In this document: positions 1 to 64,000 of the stretch, piece by piece | Layout of the letters: each line of letters begins with the position of its first letter | How positions within the stretch are numbered: the stretch's first letter is position 1 | From: Candidatus Altiarchaeales archaeon | GTDB lineage: Archaea; Altiarchaeota; Altiarchaeia; IMC4; SCGC-AAA252-I15 | Length of the DNA stretch: 64,000 bases | NCBI GenBank assembly: GCA_014727915.1 | Contig: WJMO01000011.1 | Location: forward strand, 21,466 to 85,465 | Direction of reading: 5' to 3' | Program-made: the position numbers and the translations under genes | Notes under the pieces: model-generated | The model's input: only the letters and a program-made list of their open reading frames with translations | What the model was told of the DNA's origin: nothing | The model's database searches: none

Positions 1-526
1 CGTACTCCCAGAGCCTCCGGAAACCTAGGTAGGTGGACTGGGCGGTCTCAGGCCTGAGATACCCTGTCCTCTTGCCCTTCCCAGTGCCAATGGTGGTCTG
101 GAACATAAGATTGTACTCGTAGGGCTCGCCGAAACCTCCCTTGCACTCCGGGCAGGTGATCCCACGTTCCTTCAGGAGGGCGTCCACCTCCTCAGCGGGC
201 TTGCCCTCCGCTTCGACACCCACCTCCTCCAGGAGCTTATCGGCCCTGTAGCACTCATGGCATCTGTTGCATTCTACCATCAGATCAGCGAAGCTGTCCA
301 CGTGGCCGGATGCTACCCACACCTCCTCAGGGCTCAGGGTAGGGCACTGGACCTCGAAGCATCCCTCGCCTATGACATAATGCCTCCTTAGCAGGTCCTC
401 GATATTCTGCTTTATCCTGGAGCCTATGGGACCATAGTCGACGAAACCGCTGACTCCCCTGTATATCTCAAAGGACGGGTAGGCTATCCCCCTCCTCTTC
501 GAAACGTCCATTATCCTGTCTTGCAT
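1..526 (-). CDS. glyS: Glycyl-tRNA synthetase, archaeal/eukaryotic type (5' part; runs off the window start)
   Basis: Manual translation from ATG 526: MQDRIMDVSKRRGIAYPSFEIYRGVSGFVDYGPIG...VWVASGHVDSFAD...YNLMFQT...YLRPETAQ, which are class II GlyRS motifs. Not in the ORF track. Confidence 0.93.
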   Translation of the reverse strand, partial: MQDRIMDVSKRRGIAYPSFEIYRGVSGFVDYGPIGSRIKQNIEDLLRRHYVIGEGCFEVQCPTLSPEEVWVASGHVDSFADLMVECNRCHECYRADKLLEEVGVEAEGKPAEEVDALLKERGITCPECKGGFGEPYEYNLMFQTTIGTGKGKRTGYLRPETAQSTYLGFRRLWEY

Positions 527-527
527 A

Positions 528-2372
528 CTAATCTACCCTTGTCCTCTCTTCCTCTATGAGCTTCCTAAGCTCGTCCTCGACCTTGGTCTTGGTCTCAGAG
601 TCCCTTCTGATGGCCCACTCCTCGTCACGCCTCCTGACCCTCTCAGCCTCCTCCATCTTCTTCTTCCTGAATTCGGTCTCCATCACACGCCTCCTGCTGA
701 GTATCTGGAATATAAGGACTCCAGTGACGATAAGTATGACCGCACCCACTATGACGGCGTTCCTGAACTCTATGTCCTGCTGCCTGACTTTCTCCCTTGA
801 CTCCTTTATGATCCCGTCAGTGCGGGTTATTCCCAAGCTGTAATTGATCTCAACGTATATGTTATTGGCGCTCTCCGCCCATGGAAGCGCGTTCCGGTAA
901 TCTGATGTGTCATAGTATCCTTGTGCCTTGCTGTAGTAGCCGTTGGCTTCATCCAACTTTTCAGCTCCTTCCGTGATCTTAGCCATGAGCTCCTCCACAT
1001 TGGCTGTGCTCTCCTCGTCCCGTATGTCCATGTAGATCTTCTTGGACTTTGAAGCGTCCATCATAGCAGAATCAAAGTCCGCTACATTATAGTAGGCTAT
1101 CGCATTCTGCAGGTACATGTGGGCGTCATCCCTCTGTTTCGTCCTCAGGTTTATCTGATTGATGAAGGAGTCGACCTTGGACAGGCATACGTAGTTCTTA
1201 AGCTGGTCGCATATCTCCCGGGCCTTGTTGGCGTAGGCTTTCGCGTTTATCATCTGATTCTCCAAGTACATCTCCTGGCTGTTCTTGTAGTATTCCTCAG
1301 CGATCTGCAGCATCCTCTCCCTACCGCAGGTGTCCTGTATGTCGGACAGCAGAGCGTTGACCTCGCTCACATATGCCCAGTACCTCTTCATGTTGATCTG
1401 CTTGTCCGGCGGGAGCCTCCACTCCATGTTATATGCTTCATTGTAGAAGTCCATGTAAATGGACTTGGCCTTGTTCGCCCGGTCCGTCGCATTCAGGCAT
1501 TCATTCTCCATTATGGCGAATCTCTTAGCCTCCTCATAGAGGCTCTGCGCCTCCCTCATCCTCTGCTCCTTCGTGTCGTCTATAACCTCCCTGCACCTTG
1601 ACGCCAGCAACGTCGCGGTCGACATCCCCTCCTTGTCGTCTATTGACGTATAGAGGTTCTGTGCGTCTGCGGCGTATTCAACGCACCGCTGGTTATCCCC
1701 GGAGGCGTGGAATTTGATGGCGTCATCATACGCTGCCTTGGCCTGCATCCTTATGCTGCTCATCTTGTTGTTTATGCTGGTAAGCAGGGATGCTGAGTTG
1801 CTCACTCCCGCCTCATAGGGGCAGCTGTGGTATTTCTCACTCGCATTCAGAGCATAGTTCTTGGCTGACACGTAGAAATCCGATAGGAAGGCGTCCTGGG
1901 CCAGCTGGTAGAACTCATCACCAACCCTGATGCATTCAACCATCTCCTTGTTCATCTGCGCCCTTGCGCGGGTGATCAGGTCCTCAGTTATCAAGACGTT
2001 CGTGTTGTCCCCCAGGTTCTGGTAGATGAGCTTCGCCCTCTCGGCGAACTCGACAGACTTCTGAAGGTTATCATACCCGCCCTGCAGGAAATAGTCGTTT
2101 GCTATGCTCTTATAAGTCGAAGCCAGCTGGTTACCCGACAGCAGGGATTCTATGTTGTTTATCATGCTGTCGCATTTCTCGACACCCCAGGAGTTATCCA
2201 CCTGCTCGTACACCTCACGCGCCCTGTATACCGTGTTCAAAGCGTTCTTATAGTCTCCTGACTGGTAGTATATCTCGGCCGACTTATAAAAGCTGTCCGC
2301 CTCTATGTTGCTCGCCGCAGCCGCAAGACCCGACAAAACAACCAAAACCGCCAAGATAGCCTCCGCCCTCAT
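528..2372 (-). CDS. Secreted TPR/SNAP-like helical-repeat protein with C-terminal membrane anchor
   Basis: Signal peptide (LAVLVVLSGLAAA), repeated A..YY..A...Y...DY..A helices, TM segment (AVIVGAVILIVTGVLIFQIL), charged cytoplasmic tail. Confidence 0.7.
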   Translation of the reverse strand: MRAEAILAVLVVLSGLAAAASNIEADSFYKSAEIYYQSGDYKNALNTVYRAREVYEQVDNSWGVEKCDSMINNIESLLSGNQLASTYKSIANDYFLQGGYDNLQKSVEFAERAKLIYQNLGDNTNVLITEDLITRARAQMNKEMVECIRVGDEFYQLAQDAFLSDFYVSAKNYALNASEKYHSCPYEAGVSNSASLLTSINNKMSSIRMQAKAAYDDAIKFHASGDNQRCVEYAADAQNLYTSIDDKEGMSTATLLASRCREVIDDTKEQRMREAQSLYEEAKRFAIMENECLNATDRANKAKSIYMDFYNEAYNMEWRLPPDKQINMKRYWAYVSEVNALLSDIQDTCGRERMLQIAEEYYKNSQEMYLENQMINAKAYANKAREICDQLKNYVCLSKVDSFINQINLRTKQRDDAHMYLQNAIAYYNVADFDSAMMDASKSKKIYMDIRDEESTANVEELMAKITEGAEKLDEANGYYSKAQGYYDTSDYRNALPWAESANNIYVEINYSLGITRTDGIIKESREKVRQQDIEFRNAVIVGAVILIVTGVLIFQILSRRRVMETEFRKKKMEEAERVRRRDEEWAIRRDSETKTKVEDELRKLIEEERTRVD

Positions 2373-2373
2373 G

Positions 2374-4257
2374 CTACTTCACCTCGTCGAAATCGTCCAG
2401 GTCATCCATACCCATCATATCCTCCTCGAAGCTTCCCGAACGCTGCATAGAATCGTCTATCGTCTCCACACCCTCGGACCTCCTCTTGACGAGCAAAAGT
2501 ATCACGATAACAGCCAACACACCTATCACTATGTAAAGCATCCTATTCGGCTTCTCAGGCTCTGGGAGCGTGGATGATGTGCTCTTGGGCAGCGTGCTCA
2601 GATATTGCGGGTACTCCAGCTGCTTCTCCACCTGCAGCAGCAGCAGCTCGCATTTGACCTCCCCCTCACGGTCCCCGTTCGACTTGTAGATGTCCATCGC
2701 CTTCTCAGCCAATGTCTTAGCAGAGGCGTAATCGCCCGAGAAGAACGCATCCTGTGCCCTCGAGTACATTATGTTGGCCGCTTCTAGGCTGTCCTCCTGC
2801 AGCAGCCCCTCAATCAACGTTATCAGCCTCTCCGAATCGACCTGTCCCTTCTCATACCCGACCTCTATATACAGGTTCTTGGCTTCGCGGAAGTACTCCA
2901 GTGCACTCTCATAGTCTGATGTGATGTAAGCCTCCTGCCCCAGGTTGTATGCAGTATCCGCCCTCCTGCGGATGTTATACGTCTCGTTGACCATGAACGC
3001 CATGATCCTGGGCTCGTTGGAGACCACCACAACCTCGTCCACGAGGTCTCCGAATATGTTGCCCGACGCCACCTTCATCAGCGGGACTCCCGTGTTATGC
3101 CGCCACTTGAAGTTGCCAGAAAGGTCCAGCAGGTATACAGTACCGCTCAACACCGAGACCAGAAGGTCCTCCACCTGGTCGTTGTCAACGTCCTTTATGA
3201 ACAGCTGGCTGGGCTCCCCGTCCAACGGGTAATCCCAGATCGGCATTCCATTATGGTCGAGCGCGTATAGCTTGTTGTCTGAGCAGGCGACCAGCATCTC
3301 ATCTAAGTCGTCGGTGTCCAAGTCCACCATGACAATGTCATTAACCGTGCATTTGAGGTCGGCGGTCCATTGCACCGAGCTTTTAATCTTGATGTTTTCA
3401 TTCGTGCTGGCTACGATTTCCGTGGTCTTCACAGCGATAATCCTCTCCGAATCGGTGACAACCAGTATGTCAGGGAATCCAGTGTCCGTCAACTTGCCGA
3501 TGAGTATCCGGCGTATCCCCTTCTTCAGCTTGGGCAGGTCTGGTTCGACGTCAACCTGTGTCATCAACCGCCCGTTATAGTTTATGAAATACAGCTGGTC
3601 GCTGCCTGCGATAATGTCTTTTCTACCGTTCGAGTCCATGTCATACATGTTCACAGCCATGACCGGGATGTCCAACAGACCGTCGCCCTTGTCGGGGTAG
3701 TTCCATATTCGCTCACCATAGCTCCTGAAGAGATACACTCGCCCGTCAGACCCCCCCACAACCTCATAGTACTTGTCCCCCTCCACATCGTCTATGTGGA
3801 TGTCGTTCAAGACCGCGGTAGAATCGAACTTCCGCTTCAGATTACCTCTGCTGTCGAGTATCCTTATGCTTCCCCTGTGGATCTGGGGTGTGCCGAGTAT
3901 CTGCCCGCTCGACAGTATGATCTCGTATCTCTGGTCCCGGTCCAGGTCGAATACCATCGCATCCTTTATCACGTCATCCACGCCGTAATGCCACATCTTC
4001 GTCCCGTTCTTCGTGTAAACTGAGACGTGGTTCTTGTTCTTTATGTTCCTCGTTCCAGCGCTACCAGAAGTCACGACGCACACGTCTTCGAAGCCGTCGC
4101 CGTCCACGTCCACCACGGAGTTCAGGACGACAGAAACCCGCTCATCCAATCCGGTCACAGGATAGTCCTCCCATAGCGGGGAAAGAACAGTGGGCTCCTC
4201 GGCTGCCGCCGATATGGAAATCAAAAAAACCAGGAGAAAAACCCATGCTACTCTCAT
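2374..4257 (-). CDS. Secreted FG-GAP/PQQ-like beta-propeller + TPR protein, membrane anchored
   Basis: Probable start ATG 4257 (MRVAWVFLL, TATA-like box at about 4281-4287). Repeated DxDxDG loops (DVDGDG, DLDRDQ, DMDSNG, DLDTDD), two TPR-like units, C-terminal TM. Confidence 0.75.
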   Translation of the reverse strand: MRVAWVFLLVFLISISAAAEEPTVLSPLWEDYPVTGLDERVSVVLNSVVDVDGDGFEDVCVVTSGSAGTRNIKNKNHVSVYTKNGTKMWHYGVDDVIKDAMVFDLDRDQRYEIILSSGQILGTPQIHRGSIRILDSRGNLKRKFDSTAVLNDIHIDDVEGDKYYEVVGGSDGRVYLFRSYGERIWNYPDKGDGLLDIPVMAVNMYDMDSNGRKDIIAGSDQLYFINYNGRLMTQVDVEPDLPKLKKGIRRILIGKLTDTGFPDILVVTDSERIIAVKTTEIVASTNENIKIKSSVQWTADLKCTVNDIVMVDLDTDDLDEMLVACSDNKLYALDHNGMPIWDYPLDGEPSQLFIKDVDNDQVEDLLVSVLSGTVYLLDLSGNFKWRHNTGVPLMKVASGNIFGDLVDEVVVVSNEPRIMAFMVNETYNIRRRADTAYNLGQEAYITSDYESALEYFREAKNLYIEVGYEKGQVDSERLITLIEGLLQEDSLEAANIMYSRAQDAFFSGDYASAKTLAEKAMDIYKSNGDREGEVKCELLLLQVEKQLEYPQYLSTLPKSTSSTLPEPEKPNRMLYIVIGVLAVIVILLLVKRRSEGVETIDDSMQRSGSFEEDMMGMDDLDDFDEVK

Positions 4258-4289
4258 CCTAGATAATTGAGAACACACGATTATAAGCG

Positions 4290-5264
4290 TTATTCGGGCC
4301 TGTAGAACTCTGCCGCGTCCTCCGGAGCCATCGTATTTATTATTATCTCCGAACCCAGTTCGAAGCCAGCCCAGTTGGACAGCCTGGGCAGCAATTCTAC
4401 ATGCAGGTGAAGGTCCGCCCCTCTGGGGTTGACGTGGAAGTAAAGGTTATACGGTGGGTCGTTAAGTCCGTCCCTCAGCTTCTCAAGCAGGAGCTTAAAC
4501 GCAGAGGCCATGCTATGGCGCTCCTCGTCTGAAAGGTCTCCCAGATCGTGAACATGCCTCTTAGGCACTATCCACGCCTCCATCGGGCTTCTCGACGCGT
4601 AGGGTGTGAACACTGCCATGTGATAGTCTTCCCACACCTTCCTCGGACCTCCCACCTCCTTCTTCCAGGCGTCGCATAGGGGGCAGGAACCGTTCAACGT
4701 CTTATACCTCTCAACCGCCTCAGCCTCCTCCTTGACAAGCCTGGGGACCACAGGGGTCGAGATGATCTGGGTGTGGGTGTGTGAGAGGGAAGCCCCGGCC
4801 TTTCTGCCGTGGTTCTTGAAAACGAGAGCGTATCTGACCCTGGGGTCCGATAGCATATGCTCCACTCTCTCATTGTACACTGATAGCACATGGCTTATCC
4901 TCTCTATCGAAAGGTCGGAGACCGACTTGCTGTGGGCCGGGTTCTCAACCACGATCTCATGGTATCCGTAGGCTGGCATGAGCTCGTCCGAACCCTCCTC
5001 CTCTTCGGTCGTCACTGCAGGGTACTTGTTGGGGAACACCCGGATGACCCAGTGACCGTCCTCCTCCACCCTGCTTATCTCAGCGGGTGTCATCTCCTCG
5101 TTCCCAGGGCAGAAAAAGCACGTCTTGCCATCTTCCTCCGGAGCGGGGTCCCTCTTGAAGTCGCTCGGCCTCTTACCCCTCCCAACTGCGATTATGACTC
5201 TCCGGTCGAGGAAGTAGTCTTTCCTCAACTCGTTCTCCATGGGAGAGAATGTGATTACAGGCAT
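4290..5264 (-). CDS. galT: Galactose-1-phosphate uridylyltransferase (HIT family)
   Basis: RGKRP, CFFCPGNE, RVFPNKYPA, GASLSHTHTQ catalytic HxHxQ motif, AGFELG. Confidence 0.9.
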   Translation of the reverse strand: MPVITFSPMENELRKDYFLDRRVIIAVGRGKRPSDFKRDPAPEEDGKTCFFCPGNEEMTPAEISRVEEDGHWVIRVFPNKYPAVTTEEEEGSDELMPAYGYHEIVVENPAHSKSVSDLSIERISHVLSVYNERVEHMLSDPRVRYALVFKNHGRKAGASLSHTHTQIISTPVVPRLVKEEAEAVERYKTLNGSCPLCDAWKKEVGGPRKVWEDYHMAVFTPYASRSPMEAWIVPKRHVHDLGDLSDEERHSMASAFKLLLEKLRDGLNDPPYNLYFHVNPRGADLHLHVELLPRLSNWAGFELGSEIIINTMAPEDAAEFYRPE

Positions 5265-5303
5265 TTAAACCAGATTTAAGCAGGTAAATCCAGTACTTCT
5301 AAC

Positions 5304-6317
5304 ATGGGAAAGTCAGGTGCTGCGGTTGTGAGAAGAGAGCTGAAGCTCGTCGGAGATGACATTGAATTGAACCGTGTGACGGCAGACCAGCTTACAACAC
5401 AGCAGCTGGAAGAGGTCGGCAGGCTAGACCGTAAGAGGGCATCATCTGCCGGGCTCAACCCCCTCACATCGGACAAAACAGGGTTGAACGCCCGAATCGC
5501 GGGTGTGGAGGGGGAACACCACCTAAAAGAGGGGAAGCTCAGGGTAGAATCTGACATGGGCTCTAATGTTGACATGCCAGGCAGCCCTACGCAAAGGCAT
5601 GAATCCCTCCTCTCAGGCAATGTGGATCAGCCGGGCGTCCACGCTCACCTGGACACGGAGCGCACAACAGACCTGCTGGCAGGCTCCGATGTAAAGGCCG
5701 CCTCAGACACGGCGGGTTCGGTGAGGGCGGGGGTCATCTCCGAGGGGGGGACAGACCGGCTAACCCCAGCAGCCTCTGAGAGGGTGGCTTACACCGGAGT
5801 TTCAACAACACCCGAGGAAGTCATAGTCTCCGCGCGTGGTAGGGTAAGTCAACTGCCAGAGGTCGGGCGCAAGCTTGGGGATGCGATGTCCGAGCTTGCC
5901 AATGACATGATGAAATCAACCGACGGAAGCAGCGTGGACGACCTGGCAGCGGACTTTGAAAAAGCACATGATATCGTGGAATCCGCGGTGAAGCAGAGGG
6001 CGCTGATATCGGATAGGCTGTCCACGCAGGGTGTAACAGATGAGGTGGCCCAGGAGCGGCTACTCCGACACCTTGGAATCGCAGCCTTCAAGACCTCCGC
6101 CTTCCTGGGGTCGACAGGCACCTTCTTGGATGGAAAACAGCTCTTGGACCAGACCGTGGCCGTGCTGTCCGGTGAGGAGGAGCGCAGCTGGCAGTCCGAC
6201 CAGGTGCTTAAGGAGTTCCTGTCCAACCAGGGTATACGGAGGGACCATCCCAACCTGATGAGGTGGATAGAGGGGATGCTCACAGACGAGCAAGGGAGGG
6301 GCAGACAGGCAGCTTGA
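5304..6317 (+). CDS. Hypothetical protein
   Basis: 337-aa ORF divergent from galT, ending 2 nt before the FtsZ-like start. No recognised motif. Confidence 0.55.
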   Translation: MGKSGAAVVRRELKLVGDDIELNRVTADQLTTQQLEEVGRLDRKRASSAGLNPLTSDKTGLNARIAGVEGEHHLKEGKLRVESDMGSNVDMPGSPTQRHESLLSGNVDQPGVHAHLDTERTTDLLAGSDVKAASDTAGSVRAGVISEGGTDRLTPAASERVAYTGVSTTPEEVIVSARGRVSQLPEVGRKLGDAMSELANDMMKSTDGSSVDDLAADFEKAHDIVESAVKQRALISDRLSTQGVTDEVAQERLLRHLGIAAFKTSAFLGSTGTFLDGKQLLDQTVAVLSGEEERSWQSDQVLKEFLSNQGIRRDHPNLMRWIEGMLTDEQGRGRQAA

Positions 6318-6319
6318 AG

Positions 6320-7204
6320 ATGTCCAAGATAAAAGTAGTTGGTGTGGGCGGAAGCGGTTGCGCGACAGCCGAGAAGATGGAGGCCTGCAGCGGATGCCAT
6401 CTAGTAGCAGTCCACACGGATGCCATGAGCCTCCTGAAGTACAAGGTCCACGATAAGATACTCGTAGGCAAGGCTGTCACCCGCGGACGGAGCACGGGCA
6501 ACAACATATCTCTCGGCGAGGAAGCCGCCCTCTCAGACAGGGACAGGATATCCGAGGTTCTAGGGGACTGTGACGTGGTATTCCTCGTAGCCGGCCTGGG
6601 CGGCGGAACGGGCGCAGGGGCGTCGCCGATAGTCGCTGAAGAGGCCAAAGGACATGGCAGCGCGGTTATAGCGTTCGTTAACATACCCTTCACAGCCGAG
6701 GGAAAGGTATGCCGGTCCAATGCGGATAATGGGATCAGCCGCCTAAGACCCTTCTGCAACCTGATAGTCGTGGTGGAAAATGACAGGTTCCTCAAACTGG
6801 TCCACGACCTCTCCATAAGGGACGCTTTCACCACCGTCAACCGGATAATACTCGAGGCGGTGACTGGCATGGTGGTGTTGATAGAGGATTCGGGATTGGA
6901 GAACATAATGCCCATGCTCAGGGGGTATGCGACATTAGGTCATGGCGTCGGCTCCAACCCCCGGAAGGCGTTGAGGGCTGCGTTGGACTCTCCGCTGATA
7001 GGCGCGGACATATCAACTGCCTCTGGGGTCCTGCTGAACTTCACATCCCATTCCAAGTCTGTTGAGGGCATACAGCCCGCCTTGGAGGAGCTGAACTCGA
7101 ACATATCCTCTGCGGCGGGTGTCGTGTGGACCAACACCGCAGACGACAGCGCCGAAGCGGTGGAGGTCCTGGCGCTCTTCTCAGGCGTTGAATTGACGGT
7201 CTGA
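6320..7204 (+). CDS. Divergent FtsZ/tubulin-family protein (short, T7 loop absent)
   Basis: Start ATG 6320 MSKIKVVGVGGSG; VHTD; GEEAA; tubulin signature GLGGGTGAG; PFTAEG; VENDR. No NxDFAD T7 motif and no C-terminal tail. Confidence 0.85.
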   Translation: MSKIKVVGVGGSGCATAEKMEACSGCHLVAVHTDAMSLLKYKVHDKILVGKAVTRGRSTGNNISLGEEAALSDRDRISEVLGDCDVVFLVAGLGGGTGAGASPIVAEEAKGHGSAVIAFVNIPFTAEGKVCRSNADNGISRLRPFCNLIVVVENDRFLKLVHDLSIRDAFTTVNRIILEAVTGMVVLIEDSGLENIMPMLRGYATLGHGVGSNPRKALRAALDSPLIGADISTASGVLLNFTSHSKSVEGIQPALEELNSNISSAAGVVWTNTADDSAEAVEVLALFSGVELTV

Positions 7205-7208
7205 ATGC

Positions 7209-7216
7209 TTTTAAAC
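7209..7216 (+). promoter_or_regulatory. Putative TATA box of the tat operon
   Basis: TTTTAAAC about 30 nt upstream of tatA ATG 7240, consistent with a leaderless archaeal transcript. Confidence 0.4.
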
Positions 7217-7239
7217 CGGGATGTTTTATATTCTCTCAT

Positions 7240-7398
7240 ATGGCCTTCAGCACCAATGAGCTCCTGATAGTCCTTTTGATAATCCTGCTGCTCTTTGGGG
7301 GCAGGAAGCTCCCGGAACTGGCTCGTTCCCTGGGCCTTTCCATGAACGAATTCAAGAAGACCCAGGAAAAGCCCAAGGAGAATACTGCGGAAAAGTGA
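7240..7398 (+). CDS. tatA: Sec-independent translocase TatA
   Basis: Manual translation MAFSTNELLIVLLIILLLFGGRKLPELARSLGLSMNEFKK (52 aa, below the ORF-track cutoff). FG..KLP.L.RSLG..EFK is the TatA signature; overlaps the tatC start. Confidence 0.92.
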   Translation: MAFSTNELLIVLLIILLLFGGRKLPELARSLGLSMNEFKKTQEKPKENTAEK

Positions 7399-8093
7399 AA
7401 GCATCCCTGACAGAGCATCTTAAAGAGCTGAGACGCAGGCTGATATCTGTTTTGTCCGTGTTCGCAATCGCGGCCATCCTATCCTATCCGATCTCCCCTT
7501 CACTGCTGTCAAGGGCGAAAGCCGACCTACTCGGCGACTTAGACCTGGTTGTTTTGGGGCCTCAGGAGGCGCTTATGATATACGTGAAGGTTTCGGTGCT
7601 GCTGGGTTTCGCCTTCACCATGCCCGTGCTCACCTATCATGTATGGGCGTTCATATCACCAGGCCTCCTAAAGAAGGAGAAGGAGTTCATCGCATACCTT
7701 GTGCTGCCTTCCGCCTTACTCTTCGCGTCCGGGCTGCTCTTCGGATACTATGCCCTACTCCCGGTGGCGTTGAAGTTCCTGATAGCCTCCGCGCAGCCCC
7801 TGGCAACCCCCATGCTGTCATTGGATCACACCTTCACATTCATCGTGTCGATACTGTTGGCTTTGGGTGTCATATTCCAGCTTCCCCTGGTAACAGCCGC
7901 CCTAGCCAGGCTCGGCCTCCTCGATTCCCGTGCCCTGTCCAGGTACAGGAGGCATTCTATCGTAGTGATACTGCTGGTGTCTGCGATGGTCACCGACCCG
8001 AGCGTCGTGACCCAGCTCCTCCTTGCCGTGCCGATGATAATACTGTATGAGGTCGGCATTTTTACGTCTAAACTCGCAGGTGGTAATGGATGA
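7395..8093 (+). CDS. tatC: Sec-independent translocase TatC
   Basis: SLTEHLKELRRRL, WAFISPGL..KE, FQLP, LYE; six hydrophobic segments. Confidence 0.95.
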   Translation: MKASLTEHLKELRRRLISVLSVFAIAAILSYPISPSLLSRAKADLLGDLDLVVLGPQEALMIYVKVSVLLGFAFTMPVLTYHVWAFISPGLLKKEKEFIAYLVLPSALLFASGLLFGYYALLPVALKFLIASAQPLATPMLSLDHTFTFIVSILLALGVIFQLPLVTAALARLGLLDSRALSRYRRHSIVVILLVSAMVTDPSVVTQLLLAVPMIILYEVGIFTSKLAGGNG

Positions 8094-8236
8094 TCAGCAC
8101 GCTTGAGCTAATTGTGGCTTTCATAATCTTGTTGGTGCTCTTCGGCCCTGAGCGTCTGCCTGAGATGGCACGCGAGGCTGGGAATGCTGTGAGAGAGCTT
8201 AGGGAGGCGTTTTATGGGAAGGAACTCAAGGGCTAG
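8090..8236 (+). CDS. Second TatA/TatB-family subunit (TatB-like FGPERLP)
   Basis: Manual translation MISTLELIVAFIILLVLFGPERLPEMAREAGNAVRELREAFYGKELKG; ATGA overlap with the tatC stop. Confidence 0.85.
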   Translation: MISTLELIVAFIILLVLFGPERLPEMAREAGNAVRELREAFYGKELKG

Positions 8237-8966
8237 CGTTTTATTGGCTGCTGTCCTGCTGTCGGGCTGTGTCACAAGCGACATAATGGACTCTGAATAT
8301 CACCTTCCTGACAGGGCGTGCAGGTCATACGACAACGACTGGTTCGAGAGGGGTTTCACCAGGATGCCGGCGTGCTCGATGAACGTTTACGCGTGCATGA
8401 AAGAGTGCGAGTCAAGGTCGTCTGCGGGCGAGGGCCTCTCAAGCCCTGCATGCATCATGGACGGCGTGAGATACAACAACTTCACACAACGGGATTGGGC
8501 GTGCGCGGTAGGTGACGGGAGCACATGCAGTTTATACCAATCAGGCGAGGCCGAGAACCTCATACTTCTGGACGAAGAATGCGATCCTGTGGATGTGACA
8601 TACGACCTTGAAGTTGTTACCGCATACGCCGACGGGTCAGAGTACCGTTTCGGCGATGAATTGACGGTTACCGTGCTCAACTTGGAGCCTGAGAAGGTAT
8701 GCCTGGGCTCGTGCAATACCATCTACTATCAGAGAAAGATCGGCGCCGCATGGGACGACTACATGGTAACGTGCATTGCAAACTTCATCTCTGACTGCAT
8801 CGAACCCGGCGACAGCAGGGGGCTGGCTCAGACGCTGGTGAAGGTTGGCGACATGGGGGAGGGAACCTACAGGGTTGCAGTCCCAGTATACTATGGTTGT
8901 CCGGACGACGAGATGCCCTGCGAGGAGATGAAAATAAAGTACACTGGAGAATTCAAAATAGTTTGA
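8214..8966 (+). CDS. Cys-rich putative lipoprotein with C-terminal Ig-like domain
   Basis: Lipobox-like LLSG-C after a short hydrophobic stretch; many Cys; C-terminal IEPG...EGTYRV Ig-like pattern. Confidence 0.6.
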   Translation: MGRNSRASVLLAAVLLSGCVTSDIMDSEYHLPDRACRSYDNDWFERGFTRMPACSMNVYACMKECESRSSAGEGLSSPACIMDGVRYNNFTQRDWACAVGDGSTCSLYQSGEAENLILLDEECDPVDVTYDLEVVTAYADGSEYRFGDELTVTVLNLEPEKVCLGSCNTIYYQRKIGAAWDDYMVTCIANFISDCIEPGDSRGLAQTLVKVGDMGEGTYRVAVPVYYGCPDDEMPCEEMKIKYTGEFKIV

Positions 8967-8988
8967 GAAAAAACCGTTTTTTTACATA
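8967..8988. terminator. Putative bidirectional terminator
   Basis: GAAAAAACCGTTTTTTT (A-tract/T-tract inverted repeat) between two convergent genes. Confidence 0.45.
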
Positions 8989-10575
8989 TTATTTGAAGCC
9001 TTCCTGGTGGAATTCCTGGGCCTGGTATGTGAGCACCTCGCTTGTCCTCCAGCAGTTCGCAGGGCTTCCCTGCTTGAGGCAGAGGTGGCTTAGGAACTCC
9101 TCCTTGTCCGGCAGCTGCTCCCATACTACTGGCAGGTACGTGGATTGTCTCATCCCGTTCTTCAATATGACGCCGTCTACTCCGGGTATCAGCTTGGCCA
9201 GCAGGTCCTCCGGGCTGTCGTAGTGCAGCTCCTTCGGCTCCGAGAGCACGGATATCTCGATCCGCACGTCTTCCAGCTCGTCCTCTCGCACCGGCTTGAA
9301 CCTGCTGTCATGCAATGCCGCATTCAAGGTGTTCTCCATCACGCACTCGTGCAGCTTCCTCATCGGCGCCAGGTGTCCGATGCACCCCCTCAGCTCGCCG
9401 TCCTTGTTCAATGTGACGAAGCAGCCTTTGACCTCACGCAGCTTCGGGGGAAGGCTGCTGTAGTCGTACTTCATCTCTACTCCGCTGTAGTGGCTCTCCA
9501 ATGCCTTTTGCGCCAGGTCCAACAGCAATTCCTGCTCTTCAGCATTCAGCCCGTCGTAGAATCCTATGGACGCATAACCTACCACGCCGTTGCTCGCGTC
9601 GCCTGACGTGTCCCCGGAGTTCCGGTAGTCGAACTTCATAGTCCTCCATCCCCTCTCATATGCCATCAGCATCAATGCCATGGTGGGTATCTTCCCGCAG
9701 CAGTCACCCTCCCGTGCCATCTTCACATAGTCCAAGCCGACTATCGCTTCTATGGTTTTCTCGTCCAGGCCCACTGCCTCGTCGTATTCGTGGTAGTGGC
9801 TGAGGTCCGTTGACGCTATTACCAGCGTGTCTTCGTCCACGTACTTTTCCAAGGCTGCCGCTAGAACTTTGGGGTCGACGTCACCGACCACTACTGGTAT
9901 GAGCTTGAACGGGGGTAGAACCTTCTGGAGGAAGGGTACCTGGACTTCGACGCTGTGCTCTCTTTCATGGGCTTCGGGCTCGTAGGTGAACACGTCCTCC
10001 TCTAGCATCTCCTTTACCTTCGGCGATACTGGGACGTCGCCTAAGGGCGTCTTGTAGAAGTCCGCGTCCGCTATGGAGGCGCCCTTTAGGTAGTGCCTGT
10101 GGCTTGGGCCCATCACTATCACGGTCTCGTACCTGCTGTTCATCAGCTGCCGGTACCCGTAGGCGGCAACCTGCCCTGAGAACCTGTAACCCGCGTGGGG
10201 TGAGATCAGACCCCGTATGCCATATACTCCGGGATAGTCCTCGGCGTCTCCGAGGTAGCGGTCTATGTCATCTGAAAGCTTGTGGGGTTCGCTCGCATAG
10301 AAAGCCCCCGCGACCGCCGGCCTTCGGTATGTGGGGGTCAACGTCGTGGAGGTGCCGGTTATGTTGCCCCTCTCCCCGGAGATGTCCGCGGACCCTGCCT
10401 GGTTGAATATCACATATGCCATCACCGCGGTCACGATGATGATGCCGCCAACCAGTATGGCGTCCATGACCCGGTCACCCTCTTTGCCCTTCTTTTTCTT
10501 AACCTGCCTCTCCTTGGCTTCTGTCTTCTTCCCCTTGTCCTTCTTCTTCTTCTTCCTGCTCATATGTGAACCCAT
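8989..10575 (-). CDS. AmmeMemoRadiSAM protein B (MEMO1-like) + protein A (AMMECR1) fusion with N-terminal membrane anchor
   Basis: RRPAVAGAFY, PHAGY, GPSH, EHSVEVQVPFLQ, ASTDLSHY, NSGD, VVGY (MEMO); GCFVTL..LRGCIG, DSRF, EISVLS, YLPVVW, LCLKQG (AMMECR1). Lys-rich N-terminus followed by a TM helix. Confidence 0.9.
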   Translation of the reverse strand: MGSHMSRKKKKKDKGKKTEAKERQVKKKKGKEGDRVMDAILVGGIIIVTAVMAYVIFNQAGSADISGERGNITGTSTTLTPTYRRPAVAGAFYASEPHKLSDDIDRYLGDAEDYPGVYGIRGLISPHAGYRFSGQVAAYGYRQLMNSRYETVIVMGPSHRHYLKGASIADADFYKTPLGDVPVSPKVKEMLEEDVFTYEPEAHEREHSVEVQVPFLQKVLPPFKLIPVVVGDVDPKVLAAALEKYVDEDTLVIASTDLSHYHEYDEAVGLDEKTIEAIVGLDYVKMAREGDCCGKIPTMALMLMAYERGWRTMKFDYRNSGDTSGDASNGVVGYASIGFYDGLNAEEQELLLDLAQKALESHYSGVEMKYDYSSLPPKLREVKGCFVTLNKDGELRGCIGHLAPMRKLHECVMENTLNAALHDSRFKPVREDELEDVRIEISVLSEPKELHYDSPEDLLAKLIPGVDGVILKNGMRQSTYLPVVWEQLPDKEEFLSHLCLKQGSPANCWRTSEVLTYQAQEFHQEGFK

Positions 10576-10631
10576 TATTCAAACAGATATTAATATCGGG
10601 CTTTTTATAGCCTATATTGTATTTGTATTAT

Positions 10632-11075
10632 ATGCCTTCCGCCGGTGAGGTCCTGAAGAATGCTGTCATGTGGGAGGTGAAGGCATATGAATTCTACATG
10701 CGCGCGTCTGAGGAGGTTGGGAACCAGTCCTTGAAGGGGCTTCTCCTGGGCCTGGCGGGCGAGGAGCTTAAGCACAAGGAGATGATCGACCGGTTGGACG
10801 TTGGGAACATCGGCGTGAGGACTTGTGGTATAGACTTCATAGACCTCGTAGGCGAGTTTGGATCCAACACGTATGAAATCCGCAAGTCAGCCGCCCGGGT
10901 TCTCGAGTTCGCGATGGACAAGGAGCGGAAGGCCGAGGAAAAGTACAGGCGGCTATCGCTTGAATTGGACGATCCCGAGGCCAAGAAGGTCTGTGAAGTT
11001 CTTGCGGCCGCCGAGAACTGCCACTTTAGCCTTATAGCCGCAGAGCTCGGAAGACTACACCGGAAAAGCGTGTGA
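10632..11075 (+). CDS. Rubrerythrin/ferritin-like diiron protein
   Basis: E..AYEFY, EELKH, AMDKE..A...Y, AENCH paired ExxH pattern; probable start ATG 10632. Confidence 0.8.
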   Translation: MPSAGEVLKNAVMWEVKAYEFYMRASEEVGNQSLKGLLLGLAGEELKHKEMIDRLDVGNIGVRTCGIDFIDLVGEFGSNTYEIRKSAARVLEFAMDKERKAEEKYRRLSLELDDPEAKKVCEVLAAAENCHFSLIAAELGRLHRKSV

Positions 11076-11151
11076 TTTCATCTTTCAACGTTCTTTTGTT
11101 TTTTAAGTTGTCATTCACTGTCTTTTCTACTTTTCGATTTCAAATTAGAGA

Positions 11152-12447
11152 GTGTTCAACATGAAGAATCGTTGGTTGGTTGTTATAGGAGCTTTGATAA
11201 TACAGTTGTGTCTTGGAGCCATCTACAGTTGGAGCGTCTTCACCAAAGACCTCACCACCCCCTTGGCGGAGGGTGGCGTGTATGGGTTCTCCGCCTCCCA
11301 GGCTGCGTGGATATTCTCGGCGGGCCTGGCCACCTTCGCGGTGGTGATGGTGTTGGCTGGTCGCATGCAGGCCAAGATCGGGCCCAAGCCCATCGCAATG
11401 GCAGGCGGTGTCGTGTTGGGCGCGGGCTACATCCTCGGCGGACTCTTCGGCAGCTCGTTCATCAACCAGCTCCTGTTCATCGGAGTGGTCGGCGGCGCGG
11501 GCATAGGGCTAGCGTATGTGGTCCCCATCGCAGTTGGTGTGAAGTGGTTCCCTGACAAGAAGGGAATGATAACTGGACTTGCAGTTTCTGGATTCGGATT
11601 TGGAGCGACCCTATGGGTGAAGCTCGCAGGCGAATGGGGCGGGCTGCTGGCTAACGTCAGCCTCTTCGGACTGCCCGGAGTTCAGAGCGTCTTCATCATA
11701 TACGGTGTTATATTCCTGGTTTTGGTGGTTTTGGCTAGTGTTGTGATGGTTAACCCCCCAGAGGGGTATAGGCCTGCGGGTTGGGAGCCTCCCAAGGCAA
11801 CAGAGGCTGCGACCGGATCTGTCGAGTTCACAAGCGGCGAGATGCTACGGACACCCCAGTTCTTCATGCTGTTCCTCGCGTTCCTAGGCTCCGCGTTGGC
11901 CGGGTTGATGGTCATCTCCTGCATCAAACTGTTCGGGATAGACGCGTTGACGGCAAGCGGGGCAGCCCCTGACGTGGCAAAAGCCGGAGCGATAGCGGGC
12001 ACTGCCATGGCAATATACGCGATACTCAACGGGTTGGGAAGGATAGTCTGGGGAACTGTGTCCGACAGAATAGGGAGGAAGAACGCGCTGTTCCTCATGT
12101 GCCTACTACAGGGCGTTATAATGTTCTTCTTCTACCGTATGGGCTCGTCTGAACTCGGCCTTATCGCTGGCGCGAGCATAATCGGCTTCAACTTCGGAGG
12201 GAACTTCGCGTTGTTCCCGGCTGCGACGGCCGACTTCTTCGGCAACAAGAACGTGGGCTCCAACTATGGCTGGGTTTTCCTCGCCTACGGTTTCGCAGGC
12301 ATTGCCGGGCCTCAGATAGCGGGCTACTTCAAGGACACGGCACAGGGCGACGTCACAGCGTGGACGAACCCGTTCATGATAGCCAGCGCGGCGTGCATAG
12401 TTGCGGCGGTCATCGTGTTGATGCTGAGGAGGCCGAGGAGCGGGTAG
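11152..12447 (+). CDS. MFS transporter, oxalate:formate antiporter (OFA) family
   Basis: LCLGAIYSWSVF, VKWFPDKKG..TG..V.GFGFG, NGLGRI.WG..SDRIGR, FFG.KN.G.NYG; about 12 TM. Confidence 0.9.
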   Translation: MFNMKNRWLVVIGALIIQLCLGAIYSWSVFTKDLTTPLAEGGVYGFSASQAAWIFSAGLATFAVVMVLAGRMQAKIGPKPIAMAGGVVLGAGYILGGLFGSSFINQLLFIGVVGGAGIGLAYVVPIAVGVKWFPDKKGMITGLAVSGFGFGATLWVKLAGEWGGLLANVSLFGLPGVQSVFIIYGVIFLVLVVLASVVMVNPPEGYRPAGWEPPKATEAATGSVEFTSGEMLRTPQFFMLFLAFLGSALAGLMVISCIKLFGIDALTASGAAPDVAKAGAIAGTAMAIYAILNGLGRIVWGTVSDRIGRKNALFLMCLLQGVIMFFFYRMGSSELGLIAGASIIGFNFGGNFALFPAATADFFGNKNVGSNYGWVFLAYGFAGIAGPQIAGYFKDTAQGDVTAWTNPFMIASAACIVAAVIVLMLRRPRSG

Positions 12448-12451
12448 GTTC

Positions 12452-13990
12452 TCATTCGGGGTGTGCGCCAGCAGCCTCTTTCCGGTGGACATACCCCATC
12501 GTACCCCACCACGTGTCCACAGAGCATACCAGCTCTCCACCATCGTATCCTCTGATGTCGTTGAAGGCGTAGTAGTCTCCTTCTTCTGTGGTGGTGGTAT
12601 CTATCCTCTTCCTGTCTTCGGGGGGCAGGGAGTCTACTCCATACTCGCCGACCCACCTGAAAGTGCGAACCCTTATCCTGTCCCGGCCGTCCAGTTCGAG
12701 GATCCTCTCATAGGATTCCCGGTATGACAGTCCCCAGTAGTCGAGGGGGAAACTGTCCTGTGTTTCTCCGAAGAGGCCCGCGGCGAAGTTGAAGTAGGCC
12801 ATCTCATACGGGTGGTTCGCGGCCATGGTATAGGCGGTGCAGAGCGAGCTTGCGGTTATGAGCAGAGCCACTGCTGCCGATCTTCCGCGCCGGCCATCCG
12901 CCCACACTTTCACCTGCCTCAACCCTTCCATGGATATCATCATGAACGCGGGGTAGACGAGATAATGGTGGCGCCAGCCGTTGTATAATGTGACCTTGAA
13001 TATCATCGTGGAGGCCAGGGGTATGATGAGCCATAGCAGGAAAACAAGGGTGTTCCGCTTCTCCCTGCTCCATCCCCTCTCAGTCAGATGGCGGGCTGCC
13101 GCTCCCAAACCCGCTGTGAAGAGGATGATGTACAGTGGTGGTGTGGTGATTAGCATCCATGCCGGCGTGTAATGCCATGGGGGCATCGCGTCCCTTATAG
13201 TCTCTCCGAAGTAGAGGTATGTGAAAGGGTAGAACAGGTCTTTGGCGGAGGCGAAGCTGGAAACGAACCCTCCGACGGGATCGTCCCAGATCATCGGCCA
13301 GAACATGTACGCGAGCAGTAGCGTCATAACAGCATATGCTACTCCTGCCTTCCGCCCGCTCTTCCCGTATGCTAGGGTCAATGCAAGTGTCAGGACGGGT
13401 ATGGCGGCTCCGAAGTTGCGGATGCCTATCAACACCGCAGAGGACACTGAGTGGGTCAGCGCCCATTTGATGTCCCTCTCGTCCAGGAACCTTAGCATGG
13501 TGTATGCGCATGCCGTGAACATGGTCATCGTGGGTATGTCAACGGAGTTGTAGAATCCGTGGGCGAATATCCTGGGCGTCAACACGATGAACAACGAACC
13601 TGCCAGGGCGATCTTAGGGCTTTTGAAGTGGTAGTTGCATAGGATGTAGAAGAACAGAATCCCTGTCCAATATGACATGAAGGTCAGGAGGTGCCTGAGG
13701 TACGTCACATCCCTGGTGTCTTCGACCCCTGCCGATTTCTCGGCGGCTGCCAGCGTCAGCTCGAAAAGGGGGCCGTGTATCATGCAGTGGCTTTGGTCGA
13801 GGAAGGGGTCATATTCTCCCTCCATGATTAGGTTGTACACTGCAGTTCCGAATCGGCGGTTGTTCCTCTGATCCCAGTGGGTGCCGTAGTCCGTGTAGGT
13901 GGTCAGGCCCAGTAGGAGCAGGAGGGCGAAGAATAGGACGCTCAATTTCTTCCAGCCGCCTTTGCCGATCCCCGGGATGGGATGTTCCAT
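12452..13990 (-). CDS. GT-C fold (PMT/ArnT-like) membrane glycosyltransferase
   Basis: DYG..WD in the first loop, HGPLF, PRIFAH.FYN..D, PWHY, LYNGWRH, DYWGLS; multi-TM. Confidence 0.75.
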   Translation of the reverse strand: MEHPIPGIGKGGWKKLSVLFFALLLLLGLTTYTDYGTHWDQRNNRRFGTAVYNLIMEGEYDPFLDQSHCMIHGPLFELTLAAAEKSAGVEDTRDVTYLRHLLTFMSYWTGILFFYILCNYHFKSPKIALAGSLFIVLTPRIFAHGFYNSVDIPTMTMFTACAYTMLRFLDERDIKWALTHSVSSAVLIGIRNFGAAIPVLTLALTLAYGKSGRKAGVAYAVMTLLLAYMFWPMIWDDPVGGFVSSFASAKDLFYPFTYLYFGETIRDAMPPWHYTPAWMLITTPPLYIILFTAGLGAAARHLTERGWSREKRNTLVFLLWLIIPLASTMIFKVTLYNGWRHHYLVYPAFMMISMEGLRQVKVWADGRRGRSAAVALLITASSLCTAYTMAANHPYEMAYFNFAAGLFGETQDSFPLDYWGLSYRESYERILELDGRDRIRVRTFRWVGEYGVDSLPPEDRKRIDTTTTEEGDYYAFNDIRGYDGGELVCSVDTWWGTMGYVHRKEAAGAHPE

Positions 13991-14061
13991 TCCGTTAGAT
14001 TAAATGGTTTTCTAAAGTATAATACCCCGGCCTTGCATCGCTTTTTTACCGGTATTTTTAA

Positions 14062-14817
14062 GTGAATAACATGGTGGATGTGGTCGTAGTGATGGGCGTT
14101 GGCTTGATAGTCCTGTTGTCATACTTCCTCAGGACGTTGACAGGGTTTGGGAGCGCTCTCATCGCCATGCCCTTCCTGGTCCTGTTGTTCTCGGACCTCC
14201 GGTTCGTAGTCCCGTTGTTCGCGGCCATCGAATTGTTGAACGGGTATCTCAACTACAGGGGCTCCGCGGCCAGGGCTAAGTTCTCGGATTACAAGGCCAC
14301 CTTCAGCATGGTATTTGTCGGCACCGTTATCGGATGTCTGCTGTTGAGGTTCGCTCCAGAGAACGTCCTCCGGTTCTTCTTTGCATTGTTCCTGCTGGCA
14401 TTCGCAGTCAAGTTGTATTTTGGCTCCGGTTTCAAGCTGCCCGGCTATGGGCTTGTGGACGTGGGTTTCTATCCTCTCATCGGGGGTTTGTTGTTCGGCG
14501 TCTACAACACCGGCCGTCCGGTCGTTCTGAGCTGGCTGTCCAAGAGGCCGCTTGAGAAGCCATTGACGGAGGAATCGCTCGCTTCGCTGTTCTTCTTCAA
14601 GAGCGTTTTCCAGGTGGCGTTGTTCATCGTCCTGGGCCTGCTGGGCTTCAGCGTGCTGGCATATCTGATATTGGCTGTTCCGATGCTGTTGCTGGCCAGG
14701 TTCCTGGCTGCGTCGACGCCCAATCACCTGGACGACCGCATGGTTTCAGGTGGTGCGTCGGCGGTGTTCGCCGCGGTGGCCTTGCTGATAGTCTTCATGC
14801 TGGTCGCGCAGGGGTGA
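14062..14817 (+). CDS. TSUP (TauE/SafE) family transporter
   Basis: TGFGSALIAMP N-terminal motif, GG.L.G...TG.P; about 8 TM. Confidence 0.75.
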   Translation: MNNMVDVVVVMGVGLIVLLSYFLRTLTGFGSALIAMPFLVLLFSDLRFVVPLFAAIELLNGYLNYRGSAARAKFSDYKATFSMVFVGTVIGCLLLRFAPENVLRFFFALFLLAFAVKLYFGSGFKLPGYGLVDVGFYPLIGGLLFGVYNTGRPVVLSWLSKRPLEKPLTEESLASLFFFKSVFQVALFIVLGLLGFSVLAYLILAVPMLLLARFLAASTPNHLDDRMVSGGASAVFAAVALLIVFMLVAQG

Positions 14818-15712
14818 GCCAGTCATCGTAGCCTCTTTCTTCTCCCCTGACTATGCTCAGGTACTTGGACTGTATCCTCTCGGTTACCTGGCCTCTGCCG
14901 CCGTATTCCCTGTCGTCTATCTGGCGTATCGGGGTTACTTCGGCGGCGGTGCCTGTGAAGAAGGCCTCATCCGCGTCCTTTAGCTCCTCGACCGTTATCT
15001 CTCCCTCTTTGACCTCGTATCCGATGTCTGACGCGATCTTCCTGACAGTATCCTGTGTTATGCCCGGCAGAGCACCCGAATCCTCTGATGTCGTCTTCAA
15101 GACCTCGTCTTTGACAGTGAACAAGTTCTCACCCGAACCCTCGGCTACACTGCCTTTGGTGTTGAGCATGATGGCCTCGTCAAATCCTCTCCTGACGGCT
15201 TCGACCTTTGCCAGCGACGCGTTCGCATAGTTGGCGGTTGCCTTGGCTGTGGGCGGCATCGTCGACGGGTCTATCCTCCTCCACGTCGAGATGGTGGCTT
15301 TAACGCCCTTCTCCATCCCGTCCTCGCCAAGGTATGCCCCCCACTCCCAGACCGCGTGGCTGACGTCAACCGGGTTGCCCAGGGGGCAGACTCCCAATTC
15401 CCTGTAGCCGAAGAACGCTATGGTCCTGACATAGCATTCCCTCAGGTTGTTTGCTCTTATGGTCTCAATGACCTGGGCGCATAGTTCATCAACCGTGTAT
15501 GGGAGTTCCATGTTGTAGGCTGCGCCGCTCTTCACAAGCCTTCTCATGTGGTCCTTCAGCCTGAACACCGCCGGGCCCTCGCATGTGTCATAGCACCTGC
15601 AGCTCTCGAAGACTCCCGTCCCATAGTGGAGTGCATGGGCTAGGACGTGGACTTTAGCTTCCTCCCACGCTGCCAGCTCTCCGTTGTACATGACCTTTTC
15701 AGTCGCTTTCAT
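14795..15712 (-). CDS. ilvE: Branched-chain amino acid aminotransferase
   Basis: HALHYGTGVFE, AKATANY (PLP Lys), EGSGENLF, LPGIT, ADEAFFTGTAAEVTPI. Confidence 0.95.
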   Translation of the reverse strand: MKATEKVMYNGELAAWEEAKVHVLAHALHYGTGVFESCRCYDTCEGPAVFRLKDHMRRLVKSGAAYNMELPYTVDELCAQVIETIRANNLRECYVRTIAFFGYRELGVCPLGNPVDVSHAVWEWGAYLGEDGMEKGVKATISTWRRIDPSTMPPTAKATANYANASLAKVEAVRRGFDEAIMLNTKGSVAEGSGENLFTVKDEVLKTTSEDSGALPGITQDTVRKIASDIGYEVKEGEITVEELKDADEAFFTGTAAEVTPIRQIDDREYGGRGQVTERIQSKYLSIVRGEERGYDDWLTPARPA

Positions 15713-15769
15713 ATGGGGAAAGATGTGAACCCCAGGTTAAATAGGCCGGAAAATGAATATTTTACTGTT

Positions 15770-16114
15770 ATGGGATGGTTTGACTGGCTGTTCTCCCCCG
15801 AGGACGGGGAAAAGGAGGTTTGGGTGAAGGTCTGCCCCATGTGCGGGAGCAAGGAGGTCACGAGCAGGGGCATGATATCCCGGCGTGCGCTGTCTCCCAA
15901 CTTCATCTGCAAGTCATGCGGGTTCCAAAGCCCTCTCTTCCCCGAGCTGCCGTTGGAAGAGGCGGGGAAGATCCCCGACCAACCGAGCGTTTTAGTGCCT
16001 TCCAGGGCGCCGATCGCAGCGGACCACAGCCGATTGGATGATGGCATGGGCCGCGGCAGGATATTCTGGCTCATGTTAGTGGCGTTGGTCCTGTGGCTGA
16101 TACTCGCATACTGA
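15770..16114 (+). CDS. Small zinc-ribbon protein with C-terminal TM
   Basis: Probable start ATG 15770; CPMCGS...CKSCGF; hydrophobic C-terminus. Confidence 0.6.
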   Translation: MGWFDWLFSPEDGEKEVWVKVCPMCGSKEVTSRGMISRRALSPNFICKSCGFQSPLFPELPLEEAGKIPDQPSVLVPSRAPIAADHSRLDDGMGRGRIFWLMLVALVLWLILAY

Positions 16115-16120
16115 CGGGTT

Positions 16121-17311
16121 TCACATCCAAACTCCCGCGATCGCTTCCCCGCAGAACCTGCAATTCCCATCTTGGAGGTTGTTCTCCGTTATCCTGTATC
16201 CTGCCCTGCCTATGACGGTCCTACCGCATCGGGGGCAGATGGTGTCTTCCAGTTGTAGTTGGGGTGCGTTGCCGACGAAAACGTAGTTCAATCCCGCGTC
16301 AGATGCGATGTCCCTTGCGTTGGTGAGGACTTCAAGGGGTGTTGGCGGTAGCTTTGTCAGCTTGTACTGGGGGTGGAACCTGCTGAAATGGAGGGGGTAG
16401 TCGCCTCCGATGTTCTTGACGATCCATCTGCTCATCTCCCCTATGACGTCTAGGTCGTCGGTCCAGGTTGGCACGATGAGGTTGGTGATCTCGAACCATA
16501 TCCTGTTCTCGTGCAGGGTCTTCAGGGTTTTCAATACCGGCTGTAGGCTGCCGCCGTTCAACTCCAGGTAAATGTTGTCTCTGAACCCTTTCAAGTCGAC
16601 GTTCGCAGCGTCCAAGACCGTGCAGAACCTCTCAAGCGGCTCCTCGTTCATGTGTCCGTTGGTTATCCACAGGTTCCTCACTCCCTCCTCCCTCGCTATC
16701 ACGCTCGTGTCGTACATGTACTCGTAGAATATGGTGGGCTCGTTGTAGGTGTATGCTATCGACTTGCACCCCTGCTGCAAGGCTCCTGCGACGACGGCAT
16801 CGGGGAAGAGCTCCCCGTTTTCGGTCTCCTCCGGGGGATACTGGCTTATCTCCCAGTTCTGGCAGTTCAAACACCTGAGGTTGCACCCTGCCGTCGCTAT
16901 GCTGAAGGCCTTGGACGCCGGCAGGAAATGGAATAGGGGCTTCTTCTCTATGGGGTCCACGTGGACCGAGCAGGGGTTCCCGTAGACGAGAGAATAGAGT
17001 CTGCCGCCGTGGTTCACCCTAACCCTGCATATGCCCCTCTGGCCAGGCTGTAGGCTGCAGGTGTTGGGGCATAGGCCGCACCGCACCGTCCCACCCAGGT
17101 CCCGGTAATCGTATGCTTCCCTGCTCCACTTCCACAGCTCAGAGGGGGCGGCGGTCACCTCCGAACCGCCGTTGGGTCTGCTTTCCGGCTTCCCCTTCGA
17201 CAGCTCGTTGACGATGTATCCTCCAGCACCCAATCCCACGGCTCCGACGGCCGCCTTCTTGAGGAATTCCCTCCTGCTTATGCCCTCGCTCCTATCATCC
17301 CTACTTGCCAC
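16121..17311 (-). CDS. amrS: AmmeMemoRadiSAM radical SAM enzyme with twin-arginine signal peptide
   Basis: SRREFLK Tat motif + h-region; C.LCP..C...G.C.VR, DPIEKKPLFHF, CNLRCLNC (CxxxCxxC), YTYNEP, NVDLK, PLHFSRFHP, C-terminal CP.C...C.FC. Confidence 0.92.
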   Translation of the reverse strand: MASRDDRSEGISRREFLKKAAVGAVGLGAGGYIVNELSKGKPESRPNGGSEVTAAPSELWKWSREAYDYRDLGGTVRCGLCPNTCSLQPGQRGICRVRVNHGGRLYSLVYGNPCSVHVDPIEKKPLFHFLPASKAFSIATAGCNLRCLNCQNWEISQYPPEETENGELFPDAVVAGALQQGCKSIAYTYNEPTIFYEYMYDTSVIAREEGVRNLWITNGHMNEEPLERFCTVLDAANVDLKGFRDNIYLELNGGSLQPVLKTLKTLHENRIWFEITNLIVPTWTDDLDVIGEMSRWIVKNIGGDYPLHFSRFHPQYKLTKLPPTPLEVLTNARDIASDAGLNYVFVGNAPQLQLEDTICPRCGRTVIGRAGYRITENNLQDGNCRFCGEAIAGVWM

Positions 17312-19421
17312 TTGTTAGCCTCAGATACCCTAAAACGTTCACTGCGCAGACAAGCGCGCAGACGGTTAATATTCCCACTGCGGGTATTAAAAAGACGCTG
17401 ACCAGCATGCACCCTATGAATGCGCCGAGGAAGTCGAGGCTGTAGAGTGTTCCCGCGGTCTCCCCTGGCGTTTGCTGCCCTTTATTCGCCCTCGCCGCCA
17501 GGGGGAAAACCGACCCCACTATCGACCCCAACGCGGCTGTAATCAAGGGGAAGATTACCTGTGCGGAGAACTGTGCCATCGGCGCGGCCTTCACGGTGTT
17601 CAACGACATGATGACGGCTGCCAGGACCAGCGGATAGGCTGTGGCGGCTGCTATCATCCGCGTCAGGCGTCTTCTTTCCCCTCCCAGTTTCCTGTTGGCC
17701 CTATGGGCTCCCCACGCCAGCCCTACCATGAAAGACGTCACTATCAAACCCACCTGGTGGTATACGAACCCGTAAAGTGCCTGGAATGAGATTAGCAGCA
17801 CAACCTCCAAGGCGGTGCCTGTGAACCCGACACCCATTATGTTAGCTTTCAACGGCTCCAGCCTGAAGTACAATATGGCGGCTGCCAACCCGAAAGCGAC
17901 GGCAAAGTGGGGCAGGTATCCTCTCATGTTGAAGTAGGTCATCCAATACCTGAGGTGGTGGTAGTATGCCGTAGGCTTAAGGTCCCGGTTTAATTCTCCG
18001 CCTGAGGCGATGTTCTCCTCCAGGTAGCTGATCCTCTCGTCGTTGAGCGTTCCAACCAGGTAGTTCTCGTTCACATAGTGTGTTTCAACCCCTGAATCCC
18101 CTACCAAACGCCCTATGCCCGTCTCCAAACCCGAATCCGACGCGAGGTATATGTTCCTCCCTCCTGGTAGTGCGAGGACTTCGGCGAATGCCTCAGTTAG
18201 CGTCGCGTATACGCCCGCGTTCAACATCCTCACCTCCTCGTTCATGTAGTTCTCCGACCCGCTAACTCCCGTTGAGAACACGCCTCCAGGGCTCAATATC
18301 CTCTTCACTTCACTGTAGAACTCGAGGGTGTAGAACCTGTTCAACTGGGCTGTGGTGGGGTCTGGCAGGTCCACGATGACTACATCGTACATGATGGGTG
18401 AGGTTTTGACGTAGATCCTCCCGTCCATGTTGTGCACGTTCACCCGCGGGTCTTCAACCCCGGTTTCTCCAAGGTACTCCCTCGCTAATCTTATTATCTC
18501 CGGGTCTAGTTCGACGTAGTCGACCTGGCTGACGTCATACTTCAGTATCTCCTTCAACGTGCCCGAGACCCCTCCGGAGATCAGGAGCACGTTGTCTGCC
18601 TTGTCCCGCTGGGACATTGGGTAGTGGACAGTCTCCTCGGCTGATACCACGTCGCCGGTGCTGAACAATGGCAGGTTGTTCTCGTAGAAGTTCACCTGCC
18701 CTGACGATTCGGAAACGACGAGGTTCCCATAGCGTGTGTTCACCTGCTCCAGAACATGCTCGCCCTGGAACCTGATGCTGTCCGTCACGTCCTGGAGGTC
18801 GACCGCGAACGCGAATGACACTATCATAAGGCAGATAATTGCAGACCCTATCCTCCACCGTCCCCCGATAGAGTAAAGTCCCGCCGCTGACGCGAGCCCT
18901 GCCACATAGGCTGTCTGGAAGGAGTCCAGCAGGTTCACCAGGAGGAAGGTGAACGCGAGCCCTCCGAGTATGTCACCGGCGGAGTCGAGGATGTAGCCCC
19001 ATCCTATTCCCTCGGCCTTCCGGTCTTCCGCGATTATCGCGCATACCAGCGTGATCTGGACGCCGTAGAGCATGCAGTAGGGGCCGAGTGTCAGAGCAAG
19101 CGAACCCAGGATATGGGCCAGGCCTGCCATCTCACCCCTGACGGTGAGGACGGAGTCAACGGTGTTGGAGACGTAGACTGAAGCCGGGATCAGGAGGGCG
19201 CCGAATGCCAGAGTAAATGCGAACGCGGTCCTGGAGTCCTTTACTTTCACCTTGGCTGCGGTGTGGCTGCCGAGCCCGACCAGTGCCATCCATGCTCCGA
19301 GGGCGAGGCCGAAGACGAGCTCGTTCCCGTAGAAGATGTTGAGGAACTCCCTGAGGAATGTGAGCTGGGCGACCATGGACGCAAAGCCTATCATAACCGC
19401 GGCAAAACCGTATTTGGACAT
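17301..19421 (-). CDS. Fused multi-TM / spermidine-synthase-like protein
   Basis: N- and C-terminal TM bundles flanking EETVH, LLISGGVSG, YVELDP, DGR.YV, YDVVIVDLPDP, NRFYT.EFY, NRDLKP. Confidence 0.85.
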   Translation of the reverse strand: MSKYGFAAVMIGFASMVAQLTFLREFLNIFYGNELVFGLALGAWMALVGLGSHTAAKVKVKDSRTAFAFTLAFGALLIPASVYVSNTVDSVLTVRGEMAGLAHILGSLALTLGPYCMLYGVQITLVCAIIAEDRKAEGIGWGYILDSAGDILGGLAFTFLLVNLLDSFQTAYVAGLASAAGLYSIGGRWRIGSAIICLMIVSFAFAVDLQDVTDSIRFQGEHVLEQVNTRYGNLVVSESSGQVNFYENNLPLFSTGDVVSAEETVHYPMSQRDKADNVLLISGGVSGTLKEILKYDVSQVDYVELDPEIIRLAREYLGETGVEDPRVNVHNMDGRIYVKTSPIMYDVVIVDLPDPTTAQLNRFYTLEFYSEVKRILSPGGVFSTGVSGSENYMNEEVRMLNAGVYATLTEAFAEVLALPGGRNIYLASDSGLETGIGRLVGDSGVETHYVNENYLVGTLNDERISYLEENIASGGELNRDLKPTAYYHHLRYWMTYFNMRGYLPHFAVAFGLAAAILYFRLEPLKANIMGVGFTGTALEVVLLISFQALYGFVYHQVGLIVTSFMVGLAWGAHRANRKLGGERRRLTRMIAAATAYPLVLAAVIMSLNTVKAAPMAQFSAQVIFPLITAALGSIVGSVFPLAARANKGQQTPGETAGTLYSLDFLGAFIGCMLVSVFLIPAVGILTVCALVCAVNVLGYLRLTSGK

Positions 19422-19460
19422 TGTCTGCTCTTATATTATTTTCTGATAATATTATGTACC

Positions 19461-19982
19461 ATGTTCTCCGACATTATAAGGGTCGTGTGGTTCATTCTGC
19501 CGGCTTATGTGGCGAACTCCATCGCCATAGACGTGTCCGGCGTCCCGTTCCTCAAAAAATACGATACGCCAATGGACTTCGGGAGGTCAGTGGGCGGCAA
19601 GCGGATTCTCGGGGATGGGAAGACCTGGAGGGGGTTCATATCAGGGGTGCTGGCCGCTGTCCTGACTGGTTACCTCCAGCAGTCCTATCAGGCGGACGGG
19701 TTCGTTCAGATGACGCCTTTACTCGGGTTCCTGCTGGGTTTCGGGGCTTTAGGGGGTGATGCGGCGGCTTCTTTCATAAAGCGGAGGACCGGCTTGGGCA
19801 GGGGGCATCCCGTGTTCCTCCTGGACCAGCTCGACTATGTTTTCGGCGCCTTCCTGGCGGCCTCATTAGTTGTTCCCCTGGATTTTCCCCCTCTTTTTTT
19901 AGCTTGTTTAATAACTTTACCCATCCACTACATAAGCAATATAGTGGCGTGGTTGTTGAAGTTGAAGCCTAAACCCTGGTAA
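19461..19982 (+). CDS. carS: CDP-archaeol synthase
   Basis: Start ATG 19461; LPAYVAN, DFG....KRILGDGKTWRG, GD...SFIKRR.G..RG, LDQLD, KPKPW. Confidence 0.92.
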   Translation: MFSDIIRVVWFILPAYVANSIAIDVSGVPFLKKYDTPMDFGRSVGGKRILGDGKTWRGFISGVLAAVLTGYLQQSYQADGFVQMTPLLGFLLGFGALGGDAAASFIKRRTGLGRGHPVFLLDQLDYVFGAFLAASLVVPLDFPPLFLACLITLPIHYISNIVAWLLKLKPKPW

Positions 19983-19983
19983 A

Positions 19984-21336
19984 GTGGATTATGAAGCTAT
20001 AGTAGTGGGGGCTGGTGTGAGCGGTCTTCTGTCAGCGTTGGCTCTGTCCAAGGAGGGGAAGAACGTGCTCGTGCTCGAACGGGATGGTGAGGTGGGCGGT
20101 AACCTCCGCACCTACGAGGTTGACGGCTGGTGGGTTGACACGGGCCTTCACGCGATCACGCACGTGGACGACGGCCCGTTGACGAAGCTGATGGACGACT
20201 ACTTCGACGTTATACCGAGGTTCCTCCCCTACGGCAACTACCACATCCGCACCCGGGAGAAGCTTGTGGTTTTCCCTTGGACGATGCAGGCTTGGGTGAA
20301 CTTTGACGTCCTGCCGCAGAATGACAGGTTCCAGCTTATGAGCATACTCGGCGCCTCCGTCGCATCCAGCATCTTCGGCTCGGTGGACAAGAACCAGAGC
20401 GTCTACGACTTCCTGAAGAACAACCGGTTCAGCGACAAGACTTGGCGGTTCATCGACACCTTCAGCTATTTCATGAGCGGGAAGAACATGCGCAAGACCC
20501 CCGTGTGGAGGCTGATGAAGGGGGCCCGTTACATCCAGGAGAACGAGAGCGAGTTCATCGGCGACAAGGTTGTCGGCGGAATCGCCAATGTGGCCAAACT
20601 GCTCGCCTATGACGGCAGCTACCACCAGGCCTACCCGAAGCTGGGAGCTGGGGCGGTGACTGACTGTATCGTCAGGTCTTTCCCCAAGGGCAAGGTGACT
20701 GTGAAGACCTCTGAGGAGGTGAAGGCGTTGGATTGCAGGGATGGGAAGGTGGTTGGCGTCGAAACGGATAACGACAGTTACGCCTCGGATTTGACTGTAT
20801 ACTCTGGTTACATGAGGGACCTTCCCGGGCTTTCCGGGGAATTCGACGAAGACTTCAGGGAATCAGTAGGCTCGTTGGAGCAGAGCACGTCCATCACAGT
20901 GTGGCTGGGGTTGGATGAGGTTCTGCCAGAGTTCGATTACATGGGTGCGGAGGTCTGGTTCGAGGAGGGCAAGTCCTACTGGGGCATGTCCACCAGCAGA
21001 TACAACCAGTCATTCGCTCCGGAGGGCAAGCAGCTTGTGGGTTTCACCGCGATCATAGAGGGCGGCCGGGAATCTGAGGAGAAGGCGCTGATCGAGTCAA
21101 TCTACACTGCCGTCCCGTCCGCCGAGGATCACGTGGAGTTCAGGCACGCGCAGGTCACCATACCTGAGAAGGCGGCGATTACCGTGGGCTCCAGGTTCCC
21201 TGGGCAGAAGGCCCCCTTGGATGGGCTCTACCTGGTGGGGACGGACACGGACATCCGCAGCATGGGCGTTACCAGGGCCGCGTTCTCGGTGGTTGAGATG
21301 CTCAAGATACTGAAGGGAGAAGGGAGGCTAACATGA
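19984..21336 (+). CDS. FAD-dependent oxidoreductase (phytoene desaturase / amine oxidase-like)
   Basis: VVGAGVSGL..A..L...G..V.VLE....GG, VDTG.H, LYLVGTD. Confidence 0.85.
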   Translation: MDYEAIVVGAGVSGLLSALALSKEGKNVLVLERDGEVGGNLRTYEVDGWWVDTGLHAITHVDDGPLTKLMDDYFDVIPRFLPYGNYHIRTREKLVVFPWTMQAWVNFDVLPQNDRFQLMSILGASVASSIFGSVDKNQSVYDFLKNNRFSDKTWRFIDTFSYFMSGKNMRKTPVWRLMKGARYIQENESEFIGDKVVGGIANVAKLLAYDGSYHQAYPKLGAGAVTDCIVRSFPKGKVTVKTSEEVKALDCRDGKVVGVETDNDSYASDLTVYSGYMRDLPGLSGEFDEDFRESVGSLEQSTSITVWLGLDEVLPEFDYMGAEVWFEEGKSYWGMSTSRYNQSFAPEGKQLVGFTAIIEGGRESEEKALIESIYTAVPSAEDHVEFRHAQVTIPEKAAITVGSRFPGQKAPLDGLYLVGTDTDIRSMGVTRAAFSVVEMLKILKGEGRLT

Positions 21337-22577
21337 AGTTAACGCTGCCATACGGTGATTCGACAACGGAGATTGAGGTTGACGATGACCGGGTGCAGGC
21401 TTACATCGAGCCGGCCCACTTCGACAAGCGGGACTTGAAGGATCTTTTACGGGAGTCTTTGGAGGACTCATACGCCCTGAGCCTTGAGGAATTCCTAAAG
21501 GGCAAGAAGTCCATACTGTTGGTTGTGAACGACCTGACCCGCCCCACACCCACTGCGAAGGTGTTGGAGGTTCTCCTGCCCTTGTTGGGTGACAGGGAGT
21601 TGAAGTTCATCATCGCCACCGGCTCTCATAAGCCGCCGGGTAAGCCGGGGTTGAAGACCATACTCGGCGAAGGCGTCTACGAGGCTCATAAGAAGGAGGT
21701 TTACAGCCACGAGGCCAAGGACGACGTGTTCCTAAGGTATGCGGGGGAGACCTCGCGGGGTAACAGCATCTACTTGAACAAGATGCTATGGCTCGTGGAC
21801 GGGGTAATAAACATCAACAGCGTGGAGCCCCATTATTTCGCGGGTTTCACCGGCGGCCGGAAGAGTTTTCTACCGGGTGTGTCCAGTTATAAGACGATCA
21901 CCAAGAACCATTCGTTCGCTTTGGAGGAGGGGAGCCAGCTGTGCAACCTGGAGGGGAACCCCGTTAACGAGGACATGGAGGAGGCCGCCGCATTGGTCCC
22001 CAAGCCGATCTTCAGCTTCAACCTGGTGTTGGACGCGGACAACGACGTGGCCGGCGTTTTCGCTGGCGGGTTGAGGGAGTCTTTCCGGGCGGCCTGCGAG
22101 TTCACCCTCACAAAATACACGTTCTCGTTGGAGGAGAAGGCGGATGTTGTGCTGGCTTTTGTGGAGCGGCCGATGAGCAGGGACCTCTACCAGACTCAGA
22201 AGGTCATCGAGCCCTCGAAGCTCGCGTTGAAGGAGGGGGGTGTTCTCATCTTCGTCTCTCAGTGTGACGGGGGCGTGGGCCCTGAAAACTACTATGCGCT
22301 GATGAGCTCGTCCACGAACCCTCATGAGATATTGATGAGCATACAGCAGAAGTACAAGCTCGGCTACCACAAAGCCGCCCGCCTGTTGGAAATCGCCACC
22401 TGGGCGGACATGTACGCGGTAACCGACCTGGAAGACCATGTCCTAGAGCGCGTCTTCATGAAACCCTTCAGCACCGCTCAGGAAGCAGTCGACACCGCAC
22501 TCAAAGAAAAAGGCCCCCAAGCCAAAATAATCATAATCAAAAACGCACTCATCACAATACCACAAAACAAAGCTTAG
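21333..22577 (+). CDS. larA: LarA-family nickel-pincer racemase/epimerase
   Basis: LPYG, ND.TRPTPT, IATGSH, PHYFAGFTGGRKSFLPGV, NH, DLYQTQK. Confidence 0.88.
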   Translation: MKLTLPYGDSTTEIEVDDDRVQAYIEPAHFDKRDLKDLLRESLEDSYALSLEEFLKGKKSILLVVNDLTRPTPTAKVLEVLLPLLGDRELKFIIATGSHKPPGKPGLKTILGEGVYEAHKKEVYSHEAKDDVFLRYAGETSRGNSIYLNKMLWLVDGVININSVEPHYFAGFTGGRKSFLPGVSSYKTITKNHSFALEEGSQLCNLEGNPVNEDMEEAAALVPKPIFSFNLVLDADNDVAGVFAGGLRESFRAACEFTLTKYTFSLEEKADVVLAFVERPMSRDLYQTQKVIEPSKLALKEGGVLIFVSQCDGGVGPENYYALMSSSTNPHEILMSIQQKYKLGYHKAARLLEIATWADMYAVTDLEDHVLERVFMKPFSTAQEAVDTALKEKGPQAKIIIIKNALITIPQNKA

Positions 22578-22611
22578 GTCTCTGGATTTTTGAATTTCAG
22601 GTGAAATAGTA

Positions 22612-23778
22612 GTGGGGCTGTCAGGGACGGCGTGTTCTCTGGGGGTAAACCATTTTAAGATCACTGTGGATGGTAGTTCTCTTAAGGTTGAGGGTTGCGG
22701 TCAATCGGTCGAATCAACGGATTCCTCCTACTCCAACACGGGGGAGATTTCGCTCCAAAACCATTATGGGACTTCCTCCTCCTTCGACAACATAACCGTG
22801 AGGAAATACGCCAACCCTACACCAACCTTTAATGGATTCCACACCGAAGAAACCTACACTCCAAGCCCACCCCTGGGCGGCAGCGGAGAAATATACTATT
22901 ATCACCCTGACCATCTTGGTTCAACTGTTGTGGTTAGTGACAGTGACGGTAATTTAGAAGAGAGAATTTCATATCAGCCGTTTGGCCTACCCCGTCAATC
23001 CAGTGAAGAATTGTACCAGTTCACTAGTCAGGAGTGGGAGGGAGACCTTGGATTCTATGACTACGGAGCTCGTCAGTATAATCCGACCCTTAGGAGGTTC
23101 ATGCAAGCTGATAGTATAATACCAAATCCTTATAATCCGCAAAACATGAACAGATACTCGTATGTACTGAATAATCCACTCATATATATTGATCCTACTG
23201 GTCATGTAGGCTTTATAGTTGGTTTAACGGGTCAGTCAGGTACATATCCTGTTGGAGTAGGTGATAGTATTACAGAAACACAAGGTTTTGCAGTTGCTAT
23301 ATCTTCTGATCTTAAAATAAGTTGGGGTTCTGTTAAAAGTGCTGGTGTGGGGGATATTACTCCTACTGGATCTGCAGGTTTATTATTATTACGATCAGAT
23401 GGTGTAGAACATGTTAGTGGATTCTCTGGTTCCTCAACAGATGTTATGGGTGATACGAGTTTAATGCCTGGAACCAGTGTTGGATTAATTGGTGTTACCA
23501 ATGAAGATGGTGAATGTTCTGGAACTGGCATGACAGTTTCATTAGACATTAATGCTCCTGCAGGGATATTTGGAGCTTCAGCGGGGGTTGTTAATTCTGA
23601 AACAATAGTTACTGAACATACAAATAATGGAGATATAACACATGGTGATACCCAAGCTTATAATAATATATATTCGGAGGTCGCAAATGATTATTTAAGT
23701 GAAGCAGATGTTGCTGGGACACTTGAACGTTTAACAGAAACTGCCAATACTATAATACAAAAAATCACGGGAGAATAA
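22612..23778 (+). CDS. Orphan Rhs-core toxin cassette 1 (5'-truncated)
   Basis: YYHPDHLGS, Y.PFG, FTSQE.....FYDYGARQYNP...RFMQ.D, NRYSYV.NNP...IDPTG, then an ~190-aa tip. No signal peptide; in-frame stop at 22591. Confidence 0.88.
   Translation: MGLSGTACSLGVNHFKITVDGSSLKVEGCGQSVESTDSSYSNTGEISLQNHYGTSSSFDNITVRKYANPTPTFNGFHTEETYTPSPPLGGSGEIYYYHPDHLGSTVVVSDSDGNLEERISYQPFGLPRQSSEELYQFTSQEWEGDLGFYDYGARQYNPTLRRFMQADSIIPNPYNPQNMNRYSYVLNNPLIYIDPTGHVGFIVGLTGQSGTYPVGVGDSITETQGFAVAISSDLKISWGSVKSAGVGDITPTGSAGLLLLRSDGVEHVSGFSGSSTDVMGDTSLMPGTSVGLIGVTNEDGECSGTGMTVSLDINAPAGIFGASAGVVNSETIVTEHTNNGDITHGDTQAYNNIYSEVANDYLSEADVAGTLERLTETANTIIQKITGE
22876..22979 (+). repeat. 104-bp direct repeat, copy A (Rhs core 5' end)
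   Basis: ggcggcagcggagaaatatactat...aatttcatatcagcc reads identical to 25592-25695. Confidence 0.9.
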
Positions 23779-23788
23779 CAAGAAGACA

Positions 23789-24454
23789 ATGGAAAATAAA
23801 CACAATAATAGGTGGTTTCCATTTGCATTAACCTGGATAAATGGTATGATATATTCCCTAGTTGGTCTTTTACATAGATTTTATGATAAGACTATATTTA
23901 TGGTGTTATTTGCTGTTCTTATTTTTTTAGAACTACTTATTTTCAATTACTTAAAACAAAATAGAAAATATAATCATGACCTACTTAAAATATTCCGATT
24001 ACCTAAATTATCAAAATTATACTTAATCTGCCAAATTCCATTTCTTATACTGCTTATTGATTACAATCTAATAATCATGGCTATATTTATCAGTTCATTC
24101 ATCTGGTTAGTCTTTGCTTATATGTTAAAATTTCATAAACCATTCCAAAAGGAAATTAATTCACTCAACTTCACACATAATACACACCCTTTTTTAATAC
24201 CTGAAGAACTATACAAAAAATTAATTCAATTTTTTATTTCTCTACCTTTAATTTTTGCTATTTCCTTCCTACTTGTTATTCCGCCATTATTCAGATCATT
24301 TAAAGATTTGATTTTTTCACTATTTAGAAAAAATATTTGTATATTAATAACAATCCCCCTTTTTGGGCTAATGTTATATTCATTAATATTTACTGCATAT
24401 TTCCTATACACTCCCCTCTACTACTTTGCCTATTTCCTCTTTAAGAATACATAG
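23789..24454 (+). CDS. Putative immunity protein 1 (multi-TM, very AT-rich)
   Basis: Directly follows toxin cassette 1; hydrophobic with about 5-6 TM segments. Confidence 0.6.
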   Translation: MENKHNNRWFPFALTWINGMIYSLVGLLHRFYDKTIFMVLFAVLIFLELLIFNYLKQNRKYNHDLLKIFRLPKLSKLYLICQIPFLILLIDYNLIIMAIFISSFIWLVFAYMLKFHKPFQKEINSLNFTHNTHPFLIPEELYKKLIQFFISLPLIFAISFLLVIPPLFRSFKDLIFSLFRKNICILITIPLFGLMLYSLIFTAYFLYTPLYYFAYFLFKNT

Positions 24455-24505
24455 TATGGCATAACTCTTATCAATTGTGTCAGTTTATTTCACCGGAGTT
24501 GGGGT

Positions 24506-25213
24506 GATTTAGGCTTCTACGATTATGGTGCAAGACAATACAACCCCACACTACGAAGATTCATGCAACCGGACAGTATTATCCCGGATTATTATAATCC
24601 GCAATCGTTGAACCGGTACTCGTACACACTGAATAATCCGTTGAAATATATCGATCCAGATGGACATTTGGGTGTAGAGTATAGTAGTAGCTCTTCAATT
24701 GGTACTTTCCCAATTCCAATACCAAGTATTTCAATTAGTCATGGTATTGGTCATACTATTGATTTCTCGACAGGGGATACTGATCAAGGTGTCAATTTGG
24801 CTATTTCAACTGGTGATACTACTCTCTCAGTCTCAGTAACCTTTAGTATTTCGGTTTTCCCAAATTATCAGGAGATGGGTGATTTTTCTGGAGAGACATC
24901 TGAAACTGGAGGTGAAGTACAAATATTTGGCATCTCGAGTTTATTGAGTGTTGGCAAGCAGGATATTTACTCTCGGGAAGGGCAAGAAACAAATATTAAT
25001 GATAAAATCGGCGACCGTTATACACTTAGTATTGGTAAGGCTCCATTTCGCGCATCTGGAGATTATATGCATGTAGATACTACTTCAATCGAGGTAATGC
25101 CAGATGATTCAGAATCCTTAATAGATGTTCATCGAACAGACAATAAGGGAAATTCAGGAACAGATTCTGAGACACATACCGAATCTGGACTAATAAAAAC
25201 AAAAACCGGATAA
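24506..25213 (+). CDS. Orphan Rhs-core toxin cassette 2 (short core remnant + tip)
   Basis: In-frame DLGFYDYGARQYNPTLRRF (from 24506) precedes the tracked ATG 24563; NRYSY..NNP.KYIDPDG, then an ~180-aa tip. Confidence 0.85.
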   Translation, partial: DLGFYDYGARQYNPTLRRFMQPDSIIPDYYNPQSLNRYSYTLNNPLKYIDPDGHLGVEYSSSSSIGTFPIPIPSISISHGIGHTIDFSTGDTDQGVNLAISTGDTTLSVSVTFSISVFPNYQEMGDFSGETSETGGEVQIFGISSLLSVGKQDIYSREGQETNINDKIGDRYTLSIGKAPFRASGDYMHVDTTSIEVMPDDSESLIDVHRTDNKGNSGTDSETHTESGLIKTKTG

Positions 25214-25234
25214 TTAATTAACTAAGGTGGGGAT

Positions 25235-25570
25235 ATGGAACAAATAATCGAAAAAATATTTTACATATTAATCTCAATAGGTGCTCTAATTTTGGTTTAT
25301 GCTCCTATGTTTTATAAAGAAAAACTCGCGAAATATCTGAAAAACAATAAATTAGATATCTATAAATCTTTACCTTCAGATCAATCTTTTCCTTATATTC
25401 TTGAGAGTGATAAGATCGGTTGGATCTCATTTATAAAATATATCTTTTCGAAACACCCACAAGATGACAAAACATGCCTTAAATACAAAAGAATAATTAT
25501 CTTTTCATGGATTGGAATAATCCTTCTATTTTGTTCTATTCTCTACCTATTATATGCTGGGTTTATATGA
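25235..25570 (+). CDS. Putative immunity protein 2 (two terminal TM helices)
   Basis: Follows cassette 2 with a GGTGGGG RBS-like element; N- and C-terminal hydrophobic helices; W..PQDD..K.K motif. Confidence 0.65.
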   Translation: MEQIIEKIFYILISIGALILVYAPMFYKEKLAKYLKNNKLDIYKSLPSDQSFPYILESDKIGWISFIKYIFSKHPQDDKTCLKYKRIIIFSWIGIILLFCSILYLLYAGFI

Positions 25571-25591
25571 TTTCGTTCCACATCACCCCAA

Positions 25592-25695
25592 GGCGGCAGC
25601 GGAGAAATATACTATTATCACCCTGACCATCTTGGTTCAACTGTTGTGGTTAGTGACAGTGACGGTAATTTAGAAGAGAGAATTTCATATCAGCC
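25592..25695 (+). repeat. 104-bp direct repeat, copy B
   Basis: Reads identical to 22876-22979. Confidence 0.9.
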
Positions 25696-26461
25696 TTATG
25701 GGTTACCCCGTCAAGATAGCGAAGAATTGTATCAGTTCACCAGTCAGGAGTGGCAATCTGATTTAGGCTTCTATGATTATGGAGCAAGACAATACAACCC
25801 AACCCTTAGGAGGTTCATGCAACCCGACAACATAATACCAGACTACTACAACCCACAAAGCCTAAACCGGTATTCCTATGTGGTAAATAATCCACTACTA
25901 TATGTTGATCCAACAGGCGAGATTGGGATTTCTACTGATGTTTATATCAATGTTGGATTAGTAAAAGGGTTTTCATTTTCGGTTGGAAATGTATATGCTA
26001 TATCTGATTCTGGAGAACCATCATCAGGAAAGACCATGTCCTTCAGTGGGGGTGACTCTTCGCCAACGGGGGCAGTAGGTATAAGAGTGACTTTTCATCC
26101 AAATATGCAAGATGTATCAGACAAGGCTGGATACTCAAATGAGGCTTTAGCTGATGCTAATCCCTTTACTATAGGTCCTGTTCCAATAACTGGTGGATAT
26201 GGTCAGAGTTGGGAAAGTCAAGGAGAAGCTGATGGATTGTTTTGTGTTGATAATACTATTCCTTCTTATGATAAAAATAGCAATAATGATCATTTCCTTA
26301 CACTTGCCGTTGATACTAATACATTCCTGCCAGTGTCAGTAGGGACATATGAAACCTATACAGTGGTTATTGAAGATCCTTCACTTGATAATCCCACAAC
26401 CCAAATTCATGATCCTGGTCCAGCTTTTAAACAAGAGGGGGGAGGTGGTGGTGCTGGATAA
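25592..26461 (+). CDS. Orphan Rhs-core toxin cassette 3
   Basis: Core starts GGSGEIYYYHPDHLGS at 25592 (tracked start 25646); FTSQE, YDYGARQYNP, YVDPTG, then an ~180-aa tip. Confidence 0.88.
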   Translation, partial: GGSGEIYYYHPDHLGSTVVVSDSDGNLEERISYQPYGLPRQDSEELYQFTSQEWQSDLGFYDYGARQYNPTLRRFMQPDNIIPDYYNPQSLNRYSYVVNNPLLYVDPTGEIGISTDVYINVGLVKGFSFSVGNVYAISDSGEPSSGKTMSFSGGDSSPTGAVGIRVTFHPNMQDVSDKAGYSNEALADANPFTIGPVPITGGYGQSWESQGEADGLFCVDNTIPSYDKNSNNDHFLTLAVDTNTFLPVSVGTYETYTVVIEDPSLDNPTTQIHDPGPAFKQEGGGGGAG

Positions 26462-26500
26462 AAAGAAATTAGTTAATATGATATTAAATGAATATGATAT

Positions 26501-26833
26501 GTGATTGCCATGAACTATTTATATATGATTTTTGATGCATTTTTTTATGTATTAATATTATGTGGTTTTATCCTTTTCTTCTATTCTCATTATCTAATAC
26601 TGCAAGTGATATTCTATTCTTATAAAAAGAAGAATAAATTAAATTTTTTATCAGAAAAACTAGCACCTTATTGGATATACCCCTGGTTATTGCGAAATGA
26701 TCCAAACGACGACGAATATACGTTAAATATGAAAAATAAAATTAGATTGTCTTTTCTATCCATGTTAATTATCTGTTTGTTATGCTTTTTTCTAATCCCA
26801 TTTTTCAAATATAAATATTATGAATTATTCTAA
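26501..26833 (+). CDS. Putative immunity protein 3 (two terminal TM helices)
   Basis: Follows cassette 3; same size and topology as immunity 2; W..PNDD...MKNKI motif. Confidence 0.65.
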   Translation: MIAMNYLYMIFDAFFYVLILCGFILFFYSHYLILQVIFYSYKKKNKLNFLSEKLAPYWIYPWLLRNDPNDDEYTLNMKNKIRLSFLSMLIICLLCFFLIPFFKYKYYELF

Positions 26834-26901
26834 TTATCGCCCAATTACATGAGAGAGATTCGTTTTGTCCCTCCCGGTCTGATATATGTCCTATCATTTT
26901 T

Positions 26902-26998
26902 GAGGTATATTATTATCACCCTGATCACTTAGGAAGCACAGTAGTGGTTTCTGACAGTGATGGTAATTTGCATGAGAGGATATAATACCTGCCTTTTT
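26902..26998 (+). pseudogene. Rhs-core stub with in-frame stop
   Basis: Translates EVYYYHPDHLGSTVVVSDSDGNLHERI*YLPF; synonymously diverged from copies A and B. Confidence 0.85.
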
Positions 26999-27081
26999 GG
27001 GGGTTTTTTTGTGATAGCTTTTCATTTTTATACATATGTTGTATGTATATTATACATATCATCATTTTTGGGTGTTTTGTG

Positions 27082-27339
27082 ATGGAGAGTGTTAGGGTTA
27101 ATGTGTTGCTTCCGGAGAAGCTTTTGAGGGAGTCTAAAAGTCTTGTGGAGAAGGGTTATTTCAGTAATTTCAGCGAGATTGTCCGGGAGAGCCTTAGACG
27201 GGAGATAATTAACTACAAGATTGGGCTGGGTGAGTTGACAGAGAAAGACCTGGAATTGCTTGAATGGGTAAGGCATGAGAAAGCCGCGGGCAATATACTG
27301 TCTGAAAAGGATATGGCAAAACATGGTCTCAAAGTTTGA
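27082..27339 (+). CDS. Ribbon-helix-helix (CopG/ParD-like) antitoxin
   Basis: Start ATG 27082 MESVRVNVLLPEKLL...LVEKGYFSNFSEIVRESLR; overlaps the downstream RelE-like gene. Confidence 0.8.
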   Translation: MESVRVNVLLPEKLLRESKSLVEKGYFSNFSEIVRESLRREIINYKIGLGELTEKDLELLEWVRHEKAAGNILSEKDMAKHGLKV

Positions 27340-27628
27340 ACTATGTTACTCCCGATTCTTTGAAACGCAGTGGCTCGGCTTCGACGAAAAAACCAGATCG
27401 ATAATCAAAGACAGGTTAAAGCTCATCAAACAGAACCCCCTCCGATACGACACCCTCAAAGGATACACGAGAGTCCGGAAACTGAAGTTATCCCTTGAAG
27501 GAAAATACCAACGGCTACTCTACGCACTCCACATGCCCAAAACAAACCATATACTCATCCTAGGTGTATTCGACAGAGATAAAGGCTACCAAGAATTCGA
27601 AAGAAAATTCATAAAACTCAAAAAATAA
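27323..27628 (+). CDS. RelE/ParE-family toxin
   Basis: Start ATG 27323; basic ~100 aa; I...L..I.QNP....TLKG...RKL......RLLY....ILILGVFDR. Confidence 0.75.
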   Translation: MVSKFELCYSRFFETQWLGFDEKTRSIIKDRLKLIKQNPLRYDTLKGYTRVRKLKLSLEGKYQRLLYALHMPKTNHILILGVFDRDKGYQEFERKFIKLKK

Positions 27629-27633
27629 AAACA

Positions 27634-27718
27634 CACTCCAAGCCCCCAGGGCGGCAGCGGTGAAATATACTACCACCCCCCCAACCACCTAGGCTCAACG
27701 GCTGTTGTTAGTGACAGT
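27634..27718 (+). pseudogene. Degenerate Rhs-core stub at the right edge of the island
   Basis: cactccaagcccccagggcggcagcggtgaaatatactac...aaccacctaggctcaacggctgttgttagtgacagt resembles 22857-22944 (TPSP.GGSGEIYY..NHLGST.VVSDS). Confidence 0.8.
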
Positions 27719-27795
27719 AGTTTTCAGAGAGATTTTAAGATATTCAAAATAATTATTAGAATTTTATAAACTATTTTAACTTTTCTTTGAATAGT

Positions 27796-28770
27796 TTATG
27801 TTTTTTCTGCGATGGCGTTTATGTCGCTCATGATTGCGCTGCTGGTTTCTCGGGGTCCGGCTCCTGCTCCGATCAGGGTTATCTCTCCGGCGACGTCTGT
27901 GTCGACTAATACTGCGTTCAGGCTGCCGCCCACGTTCAGTGGGTGGTCCAGTGGCACCAGCCGGGGGCTCACCTCCTTCGCGGCAATATCCCCCACGAGT
28001 TTGATGGTGTACCCGTGTTCCTTCGCCAAGTCCACCGCCTCAGGTGTCACGCCGGTTATCCCAACCACCTTCAAATCCTTGAACTTCACATCCATCCCCA
28101 GCGAGTTAGCCAAGATAACGACCTTGGCGGCGGAATCGATGCCCTCGATGTCATAGGTCGGGTCCGTCTCCGCCAAACCCAACGTCTGAGCCTCCAACAG
28201 CGCAGCCTTGAAATCAACGCCCTCCTCCAGCATCTTCGTAAGTATGAAGTTGGTCGTCCCATTCAAGATGCCATAGACGTTCCTCGCCTTGTTACTCTTC
28301 AACTCCCGGTCCAACGTGTTAAGAACAGGGATCGCACCCCCAACGGTAGCCTCGAACTTCAACATCACACCATTATCCTCGGCCAATTTCACCAGCTCAC
28401 CGTAGGCCACCACCAACGGACTCTTATTGGATGTGACAACGTGCTTCCCCGACTCCAACGCAGCCCGGATATGCTTCAAACCCGGCTCCCCAGATTTGAT
28501 GTCGCCGGGCGTCAATTCCACAACGATGTCAGCGTCAACTTCATTAATCACATCCAATGTCTTCCGCTTGCCCCACCGGGGCTTCTCCTTCAGCAGCCTC
28601 TTCAAGTCAACGCCACTTTCATCCACGATGCAGCCGCTGTACTCGCAGACGGCCACGACCTTCACGTCCAAACCCCCCTTCTTCAAAGAGCTTCTCTTCT
28701 CAGCCAAGGTCTCCACCAATCCCCTGCCGATGTTCCCGTAGCCCACGATTACCAGGCGCAACACTTTCAT
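27796..28770 (-). CDS. hom: Homoserine dehydrogenase
   Basis: GYGNIG, HVVTSNK, EATVGGAIP, GILNGTTNFIL, AETDP..DIEG.D.AAK, GAGAG..ET. Confidence 0.95.
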   Translation of the reverse strand: MKVLRLVIVGYGNIGRGLVETLAEKRSSLKKGGLDVKVVAVCEYSGCIVDESGVDLKRLLKEKPRWGKRKTLDVINEVDADIVVELTPGDIKSGEPGLKHIRAALESGKHVVTSNKSPLVVAYGELVKLAEDNGVMLKFEATVGGAIPVLNTLDRELKSNKARNVYGILNGTTNFILTKMLEEGVDFKAALLEAQTLGLAETDPTYDIEGIDSAAKVVILANSLGMDVKFKDLKVVGITGVTPEAVDLAKEHGYTIKLVGDIAAKEVSPRLVPLDHPLNVGGSLNAVLVDTDVAGEITLIGAGAGPRETSSAIMSDINAIAEKT

Positions 28771-29261
28771 GCCGCCACCTCGTTTATGAACAGGAACCTC
28801 TTCTCCCGGCAGATGGTCTGGATCACGTCCATCAGCTTACCATGCTTGTTGTCGTCCACGTCCACCTCCATCAGCACAGCGGACTCCGCCTCTGGGTCTG
28901 TCATCCGAACGTCCACGTCACGGACCAGCCCCAACTCGTTGATCCGGTCGATGGTGTCCTGGATGTCGTTGTCGATCACGTGACCCACGAAGATGAACGA
29001 CAGGCTCCTCTTCTTATAGTACCTGTGACCCTCGACGCGAACGTCCCTGACCCTCACCTTCTCCTTCTTCAACGCGCCGAGGATCCTCGACAGCGACTCC
29101 TGGTCCCGGACCTTGAACACAACATCCACTCCCACAAGGCCCTTGCTTCCCCGGGAATGGAGCACGCTGACTATGTTACCCCCGTTCGCGGAGATGGGCT
29201 CCAACGCCCTCACCAGCATCCCAGGAACGTCCCTGAGACCAAGACTCACGTCAACCCGCAT
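28767..29261 (-). CDS. ACT-domain amino-acid-binding protein (hom-associated)
   Basis: LRDVPG.L..ALEPIS..GGNIVSV.H, GHVID.DIQDTIDRIN; overlaps the hom start. Confidence 0.85.
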   Translation of the reverse strand: MRVDVSLGLRDVPGMLVRALEPISANGGNIVSVLHSRGSKGLVGVDVVFKVRDQESLSRILGALKKEKVRVRDVRVEGHRYYKKRSLSFIFVGHVIDNDIQDTIDRINELGLVRDVDVRMTDPEAESAVLMEVDVDDNKHGKLMDVIQTICREKRFLFINEVAA

Positions 29262-29310
29262 TCTAACCCCTGGATATTTATTATCCCGTCTACCCTAAAA
29301 AGAACCCACG

Positions 29311-31335
29311 ATGCGCACTTTAGTGGTTACGGAGAAGCCCAACGTCGCGGAGAGGATAGCCAACAGCCTCGGCAAGGCAACGAGGAAAACACACGGGGGA
29401 GTCGCATACTACGAGGTCGGCGACACCGTCGTCGCCCCCGCAGTCGGCCACATATACGGGCTCAGGGAGAGGAAAAGCAAAGGCTGGGTGTATCCGGTCT
29501 TCGACATAGAATGGGCGCCCTCCTACTCCATCAACAAGAGCAGCGCATTCACCAAGAAGTACCTGAACAACATCAAGCACCTGAGCAAAGACTGCCAGAG
29601 GTTCATCAACGCCTGCGACTACGACGTCGAAGGAGAGGTCATAGGATACAACGTGATCAAACACGCATGCGGGGCTGATCCCCTGTCCGAGAAGGTCCGG
29701 AGGGTGAAGTACTCGACCCTCACAAAGGACTCGATACTCAAGGCCTTCGAGAAGATCGGGCCCATCGACAAGGGGCTCGCCGACGCAGGCCTGGCGAGGC
29801 ACAGCCTCGACTGGTACTGGGGTATCAACCTCTCACGGGCGCTGAGCAACGCGGCCCGCAGCGCCAAACGATACGCCACATTGAGCATCGGCCGCGTGCA
29901 GGGGCCCACGTTGAAGGTGCTGGCGAAGAGGGAGCGGAGCATACAAGCCTTCAAGCCGGAGACATACTGGCAGGTGGAGATGCAATGCCGCAAGGAGACT
30001 GACTTCACCAGCATGCACGAAGCCGACAAGTTCAGCGAACAGGAGAAGGCCGACGCGGTCAAGGAGAAATGCGGCGACAAGGCCAGGGTCTCGGACGTGC
30101 AGAGCAGGAAGTACAAGCAGACACCCCCCTACCCCTTCGACCTCACCACATTGCAGACGGAAGCCTACAAGCACCTCAACATCGACCCCAGGCGGACGTT
30201 GGAGATAGCCCAGAGCCTGTACACCAACGCGTACATCAGCTACCCGAGGACCAGCAGCCAGCAGATACCGGAGGACATAGACTGCCGGAAGATAATAACC
30301 GACTTGAAGAGGCAGGGCGACTACGGAGTATTATGCGAGAAGCTGCTGGAGAAGAAGAAATTGAAGCCCACCAACGGGAAGAAGAAGGACCCAGCCCACC
30401 CCGCAATACATCCGACGGGCGAGATGCCCGCCAGGCTGGACGCACAACACAAGAGAGTATACGACCTCGTAACAAGGAGGTTCCTCGCATCATTCGGCGA
30501 GCACGCGGTAAGGCAGAGCGTATCCGTGAAACTGGACAACAACGGAGAAACATTCATCGCCAAGGGCAACACCACCGTCGAGAAGGGCTGGCACACATAC
30601 TACGGCCCCTACGCCAAGTTCGAGGAGAACCTCCTCCCGGTTCTTGAGAAAGGCGACGACGTCGACGTCAGGGACGTGCTAGTCCATGAGAAGGAGACCA
30701 AACCCCCGAAGAGGTTCACCCCCGCGTCGATCATAAAGGAGATGGAGAAGCGGAACATCGGAACCAAGGCGACGAGGTCGCAGATCGTGGACATACTATT
30801 CCGCCGCGGATACCTCCACGGGAAGACGATAGAAGTAACCAAGCTCGGCTTGTCAGTGGTGGACGCCCTTAACAAGTACTGCCCGGAGGTGCTGAGCGAC
30901 AAGCTCACCCGGAAGTTCGAGGAGGACATGGAGCAGATACAGGAGGGCAAGCTCACATCCGAGGAAGTCATAGACGATGGGCGCAGGACGTTGGAGAATA
31001 TACTCGCCGAGTTCAAGGAGAACGAGCTGAAGATCGGCACCGCACTCGCCGACAGCATACTCGAGGCGAAGAGGCGGGCGAGCAGCCTCGGACCCTGCCC
31101 AGTCTGCAAGAACGACCTGGTAGTCCGGAAATCACGGTACGGGGGGCATTTCATAGGATGCACGGGATACCCCAAGTGCACCCACACCTGGCCCCTGCCC
31201 AAAGACCCCGTTAAGAAGATCGGCGAGTGCAAGCACTGCGGGTATGCGATGATGATAGTCATGCCCAAGGGCAAACGCAAATGGAGCTTCTGCGTCAACC
31301 AGGCCTGCCCCGGGAAAAAGAAGAAAACGAGATGA
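29311..31335 (+). CDS. topA: DNA topoisomerase IA
   Basis: VTEKP, ACDYD.EGE.I, SIGRVQGPTL, ISYPRT (catalytic Tyr), AHPAIHPT, IGTKATR; C-terminal Zn ribbons. Confidence 0.96.
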   Translation: MRTLVVTEKPNVAERIANSLGKATRKTHGGVAYYEVGDTVVAPAVGHIYGLRERKSKGWVYPVFDIEWAPSYSINKSSAFTKKYLNNIKHLSKDCQRFINACDYDVEGEVIGYNVIKHACGADPLSEKVRRVKYSTLTKDSILKAFEKIGPIDKGLADAGLARHSLDWYWGINLSRALSNAARSAKRYATLSIGRVQGPTLKVLAKRERSIQAFKPETYWQVEMQCRKETDFTSMHEADKFSEQEKADAVKEKCGDKARVSDVQSRKYKQTPPYPFDLTTLQTEAYKHLNIDPRRTLEIAQSLYTNAYISYPRTSSQQIPEDIDCRKIITDLKRQGDYGVLCEKLLEKKKLKPTNGKKKDPAHPAIHPTGEMPARLDAQHKRVYDLVTRRFLASFGEHAVRQSVSVKLDNNGETFIAKGNTTVEKGWHTYYGPYAKFEENLLPVLEKGDDVDVRDVLVHEKETKPPKRFTPASIIKEMEKRNIGTKATRSQIVDILFRRGYLHGKTIEVTKLGLSVVDALNKYCPEVLSDKLTRKFEEDMEQIQEGKLTSEEVIDDGRRTLENILAEFKENELKIGTALADSILEAKRRASSLGPCPVCKNDLVVRKSRYGGHFIGCTGYPKCTHTWPLPKDPVKKIGECKHCGYAMMIVMPKGKRKWSFCVNQACPGKKKKTR

Positions 31336-31337
31336 TG

Positions 31338-32513
31338 CTATCCCCGCTCCATGTCGTCGATCCTTCTCAGATACTCGCGGGCAAGTGAATTGGACGGGTC
31401 CAGCTTCAGAGCTTCGCTGAAGTGCTTTCTCGCGCCATCAAAGTCGTCGATGTTCCCCAGGAAAGAACCGTAGTTGAACTGCGCGTATGGGTTTCGGGGG
31501 TTCAGCTCCACAGCCCGCCGATAATGTCGTCCAGCCATCTCCAGGCCCTCATGGGTCTCCCTCTCAGTCAATATATTGCCGTATATTATGTGCGCGTCAG
31601 CAGACTTGGGATTCAGTTCCAGCGCCCTTCTGACATGCTCCTCGGCCTTATCGGATTCGCCGCAGTTAAACAGCAGATTAGCGAAGTTCTCATGGGTTAG
31701 GTAGGATTTCGGGTCCAACTCCAAAGCCCTCTCATACTCTCTCTTAGCCTCTGCTGCCTGGTTGAACTGGCTTAGGAGGAGTCCCAGGCTTTCATGAGCC
31801 CTCGCATCCGCGGCGTCAGCGCTCATCCGCACAGGGTCGGCCTGCATAAGCTCGGCTATCGACCCGCCTTCACGCAGCTTATACGCCAGATGCCGTGTTA
31901 TCAAACCACTCTCAGCATCAACCGCCCTAACCCATCTGTCAACGGACAACAGCGAACCATATAGGGCGTCGGAGACGAGGAAGCTGTTCCCTGCCTTGAC
32001 GACTGCGACCATATGGGCTGGGATATCCATCACTCCGGCTTCAAAGCCCACAGTGGACGCGATCTTGGTGAAGATCTGGCTGTGGTGGATGCAGTCAACG
32101 GCGTCGACTTTCGGGTTGCCCGGGAGATGGCCGAATGCGTTCTTGAACTCGCGCGCCTTCTCAACCCTCCCCTCCCCGCAATGTCTGATGTTGAAGCGTG
32201 AGACAACCCGGGGGTATCCGCTCCTGACCTCCCGGTGGATGTGGCATGCGATCTCAACCTCGGCTTCCATCTGCTCCCGGGGCGAGAGTTCCTGGTACCA
32301 TCTTTCGTTCCTGAAGCTCCTATCCGGGAGAGTCCTCAACACTGTTCTATCAGGCAGCTCGACATCAACGGCATCTCCTCTGCCCCTCTCGATCCCTTCA
32401 CGGCTGTAATCCCCTATAAGGTCGGTGATGCCCGACAGTAGGCCCTGTTTGGTCTGGTTCTCCCGAAGATCCGGCAAAGCGCTCTCAACCGGCCGGCCGG
32501 AAACAACTTTCAT
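31338..32513 (-). CDS. TPR protein with N-terminal transglutaminase-like (Cys-His-Asp) region
   Basis: VDC.HHS, PAHMVAVV, LVSD, followed by about 4 TPRs (ALELDP/ALELNP/AVELNP/ALKLDP). Confidence 0.7.
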   Translation of the reverse strand: MKVVSGRPVESALPDLRENQTKQGLLSGITDLIGDYSREGIERGRGDAVDVELPDRTVLRTLPDRSFRNERWYQELSPREQMEAEVEIACHIHREVRSGYPRVVSRFNIRHCGEGRVEKAREFKNAFGHLPGNPKVDAVDCIHHSQIFTKIASTVGFEAGVMDIPAHMVAVVKAGNSFLVSDALYGSLLSVDRWVRAVDAESGLITRHLAYKLREGGSIAELMQADPVRMSADAADARAHESLGLLLSQFNQAAEAKREYERALELDPKSYLTHENFANLLFNCGESDKAEEHVRRALELNPKSADAHIIYGNILTERETHEGLEMAGRHYRRAVELNPRNPYAQFNYGSFLGNIDDFDGARKHFSEALKLDPSNSLAREYLRRIDDMERG

Positions 32514-32550
32514 CGCATTAACAAATCAGGAAACGCGCGAATTAAAGCGT

Positions 32551-32802
32551 TCACGTGTTCAGCGGGTCTGTCAGCTCAACGGTGGTCGGGTTCTTCCGGT
32601 ATATGACTCCCCGCTCCTGCAGCACCTTTATGGCCTTGCTGATCTCGTCCTTTTCGATGCCGTGCCACATGAGCTGCTCCTCGAGGAACCTGACCTTAGC
32701 AGTCTTGAGCTCGCTCATCAGCTCGCAGATTAAAAGCTTGCAATCCAATGCCAACCACCGGAACATAGTATTCGACAAACTCATTAAAAAGCTTGACATC
32801 AA
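32551..32802 (-). CDS. Small winged-helix-like protein
   Basis: EISKAIKVLQERGVIYR wHTH-like pattern; divergent from nurA. Confidence 0.5.
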   Translation of the reverse strand: MMSSFLMSLSNTMFRWLALDCKLLICELMSELKTAKVRFLEEQLMWHGIEKDEISKAIKVLQERGVIYRKNPTTVELTDPLNT

Positions 32803-32828
32803 TTTGATAATAGATTAAAGAAGATAGG

Positions 32829-33845
32829 ATGCGGCATTATGGTTTGTGGCTGGACAAGTACAGCAGGCGGCGGGCGCAGATACTCAACACCTGGGCGGGC
32901 CTGTCAACCAACATAGCGGAGTTCAAGGCCAGGATACCCGCTGATGACCTGTTCCAGGAGGTCGTGGACGCTGGGGACGTGACCATGCGAACGGCCTTCG
33001 TCGACGGCGGCGAGGGCATAAGGGAGCTCATCGGGCTGGGAGTGTACTTCATCCGCGCCTCCGGGCTGGTATTGTCCGACCGGGAGGAGGGGGAGCTGTT
33101 CGTCCGCGACCTGGACATGAACGTCATAGACTACGACGACCACGTGAAGGAGAGGGTCGAGCTGCTCAGGGAGGGGATGGAATTCGACGTCGCCATAAAG
33201 TGCATCGAAGACCACCACCCCCAGATGATGTTCCTCGACGGCTCCCTCTACGTCAAAGCACGGCGTAAACCCATAAAAACCCCGGAATACGAGCTTTACA
33301 GGAAGAAGATAGTTCGTCTCCTGAAGCTGGCCCGCAGGGAGGGCGTGAGGCTTGTGGGGGTCTCCGAGGACAGCAAGAGCAGGATGCTCAGCAAGCACCT
33401 GTCCGCCGAGTACCAGGTCAGGTTCCCCAAGTTCATGACCGACTCCTCCATATTAAGGGTGCTCGCCGGCGACACAGTATACCGTACCAGGGAGTTCATA
33501 CCCCAGAGCAAGTTCGAAGCCGACGACAGGATAGAGGACTCCCTAGTCGCAGGGTTCCCCACCGCCTACATACAGCCCACCAAACTCTCCAATCCGCTCC
33601 GCGTTGACGTCCCGGACTGGGAGAAAGACCTGTCTGAAGTGCTGTCTGTGATAGCTTCTCTGAGCAGGGGTTCACGCCATTTCGGATACCCCCTGCCATT
33701 GTACCTCGCCCACTTGGACGCTCACATCGCAAGCGCCCAGATGGACTGGACCGTACGGCAGATAGTCAACTACCTCAGCAAGAGGGATTCCATACTCGGC
33801 GGGGCGGTTCTGAAGTCCACTAGGAGGACGAACAGGCCCGAGTGA
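32829..33845 (+). CDS. nurA: NurA-family nuclease
   Basis: AFVDGG, E...A, FLDGSL, VGVSEDS, DS, PLRVD, GYPLPL..AH..A. Confidence 0.85.
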   Translation: MRHYGLWLDKYSRRRAQILNTWAGLSTNIAEFKARIPADDLFQEVVDAGDVTMRTAFVDGGEGIRELIGLGVYFIRASGLVLSDREEGELFVRDLDMNVIDYDDHVKERVELLREGMEFDVAIKCIEDHHPQMMFLDGSLYVKARRKPIKTPEYELYRKKIVRLLKLARREGVRLVGVSEDSKSRMLSKHLSAEYQVRFPKFMTDSSILRVLAGDTVYRTREFIPQSKFEADDRIEDSLVAGFPTAYIQPTKLSNPLRVDVPDWEKDLSEVLSVIASLSRGSRHFGYPLPLYLAHLDAHIASAQMDWTVRQIVNYLSKRDSILGGAVLKSTRRTNRPE

Positions 33846-33855
33846 AAAACCCGTT

Positions 33856-33890
33856 ATTTATAGAAAAATAAATATAATATTAAATAAACT
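33856..33890 (+). promoter_or_regulatory. AT-rich putative promoter of the surface-protein locus
   Basis: TTTATA/TAAATATAA elements in the intergenic region ahead of the 1645-aa gene. Confidence 0.4.
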
Positions 33891-33945
33891 GCGGTCTCCA
33901 TGTTTCGGTGTTTGAACGGGGTATTGGAGAGGTTGTGGGTTTAAC

Positions 33946-36900
33946 ATGAATCCGATAGTTCGGCCTGACAGAAAGAGCAAGATACCGGAGGTAGCCGCCG
34001 TTCTCCTCGTCCTTTCAATGCTCTCCCTCTACTTCATGGGCTCCGGGATAACGGGTTATTCGGTCGCCTCCAACATCTACCACAGCGACAGCGTCGATAT
34101 CGCCTTGACGGGGAGAAGCATAGCTGACGTCACGCTCAAGTCGAAGCCCCTGTCCCTGCGGGTGTCGGGTTATGCGCTGGGCGGGGATGCGGTGGACATC
34201 TTCCTGAAATCCGGCGATGACTGGCTGCTGATAGCGAACGCCTCCTCGATGGAGGAGGTGGAACCTGACCTGGACGAGGACATATCGGAGGTGGTTTCGC
34301 TGATCAACTCCACCGCAGGAGTTTCCGAGGAGATCCGGACCCGCCTGGACTACGCCGGCAACAGCTCATGGGACGCGGACAACGACGGCCGGGAGACCAT
34401 GCAGTCCGCGATAGACTTCACCGTCGAGAACACGGTCTTCACAGGCGACTTCGATGAGGATAAGCTCTGCACTGTATGGGAGGTCTACTCAGTGTACTCC
34501 GGGAACCTGACCGAGATGTGCTATGGAAACGAGGACTGCTGCCTCATATACGGGCTTTCAGCCGCTCCGGAGAGCAGTTGGGACGACAAGTTCTACCTGC
34601 CCTACGGCAGGTACAGTGCGCTGGAGAAGAACGTGGTGGGTGCGAAGGTCGTCTACGCCGACGTCGACCTCTCCCTTGAAAGCCAGGCCTACACCATCTA
34701 CCGGGGCGGGTGGGACTTCAAGAAAGCCATGTTCTACGTTCCAAAGTTCAGGTTCACCAGCGAATGCCTGGAAACATGCTCCCTCAAGAACGGTTCAAGG
34801 GATGCTTCCATAATGGCTGTCGTCGGCGAGCACATAAAGCTATACCTCGACTCCGTAGAATACGTTGGGGAGGGTTTGGGGGGTGTTAACTACTCCTTCG
34901 CGGGCATAAGGAACCTCAATGTGTCGGTGTCGAACAAGGAGGGGGATCCCGTCGGCCATTACCTCTTCACATCAGACGGGGAGACGGTGGACTTGAAGCT
35001 GAGCTCTGAGCACATGGCAGCGGACCTGCAGTCCTCCGTGATGGTCATAACCTCGCCGGTAGAGTTGCCTGAGGACCCCATTCGTAAGACCTACTACAAG
35101 GAAGAGCCTGCGTCGACGACCGTCGCATCCGAGGTTGTCATATACGGGTTGAGGAACGCCCCCGGCGCCGTTGAGGCGGTGTTCGACGACGTCTCCGACG
35201 CCAGCGTGCGCACGGGCGTTGCCGCCTTGACCGAGGGTTTGGAGTTCGATAGCATGACCGTCACCCTGCCCAGGTACGGTGGGGTGACTGTCGTATCAGA
35301 GTGCGTGGACTTCAACAGGGAAGAGTTCAGATGCCTTCTGTGGGAGCCCTACACCTTCAACTTCACATCGACAGATTGGAACGTGTCCTTCACCTCTGAC
35401 CACAGCGGAGTATACGCTGGAGTGAATGTCAGCGTCGTCGACTACATAGTAGAATATGGAAACACGACGGTCGTGGGCGCTAGGACCGAAGGCGACGTCG
35501 TGACGTGGTCCACTAGTATAGGCACTCAATACAGCGAGTCTCTCGAGTTCACCGCACTGTTGGAAGTCCCCGACTATGCCGAGAACATATCCATCGTCGA
35601 CGACAAGACAGGGTTGGACCTTGACTTCGAGGATGTTTCAACGGAGGGGTCGGGTGTCAAGACATTGGAGGTGATGTTCCGGGGCAGCGGAGAATACACC
35701 ATCTACTACATAACATCAGGGCCTTTGAAGGCAGAGCACGCTCCCGTGGAGGAAGGCGGGCTGCTGACCAAGAGGGTCGATATCACCAGCATAACCCCCT
35801 ACGAGGATTTCATCATATACTCTCAGGCCGAGAATGCCAAAGCATCGAGGATACGGCTTTTGGAGGTTTTGGACGGCCGCAGCGTGGACATAACCGACGA
35901 ACCCCGATTCAACGTCTCCCTCGAGGACGTCGACGGCGACGGTGGCGTGGACTGGGTGTATTGGCTGCTCGCAGAAGGCGGCAACCGGACCTTCGACCTC
36001 GTCATCGACAACAGGGAGAAGATCATGAACTGGACCAGCGAGTATGTGAGGACCTACCGGTTATCCGACGATGATTACCTTTCTGAGGTGTCAGTGGTTC
36101 CCGTCCAATACGAGGGTGAAAGCGGTTGGGTGGAATATGATACTCTGCTGGTGGACAGCGGCAGGTCAGGCTACGACCTCAGATCCTCCGGCGCCGAATA
36201 CACCGCGTACTTCAGCAGGTCATCATATAAGCCGGTCAGGGTAGAATACGACGGCGAATACGTTGACTCCACGCCAGCGGACGCTAACGGTGTTTCCGCC
36301 CTGGTGAGCGGGGACACCATCGCATACTATGGCATATGGGCTGGTGTGGACCTCTATTACACTGTGACTCCCGGCAGGCTTGTCATGGAAGCTGTGCTAT
36401 TGAACGGGTCCAGCCAGCCCAGGCTCCCCTACCAGTTGGATGTACCCCGAACAAGGGAGCTCAGGGAAGACGGCAGGGGCGGATTAGGAGTCTATGACGG
36501 GGAGGGCAACCGCCTTTTCGGCGCGGTGCAGGCCTATGCGGTTGACTCTGTGGGACGTCGGGCGGAGGTCCAGGGCGGACTTACAGTCAAAGGCCGGGAC
36601 TACGTACACACGCTAGTATTGGACGAGGACTACTTGGAAGATGTGGTGTATCCCGTCTCTGTTGTTCAGGCCTGGGATGTCGGGGTTGCGGTGCCTTCGC
36701 TCGTGGGTGACGCGACCGAGGACGGGATGCACTCTAACACCTCGTCAATCATACTCGGATCAGTCGGCGATGACGTCTTCCGCGGCTACGCCGACTTCAA
36801 CGTCGGAGCGTTGGAGGATTGGATGACATTGACCGGTTTGAAGCTGTCATTCAACGTTGAGAGTCCGCTGTCAGGTTGTGATAACTGCTCTTGCGTCGTC

Positions 36901-38883
36901 AATCACATGGGTGGTTCGGCGGCTGGTTACCTGTCCACGGGCGGGGGGGACATACACTGGGACATAGGCAACGGAACATCATACGGCAGCGAACCCACAT
37001 GCGACGTGGCTGGCGCGAAGGAGGTCGACCTCGGCTTCAGAGGCGAGCGCGCGCTGTCTGAGAGCATGGGTTCGGGATTGTTCACCGTTGGCATCGTGTC
37101 ATCCGCAGAATATGTTGAAGGCGGGGGCGGAGTCCTCACCTCAACGGACGGGTCAAGGGGCGAAGGGCTGAGGCTTTCAGTCCAGTGGACGAGGGGCACC
37201 ACGACCACCCTCCCTTACCTGTACCTGGATGACATCTCAGATATGCAGTCCAGCAGGCGGTGCGCCTACGATGAGGGTGGCAGAAGGTACCACTGTACTT
37301 CGAGGGATATCATCGTGAACGGGACGGTCGATCTACTGGCGGTTGGGGAGAACAGCAGCCGGAACGCTGACTTCAAAGCGGACGGTAATTTCACAATAGT
37401 CGAGGGCGGAGCATTGCGGTTGGCTGGCAGGAACCTATCATGGGCTGGCAGCCACGGGATAGGGCAGCCGGACGGCGGAGACCTCACAGTCGAGGCGGGG
37501 GAGATAACAGTAGATGGGCTGTTGGACGTGAGCGGCGGCTCATACTCTTCGAAGACTTACAGCATGAATGCAGGCGACTCAGGTTCCATAACCTTGAGGG
37601 CTTCCGGGCATGTGACGGTCCTTGGCTCTATCGTAGGCGTCGGAGGTGACGTGGACGTTGAGAACTTCGAGGGCGACTTCGGGGGGAGGGGCGGTACTGT
37701 GGAGGTCATGTCAGGGAATTCAAACGTTTACTTGGGTGATGTGAGGTTGGATGCTGGCGTCTCCAACAACCAGCCCGGCCTTGATGGGGGCTCCCTCGGG
37801 GTGGAGGCCTCTGGCAGCGTCATCATCTCAAGGTTCTCGGCGGCTGGCAGCCTCTCCCAGTATGACAGCGGCGGCGATGCTGGCAGCCTATCTGTGAGGT
37901 CTGTCAATGACATAGAAGTCGGTTGTGTGAACGTGTCGGGCGGTTTTGGCGGGCTCGGAGGCGGAGGAGCGGGGGGGCTCGTGTCCTTGGAGTCTGACTT
38001 CGGGGACATAAGGCTGACCTGCGACTTCCATGGTGTTTCAGGCGGGTCTAACACCGGCTTCACCGGCCGCGCCGCGAATCTCACTTTCATGGCGCTCGGA
38101 GGTGACGTGGACTTGGACAACATAACGTTCTACCTCTACGGCGGGTCTGACGTCGGCGAGGGCGAAGGCGGTGACGGTGGATCTCTCACACTCTACGCTG
38201 CCGATGCGCTTTTGGGCTATGGTCTCAACCTCTCTGGTGGTTCTTCGGCGGGGGGGACCGGCGGCGACGGCGGAAGGGCGAGGGTCGAGTACTGCTGGGA
38301 TCATAGGAGCGCATCCTACGAGGATGTCAGAGGGGGTCCGGGGCCGTTGTATGATGGTGTTAACGGTTCCGTGACTTTGGTGTCTCAGCCCAGCTGGTGC
38401 ACGGTCGCGTCCATCACCACCACGACTACGACGTTGCCGGAGCCCATCACGGTTTCGTTGAGGGACCGGGGTAGGATGGCTGAGATGGGCTTGAAGTTCA
38501 CTGACCGGGATGGCAATGAGCTGGCGGGCTTGCCAGGGGACAGGAAGGTCCAGATCAGGGATAACGCCGGTAAGAGGATAATGGAGTTCACAGTGACGGG
38601 CGAGTTCAACCTCACATCCTTGGTGGCGACCACCTTGGACGACCGGGTCTTTGTGGACTTCGAGAGGTCAACGGGCGTGGAATTGGAGCATTCCATCTTC
38701 ATAGACGCGAGCGGCAAGCGGGGGGCGTATATCTGCCCGAACGCGGAGAGGATTAACGAGGTCTACTATGGCTGTCCGGGCATGGTGGTCTTCTACCACA
38801 TCGAGTGCATTCAGGGGTCTGCCAAGCAGGGCCTGACATGCGACGTTCACAAGGGCGATTACAGGATAAGCGGATTAACATGA
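33946..38883 (+). CDS. Giant secreted acidic multidomain adhesin-like protein, part 1
   Basis: N-terminal TM + ITGY motif; Cys-rich modules; WapA-N-like region (about 36040-36670); DNRLRE-like domain; Gly-rich GG.GG beta-helix-like region; Thr linkers; ends ICP.A...EV...C...YRISGLT*. Confidence 0.75.
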   Translation: MNPIVRPDRKSKIPEVAAVLLVLSMLSLYFMGSGITGYSVASNIYHSDSVDIALTGRSIADVTLKSKPLSLRVSGYALGGDAVDIFLKSGDDWLLIANASSMEEVEPDLDEDISEVVSLINSTAGVSEEIRTRLDYAGNSSWDADNDGRETMQSAIDFTVENTVFTGDFDEDKLCTVWEVYSVYSGNLTEMCYGNEDCCLIYGLSAAPESSWDDKFYLPYGRYSALEKNVVGAKVVYADVDLSLESQAYTIYRGGWDFKKAMFYVPKFRFTSECLETCSLKNGSRDASIMAVVGEHIKLYLDSVEYVGEGLGGVNYSFAGIRNLNVSVSNKEGDPVGHYLFTSDGETVDLKLSSEHMAADLQSSVMVITSPVELPEDPIRKTYYKEEPASTTVASEVVIYGLRNAPGAVEAVFDDVSDASVRTGVAALTEGLEFDSMTVTLPRYGGVTVVSECVDFNREEFRCLLWEPYTFNFTSTDWNVSFTSDHSGVYAGVNVSVVDYIVEYGNTTVVGARTEGDVVTWSTSIGTQYSESLEFTALLEVPDYAENISIVDDKTGLDLDFEDVSTEGSGVKTLEVMFRGSGEYTIYYITSGPLKAEHAPVEEGGLLTKRVDITSITPYEDFIIYSQAENAKASRIRLLEVLDGRSVDITDEPRFNVSLEDVDGDGGVDWVYWLLAEGGNRTFDLVIDNREKIMNWTSEYVRTYRLSDDDYLSEVSVVPVQYEGESGWVEYDTLLVDSGRSGYDLRSSGAEYTAYFSRSSYKPVRVEYDGEYVDSTPADANGVSALVSGDTIAYYGIWAGVDLYYTVTPGRLVMEAVLLNGSSQPRLPYQLDVPRTRELREDGRGGLGVYDGEGNRLFGAVQAYAVDSVGRRAEVQGGLTVKGRDYVHTLVLDEDYLEDVVYPVSVVQAWDVGVAVPSLVGDATEDGMHSNTSSIILGSVGDDVFRGYADFNVGALEDWMTLTGLKLSFNVESPLSGCDNCSCVVNHMGGSAAGYLSTGGGDIHWDIGNGTSYGSEPTCDVAGAKEVDLGFRGERALSESMGSGLFTVGIVSSAEYVEGGGGVLTSTDGSRGEGLRLSVQWTRGTTTTLPYLYLDDISDMQSSRRCAYDEGGRRYHCTSRDIIVNGTVDLLAVGENSSRNADFKADGNFTIVEGGALRLAGRNLSWAGSHGIGQPDGGDLTVEAGEITVDGLLDVSGGSYSSKTYSMNAGDSGSITLRASGHVTVLGSIVGVGGDVDVENFEGDFGGRGGTVEVMSGNSNVYLGDVRLDAGVSNNQPGLDGGSLGVEASGSVIISRFSAAGSLSQYDSGGDAGSLSVRSVNDIEVGCVNVSGGFGGLGGGGAGGLVSLESDFGDIRLTCDFHGVSGGSNTGFTGRAANLTFMALGGDVDLDNITFYLYGGSDVGEGEGGDGGSLTLYAADALLGYGLNLSGGSSAGGTGGDGGRARVEYCWDHRSASYEDVRGGPGPLYDGVNGSVTLVSQPSWCTVASITTTTTTLPEPITVSLRDRGRMAEMGLKFTDRDGNELAGLPGDRKVQIRDNAGKRIMEFTVTGEFNLTSLVATTLDDRVFVDFERSTGVELEHSIFIDASGKRGAYICPNAERINEVYYGCPGMVVFYHIECIQGSAKQGLTCDVHKGDYRISGLT

Positions 38884-41204
38884 GTTCAATGGCGAAGTTA
38901 TTGCACGGGAGGAAGGGCAGGCTGGCGTTGAGAGGTTCAGCCTACACGCTGATGTTCCTGGTATTGGTTGCGTCAGTCTACTTCACTCCTGAAGCAAGCT
39001 CCCAGGGTGGCGGTCCCCTGCCTCCTGGCTCCGGGTTCGGCGGGGGTTGGAGCATGGACACTTCGATAACCCAGTCGAACGCGAGCTTCTTCGGGGAGCG
39101 GCTTACCGTCAATTCGGGCCATAGGATATCGTTCGTCGACGACGTCAACCGCGACGGCTATGACGACATGATAATCGGCGCCTACAACGCCTACGGCGAC
39201 CCCGTCGGTTCTAAGAGGGGCGAGGTCTATCTTGTCCTGGGCAGCTGGGAGTGGCAGATGGACACGAACCTCAGCGACGTCAACGCCAGCTATGTCGGGG
39301 AGGCCGACGATGATTATGCGGGGTTTGCTCTCTCCTTTGCGGGGGACGTGAACGCAGACGGATTCGCGGACTTCCTGATAGGCGCCTATGGAAACGACGA
39401 TCCTGAGGATACCGGCGGTCAGAGCTACCTTATACTGGGCCGTGCTGAGGGTTGGAGCATGGACTCTGTTCTGACGTCCGCCAATGCGAGCTTCTTCGGG
39501 GAGCGGTCATACCAACGCTCAGGCCATGGAGTGGCAGGGGTCGGGGATGTGAACGGCGACGGCTTCGACGACTTCATAGTGTCGGCGTCATACGACAGCG
39601 AACACGGGACCAACATAGGACAGGTGTACCTTATAATGGGCAGACCCGAGGGTTGGAGCATGGACACTAACCTGAGCGAATCGAATGCGAGCTTCTTTGG
39701 CGAAGCTAACTCCGACTATGCGGGACATCATCTTTCATTGGCGGGAGTTGGTGACGTGAACTCTGATGGCTTCGACGACTTCCTCATAGGATCAGTATAC
39801 AACGACGAATTCGGGCCTAACACAGGACAGTCGTACCTCATCCTTGGGAGGCAGTTCGGGTGGGCTATGGACACGAACCTGAGCATGTCCAACGCCAGCT
39901 ATTACGGCGAAGCGACAGAAGACTACTCCTGTGTCACAGCTTCCGGTGCGGGAGACCTGAACGCCGACGGCACATTGGACTTCCTGGTGGGCGCATACTA
40001 TAACAACGAAAACGGAGAGTATTCCGGCCAGTCTTATGCGCTGTTCGGAGACAGCGGAGCCTGGACCCTGGACAACAATCTGAGCAAGTCCAATGCCAGC
40101 TTCAGGGGGGAGCGGCAGCAGAGCTATTCTGGCTGGCATCTCTCGGCCGTCGACGACGTGAACGGCGATGGCTTCGACGACTTCATGGTCGGAGCGTACC
40201 TGGACCTCGAACACGGATCTGACTCCGGCCAATCGTATATGCTCTTCGGCAAGAGCCGGGATTGGAATATGGACACAGGCCTCGGCGATTCCAACGCCAG
40301 CTTCTACGGGACAGAAACAAGCCCACATGGCGGCTCCTACTCCGGTTACGCGCTCACGGGCGTGGGGGACATGAACGCGGACGGGTTCTTCGACTTCTCC
40401 ATCGGAGCCTACAGGGAGAGCGAGCACGAGCCCCTATCCGGCCAGACTTACCTTTTCTACGGGGACAACAGCAGCTACGTGCCGATGACCATAACCTCCG
40501 TGTTGTTGGGGAATGAGAGCGATTACAGGCCGGCGGGGAACTATGTCATCGTCCCAGGATATGACAGCAGATTATACGTGAACGTGACCGCGACCGGCGG
40601 CAACGCGAACTTCCGGGATGTGGTGCGGGTGTGGGTTAACAGCAGCTCCGCGTCTAAGCCCATCAAGCTCATGTGCGTGGAGACCGGATTGGACACCAAC
40701 GAATACCACGGGGTCTTCAGCGTCCGCAAGGGAGCCAGCATACAGCGGTTCCGGAAGGTCCAGGTCGCGAACATGACCAACATAACCGTGGCGGGAGTAT
40801 ACGCGGAGGACGTAAATGACGAGATACGGGTGTTCTACGGTTTGGAGAATACTAATCCCGTATTCGGCTACTACATGTACCAGCCTAATGAGACGTTCTC
40901 CAACGACACCTACATAAGCTCACCCACCGGCGCGGACACCAACTACGGGAACAAGGAGGAACTGAAGGTCGGAAGATATGATTCGAGCAACATCTACCGG
41001 AGCCTGCTCCGCTTCGACATATCCCTGATACCCCCCGAGGCCAACGTCACACGTTCGATACTCAGCCTATACCTGTACAACGCCACGTACAGCATAGACG
41101 ACCGCCCCTACAACCTCACAGGCTCATGGCTGGAGTCCCAGGTAACCTGGAACAACCGGCAGACGGGCACGGCATGGGGTAGCGCAGGCGGAGACTACGT
41201 CTGA
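38880..41204 (+). CDS. Secreted 7-bladed FG-GAP (integrin-alpha-like) propeller protein ending in half a DNRLRE-like domain
   Basis: Start ATG 38880 (ATGA overlap); signal peptide; seven (G/D)DxNxDGxxD repeats, each preceded by W.(M/L)D.....NAS(F/Y).G; C-terminal DTYI...TNYG..L.VG..RSLLRFD...W.E..VTWNN...W...GGDYV*. Confidence 0.85.
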   Translation: MSSMAKLLHGRKGRLALRGSAYTLMFLVLVASVYFTPEASSQGGGPLPPGSGFGGGWSMDTSITQSNASFFGERLTVNSGHRISFVDDVNRDGYDDMIIGAYNAYGDPVGSKRGEVYLVLGSWEWQMDTNLSDVNASYVGEADDDYAGFALSFAGDVNADGFADFLIGAYGNDDPEDTGGQSYLILGRAEGWSMDSVLTSANASFFGERSYQRSGHGVAGVGDVNGDGFDDFIVSASYDSEHGTNIGQVYLIMGRPEGWSMDTNLSESNASFFGEANSDYAGHHLSLAGVGDVNSDGFDDFLIGSVYNDEFGPNTGQSYLILGRQFGWAMDTNLSMSNASYYGEATEDYSCVTASGAGDLNADGTLDFLVGAYYNNENGEYSGQSYALFGDSGAWTLDNNLSKSNASFRGERQQSYSGWHLSAVDDVNGDGFDDFMVGAYLDLEHGSDSGQSYMLFGKSRDWNMDTGLGDSNASFYGTETSPHGGSYSGYALTGVGDMNADGFFDFSIGAYRESEHEPLSGQTYLFYGDNSSYVPMTITSVLLGNESDYRPAGNYVIVPGYDSRLYVNVTATGGNANFRDVVRVWVNSSSASKPIKLMCVETGLDTNEYHGVFSVRKGASIQRFRKVQVANMTNITVAGVYAEDVNDEIRVFYGLENTNPVFGYYMYQPNETFSNDTYISSPTGADTNYGNKEELKVGRYDSSNIYRSLLRFDISLIPPEANVTRSILSLYLYNATYSIDDRPYNLTGSWLESQVTWNNRQTGTAWGSAGGDYV

Positions 41205-41241
41205 TAACCTGCTTTTATACTGTTTATGTATATAGTAGAAC

Positions 41242-41661
41242 ATGACAGACCATCACCCTCATAGGCAGATGAGGATACCCATAATCCTGATATTGACCCT
41301 TGCGGTGATAATACTATCCGCTCTACTTATGGTGTCCTGGAACCGGCAGAATGTCCAGTGCACGGTACCCAGCAACCTGAAGGTACAATACGACCAGCCT
41401 AGAGTCTCGCAGTTGGACGGGACTTACTGGGCGTGCAGCACCTGGGTTTGCAACCGGCTGATGACACCCGCCGAGTGGATTAACAGGTACTGTTTCGTGC
41501 AGGAACAGGATACCGTATGCGGCATCCGGGACCAGGCAGGCAACAACTACGTTGTGCCCTTGAACCAGCTGAACGTCTCCGCCATCCAGGAGTGCGCAGA
41601 GTTCCTCTGCCTCCAGGAATCCCTGGTAAGGAACGCCTCCCACATACTCCCAGCACCCTGA
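41242..41661 (+). CDS. Small Cys-rich membrane-anchored/secreted protein
   Basis: N-terminal TM, 7 Cys; preceded by TTTTATA at about 41213. Confidence 0.65.
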   Translation: MTDHHPHRQMRIPIILILTLAVIILSALLMVSWNRQNVQCTVPSNLKVQYDQPRVSQLDGTYWACSTWVCNRLMTPAEWINRYCFVQEQDTVCGIRDQAGNNYVVPLNQLNVSAIQECAEFLCLQESLVRNASHILPAP

Positions 41662-41731
41662 AAGCCAACCTCTTTTATTCCTGGAAAGCCAAATAACCTA
41701 TAATATATATTCTACTACTAGGTTGTAGGCC

Positions 41732-43648
41732 ATGGATGAGGGGATAACACTTAAAATAACCTTGAAACAGGTATTACTGGTTTCCATCCTCGGTGTTTTT
41801 CTATTGGCTCCCGTCATCTCACAGCAGGACACGCCAGGCCTCCGGGAGGAGGATGGCTTGAATCATGTGTGGTTGAAGTACCGGCTAGGGCCGGGAGTCC
41901 GCAGGAACACATTGGTTGAAGACACTGGATATTCCCTCACATATAATGCGCGGCCGTTGATGAAGCCGTTGGTTGTGAATGAGGGCGGGCATCGGGTGGA
42001 CTTGATGATCGTTAACAAGCCACCCTTTGTGGATGATGAGAAGGGCTGGTTCAACCTGTCCGAGCCCAGCGCCGAGGTCGCGTGGGCTGCGTTGACGTTG
42101 AACCTCAGCTACAACAACGCCACCATAATCTTCGAAAGAACACTCGACTTCACCAACACCTCGGTGTTCAACATCACACGGGACGTTAACCTCAGCTACA
42201 ACTGGGTGGAGATAGACACGGCCACGCTGAAGCCGCTCAACAGGCACGCGAAGATAATACTCTCCAACCTCACATTCAACGCCGTGAAGATAGAGAAGAA
42301 CTACGCCCACTGCACAGACTGCACCGTACTCAGCTACCAAGGGGGCAGGGCGGTGTTCAAGGTCGTGCCCACGCTCCTCAACTACCGGGCGGTGGAGCTC
42401 GCAGGATGGATAAACTGGGACCTCATAGACCTAACGAGCGCGTGGATAGGCAGCACAGACAACAACCTGGGCGTCATACTGGTCGGCGAAGAAGGAGAGG
42501 ACGGCACCCTAAGGCAGTACTACAGCTCCAACGACACCACATACGGGTACTACCCGAAATTGGAGGTCAACTACACCCTCCGCGACCAGACCTTCTACAA
42601 CAACGAGACCCTCACCGACGTCTGGGACCTGGACAACTACTTCCACGACCCAGAGGGCATGACCCTCTCCTATACGCAGTCAAGCGACCACCCCAACATA
42701 CAGGTGACCATCGGCGGCGACAACACCGTTGACATACAGGCGATAGACAACTTCGCAGGAACCCAGTATGTGGTGTTCACAGCCGACGACGGGCTTTCAG
42801 GAGTGGCCACAAGCAACAACGTCACACTCACGGTATTGAACGGGATAACGACCACCACGACCACTCTGGCAAACTACGATCCCATCGTGTTCGAGGTGAA
42901 GGGCCCCGACCCGGTCGCGTTGTTTGTGGGCACAGTCAAGAACGTCTCCTACAACGCCTCAATATTCGACGAGGACGGATGCGCCGAGATAGAGGCCGCA
43001 CAGGGCATATTCTGGGACACTACCACAGCAGTCCACTCAGACACTGCCGACGACAACGAACTATACAAGAACACCAGCTGCGACATCTCATGCACAGGCG
43101 ACGACGGCATAGTCAAGTGCGGGTTCAACCTGAAATACTACGCGCAGCCGTCGGCCGTCTGGGCGATCAACATATCCGTCCGCGACGACGACAACAAGTG
43201 GGCCCACAACACCACCACAGACGTGGAAGTCCAGGACCTGGTGGGCGTCAACGCCGTAGAAGGCTCCATAGACTTCAGCGCCACCGAAGGCGGCAGCATA
43301 GACCTGGGCCAATCCAGCTCGGACGACACCGTGCTGACGGTGCAGAACTACGGCAACGTCATACTGGACATGCTAGCTTCTGGCTCGGACCTAGCATGCG
43401 GCGTCGGCAGCATAGGAGTCAACAACGTAAAGTATGACTCACAGTCCGGCCAGGCCATAGGCAGCATGTGCCAGCTCACAGACGACACAGCAGACACATG
43501 CCCCGCGTTGGAGGCCAGCTACGACCTGGCCAAGACCATATCCGACACGCCCCAGGAGGACCTCATATACTGGAAGATACAGATACCCGCCTCCGGTGTC
43601 GGCGGCTCCTGCTCGGGCACGGTGACCATAACAGGTGAGAAATCATGA
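41732..43648 (+). CDS. Secreted protein: surface domain + C-half of DNRLRE-like domain + Ig/cadherin-like domain + two-domain putative fibre module
   Basis: Signal peptide; WINWDL..L..AW....N.GVIL...R.YYSS....PKLEV.Y; DLDNYF.DPEG..L.Y Ig-like; C-terminal ~260 aa aligns by eye with 46147-47136 and 47247-48239. Confidence 0.75.
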   Translation: MDEGITLKITLKQVLLVSILGVFLLAPVISQQDTPGLREEDGLNHVWLKYRLGPGVRRNTLVEDTGYSLTYNARPLMKPLVVNEGGHRVDLMIVNKPPFVDDEKGWFNLSEPSAEVAWAALTLNLSYNNATIIFERTLDFTNTSVFNITRDVNLSYNWVEIDTATLKPLNRHAKIILSNLTFNAVKIEKNYAHCTDCTVLSYQGGRAVFKVVPTLLNYRAVELAGWINWDLIDLTSAWIGSTDNNLGVILVGEEGEDGTLRQYYSSNDTTYGYYPKLEVNYTLRDQTFYNNETLTDVWDLDNYFHDPEGMTLSYTQSSDHPNIQVTIGGDNTVDIQAIDNFAGTQYVVFTADDGLSGVATSNNVTLTVLNGITTTTTTLANYDPIVFEVKGPDPVALFVGTVKNVSYNASIFDEDGCAEIEAAQGIFWDTTTAVHSDTADDNELYKNTSCDISCTGDDGIVKCGFNLKYYAQPSAVWAINISVRDDDNKWAHNTTTDVEVQDLVGVNAVEGSIDFSATEGGSIDLGQSSSDDTVLTVQNYGNVILDMLASGSDLACGVGSIGVNNVKYDSQSGQAIGSMCQLTDDTADTCPALEASYDLAKTISDTPQEDLIYWKIQIPASGVGGSCSGTVTITGEKS

Positions 43649-44841
43649 TGAAGAGAGTAATGACCGTGCTGGTGGTGTTGGCTGCTATGGCATGCACTGC
43701 CAGCGCAGTCACCCTCGGAGCCAGCCCCGCCGAAATATCCTTCATGAACGCGACCAGGGGTAGCAGGCTATCCACATACCTCACACTCAGCACGTTGGAC
43801 AACGACCTCGACTGCAGCATGGAAGCCACCGGCCAGGTCAAAGAATGGACATACCTGGGCGAGCCGTCGTTCACCATGGACCGGGGCCAGCGGACCGTCC
43901 CCGTGAGGTTCAACATACCTGAGGCAACCCCCAACGGCATATACACGGGCAGGATACTCATCACAGCCTCTCCCAAAAAAGCCGGAGTGAAAGGCACCGG
44001 CGCGGTGGTCGGAGCCGGTGTATCCGTGAAGGTCACCGTTGCGGTAGGGGGTTCGGAGAGCCTATGGTATAGGGTCATGCGGGTGAACGTCCACAACACC
44101 AACGAAGGACAGCCCATAAAGGTCCGGCTGACATTGAAGAACAGTGCAGCCCAGACGATAACGCCCAAGATAGTGCTCAAATCCCTGGACCACGACAGGA
44201 AGAACGTCTTCACAGCCTCCACATTCTCTGACCGCAGGGTCGAGGGACTCTCAAGGAAGACCATCGACCTGACCCTCCCATCCGGCTCGATGCCGCCCGA
44301 CCTTTACTGGATGAGCCTCAAAGTCGAAGTGGACGGGGAGAGCATATGGGACAGCAACGAAGCATTCTATGTGCTGCCCGAGAACAGGTCCGAGTTCGAG
44401 ACGGTGAAGGTCGTTGGCTCCCTGGACTCGGCGAGGATAGAGAACGCCAACCTCACAGTCGGCGAGCAGCTCATAGTCCGAACGACATTCAGCAACAAGG
44501 GCGAAGTCCCCCTGGCAGCCAAGATGCATGTCGACTTCATGAAAGACGGGAAGCTGGTGAAGTCCCTGGAGACCCCGAACGAATACTATGAGGTCGGCGG
44601 CTCAGGGGATTTCGCCGTAGAATACCAGCCGCCAGAACCGGGAGACTACACTGCGAGGATATGGGTGGAGTACGCGGGCATGAGAACCGCAGTAAGGGAG
44701 GCCAAGGTGAAAGTCTGGCACTACGTGCCCCTGCTGTTCAGGCTCGACCTAAACTTCTACCTGATAGCGCTACCCGTAGTCGCCATAATAGTACTATGGA
44801 TAATACTATACTATAGGAAGTACAATGTGCGAGATGAATAA
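43645..44841 (+). CDS. Membrane-anchored triple Ig-like protein, paralog 1 (DUF916/DUF3324-like architecture)
   Basis: Signal peptide ASA-VTLGASP; PNG.Y.G.I.I.A.P....G..VGAGV..KV; N.G motifs; C-terminal TM + basic tail. Confidence 0.7.
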   Translation: MMKRVMTVLVVLAAMACTASAVTLGASPAEISFMNATRGSRLSTYLTLSTLDNDLDCSMEATGQVKEWTYLGEPSFTMDRGQRTVPVRFNIPEATPNGIYTGRILITASPKKAGVKGTGAVVGAGVSVKVTVAVGGSESLWYRVMRVNVHNTNEGQPIKVRLTLKNSAAQTITPKIVLKSLDHDRKNVFTASTFSDRRVEGLSRKTIDLTLPSGSMPPDLYWMSLKVEVDGESIWDSNEAFYVLPENRSEFETVKVVGSLDSARIENANLTVGEQLIVRTTFSNKGEVPLAAKMHVDFMKDGKLVKSLETPNEYYEVGGSGDFAVEYQPPEPGDYTARIWVEYAGMRTAVREAKVKVWHYVPLLFRLDLNFYLIALPVVAIIVLWIILYYRKYNVRDE

Positions 44842-44876
44842 AACGATATTAACTATAAAGACCAAGACTTAACACG

Positions 44877-46124
44877 ATGAGATCAAGGCTCCTAACCCTG
44901 GTGGTGGCTCTGTTCATGTTCTCCAGCACAGCTTCTGCGGTCGCCATAGGCGCGGGACCATCCACGATAGACTTCGGGAAGATGGTGAAGGGCGGGTACG
45001 CTGAGAAGGAGATAACCGTGAGCACGAGCGGCGAGGAGGACCTCACCTGCACCATCGAATTCACGGGCGACATGGCGGAGTGGATGAGCATCGAAGGCGA
45101 GGACGACATGAAATTCGACCTCCCATCGGACAGCAGGTACAAGCTGAACGCGATAGTGCGACCCCCACCGAACGTCCCCAACGGAAGGTACGGGGGTGCC
45201 ATATACATCAAGGCCGCTCCCACAAGCTCCATGCAGGACGGAACAGGACTTGTCGTAGGGGCAGGCGTGAAGATACAGGTGGGCGTCGAGATAACCGGAA
45301 AGGAGGACATAGGGTTGATTGTTGAGTCCGTCCGCGTGGAAGACACGGAAGTGGAGTACCCGATAAAGGTCCTCGTCGACATCAGGAACTCTGGCAACGT
45401 CCAGCTCAAGCCGAAGTTCAAAGTCGACATAAAGGACCAGGCAGCCAAGGTGCTGGTCTCTGGAGAATACGACCGGTCCGAGATCCTGCCCACCAGAAGG
45501 GAGAACATAGAATTCACACTATCCTCGGAGGACTTTGACGCAGGAAAGTACAACGCCGAAGTCAGCATATACGCCCGGGACAAGCTAATGCACAACCAGG
45601 TCGTGGCGTTCAACATGCTCCCTGAGGGATCATGGAGCATAAGCGGAGAGCTAGGAGAGATAACGCTGTTGCCCGAGTCCTCAAAGCCCGGGGAGCTGGT
45701 GAAAGTAGTCTCCGAATTCAAGAACAGCGGCGAAACCAAGGTCGCCGCGAAATTCAAGGGCGAGGCCATGCTAGACAACAAGATCGCAGGCTCCCTGGAG
45801 AGCGATGAGCTGACCGTGGCGCCAGGCAAGTCCGTACAGTTGGAATCATATTATACGGCCCAAAACCCGGGCAACTACGTGATACGCGGATACGTCCTAT
45901 ATGAGGGCGAGAAGACAGAGACAAAAGGCGTGGTTTTGGTCGTTGAAGGAGGAGGTTCAGCCCAGAACTACCTCATATACGTTGTCGCAGCGGTTCTATT
46001 GTTGGTTGTAGTTGGAGTCTACAAGTTTGTCAAAGGAGGAGACGACGAATATGGTGGCGGCTACTATGACGGAGGCTACCAATACCCGAATGATGGATCC
46101 GGCTACCCTGAAGGCCGACAGTAG
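44877..46124 (+). CDS. Membrane-anchored triple Ig-like protein, paralog 2
   Basis: ASA-VAIGAGPSTIDFGKMVKGGYAE; PNGRYGGAIYIKAAP; C-terminal TM and Tyr/Gly-rich tail. Confidence 0.72.
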   Translation: MRSRLLTLVVALFMFSSTASAVAIGAGPSTIDFGKMVKGGYAEKEITVSTSGEEDLTCTIEFTGDMAEWMSIEGEDDMKFDLPSDSRYKLNAIVRPPPNVPNGRYGGAIYIKAAPTSSMQDGTGLVVGAGVKIQVGVEITGKEDIGLIVESVRVEDTEVEYPIKVLVDIRNSGNVQLKPKFKVDIKDQAAKVLVSGEYDRSEILPTRRENIEFTLSSEDFDAGKYNAEVSIYARDKLMHNQVVAFNMLPEGSWSISGELGEITLLPESSKPGELVKVVSEFKNSGETKVAAKFKGEAMLDNKIAGSLESDELTVAPGKSVQLESYYTAQNPGNYVIRGYVLYEGEKTETKGVVLVVEGGGSAQNYLIYVVAAVLLLVVVGVYKFVKGGDDEYGGGYYDGGYQYPNDGSGYPEGRQ

Positions 46125-46146
46125 GCTCGGCCAAGGATATAATGCT

Positions 46147-47136
46147 ATGGACTCGAAGCCCCCAGGATGCTTGGATGTACGGTATGCGGTTGCGGTGGCC
46201 GTGCTCGGTTTTCTGCTGGCATACGCATCCATATCGACTCCCGTCGAGGCAGCAGGGTCTTCTGTAGTGCTTACAGTGGGCATCCTGGATACCAGGCCTA
46301 ACGTCACAGACATCCAATGCTGTTTCAAGGACTCCGACTCCAGCACATGGGGCGACTGCGGGATAAACCATGAGTATTCCATGACCGGCGGCGAGTCCTA
46401 TGACCTGATGTGCAACTTCACGGTATTCGACGGTAATGGCTGGCAGGACATGATAGACGGGTGGGTGAACGTCACCTGGCACCACTCCTCGGTGGGCTGG
46501 GATTCCCCCCCAACGCTCGACACATCCTACGTCAACCAGTCCTGCAGGAACGTCACAGGCTCTGAGGGCGGCACTGACGTGGTTTGGGAGTGCCAGATCC
46601 AGCGGATACGGTATTGGGCTGACGCGGGAGAGTGGAATCTTGTCGTCAACCTCTCGGACGGGGAGAACATAGGGAACCCGGGCCTGGGAACGGTCACATT
46701 GGAGAATGTTACCTCCATATGGCAGTCTTCAGCCATAAACTTCGGGGCCATGCAGCCGGGGGCGACAGGCTCCCAGTACCAGTCAGGCACCGTCAACGTG
46801 AACGCCACCACCAACAACACGGGCAACACAGCCCTAGACCTTCAGGTGGACGGGGTCGCATCGACGGTAGACTGCACCATAGGGTCAATACCCATCGGAA
46901 ATGTCGAATATGACGTATTAAAGGGCAGATCCATGGATCTGGCATGCGGTCAGCTTACGTCCTCCGGGGAATGGGATGTGGACTGCGATAACGTTGCTCT
47001 GGAGGACTGCTCAGGGACCTGCCCGAACACGGAGAAGATAACATATACTTACTGGGGTATCACAATACCCGGCAGCGGGATAGGGGGCGTATGCTCAAGG
47101 ACTATAATATTCTCGGCAGTGCAGGCTTATCCTTAA
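46147..47136 (+). CDS. Secreted Cys-rich two-domain putative fibre subunit A
   Basis: Probable start ATG 46147; signal peptide ending VEA; D.NGWQD, N.SC, IRYWA..G.W, INFG, NNTGN..LD, C.IGSI, YWGI.IP..G.GG.C, terminal Pro. Confidence 0.72.
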   Translation: MDSKPPGCLDVRYAVAVAVLGFLLAYASISTPVEAAGSSVVLTVGILDTRPNVTDIQCCFKDSDSSTWGDCGINHEYSMTGGESYDLMCNFTVFDGNGWQDMIDGWVNVTWHHSSVGWDSPPTLDTSYVNQSCRNVTGSEGGTDVVWECQIQRIRYWADAGEWNLVVNLSDGENIGNPGLGTVTLENVTSIWQSSAINFGAMQPGATGSQYQSGTVNVNATTNNTGNTALDLQVDGVASTVDCTIGSIPIGNVEYDVLKGRSMDLACGQLTSSGEWDVDCDNVALEDCSGTCPNTEKITYTYWGITIPGSGIGGVCSRTIIFSAVQAYP

Positions 47137-47246
47137 TAGTATCCTACCTGCCATTTTTATACTGGACAAACCAATAGTTAAACAATATCATCAATGGCCT
47201 GAATTATCATGTTTTTGGTTCGATGTGGTGAGTTGGATAAATCTAA

Positions 47247-48239
47247 ATGGTGTTAGATATGGCGAAAGACGGAAGATCTAAGGTTGTGGTTTTGGCGTTT
47301 GTTGTTGGATTATGTGCTGTTGCTATCCTGATCGGCTCTGAAGTGAAGGAAGTGGATGCCGTGTCAGTCACATACCAGGTTTCAGTGTCAGGGGCCCGGC
47401 CCAGCATAAGCGCTGTCAGGTGCTGCTTCAAGGAGTCTGACGTAGGCGCATGGGCTGACGGCGACTGCCACACAACCGGGGAATCATATACGCCCCCCTC
47501 TGCCGAATACTATGATGTGATGTGCAATTTCACGGTTTCTGACAGCAACGGCTGGCAGGACATGACAGACGGATGGGTCAACGCAACCTGGCACCACACG
47601 AATGTCAACTGGGACACTGACTGGGACTTCGACACATCATACGGCAATGGGTCATGCAAGAACGTCACAGACCTTAAGGGCGGCGAGGACATAGTCTTCG
47701 AATGCCAGTTCCAGAACATCCGGTACTGGGCCAACGGCGGAGGATGGAAGCTGCTGGTCAACTCATCGGACGGGTCAGACCTGGGAACGCCCTCGTCGAC
47801 GAGCTTCACCGTAACCAACTCGACCTCCATATGGCAGACGGCCACCATCGACTTCGGGTCCATGGCGGTCGGAGAGACCGGTTCCGCGGGGAACACCGGG
47901 AACGCTGACGTGGATGCGAAGACCAACAACACGGGCAACACGGTCATAGACCTGGAGGTGAACGCCGGTGCGGCGACGATGGACTGCACCATCAACAGCA
48001 TAGGAGTGCGGAACATATCCTATGACGAGACGGACGACACGGCAATCGGAAGCGCCTGCGGGACACTGGAGGAGGCTGCAGACTGGGACTGTGCCGCAAT
48101 CAACCTAAACGACTGCGAGGACGGATGCGCGGGCGCAACGGCATTGGACTACACCTACTGGGGGATAAGGATACCCTCGGGTGTAGGTGGCTCGTGCACG
48201 CTCTCGGTGACGTTTACGGGGACGCAAGCAACACCCTAA
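47247..48239 (+). CDS. Secreted Cys-rich two-domain putative fibre subunit B
   Basis: Signal peptide ending VDA; clear paralog of 46147-47136 with the same motifs; ends GGSCTLSVTFTGTQATP. Confidence 0.75.
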   Translation: MVLDMAKDGRSKVVVLAFVVGLCAVAILIGSEVKEVDAVSVTYQVSVSGARPSISAVRCCFKESDVGAWADGDCHTTGESYTPPSAEYYDVMCNFTVSDSNGWQDMTDGWVNATWHHTNVNWDTDWDFDTSYGNGSCKNVTDLKGGEDIVFECQFQNIRYWANGGGWKLLVNSSDGSDLGTPSSTSFTVTNSTSIWQTATIDFGSMAVGETGSAGNTGNADVDAKTNNTGNTVIDLEVNAGAATMDCTINSIGVRNISYDETDDTAIGSACGTLEEAADWDCAAINLNDCEDGCAGATALDYTYWGIRIPSGVGGSCTLSVTFTGTQATP

Positions 48240-48252
48240 ATAGGAGGATAAA

Positions 48253-49479
48253 ATGAAAGAGAAGATAACACTAACGGTCTTGGTGGCGGCTGTATTCATG
48301 GTATTGGCAGGGACAGCATCAGCGGTGACCATAGGCGCAGGACCATCTACCATAGACTTCGGGAAGATGGTGAAGGGGGGCTACGCAGAGAGGGTCATAA
48401 CCGTGAGCACCAGCGGCGACGAAGACCTCACCTGCACCATCGAGCTCACGGGAGACATCGCAGACTGGATGAGCACAGACCAGGGGGACGTTTTCGAGCT
48501 TCCCGCAGACAGCAGGCAGAAGGTGCTGGCCATGGTGGAGCCGCCTGAAGACTCCGAGAACGGCAGATACAGCGGAGCCATATACATAAAGGCCGCGCCA
48601 ACCAGCGAACTGTCGGGTGGGACGGGCCTAATAGTCGGAGCCGGGGTCAAGATAAAGGTGGGCCTTGAGATAACGGACGAGGAGACCGTCTCCTACAAGC
48701 TGTCGGGCGCGTCCGTGTCGGACACCGAGATCGGATACCCGATAAAGTTCACGGCTAACGTCATGAACAACGGTAACGTGGAGGCCAAACCCCAGATAGA
48801 CATAAGGATAATGGACCAGGCAGGCGCTGAGGTGAAGACACACACCCAGGCCGGGTCGGATATACTCCCCACGGTAACCGAGGACGTAGTCGTTGAAGTC
48901 CCGTCGGACGACCTACAGGAAGGCTTCTACCGGGCCAAGGTCATGGTAGGCGATGAAGAGCAGGAGGTGAAGTTCAACATACTACAGCCGGGCACCCTCG
49001 CGGTGAAGGGAGTGCTCAAGTCCCTCTCAGTGAACAAGATGTGGGTAGAGGCCGGGGAGTCGGTGAAGATAGCCGCTGAAGTGGAGAACACCGGCAAGGT
49101 ACTGATAGAGAATGCCAAGTTGACAGCTGAAGTTTACATGATAGACGATAGATACGAGACGGAGAACCTCGTGAAGCCCGTTGAGGGCGCTGAGACATTG
49201 GACGTCCCAGTGGGGCAGACGGTCGAATTGGTGGCGTACTTCACGCCTCCGAAGGCCGGTAGGTACAAGATATACGGGGCTGTCTCATACGAGGACAAGA
49301 AGACCAAGCCCAAGTCGACCATATTGAACGTCCTGCAGGCGCCGAAGGACTACACACTCTACATAGTGGGTGCTGTGGTCGTCGTGCTTGTGGCGCTGTT
49401 CTGGCTGACTAGGCGCGGTGAAGACGGTAGGACACGCAGGTTCAAGAGGATCTGGGGCGACTACCTGCAGATTAAATAG
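48253..49479 (+). CDS. Membrane-anchored triple Ig-like protein, paralog 3
   Basis: AGGAGG RBS; ASA-VTIGAGPSTIDFGKMVKGGYAE nearly identical to paralog 2; C-terminal TM + RR. Confidence 0.75.
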   Translation: MKEKITLTVLVAAVFMVLAGTASAVTIGAGPSTIDFGKMVKGGYAERVITVSTSGDEDLTCTIELTGDIADWMSTDQGDVFELPADSRQKVLAMVEPPEDSENGRYSGAIYIKAAPTSELSGGTGLIVGAGVKIKVGLEITDEETVSYKLSGASVSDTEIGYPIKFTANVMNNGNVEAKPQIDIRIMDQAGAEVKTHTQAGSDILPTVTEDVVVEVPSDDLQEGFYRAKVMVGDEEQEVKFNILQPGTLAVKGVLKSLSVNKMWVEAGESVKIAAEVENTGKVLIENAKLTAEVYMIDDRYETENLVKPVEGAETLDVPVGQTVELVAYFTPPKAGRYKIYGAVSYEDKKTKPKSTILNVLQAPKDYTLYIVGAVVVVLVALFWLTRRGEDGRTRRFKRIWGDYLQIK

Positions 49480-49492
49480 GGGGTTGAGAAAA

Positions 49493-50215
49493 ATGGCAGA
49501 ATTGATAAATACCGGGATACCTGGCGTGGACGAGATGTGCGGAGGGGGAATCCCCGAGTCTGCGGTCGTGATCGTGTCGGGCTCCCCCGGGATTGGTAAG
49601 AGCAACTTTGCAATGCAATACCTCTACAACGGGGTTGAGAAATACAACGAGCCGGGCATATACCTCACGGTTGAGGACGTGCCAGAGAAGGTCAGGGCCT
49701 ATGCCGCAGCGTTCGGCTGGGACCTGGAGAAATACGAGAAGGAGAACAAGCTTGCGATAGTGGCTCAACCCATATTCGGAGAGGAAGAGGAAAAGAAAGG
49801 CAAGAAGAAGGAAGACGCGGGAGAGACCCTTGGAGAGGCGATAGAGCGTATCGGCGCCAAGAGGATAGTGTTGGACTCCGTTACCCTGTTCAAGTACCTG
49901 TTCAAGGATGACATGTCCCGGAGGGTTAACCTGCTGAACTTCATAAAGCAGGTGAAGGACTCCGGCTGCACCACCATGATGGTTGCCGAGCAGCACGAGA
50001 GCACCGGGGACATCACCTACCTGGACGAGCACTTCCTCGCAGACGGCCTCATACTGCTCTTCTGGAGCAGGCACAAGGAGAAGAACGAGCGTTGCTTCAG
50101 GGTCGTCAAGCTCAGAGGCCAGAAGATAAACCCTGACATCAGGCCCATGGAGATAACCGAAAAGGGCATAATGGTCTACCCGACCCAGGTGCCGTTGTCC
50201 CTGGCTGAGAAGTAA
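49493..50215 (+). CDS. KaiC/RAD55-like single-domain ATPase
   Basis: Start ATG 49493; TGIPGVDEM.GGGIP, Walker A GSPGIGKS, Walker B IVLDS, ADG.I.L, R...VVKLRG. Confidence 0.9.
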   Translation: MAELINTGIPGVDEMCGGGIPESAVVIVSGSPGIGKSNFAMQYLYNGVEKYNEPGIYLTVEDVPEKVRAYAAAFGWDLEKYEKENKLAIVAQPIFGEEEEKKGKKKEDAGETLGEAIERIGAKRIVLDSVTLFKYLFKDDMSRRVNLLNFIKQVKDSGCTTMMVAEQHESTGDITYLDEHFLADGLILLFWSRHKEKNERCFRVVKLRGQKINPDIRPMEITEKGIMVYPTQVPLSLAEK

Positions 50216-50282
50216 AATCCTGCTTCTCACCACTTTTTCTACTTATTTCATCTTTTAATCGAGGATACATATTATCATTGTA

Positions 50283-50879
50283 ATGCCCGATACCGAAGAA
50301 AAATCGGATATAGACCTTATACCGACCGCAGACATTGCCCTCAAGAGCGAGAGTCAGATCATAGTCCTGGTGATGCCGGAGGAAGAATACATCGAGCGCC
50401 TTATGACCGTTGTCAGTGACCTGTCAACCCTAGACCATGGTAAGATATGCTATGTCTCACTAAACAGGCCATATGAGTCTTTGAAGAGGATACTCGACAG
50501 GGTCGGCATCGACTCTAGCAACTTCTTCTTCATAGATGCGATAACAAAGACCGCTAAGATACCTGACAAGAGCGATAACTGCGAGTACATATCCTCTCCC
50601 GGGGCGCTGACCGAATTGAGCGTTGCCATCTCCAACTCTATGGAGCACAGGGACTTCAAGTTCATAGTGTTCGATTCGCTGTCAACGCTCCTGGTGTACG
50701 AGTCAGACACTACGATAGCCAAGTTCGTGCATTTCCTGATGGCGAAGGTCCGGGTCGCTGAATGCAGCGCAGTGTTCACCTGCCTGAAGCAGGATGCCAG
50801 CTCAATACTGGTGAAGGACATCAACATGTTCGCTGACAAGGTGATAGACTTAGAGAGGTGGAATATCAGGAAGGGTTGA
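50283..50879 (+). CDS. Degenerate KaiC/RecA-fold protein (no Walker A)
   Basis: YVSLNRPY, FFIDAIT, SP..LTEL, IVFDSLSTLL.Y, F.DKVI. Confidence 0.75.
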   Translation: MPDTEEKSDIDLIPTADIALKSESQIIVLVMPEEEYIERLMTVVSDLSTLDHGKICYVSLNRPYESLKRILDRVGIDSSNFFFIDAITKTAKIPDKSDNCEYISSPGALTELSVAISNSMEHRDFKFIVFDSLSTLLVYESDTTIAKFVHFLMAKVRVAECSAVFTCLKQDASSILVKDINMFADKVIDLERWNIRKG

Positions 50880-50882
50880 AAG

Positions 50883-51500
50883 ATGGGATCAGACAGTATC
50901 ACAGAGGCTTGCGGGAGGCTTGATTCACTGGACAGCCTGCTCATAACCTCTGACATAGGGCGTATACATGACAGCATAGTCCAGGTCTCACAGAATCTCC
51001 TGTCAAAGGGATGGTATGGCATATACTTGAGCCTGAACCGTCCTCACCGGACCATACAGGCTCTCTTGGAGGATAGGGGCCTGGATGTGGAGAGGATGTA
51101 CTTCATAGACTGTGTCACTGCTCTCGCCAGGGAGGCATATTCGCCTGCAGGCATTGGGCCAATGGAGCAGGGCCTGGCTGCTGCAGCACCGGCAGCACCC
51201 ACCACCACTCTGGATAGGGTCATATATGCGTCCGGACCTTATGACCTCTCAGATGAAGGGACTGTGCCAGCAGCTGTTAACAGGTTCGTCAACTCGATAC
51301 CTCATGAAAAGTTCATAATAGTAGACACGATGCGCACGCTGTTCATCTATAACACACCCGACATAGCGTCCTCTTTCCTCCATAACCTGCTTGAACTCAC
51401 GAATACTCATGATCTGAAGGTCGTGGCATTGACACGGAAGGGTGATGAGGTCTTCCAGGGCTTGGTCTCAAAGGCTTTCGACGAGATCCTGGAGATTTGA
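50883..51500 (+). CDS. Second degenerate KaiC/RecA-fold protein
   Basis: YLSLNRPH, YFIDCVT, GP.DL, IIVDTMRTL.IYN, FDEIL; paralog of the upstream gene. Confidence 0.72.
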   Translation: MGSDSITEACGRLDSLDSLLITSDIGRIHDSIVQVSQNLLSKGWYGIYLSLNRPHRTIQALLEDRGLDVERMYFIDCVTALAREAYSPAGIGPMEQGLAAAAPAAPTTTLDRVIYASGPYDLSDEGTVPAAVNRFVNSIPHEKFIIVDTMRTLFIYNTPDIASSFLHNLLELTNTHDLKVVALTRKGDEVFQGLVSKAFDEILEI

Positions 51501-51620
51501 AAACCAGTTCATTCCTCCTTATTCTCCCTTAAAAGCCTCATTTTCGTTTTTTCCATCTCACTCTCCCCAATCATCCCCCTGTCTTTCCTCACATTTTTTT
51601 GTGAGGATTTTTTCCCCACA
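51501..51620 (+). terminator. Pyrimidine-rich putative terminator region
   Basis: Long T/C-rich tract with several T runs directly after the last gene of the locus. Confidence 0.4.
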
Positions 51621-51764
51621 CAATTAGTATATAAAAATAGATATTTTTTAATAATTATTTTATATTTTAATAATTAAAAAATAACTATTAAAATAGTTAT
51701 ATTTTATTATCTAATTATGGCGAAAAAAAAATTTACATGAAGCCGGAACAAATAACGAATTTTT

Positions 51765-51983
51765 TTATCCCTTGTATCTTGAACGGCATTTCTGGTGCAT
51801 CTTCCGTTCGTTCACAACGACGAGATCGTCATCGATAGGGCCTCTGCAGACGGCACATTTGGGATCTAAAACGGCATTTAAAGCCTCAATGCAGGTTGGC
51901 TTATCGTATGTTGTCGCAGTACCCTTCTGGATGGCCTCAAGGACCTTTTTAAGCCTTTCTATGTCCTTTTCCGTTAGTTCCAT
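51765..51983 (-). CDS. Small zinc-finger protein (LIM-like C-x2-C-x16-H-x2-C)
   Basis: CAVC-RGPIDDDLVVVNERKM-HQKC; coding-like composition inside AT-rich DNA. Confidence 0.7.
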   Translation of the reverse strand: MELTEKDIERLKKVLEAIQKGTATTYDKPTCIEALNAVLDPKCAVCRGPIDDDLVVVNERKMHQKCRSRYKG

Positions 51984-52359
51984 GGTATTCTATGGTAATT
52001 CTGGCTTAAATTTGTGTCCTGGGATATATCCACTAGAGTGTATGCTTTGAGTCTGTGGCTTTTGTCCTGCTTCCACGCTTCAGACCCTCCTATTGTATAT
52101 CAATATGGTGTGGAGTAATCTATGTTGATGGTGGGGGCATGGGTAAATGACATAGATAGGGCAATTTCGAACCACTTGAAACGCAGTATTTTGGATATAT
52201 TCGGTCTATATGTACATATTTTTGCAGATTTGGCATATATTGAAAACGTCCACCCCCATATACTCTCAATATGTTAACTCGACCATATACTTTGACCTAT
52301 CAAATCGGTATATTCTGGTCTTTTGGGGTAGTCCTGGGAGTGCATTTTATCTGATATGG

Positions 52360-52860
52360 CTGATTTTTAATAATATAATAAATATTTAGATATTATAATA
52401 ATATTCCTATTATTATATTAAATATGTTATGCTCCTCCAATAATCGGTTCTAGGCTTTTAATTCGTGCATATTTCACAGGTAAAAATATTTAAATATGCA
52501 TATATGTTTTTTAGAAAATGCAAATGAAAATAAAATCTGGTTTTGATTCTAGAAAAGTATAAAATATCTTGAAAATAATTAAAATAATTATGAAAATCAT
52601 TCAAATAATTTATATCATCGAGATTTTAAGCTTTCAGGGACCAGAGCTGGGTTACTTTAACGAAAAAAAATTTTACAAAATTCGAAGAACTTTTGCGAAA
52701 TAATTTTTTTCAGAATGAAATATATTGTGTAAAATATATTGTATAAAATTTATATAATTAAATTATGAAAAAATAATATATCTATCAAAATATATATATT
52801 AAATTTATATTTTTTTTGGTAAAAATTTTTTTCGGTGAAATATCTCACACAAAAAAATGT
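52360..52860. other. Extremely AT-rich non-coding region with inverted 16-mers (origin-like or regulatory)
   Basis: CG(A)n(T)mAC 16-mers at 52661-52676 (+) and 52819-52834 (-), with a third copy at 51721-51736. Confidence 0.45.
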
Positions 52861-52865
52861 GAGAG

Positions 52866-53795
52866 TTATTTCTGGCCTGTGGGTCGGGGGCGGGAGGCGA
52901 GATATTCCCCTGCGACCGCCTGACCATAGAAATACAGGTCCATGTTCTTCTGGGCAGTCTCCTCATGGAGCCGCCTTACAAGCTCATCCTGCCTATGCCC
53001 TGGAAGCCTCTCGCTGAGGAACTCCACCATGGGCTTCACAATCTGATAATCCCCGGATACATCCATGTTAAAAACCGGATCACGCCTCTCCTCAGGCGTG
53101 AAATAAACTGGTGCAAGATGCCGGAAGGCGATGCACAGCTTCTCAACTCCATGGGAGTACTCATCATACTCGAATTCATGCTCGGAATCCAATACCCTCC
53201 TCAAAAGCTTCCCATATGTGAGCTTTTCCCCTCCCCGAGAACTCTTGACATAGGAGCTCTCATGTGTGTCACGTATCCCCGCCTCTACCAATCCCAGGTC
53301 ATACAGCCCAAGCGGGTCCGGCACCACCTCAGTACGGCTCCTAACGGAGGCTACATGGGCTTTCCTGCCGAGGATGGACTCGATACGGCCTATAGTCCGA
53401 CCCTTGAACACATTGTCGACTATGTAGACCTCCTCCCCCGGTCTAACCCTTGAATTGATCTGTGACCTAAGACTATCCATCTTCACAGCCTCCATCGAGT
53501 CAGAGGCAAATGGGGTGGCCAACATCGTGGTTCTAGCGTTCGGAGCGATAATGCTCAACGCACCCCTCATGAAAAGCCCGATATTGCCCATGCCCTCCAA
53601 TGGGAATATGAAATGCATGTTACTCCCATCTCCCCCTTTGAGCCAGTTCTCGTCAATCCTCCTCAAGGCCTCCACAAGATCTGCATCGGCTCTGCCGAGC
53701 GCTCTGTTCACGTCAGAAGGCTCAAGACCTGAGAGCTCCCTATACTCCTCCACACTCCCCGGCCCTGGCTTGCCCTTCCACGTGGTGCTGACCAT
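52866..53795 (-). CDS. Hypothetical protein with PRTase-like motif
   Basis: EVYIVDNVFKGRT resembles a PRPP-binding loop. Confidence 0.55.
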   Translation of the reverse strand: MVSTTWKGKPGPGSVEEYRELSGLEPSDVNRALGRADADLVEALRRIDENWLKGGDGSNMHFIFPLEGMGNIGLFMRGALSIIAPNARTTMLATPFASDSMEAVKMDSLRSQINSRVRPGEEVYIVDNVFKGRTIGRIESILGRKAHVASVRSRTEVVPDPLGLYDLGLVEAGIRDTHESSYVKSSRGGEKLTYGKLLRRVLDSEHEFEYDEYSHGVEKLCIAFRHLAPVYFTPEERRDPVFNMDVSGDYQIVKPMVEFLSERLPGHRQDELVRRLHEETAQKNMDLYFYGQAVAGEYLASRPRPTGQK

Positions 53796-53830
53796 GGTTA
53801 AATTTAGGCTTTAATAGCTAATAGTCATTG

Positions 53831-54859
53831 ATGGACGGGAGGTCAGCACGATTGCTCGAGTTCCTGCAGAGGTACGCGGGCACGTCAGCTCATCTGCTGT
53901 TGAAGAACCAGCTCCAGAAGGCGGCCATCCAAGACGTCAACGACGCCTCCGACATCGAGCTGATGAACCTCACAGAGTCCATCGTGAGGGATATCCTACG
54001 CCCCATCCTCAGCAGGGGGAGGCTGCGTCTCGCCAGGTCCGAGCTCATGGGAGTACTGGGACTTAAGCCAGCATATGCGGGGATACCCCAGGAGATAGAT
54101 GGTGTGAGAGTCCTGCCCGAGAAGATACTGGAGATGACCGAAGACCACTACAACAGCGCCACCGAATTCGTCCTAAAGCAGGAGATGAACAGGTACAACA
54201 TCCCAGACCTGATGGAAACCGACTCGCCGACAAGGATAAGGCTCATAGAAGCCTTCGTCGACTACCATTTCGGCCCCACTGGAAAGGCCATAATAGACCG
54301 GAGGATAGAGGAACTGAGGCTTAAGGACATAGAGAACGCGCCGCAGTACAACAAGTTAATGCTGATGGAGTTCATACTCCAGGACATGCTCCTATTCTAC
54401 ATAAAGCCCCTGAAGGGCAAGCTGCTCAGGTCCGAGCTGGTGTCACTGATCGGCGTCGACCTGGAGCTAGCCCAAGGGCCAGTCCCTGAACAGGAAAGGG
54501 CGCAGAGGCAGGTCCAGACGGCAAGGGAGAACCTGACGATTCGCAGGTCCAACGCCAAGAGGAACGAGGTCGTGGACCTCCTCGTCTTCCTGGCCAAACG
54601 GGAGTTCAGCAGGAACGGCATACTCGATGTTAAAAATGTGCCTTTGAACGTTAGGGTCAGGATACTCGCTGCGGTGATGGTCATGATGTTCGGGAACATG
54701 ACCAAATACGTGCTCTCAAGGCTGGAGACGAAAGACGAGAGGATGCTCTCGAAGTTCCTGGTACTGTACGTGAAGAACTACCTTAAGCAGTTCATGCTCG
54801 CCGAAGACGCTGAAAAGGTCAAAGAGCACATGAGATCGCTCTTCCAGCTGCCCGAATGA
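53831..54859 (+). CDS. Hypothetical all-helical internal-repeat protein
   Basis: Repeated G..(A/G)...L......I.D....; RSEL..(V/L)(L/I)G occurs twice. Confidence 0.65.
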   Translation: MDGRSARLLEFLQRYAGTSAHLLLKNQLQKAAIQDVNDASDIELMNLTESIVRDILRPILSRGRLRLARSELMGVLGLKPAYAGIPQEIDGVRVLPEKILEMTEDHYNSATEFVLKQEMNRYNIPDLMETDSPTRIRLIEAFVDYHFGPTGKAIIDRRIEELRLKDIENAPQYNKLMLMEFILQDMLLFYIKPLKGKLLRSELVSLIGVDLELAQGPVPEQERAQRQVQTARENLTIRRSNAKRNEVVDLLVFLAKREFSRNGILDVKNVPLNVRVRILAAVMVMMFGNMTKYVLSRLETKDERMLSKFLVLYVKNYLKQFMLAEDAEKVKEHMRSLFQLPE

Positions 54860-54874
54860 GAACAGCAGAAGAGC

Positions 54875-55279
54875 TCATGGCATCTTCTCGGCCAGGAGCC
54901 TAATCACAGGCTCCGCAACCAGCAGGTCATATGATGTGACTATCCCCACGGTCTTGCCCTTGTCCACGGCCACAAGCTTCTTTATGCGCTTGTCGCGCAT
55001 GAGCCTGGCAGCAGCCTCTATCTCGGACTCGGCGTGTATCGTATGGACTGGCGCCGACATCAACTCCGGCGCCCGCACCTTCTTCGGGTCCAGGGAGGCG
55101 GACACGACCTTCTCCACAAGGTCGTGTTGTGTGACGATGCCCAAGATCCTCCCCTCATCTAGTATCACCACGGAGGAGATGAAGTTCTCCCGCATCTGTG
55201 TGGCCAGCTGCTGGGCCGTAGACTCAGCGGAACCGAATATTATCCTCCTGGTCATCACGTCAGAAACCTTTATCCCCAT
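54875..55279 (-). CDS. CBS-domain pair protein
   Basis: Start ATG 55279; KVSDVMT, GIVTQHDL, LMSAPV, I.KL.....GIVT..DLL. Confidence 0.9.
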   Translation of the reverse strand: MGIKVSDVMTRRIIFGSAESTAQQLATQMRENFISSVVILDEGRILGIVTQHDLVEKVVSASLDPKKVRAPELMSAPVHTIHAESEIEAAARLMRDKRIKKLVAVDKGKTVGIVTSYDLLVAEPVIRLLAEKMP

Positions 55280-55281
55280 CC

Positions 55282-58200
55282 CTACAGCCTCTTTACGTAT
55301 CTCTTGCAGTATTTGTACGCTGGTGTCGTGCACGGAAGCTCTTCAGCGTGTATGTAGCCTATGGGCGTGTCGTATGTTCTCTCCTCTGTCTCGCACATTA
55401 TGGTGATGTTCTCCTTCTCATAGGTGCGGGTGCTGTAGCTGAACAGGGGGATTGTACCCGGCAGGTTCTCGGTGTAGGCGTAACCGAGGAACCCTGTGTT
55501 CACGTACCCGCGCTCTGACTCGTTCCTGTTGCTGCTAAGGAAGAAGTCGTTGCTGTCATCGTTGAAGTGCCGGTATATGGGCACAGCATCGGGGTGGGGC
55601 TGCAACCTGATGTAGCCCACGACCTTGCCCCGTGTGTACTTGTCCATAGTCGGGGATATGAAGGTCCGGGTTCCCGCGCAAGCTTCCGTGTCCACATAGT
55701 TCTCTTCAGTATCGCCCTCCTTGAAAAGCCATAAGAGCGTCGAATTAGGCGGGCTTTTGTAATATGCGTAGCCGAGGCCCTCGCCCCAGCTGACGTTGCC
55801 GTCTATGAAATGCCCGGTCAGGTCATAGCAGTCACCGTGGCAGCTGTTATACGAGTAGCCCAGGAGCTTCAACCGCACATACTCCGTGTGGGTTATGTCC
55901 GCCGCCGCATCCGGGCTGACCTTCACGTCCATATCCCCCGTTTCAGCGTCATTCTTCAGGTATAGGTAGATCGGAGTCGTATCCGCGGCGGGTATGGCGC
56001 TTATGTAGCCGATCGGAGAGCTCCTGGCCAGGTTGTTCAGGAACTTGTTGGTCTCCCCGCAGGCGTCTATGCTGACCATGTTCTCAACCACGCAGACGGT
56101 GGGGTGGCAGTCCATCCTGAACAGCCAGCAGAAGAACTCCCCTATGGCGCTGAAAAGGTCTGCGAAGAACTCGCCTATGGCGATGAAGATGTCCACTATG
56201 AACTCGAACGCTGCGACGATGCAGTCCCAGAGCAGCTCGAGGGTCGCCACCAGCATGCGACCAAGCTCGGCGAACAGGACAGCGGGGTTGTACCAGCCTT
56301 CAGCCAGGGCTTGGAGGCTCTCGCCAAGTGTGTTTATGAACTCGTTGGCGCCTAGGAGCACGCCGCCTATGAGCTCGTCAACTGCGCCGAATACTCCCCC
56401 GATGAGGGGCACTTCATCGGTGTATCCCCCCCAACCGAATATGAACTCTGAAATGAACCCGACAACAAGTGTGGCTGTCCCCCCCACCATCTCCGTCAGC
56501 CCCTCGAGCACCTCGCCGTCGGCGAAGTCGTCAGCGCCGTTGCTCATCATCGCCAGAGACTGGGCTGCAGCCAGTTCGGTCCTTATCTGGTCCAGGTTCC
56601 CGGGTGGCAGGGGGCCGTTGCTGACTCCAAGGTATATCCTGTTCCACATGGGTATGCTGTCCCAGAGGTTCATCTCACCCCAGTAGCGTGCTAGCCGTGA
56701 TTCCTCCAGCTCGTACTGGTAACCCCAGGGGTTGTAGATGCCGTATACCGTCTCCCAGACCCCGGGTATGTGGGGGTTCTCCCTCTGGCAGTAGCTGACT
56801 ATCACCACCCAATGGGATGATTCCACGTTCCCGCCGCCGTCGGTTGTCAAACCCACGATTACGGGCACGCCGTCGTCTATGAACCTCTTAATGTCGTTGA
56901 AGTCGCCGTTCTGGTATATCTCAGCGTTCACACCCTGGCTGCGGGTGTAGTCCACAAGCCCGACGGGGTCGCTGAACATCCCTCCCTCGGCGCCGAATGA
57001 CTCGCTGCTGTCGTCCGCGCGAATCTCGTCGTCGACCAGCTGGTGGGTGTATGAGTCGTCGCCTGTGAGGAACCTGAGCGTGTAGGCGAGGCTGGTGGTC
57101 CCGCAGGAGTTGGTGCTGCCCTGGCCAGGCAGCCAGATGCTGTCCACCTGCACCGTCCGTGTGACGGAGGAGTTCCTACCGCCCATGTCCACTACTGTGT
57201 GGGTGAGTTCGTAGGTCATTGGGGATCCATATTGTCTGTAGTAGTCTTCTCCTGTTGCGAGCGGGGTTGAGCCACTGCTCCACATGTGCTCTGACAGGTC
57301 ATGGTCTCCCTGCGAGGCGGCCGTGGAATGCCAGACGTTCAGCCCGCGGTCGTAGCCGAATGTGAACTCCGCCCGCGGCATGTTGGGCCTGGCCGGGTCT
57401 ACGAGTATGCTGCGGGTGACTGTAGCGTTGTCTCCGCTGTCGTCGGTTACCGTGAGCGAGACCATGAACTGGCCATGTGATGGGAACATGTAGGTGATAT
57501 TCTGGGTGGTGTATGTCACTCCGTCTCCGAAGTCCCAGTACCATGCGGTGATGGTCCCGTCCCTGTCGGATGAGTTGTCCGTGAATGTCGCCTCGGCGAT
57601 GCTTGGATCGAGGTCAAAGTAGAAGTCCGCGTAGGGTATGCTGTTCATCGCAGGCGTCGCATCCCATGGTCCCATCTTCATGCCCCTCAACAGCTCTGAT
57701 CCGCTGTCCCGGTAGTAGTTTCCTAGAGTGTCTTTTGCCCTGCCTATGGCCATCATCGGCGTCTCAGGGCAGCTGAGGTCCATCTCCTCCTCGTCTCCGA
57801 GGTAGGACGCTCCAGACGAGGTGCTCATGCGGCCTGGCAGCTCAACCTTCACGGTCTTGACCCATCCGTTGTTGTCCTCCCTGTACTCTGCCACTTCGAA
57901 TGCGGAGTCCACGTAGGCTGTGACGTTCCAGTCTCCGGCGTCCTTGAATATGAGCGCGTTGGGGAACTCTATCACCGTCCTGTTGCCTGCATCCAACTGG
58001 GGCACGGTCTTCGTTACAGGCTCGCACATCCAGTACAGAGTGAGATTCGCTTCTGGAGAGTCGCGGAAGCCCCTGTTCTCCACTTCCACGGCTATCGAGG
58101 CATATCTCATCATACGCAGCCTCGAGGGCATGTACTCGACGTGGGTTATCGTGAGGTCCGGTAGGAGGGCGCAGACGCCCTCGTCGCAGGCATAGTCTCC

Positions 58201-58536
58201 AGGGCACTGTGATACGAGCTCGGACACCCTTGTTCCGTTACAGTGGTATTCTCTCACATGGGTTGTGTTGACGCACTCGTCCTCCCTGGCTGTTATGCAG
58301 GATGCGGAACCCCGTATGAAAAGGTCCAAGCCGGACTGTGGCGTTCCGGTGCATGAGAGGCATGTGACAAACCGCATGTCCCTTATGTACCTCGCGTAGA
58401 TGTCCGGTTTGTATATGGCGCTTTCGGAGATGAGGTTGTCCGCCATAGAATAAGGTGCAATGGTATGGTCGAGGCTGACGGCTGAGGCCAGAGATGCCAA
58501 GCATGCCATTATCATCACGGCCATGGCTTTTTTCAC
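55282..58536 (-). CDS. Secreted CARDB + 2xPKD + C39-like peptidase + hydrophobic helical region + C-terminal repeats
   Basis: GTG 58536 start + signal peptide; PDL.I...V.N.G...VD....V.E..EDNN (CARDB); S.D.DG.I..W.WDFGDG (PKD); QGSTNSCG / SHWVV / YNPWG triad; GYI....P.Y repeats. Confidence 0.8.
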   Translation of the reverse strand: MKKAMAVMIMACLASLASAVSLDHTIAPYSMADNLISESAIYKPDIYARYIRDMRFVTCLSCTGTPQSGLDLFIRGSASCITAREDECVNTTHVREYHCNGTRVSELVSQCPGDYACDEGVCALLPDLTITHVEYMPSRLRMMRYASIAVEVENRGFRDSPEANLTLYWMCEPVTKTVPQLDAGNRTVIEFPNALIFKDAGDWNVTAYVDSAFEVAEYREDNNGWVKTVKVELPGRMSTSSGASYLGDEEEMDLSCPETPMMAIGRAKDTLGNYYRDSGSELLRGMKMGPWDATPAMNSIPYADFYFDLDPSIAEATFTDNSSDRDGTITAWYWDFGDGVTYTTQNITYMFPSHGQFMVSLTVTDDSGDNATVTRSILVDPARPNMPRAEFTFGYDRGLNVWHSTAASQGDHDLSEHMWSSGSTPLATGEDYYRQYGSPMTYELTHTVVDMGGRNSSVTRTVQVDSIWLPGQGSTNSCGTTSLAYTLRFLTGDDSYTHQLVDDEIRADDSSESFGAEGGMFSDPVGLVDYTRSQGVNAEIYQNGDFNDIKRFIDDGVPVIVGLTTDGGGNVESSHWVVIVSYCQRENPHIPGVWETVYGIYNPWGYQYELEESRLARYWGEMNLWDSIPMWNRIYLGVSNGPLPPGNLDQIRTELAAAQSLAMMSNGADDFADGEVLEGLTEMVGGTATLVVGFISEFIFGWGGYTDEVPLIGGVFGAVDELIGGVLLGANEFINTLGESLQALAEGWYNPAVLFAELGRMLVATLELLWDCIVAAFEFIVDIFIAIGEFFADLFSAIGEFFCWLFRMDCHPTVCVVENMVSIDACGETNKFLNNLARSSPIGYISAIPAADTTPIYLYLKNDAETGDMDVKVSPDAAADITHTEYVRLKLLGYSYNSCHGDCYDLTGHFIDGNVSWGEGLGYAYYKSPPNSTLLWLFKEGDTEENYVDTEACAGTRTFISPTMDKYTRGKVVGYIRLQPHPDAVPIYRHFNDDSNDFFLSSNRNESERGYVNTGFLGYAYTENLPGTIPLFSYSTRTYEKENITIMCETEERTYDTPIGYIHAEELPCTTPAYKYCKRYVKRL

Positions 58537-61214
58537 ACTCCCACCCCCACGGGCGCGTCCTCCCCGTACTCGACGTATGCTATCCCGTCCTCGTCTATCG
58601 CCACCACGTACTCGTCGTTGCCTCCTTCCAGCAGCTCTCCGCATGCCAGGGAGTCGTATTTCGTCCAGGGGAAGTAGTTGACCTTCAACGGCCCGGTCAT
58701 GTCGTATACGTAGACTGCGCCGTCGTCGTCGACGCCGACTACGAGCTCGTCCTTCCCATCCCCGACCATGTTCCCGGCTGTGAGCCTGTCATGGGGTGTG
58801 AAACGCTCCAGTCGGAATGATATCCTCTCTGTCAGGGTGTCATCGGAAAATACCGAGACCGTGTCGTCCGAGTTATAGGCTATCGCCAGCTCTTTCTTGC
58901 CGTCGCCGAATAGGTCTGCCAGGGCTGCCCCGTCGTCGCCTCCAGCGTCCCCGTGGTATCTGACCCCCTTGAAGTCCTTGCCCAGCCCACGGGAGGTGAG
59001 GTAGAATCCGCCGCTGTCATACAGGTATGCTGTGTCGTCTCCTTTCTTCACCACCACCATCTCGGATTTGCCGTCCCCGACCAAATCGCCCGCGATGAAC
59101 CCGTCGTCCTGTTCGAAGTCCGCGTTGAAGGAGGAGAGCATCGTGCCTGCTGCATCGTAGACATAAACGTTCCCGTCCTCGCTGTTCGCTATCAGGATCT
59201 CTGCCCTCTCGTCTCCCACCACGTCCGACACCGCCAGACGGTCGTATTGGCTGTAGACCGATGTTAAGTTCGCGGCTCTCGACCCGTTCACCAGTATGAC
59301 ATATACTCTGCCTTCCTCCACTGACGCGTAGGCCAGCTCGTCCCTGGCGCCGGGGAGAAGGTCTCCCACCGCAAGGTCGTCGAAGCGTTCGAACGGGAGA
59401 GATATCCTTATGCCCTCCCTGCAGCTGCAGAGTGTCCCTATCTTCAGATTGGTCTCGTTGACAGCGACCTTCTTGGTGAACGTGGTCTCGTTGGTGTTGC
59501 CTGCCATGTCGCATGCGACAGCCCGGTACATGACGGTGCTGTAGTTCATGAGGGACCGGTTCGCACGGCTGCAGGCTACGTTTGACTCTCCTGTAAAGCA
59601 GCAGTTTCCGATGTACCTCTCCTCGACCTCGTTGCACTCAGTGTCTATCCCGGACTCGTACAGCCGTATCCTGTGTATGCCGGTGTCATCGGATGCCTCG
59701 GCTGTTATGTTGGGCTTACTGGAGTAGTAGAATGTCTGGGGTTGACCAGACAACGATATCAACGGCGGATTAGGGTCCAATAGGTCGTAGTGGAAGTTCC
59801 GCTCTATCTGCGGCCCGCAGAGGTCGGTCGCGTCAACGGTAGTTGCAGGAGGTATCCAGGACCCTGACAGCAGGCAGTTCTCGCAGAGCCGGACCTCGTT
59901 ATAGATGGGTGTAACCTCCCATAGCCCCTCTGAGAGGCATCCGCTGTATACCAGCTTGGGGTTTTCTGTGCTGCCGTTGAGGGGCCAGGCTGCGGGCATT
60001 ATCCTCTCCGCCCCCGAGGTCTGGTGCTCCGCCCTCACGAGAACGTGTGTCGCGTGCTCCTCCCTGAAAGGTGTCAGGTCGCCTTTTATGGGCCTGCACC
60101 CGAGCTCATAGCACATCCTCCCGGTCCCGCAGGATTGTACCGCGCACTGGCAGGGCCTGTAGCTGAGCCCGCCAATCCCGCCGGCTGCGGCCTCCACTGC
60201 AGTGAGGCATTCGCAACCGGATGGGCATGTGGGCCCCGGCCTATAGCAGTACATCGGCGTGTCTGGTGTGCCTCCGCTCCCAGGGCCTCCGTCCACCACC
60301 GTGCCAGGGTCTCCTCCGCTGCCAGGCACCGACCCGCATGGTGTGCTGCTGCACTGCTCGAAGTTGCCTGCAAAGACGAGGTTTGCCGAGGCCGCGGTCA
60401 TGCACGCACACCCTGCAGGACAGCCGCCGGAGGGCCCTCCCCCGTCCTGCACGTCCACGCTGCCGTCGATGGTCTCAACGTTGCCGAAGTCGTCTGTGAC
60501 CTGTATCTGGAGCATGGCCTTTGAACCGTAGGGTCCGTCGTTCCCGACACATGATGCCACTGCCGCGCCCCTCGGGTAGCAGGTCTCCACGGTCTTCCTG
60601 TTGACTATGAGCTTGACCATCCTTATCCCGTCCAAGTCCCCCACCTGCATGCTGTACGCGACCGTTTCAACGCCCTTCAAGGGTATCGCGGGCGTTTTGG
60701 TGTAGTGGATGGTAGTCGGGTTTTGGGGCTGGGTTGTGGTTGGGTAGGTGGTTATGATGTCTATGGCAGGTGGTATCGTGACCGTTGGCATCTGTGTGGT
60801 TGTGGTCTGGGCATATTTCAATGTTGTGGTGGTCTGTGCCGGCTTCAAGGTTGTGGTCACTGACGGCTTCAACGTGGTGGTCGTCGCCTTGACTGTCGTG
60901 GTGGGCGCTATGCAGGTGCATTTCCCATAGTAGCTCGTGCACTGGAGGTTATTGGGGCAGTAGCCTTCGCAGGTGTTCGACTTTTGGTTGAGCGTGCAGG
61001 GCCTAACTGTGGTCGTGGTTGTCGTGGCGTCCGCGCAGGTGCAGTATCCCCCGGGGTGGCTGATGGTGAACTTGTACGTGCAGGCCTGTCCCTTCGGGCA
61101 TGTTCCAGAGCATGAGGGCGGGTTCGAGGTCTGGCAGGTGTATTGCGTCTGAGCGGCGGTGGAAACGATGATCAGCAGCAGCGCTAGAACTGTTATCCTC
61201 CTCAAATTTACCAC
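58533..61214 (-). CDS. Secreted Cys-rich/Thr-rich protein with Ig-like domains and C-terminal FG-GAP-like propeller
   Basis: Signal peptide; C.G.CP repeats; TTTLK mucin-like repeats; CP.GC.C.T duplicates; GD..GDG..E repeats. Confidence 0.75.
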   Translation of the reverse strand: MVNLRRITVLALLLIIVSTAAQTQYTCQTSNPPSCSGTCPKGQACTYKFTISHPGGYCTCADATTTTTTVRPCTLNQKSNTCEGYCPNNLQCTSYYGKCTCIAPTTTVKATTTTLKPSVTTTLKPAQTTTTLKYAQTTTTQMPTVTIPPAIDIITTYPTTTQPQNPTTIHYTKTPAIPLKGVETVAYSMQVGDLDGIRMVKLIVNRKTVETCYPRGAAVASCVGNDGPYGSKAMLQIQVTDDFGNVETIDGSVDVQDGGGPSGGCPAGCACMTAASANLVFAGNFEQCSSTPCGSVPGSGGDPGTVVDGGPGSGGTPDTPMYCYRPGPTCPSGCECLTAVEAAAGGIGGLSYRPCQCAVQSCGTGRMCYELGCRPIKGDLTPFREEHATHVLVRAEHQTSGAERIMPAAWPLNGSTENPKLVYSGCLSEGLWEVTPIYNEVRLCENCLLSGSWIPPATTVDATDLCGPQIERNFHYDLLDPNPPLISLSGQPQTFYYSSKPNITAEASDDTGIHRIRLYESGIDTECNEVEERYIGNCCFTGESNVACSRANRSLMNYSTVMYRAVACDMAGNTNETTFTKKVAVNETNLKIGTLCSCREGIRISLPFERFDDLAVGDLLPGARDELAYASVEEGRVYVILVNGSRAANLTSVYSQYDRLAVSDVVGDERAEILIANSEDGNVYVYDAAGTMLSSFNADFEQDDGFIAGDLVGDGKSEMVVVKKGDDTAYLYDSGGFYLTSRGLGKDFKGVRYHGDAGGDDGAALADLFGDGKKELAIAYNSDDTVSVFSDDTLTERISFRLERFTPHDRLTAGNMVGDGKDELVVGVDDDGAVYVYDMTGPLKVNYFPWTKYDSLACGELLEGGNDEYVVAIDEDGIAYVEYGEDAPVGVGV

Positions 61215-61254
61215 CCACCTGCGAATTATTATATGTAAATATTAATAAGAGACT

Positions 61255-62280
61255 ATGCCTGCTTTGAAGGTGTGGCTCATAAACAAAAAGGTGGTATCTG
61301 ACCTAAGGCAGGTCCTGGACAGGGAATATGGTGGTATGTTCTCCGAGGGTGAGATGGTGGCTGTCAAGGCGCACCTGGGCGAGTGGGGTAACCTGAACTA
61401 TGTGCGCCCTCCCCTCGTATGGGTCGTCGTGGACTGGCTCAAGAGCTTGGGTGCTGAGCCGTTCATATTCGACACGACGACCTGGTACAGGGGCTCGCGG
61501 CATACGCCTGAAGACTATGCTGATACCGCACGGAAGAACGGGTTCACTGAGGAGACCATGGGCTGTCCCATAATCTTCAGCGACGAGTCCGTGGACTTGG
61601 AGGGTCTGAAACACTATGATAAGATTGGAGTGGCGAGGCACCTTCATGAGGCGGACGGGATGGTGGTAGTCTCCCATGTTAAGGGCCACGAGGACGCCAC
61701 CTTCGGAGGTGCGATCAAGAACCTGGGCATGGGCGCTGTTGATGTCGAGGCCAAGAAGGTCGCTCACACGGAATCCAGGCCGGTCTTCATGGGGTCATGC
61801 AGCGAATGCAGGACCTGCGAGGCCGAATGCCCGTACGGAGCCATCAAAGTTGAGGGCAAACCCGTGTTCGACTATGACATATGCTACGGGTGCAACCGCT
61901 GCGTGGACCTGTGCCCGCAGAAGCAGATCAGGCCCCGGAAGGCCAGTGTACGGGCCTTCCTGGCCGAGGCAACGGCTGCTGTGCTCTCGACTTTCAAACC
62001 CGAGAAGCTCCTGTACGTTAACCTGTTGATGGACGCGTCCAAACACTGTGACTGCATGGCATCCGACAACAGCGACTTCGGCCCCGAACCATACCCTGAC
62101 ATCGGCTTATTGGTTGGCGGGGGCGTTCTCGCAGTGGATGCTTGCACCCTGGACCTGATTGACAGGCATGTTGGAATGGATTACTTCAGGTCTGTGTACA
62201 AGTCGGACCCTCGGGAGCAGTTGCGTGCCGGAAAGGAATTCGGCCTGGGCGCGTCAGAGTACGAGTTGGTGGAGGCCTGA
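61255..62280 (+). CDS. DUF362-family protein with 2x[4Fe-4S] ferredoxin domain
   Basis: VAVK.H.GE.GN, T.Y.GSR, SHVKGH...FGGAIKNLGMG, CxxCxxCxxxCP twice, CDC, VA/LAVD. Confidence 0.88.
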   Translation: MPALKVWLINKKVVSDLRQVLDREYGGMFSEGEMVAVKAHLGEWGNLNYVRPPLVWVVVDWLKSLGAEPFIFDTTTWYRGSRHTPEDYADTARKNGFTEETMGCPIIFSDESVDLEGLKHYDKIGVARHLHEADGMVVVSHVKGHEDATFGGAIKNLGMGAVDVEAKKVAHTESRPVFMGSCSECRTCEAECPYGAIKVEGKPVFDYDICYGCNRCVDLCPQKQIRPRKASVRAFLAEATAAVLSTFKPEKLLYVNLLMDASKHCDCMASDNSDFGPEPYPDIGLLVGGGVLAVDACTLDLIDRHVGMDYFRSVYKSDPREQLRAGKEFGLGASEYELVEA

Positions 62281-62299
62281 GATGCGGGGGGCCTCCACG

Positions 62300-64000
62300 T
62301 CATTTGACGGTGTTCTTTAGCTCGTCGAACTTCTTCCTCACCACGTCCAGGTTCTCGGCGAGCTTCTTGTTCTGGATCTCAGCTTCGCAGGCGCTCTGAA
62401 GCACAGGGTCGTTTATCGTCCCGCACATCTGTATGTCGCCCTGCTCGATCGCCTGCTCCATTAGGGACTCGTCGGTCATCCGCTGGTTCATGGTGAACCC
62501 GATGTATCCGATGAGTATTATAGTGATCAATAGTATGAGGAATGACAGTCCTAGAGGCCATTTGCTCACGGTTTCCCCGCCGCCTACCTTGCCCCGCACC
62601 TCCTTCTCGGTCTTCTTGAGGTCTTCTTCCCGGGAGTCAACGGCCTTTATCCTGTCCTCCAAAGCAGCTTCCTTGTCCTTCAATGACTTTATGCGTTCCT
62701 CGTCCGATCTTATCTGGTCTTCCTTCTTCTGGAGCGTCTCCTCCCGGCCTTCCACGTGCTCCCTGAGCTCTTCCAGCTTTATCTCCTTGTCTTCGAGCTC
62801 CTTCTCCCGCTTGCCCAGCTCGGCTTCGAGCTCCTTCTCCCGCTTCTCGAGCTCCTTCTCCTTTTTGAGGACGTCTTTTATCCTGACTTCCTTCTCCCTC
62901 AGCTGGTCTTCGTCGGTTTCGATGGTCTTCTTTGTGTTCTCCAGCTTGGACTCCTGCCTCTGAAGCTCCTTCTCCTTTTCCAAGAGGGTCTTGTTCTTCT
63001 GTTCAAGCCCATTCTCCCTGTTGTTTATCTTCTGCTCCTTCTCCCTGACTTGACGCTCCTTCTCTTCCACAGCCACACGGAACATCTCTACCTTGGCTTC
63101 CCTGCTTCCCAGGTCAGACTCGCGCTTCTCCAACTCCTTCTCCCTGTTCTTCAAACCCGCCTCTTCACCGTCCATCCTCTTGGACCTCTCGTTCAACTGG
63201 GCTTCCTTCTCCCTCAGGGCGAGCATGAGGTTCTTCTCCTTTGAGGTGAGCTCTCTCTCCTTTATCTCAGTGTCGGATAGCGCCTTCTCCTTGGCTTCGA
63301 GCTGCCGCTGTTTCTCCTGGAGGTCCTTCTCCATCGATCCCAGCTTCTCCTCCTTTATCTTCAGCTGCCGCTCGCGGTCGTCGATGCTGGCCTGCACCTG
63401 CAGCTCTCGCTTATCCAATTCCTTGATCCTGTTGTCTATCTCGGTCTCCTTGCCTGTCAGGTCGCGGTTGGCCGACTGGACCTTCAATTCGATCCTCTTC
63501 TCGCGCTCCATGACCTCCCGCTCCTTCTGCTCTATGGCCCGCCTCTTCTGGTCGAGCTCCTTCTCCCGCCCCTGGACCTGGGATTCCCTCTCGTCCAATG
63601 CCTTGAGCTTCGCCTCCCGGTCGTCAAGTTCCTTCTGCTGCTTGTTGATGTTCTCCTGGCGCCTGCTCAGCTCGGCCTCCCGGTCCTTGAGTATCTTCTC
63701 CTTGCCGAATATCTTCTGGGTGATGTCGTTTAGCTCCTTCTCCTTGTCGGCCAGCTGCTGCTCCCTCTGCTTGATAGTTTTCTCGAGCTCCTTCTCCCGG
63801 TCCGAAATCTCAGCCTCCCTCTGGTCGATCTCCTGTATCTTGGACTCCCTGGACTGAAGCTCTTTTTCTTTCATTTCCAGGGTTTTTTGGGTTCCGGTGA
63901 TGTCCATCTCCCTGGTGCCGAGCTCTTTCTCCCTTTCTACGAGGGTCTTCTTCATGTTCTCCAGCTGGGCTGCCTTGTCGTTGAGTTCCTTCTCCTTCCC
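62300..64000 (-). CDS. Long coiled-coil protein with C-terminal TM (5' end outside the window)
   Basis: Frame open to 64000; E/K/R heptad repeats (KEKEL, REAEL); TM WPLGLSFLILLITIILIGYIGF; short external C..I.....C motif. Confidence 0.8.
   Translation of the reverse strand, partial: GKEKELNDKAAQLENMKKTLVEREKELGTREMDITGTQKTLEMKEKELQSRESKIQEIDQREAEISDREKELEKTIKQREQQLADKEKELNDITQKIFGKEKILKDREAELSRRQENINKQQKELDDREAKLKALDERESQVQGREKELDQKRRAIEQKEREVMEREKRIELKVQSANRDLTGKETEIDNRIKELDKRELQVQASIDDRERQLKIKEEKLGSMEKDLQEKQRQLEAKEKALSDTEIKERELTSKEKNLMLALREKEAQLNERSKRMDGEEAGLKNREKELEKRESDLGSREAKVEMFRVAVEEKERQVREKEQKINNRENGLEQKNKTLLEKEKELQRQESKLENTKKTIETDEDQLREKEVRIKDVLKKEKELEKREKELEAELGKREKELEDKEIKLEELREHVEGREETLQKKEDQIRSDEERIKSLKDKEAALEDRIKAVDSREEDLKKTEKEVRGKVGGGETVSKWPLGLSFLILLITIILIGYIGFTMNQRMTDESLMEQAIEQGDIQMCGTINDPVLQSACEAEIQNKKLAENLDVVRKKFDELKNTVK

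Follow-up and report, generated by a model that had tools for sequence, protein, structure and literature searches.

Within the window, the 64,000-nucleotide stretch of archaeal DNA that was analysed, three neighbouring genes (ORF1, ORF2 and ORF3) are read from the forward strand, the first and third of which carry parts of a DNRLRE/CBM96 domain, called here the N-half and the C-half (Table 1). The halves are 1,202 nt apart (41202–42403), and this gap holds ORF2, two short AT-rich spacers, and the signal peptide and N-terminal domain (domain N) of ORF3. ORF2 matched no known family in Pfam or NCBIfam, and the motif preceding it, which we take to be TATA-box-like from the archaeal consensus, has counterparts at the matching place in two related genomes (G013 and G016). 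Domain N likewise matched no known family and is also found as a stand-alone domain in another genus (G010). Beyond the C-half, the Ig-like domain of ORF3 is colinear with the protein encoded by an undivided gene in genome G007, and the C-terminal region, earlier labelled a fibre module, is modelled as two generic Ig-like sandwiches and is common to small secreted proteins encoded downstream (46012–47136 and 47247–48239). The pair of CARDB/WxLIP-like genes is kept downstream both of ORF3 and of the undivided gene in relatives; their products may anchor the assembly in the membrane.

Table 1 Positions in the window of the genes, domains and motifs discussed in the text
Feature	Position	Strand	Description	Basis
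Upstream giant secreted protein	33946–38883	+	1645 aa	ORF list
ORF1	38880–41204	+	Signal peptide, seven FG-GAP repeats (propeller), DNRLRE/CBM96 N-half at extreme C-terminus	ORF list, Pfam, NCBIfam
N-half module, ORF1 aa 656–774	40845–41201	+	Ends with GGDY + one residue	Profile matches, alignments
Tandem stops TGA TAA	41202–41207	+	Terminate ORF1	Sequence
TTTTATA	41213–41219	+	Archaeal TATA-box-like (presumed), 23 nt before ORF2 ATG	Sequence
ORF2	41242–41661	+	139-aa Cys-rich protein: N-terminal membrane helix and outer domain, six invariant cysteines	
AT-rich ATAATATATATT	41700–41711	+	Promoter-like, 21–32 nt before ORF3 ATG	Inspection only
ORF3	41732–43648	+	Signal peptide, domain N, C-half, Ig-like (Big_9-like), T-rich linker, two Ig-like sandwiches	
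Domain N, ORF3 aa 47–222	41870–42397	+		Comparisons with relatives, conservation
C-half of DNRLRE/CBM96, ORF3 aa 225–283	42404–42580	+		Local HMM states 108–163
Ig-like domain, ORF3 aa 293–361	42608–42814	+		Weak Big_9 match
ORF3 C-terminal region, aa 384–638	42881–43645	+	Two tandem Ig-like beta-sandwiches	Modelling
Two CARDB/WxLIP-like proteins	43645–44841, 44877–46124	+	~400 aa each, C-terminal membrane helix	ORF list, Pfam

One small domain of the sugar-binding type is encoded here in two halves, each carried by a surface protein with a signal peptide of its own for separate export; for most DNRLRE domains no ligand is known, according to the available part of PMC9971899. The NCBIfam model DNRLRE_dom (NF033679) matches ORF1, a protein of 774 residues in the ORF list, over profile positions 2–100 of 164 (aa 676–769, nt 40905–41186; 64.3 bits, above the cut-off of 34), and Pfam CBM96 (PF24517) matches the same C-terminus over just positions 7–97 of 164 (aa 673–762; 52.8 bits, above the cut-off of 26). 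The stop codon then follows one residue past the conserved GGDY motif. In ORF3 the NCBIfam model is matched from position 100 to 164 (aa 214–280, from nt 42371; E 2.7e-6), at a score of 27.6 bits that lies below the curated cut-off of 34; the ORF3 orthologue P0008 scores 34.3 bits. Combined, the halves account for positions 2–164 of the family profile, and the whole ~164-position domain is not contained in a single polypeptide. A preliminary description of this DNA had placed the first half of the domain at the end of ORF1 and the missing half at 42398–42577 in ORF3, behind that protein's own signal peptide and an unrelated domain, with ~1.2 kb and an extra gene in between. All of this agrees with our results, the unrelated domain being the ~180-residue domain N. 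The expectation that profile models would assign complementary halves was borne out by NCBIfam, with the ORF3 score below the cut-off, but failed in the form originally proposed, with Pfam CBM96, which recognised ORF1 and gave no match to ORF3; when isolated fragments were searched the C-half was still missed at E ≤ 10.

A local HMM made from 11 intact copies from relatives, with one training sequence coming from the present genome (contig C12), was searched against small databases. It aligns ORF1 with states 4–94 and ORF3 with states 108–163, and the same complementary pattern is seen in all orthologues, with N-halves at states 3–94, 13–94 and 8–95 and C-halves at states 104–163, 105–163, 106–163 and 91–163. 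States 95–107, 13 states or about one strand, occur in neither half of the present pair, so a fold put together from the two halves would either depart from the intact domain or borrow from domain N. Genome-wide, exactly 3 of the 17,417 six-frame ORFs of at least 50 aa were matched at E ≤ 10, namely ORF1 (E 1.8e-19), ORF3 (E 1.7e-7) and the C12 copy, which is intact and itself a training member. Each half is present exactly once among these ORFs of the genome, alongside a single intact copy.

The preliminary description had asked whether related genomes keep the split, and they do: five independently assembled genomes from two sister genera (the present genome, G000, with G001, G004, G013 and G016) have an identical break point, ORF2 and the ORF3 architecture. 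In each of the four relatives there is a single strong match for the N-half (E 3e-32 to 2e-60) and a single match for the C-half (E 6e-25 to 8e-38), giving a 1:1 occurrence in all five. The N-half proteins of G000, G004, G013 and G016 all terminate one residue past GGDY, and among the best 150 representative proteins eight end in the N-half module, seven with GGDY and one further residue and one with GGD. Break point and gene order are the same in G016, where everything lies on a single contig; in G001 the arrangement crosses a contig junction, the last ~31 residues of the N-half being on the contig with ORF2 and ORF3. The genes of the halves are unlinked in two of the five: in G004 the N-half gene and ORF2–ORF3 are on separate contigs with unrelated neighbours, and in G013 ORF3 lies apart from ORF2. 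A profile of ORF2, searched in 49 genomes of the order, is strong in exactly the five split genomes and gave one weak match elsewhere (E 3e-4). None of the parts was found in G018 and G020, which belong to the split-bearing clade and are 81% and 70% complete. Intact DNRLRE/CBM96 copies are frequent in surface proteins of the order (18 of the 49 genomes).

The claim that neither half decays is confirmed. In the C-half, compared across eight orthologues, 19 of 59 columns are invariant and the mean pairwise identity (0.62) is as high as in its neighbours (0.64, 0.61 and 0.46 in the flanking domains). Across the genera, both halves and ORF2 retain 40–60% identity. With the 2200–2600-residue proteins of relatives, ORF1 has nothing in common but the N-half (47% identity to the 2200-residue protein of a same-genus relative), which is kept at the C-terminus of otherwise unrelated proteins: the head preceding it is an FG-GAP propeller in G000 and G013 and a giant of 2200–2600 residues in G001, G004 and G016. 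The gene upstream of ORF1, which overlaps its start by 4 nt, encodes a protein resembling the first ~1470 residues of P0023 (44% identity over 1490 columns), the single 2200-residue protein bearing the N-half in a same-genus relative. In two of the giant heads (P0011 and P0012) a subtilisin-like protease motif was spotted by eye only.

A genome of a third genus, G007, has an unsplit colinear gene at the syntenic locus, where the adjacent topoisomerase gene and the genes downstream also correspond. Residues 322–482 of its product (G007:C79) align with ORF1 residues 657–773, and residues 501–922, in the one frame, with ORF3 residues 224–633. In the topoisomerase tree the two split-bearing genera form one clade (SH-aLRT 100) with G007 outside. 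This unsplit homologue indicates that the split arose by insertion of material that carried a stop codon and ORF2, followed by a further start codon with its signal peptide and by domain N as an additional domain. In the five genomes the split has been held under selection since. On these grounds the ancestor would have been a secreted surface protein with a variable head, the DNRLRE/CBM96 beta-sandwich, an Ig domain and two Ig-like domains, into which a ~1.2-kb segment was inserted just past GGDY in the common ancestor of the two genera within the Candidatus Altiarchaeota lineage. The segment would have brought the stop, the membrane-anchored Cys-rich ORF2, the new start and signal peptide, and domain N, after which the head protein (here the ORF1 propeller) would end in the first ~95 profile positions of the sandwich while the base protein, ORF3, kept the last ~60. 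Head and base would then be exported separately and the halves would co-fold into one interdigitated beta-sandwich, fastening head to base non-covalently, with ORF2 or domain N perhaps acting as an assembly helper or cap.

Co-folding of the halves was modelled by pairing the N-half (4-row alignment) with ORF3 residues 36–292 (8-row alignment), both alignments being shallow. The ipSAE values were 0.85, 0.86 and 0.83, compared with 0.01 for the best of three controls, at least 90% of the contacts agreed between runs and the partner pLDDT was at least 83. Among solved complexes 116 of 157 attain that mark, and among mismatched pairs 2 of 215, counts that are only rough here because our own alignments were used. 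In the model, C-half strands 226–231 and 277–280 both pair with N-half residues 69–76, and residues 249–251 pair with N-half residues 52–55, so that the sheets are predicted to be interleaved; domain N contacts the partner at few residues only (183–186 and 199–207). The complex model thus supports binding of the two halves to each other, and the two proteins are probably joined by halves that snap together outside the cell, although two halves of a known fold can score this well simply through their likeness to solved intact domains. The preliminary description had proposed that modelling of the two fragments would rebuild one sandwich; the prediction goes as far as one interdigitated interface with interleaved strand contacts. 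AlphaFold2 on ORF3 alone was uninformative about the region concerned (mean pLDDT 40.5). The solved CBM96 domain TM6-N4 of alginate lyase Dp0100 is a two-sheet antiparallel beta-sandwich, and the available part of PMC9971899 describes its fold as constituted and sustained by the N-terminal strand b1 and the C-terminal b10, helix eta2 and b11. Carbohydrate (alginate) binding is ascribed there to residues of a basic groove. Going by the description of the fold, a single half whose strands interleave with those of the other would probably not be stable by itself.

We consider it likely that a gene fission caused by insertion divided the beta-sandwich long ago and that its halves co-fold after export. 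Insertion and complementation, which had been put forward as alternatives, fit together on this account, the former through the G007 homologue and the latter through the model. It is unlikely that the fission is real and old and that the halves no longer meet, each having been re-used separately; the N-half might, for example, serve at the C-terminus as a tag for oligomerisation or anchoring, with ORF2, the cell envelope or the N-half itself as its target, and the C-half might be a strand set packed on domain N. The position of domain N directly before the C-half, with its few contacts to the partner, the 13 missing profile states and the unlinked genes in G004 and G013 would suit such re-use. 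Against it, both halves retain the residues that score high in the model of the intact domain, they occur 1:1 in all five genomes, the predicted interface stands at 0.85 against 0.01 for controls, and a lone half would be of doubtful stability on what the available part of PMC9971899 describes.

The further suggestion that the halves are rejoined, whether by DNA rearrangement, RNA trans-splicing, recoding or split-intein protein splicing, fared poorly and seems very improbable. A gene does lie between the halves, as in the fractured genes of PMC2677866 so far as the available text describes them, but searches of ORF1, ORF2 and ORF3 with Pfam and NCBIfam gave no intein or Hint family, ORF1 is closed by tandem stops right after GGDY and one residue, and rejoining would leave the ORF3 signal peptide and a conserved 180-residue domain inside the sandwich. 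ORF2 is moreover a conserved protein gene, and in G004 and G013 the parts are separated. Flanking repeats at the split were looked for and not found. The window is part of a draft assembly in 13 contigs, but that it holds a misassembled chimera or a pseudogene of recent origin is barely credible, given the same break point and gene order in independent assemblies (on one contig in G016, across a junction in G001) and the 40–60% identity of the halves and ORF2 across genera; an assembly artefact is ruled against by the five independently assembled genomes.

If the halves co-fold, half-domains would survive export unfolded and meet outside an archaeal cell, forming a natural and genetically compact coupling pair, a ~120-residue tag and a ~60-residue socket with a helper, which would explain how different heads (the adhesin propeller and the giants) come to sit on one surface base in these uncultured archaea. 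A tentative extension sees in the pair a natural coupling system of two parts. The N-half, ~120 residues long, would serve as a portable tag at the C-terminus that is kept while the cargo is exchanged, the C-half of ORF3 would be a socket on a conserved base, and domain N and/or ORF2 would either keep the socket open or act as a catalyst of assembly. Were this so, the system would do in nature, without a covalent bond, what engineered split-domain couplers do, and would let a cell mount heads that are very large or can be interchanged on a surface structure assembled beforehand. Gene fissions mostly fall between domains, and functional intradomain fissions are rare; in the present case the cut runs through the middle of a small beta-sandwich outside the cell, whose halves would be exported on separate proteins, and the arrangement is kept in two genera with a dedicated small gene. 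There is also a warning for annotation, as one ORF3 orthologue is named 'DNRLRE domain-containing protein' at source, yet has a partial domain only.

Described DNRLRE (NF033679) and CBM96 (PF24517) domains are one continuous beta-sandwich of ~160 residues, as are the intact copies in relatives and on contig C12; the present halves jointly span the same profile (2–164) but are divided past position ~95–100 between two exported proteins. In donor-strand complementation (chaperone-usher, TasA-type and archaeal bundling pili), an extracellular partial beta-sandwich is completed by strands of another polypeptide. The present case, as modelled, would similarly have an incomplete extracellular sandwich completed after export, whereas donor-strand pili use one strand between like subunits to form a polymer; here several strands come from each of two unlike proteins at 1:1, and profile positions 2–100 and 100–164 are on different proteins rather than a single strand being missing in a homopolymer. 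SpyTag/SpyCatcher is man-made and covalent, and cohesin and dockerin are each a complete folded domain. Both resemble the present pair in that a tag on varied cargo is caught by a socket on a base protein, but here tag and socket are two halves of one fold. No split-intein N-fragment follows the first half and no C-fragment precedes the second, and as intein signatures are absent from ORF1, ORF2 and ORF3 no covalent rejoining is expected. As described in the available parts of the two sources, fractured genes with split inteins (PMC2677866) and the insertional fission of cox2 (PMC5374615) were likewise interrupted by gene-carrying DNA that left complementary halves, while the proteins here are extracellular and structural. 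The two-chain fungal fatty acid synthases, in the available part of bioRxiv 10.1101/336578, come from a single-gene precursor split within a domain, and their chain termini intertwine so that the domain is re-formed. This example of intradomain fission shares with ours the single-gene precursor, represented here by the unsplit colinear homologue G007:C79, and the intradomain split site, and both of our fragments are conserved and co-occur 1:1 in five genomes; reassembly in our case is as modelled. The synthase is a cytosolic enzyme by the same partial account, whereas both chains here have their own signal peptides and would co-fold outside the cell, and the fission here, unlike that one, brought an extra gene and an extra domain.

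Three consecutive genes, ORF1 to ORF3, follow a 1645-aa exported protein on the same strand, and further exported proteins of ~400 aa and ~330–370 aa come after ORF3, again on that strand. ORF1 has seven FG-GAP repeats in Pfam, and its extreme end matches Pfam CBM96 over profile positions 7–97 of 164 (52.8 bits, cut-off 26) as well as the related disaggregatase repeat (positions 10–99 of 179). The C-terminus is GGDY plus one residue, and the TGA stop is followed by an in-frame TAA. No Pfam family was found above threshold for ORF2 or ORF3, the only Pfam signal in ORF3 being a weak match, at aa 293–361, to the Ig family Big_9. A repeat scan of 40800–42700 showed no inverted repeats, and the direct repeats that it gave are all short and chance-like; a scan of 41000–41900 for intrinsic terminator-like structures found none.

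Genes of the split-domain locus and the adjoining downstream run (window coordinates)
Feature	Position	Strand	Basis
1645-aa exported protein	33946–38883	same as ORF1–ORF3	ORF
ORF1, 774 aa, exported	38880–41204	same	ORF
ORF2, 139 aa, exported	41242–41661	same	ORF
ORF3, 638 aa, exported	41732–43648	same	ORF
~400-aa CARDB/WxLIP-like proteins, C-terminal membrane helix	43645–44841, 44877–46124, 48253–49479
Small secreted two-Ig-domain proteins	46012–47136, 47247–48239
Two KaiC-like ATPase genes, after the surface-protein run	49418–50215, 50283–50879

The preliminary description proposed that ORF1 and ORF3 carry complementary halves of one DNRLRE/CBM96 domain. As predicted, the NCBIfam DNRLRE model (164 positions) matches ORF1 aa 676–769 over positions 2–100 (64.3 bits, cut-off 34) and ORF3 aa 214–280 over positions 100–164 (27.6 bits, under the cut-off; E 2.7e-6); two ORF3 orthologues match positions 94–164 at 34.3 and 33.6 bits. 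The Pfam model suggested for the same purpose failed on the C-half, CBM96 giving no match to ORF3 or to three sub-fragments of it even at E ≤ 10. A local HMM built from 11 intact domain copies of related genomes, with every split protein excluded from training, places ORF1 at states 4–94 of 163 and ORF3 aa 225–283 at states 108–163, and the orthologues of both give a like pattern. The 13 states between the halves, about one strand, are matched by neither. Among the 17,417 six-frame ORFs of at least 50 aa in the window's own genome, this HMM finds three at E ≤ 10: an intact copy on another contig, which also served in training, ORF1 (E 1.8e-19) and ORF3 (E 1.7e-7). The split domain is thus real, lies where the preliminary description placed it and is far beyond chance.

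The genome's only intact DNRLRE copy (G000 contig C12, 427520–429976; L013) lies near the N-terminus of an 819-aa frame, the rest of which appears metallophosphatase-like by eye from its GNHD-type motifs. One ORF3 orthologue, P0008, is publicly named 'DNRLRE domain-containing protein' and holds profile positions 94–164 only, so that its public name hides the split.

Relatives keep the arrangement. Full-length ORF3 orthologues of 46–55% identity occur in G001, G004, G013 and G016, out of 41 related genomes searched, and each of the four has one strong N-half and one C-half. The N-half proteins of G004, G013 and G016 stop one residue past GGDY; in G001 a contig end interrupts the gene, and its last ~31 residues are on the contig that goes on to ORF2 and ORF3. 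The order N-half gene, ORF2, ORF3 is found on a single contig in G016 and is reconstructed across the junction in G001. G013 keeps the N-half gene with ORF2 and has ORF3 at another site. A convergent unrelated gene comes after the N-half gene of G004, where ORF2–ORF3 are on another contig with unrelated genes upstream.

As a gauge of selection we used per-region amino-acid conservation instead of dN/dS, since at the ~50% protein identity of the orthologues synonymous sites would be saturated. Neither half had been thought to show decay, and this is borne out for the C-half: in the alignment of eight ORF3-type proteins, found among ~5.8 billion protein clusters, its mean pairwise identity is 0.62 (19 of 59 columns invariant), as compared with 0.64 in domain N (the ~180-aa domain ahead of it, aa 47–222), 0.61 in the Ig domain and 0.46 in the C-terminal region. 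Identity of the four complete N-halves to the window's own ranges from 42 to 54%. A search of the 5.8-billion-protein set for longer, fused relatives of ORF3 aa 214–380 gave a single weak match, P0159, which is weak evidence as the method is word-based. An assembly artefact or a recent decay of an intact gene is very unlikely, given the presence of the split and its conservation in G001, G004, G013 and G016.

An unsplit form is present in G007, from another genus of the same family. Here, one frame aligns with ORF1 aa 657–773 (E 1e-12), runs on for ~18 residues and then aligns with ORF3 aa 224–633 (E 1e-46); its domain copy is intact and insertion-rich and covers local HMM states 24–162. A few kb away lies the topoisomerase I gene found beside the N-half genes of the window, G001, G004 and G013, and the two gene types downstream are those of the window locus as well, which identifies this unsplit gene as the positional counterpart. 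The insert thus comprises the stop, ORF2, the spacers, the ORF3 signal peptide and domain N. In a quick, midpoint-rooted maximum-likelihood tree of this single topoisomerase gene, covering 18 of the 21 family genomes (three had no match), the two split-bearing genera fall in one clade (SH-aLRT 100) with G007 on the other side. The tree is consistent with a single origin of the split, short of proof. No part of the split system was seen in G018 and G020 of the same clade, which are 81% and 70% complete and in 260–320 contigs.

In one genus, the frame of the topoisomerase I gene beside this locus is 849–894 aa long in four of five genomes (L063, L065, L073 and L074, in G018, G020, G004 and G013, respectively) as against 670–740 aa elsewhere, and the frames of G004 and G013 match the window's protein in two pieces. 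This suggests an insertion of ~180 aa.

It had been anticipated that a multimer model of the fragments would rebuild one beta-sandwich. A single complex prediction paired the 119-aa N-half (4-row alignment) with ORF3 aa 36–292 (8-row alignment) and gave ipSAE values of 0.85, 0.86 and 0.83, with none of three controls above 0.01; the runs share at least 90% of their contacts, and pLDDT of the partner is 83 or higher. Of 157 solved complexes 116 attain the tool's mark, as do 2 of 215 mismatched pairs, counts which hold only roughly here because our own alignments were used. The modelled interface of ~300 contacts joins N-half residues 5–95 to ORF3 223–285 and takes in a few residues of domain N (183–186 and 199–207). 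C-half residues 226–231 and 277–280 both touch N-half 69–76, and 249–251 touches 52–55; this pattern indicates that strands of the two chains alternate within the modelled sheets rather than forming two side-by-side sub-domains. Binding itself does not follow from this: split-gene halves tend to pass this tool through likeness to solved intact structures, and the pass here may reflect just that. To the model the two pieces still resemble one domain, which falls short of binding. The solved CBM96 domain is a two-sheet sandwich, the fold of which is described as constituted and sustained by segments that hold the first strand at one end and strand b10, helix eta2 and strand b11 at the other (PMC9971899); a half-domain would accordingly be unlikely to fold alone. 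An AlphaFold2 model of full-length ORF3 from the 8-row alignment (mean pLDDT 40.5) was unusable for domain N and the C-half, and a PDB sequence-profile search with the ORF3 alignment gave no matches at E ≤ 1.

A profile of the four N-halves has 7,199 matches at E ≤ 0.001 among 1.84 billion representative proteins, mostly ordinary internal DNRLRE domains. The match is at the extreme C-terminus in eight of the best 150 of these proteins; in seven of the eight the chain ends one residue after GGDY, and in the eighth it ends with GGD. The heads preceding this C-terminal tag vary, from FG-GAP propellers (710–883 aa) to giants of 2200–2600 aa, two of which (P0011 and P0012) have a subtilisin-like motif by eye, and shorter forms; our guess is that a LamG-like segment precedes the tag in most of the non-FG-GAP proteins. 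The first ~1470 residues of P0023, a 2200-aa protein of a same-genus relative, share 44% identity with the window's 1645-aa protein, and ORF1 has only the N-half in common with P0023 (47% over 117 residues), indicating that the head was rebuilt, and even divided once more, with the tag kept.

The 1645-aa protein and ORF1, whose genes overlap by 4 nt, jointly correspond to the single P0023, the middle part of which has other domains in place of the FG-GAP propeller; this is a second fission or a cargo swap at the same locus. The giants also contain a weak, divergent DNRLRE-like stretch (window 36700–37000 in the 1645-aa protein, coordinates estimated from the alignment; P0023 aa 914–1008), 27% identical to ORF1's N-half and with weak profile matches in G001 and G004; the intact-domain HMM does not pick it up in the window's own genome. 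Over window 41187–41204, compared with L016, L003 and L012, the 12 nt that encode GGDY are identical in all four genomes, and the 18 nt through the following stop codon in three genomes of two genera, whereas the surrounding codons are only ~50–60% identical. Codon preference or nucleotide-level constraint may account for this.

ORF2 has a hydrophobic helix at its N-terminus and six cysteines invariant across five homologues. It matches no Pfam or NCBIfam family and has no usable relative in the protein atlas. Its profile is present in six of 49 genomes of the order, namely the five split genomes (E 3e-46 to 2e-65) and, weakly, a sixth (E 3e-4). This co-occurrence ties ORF2 to the split; that it helps assembly is a guess. 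Domain N is also found by itself in a G010 protein, ahead of a T-rich linker, and is thus an independent domain; it has no family in the protein atlas and resembles only generic beta-sandwich domains of glycosidases, at TM < 0.5. The last 255 residues of ORF3 model confidently as two tandem Ig-like sandwiches (mean pLDDT 86.5, 13-row alignment). A fold search with this model returned only generic tandem Ig-like structures (integrin legs, Fab light chains, CfaE/CfaB and RbmA) at TM 0.2–0.4, so that no specific fibre family can be named and no specific match backs the earlier designation of ORF3 as a 'fibre module'. Small secreted proteins encoded just downstream and in relatives are built around the same two-Ig unit, with the ~400-aa CARDB/WxLIP-like proteins lying in between, and the locus, including window 43645–49479, looks like a surface assembly of unknown type.

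The domain family itself is known, DNRLRE having been named in PMC2447325 and CBM96 in PMC9971899, as is intradomain gene fission with reassembly: in two-chain fungal fatty acid synthases, fission sites lie inside domains, and the chain termini intertwine and rebuild them (bioRxiv 10.1101/336578). Our search of the literature on DNRLRE, CBM96, naturally split domains and gene fission, with most subscription journals outside its reach, found no case like the present one. It is unusual that the domain split here is a small extracellular beta-sandwich; also unusual are the predicted export signal of its own on each half and the tie between the fission, an extra domain and a lineage-specific gene.
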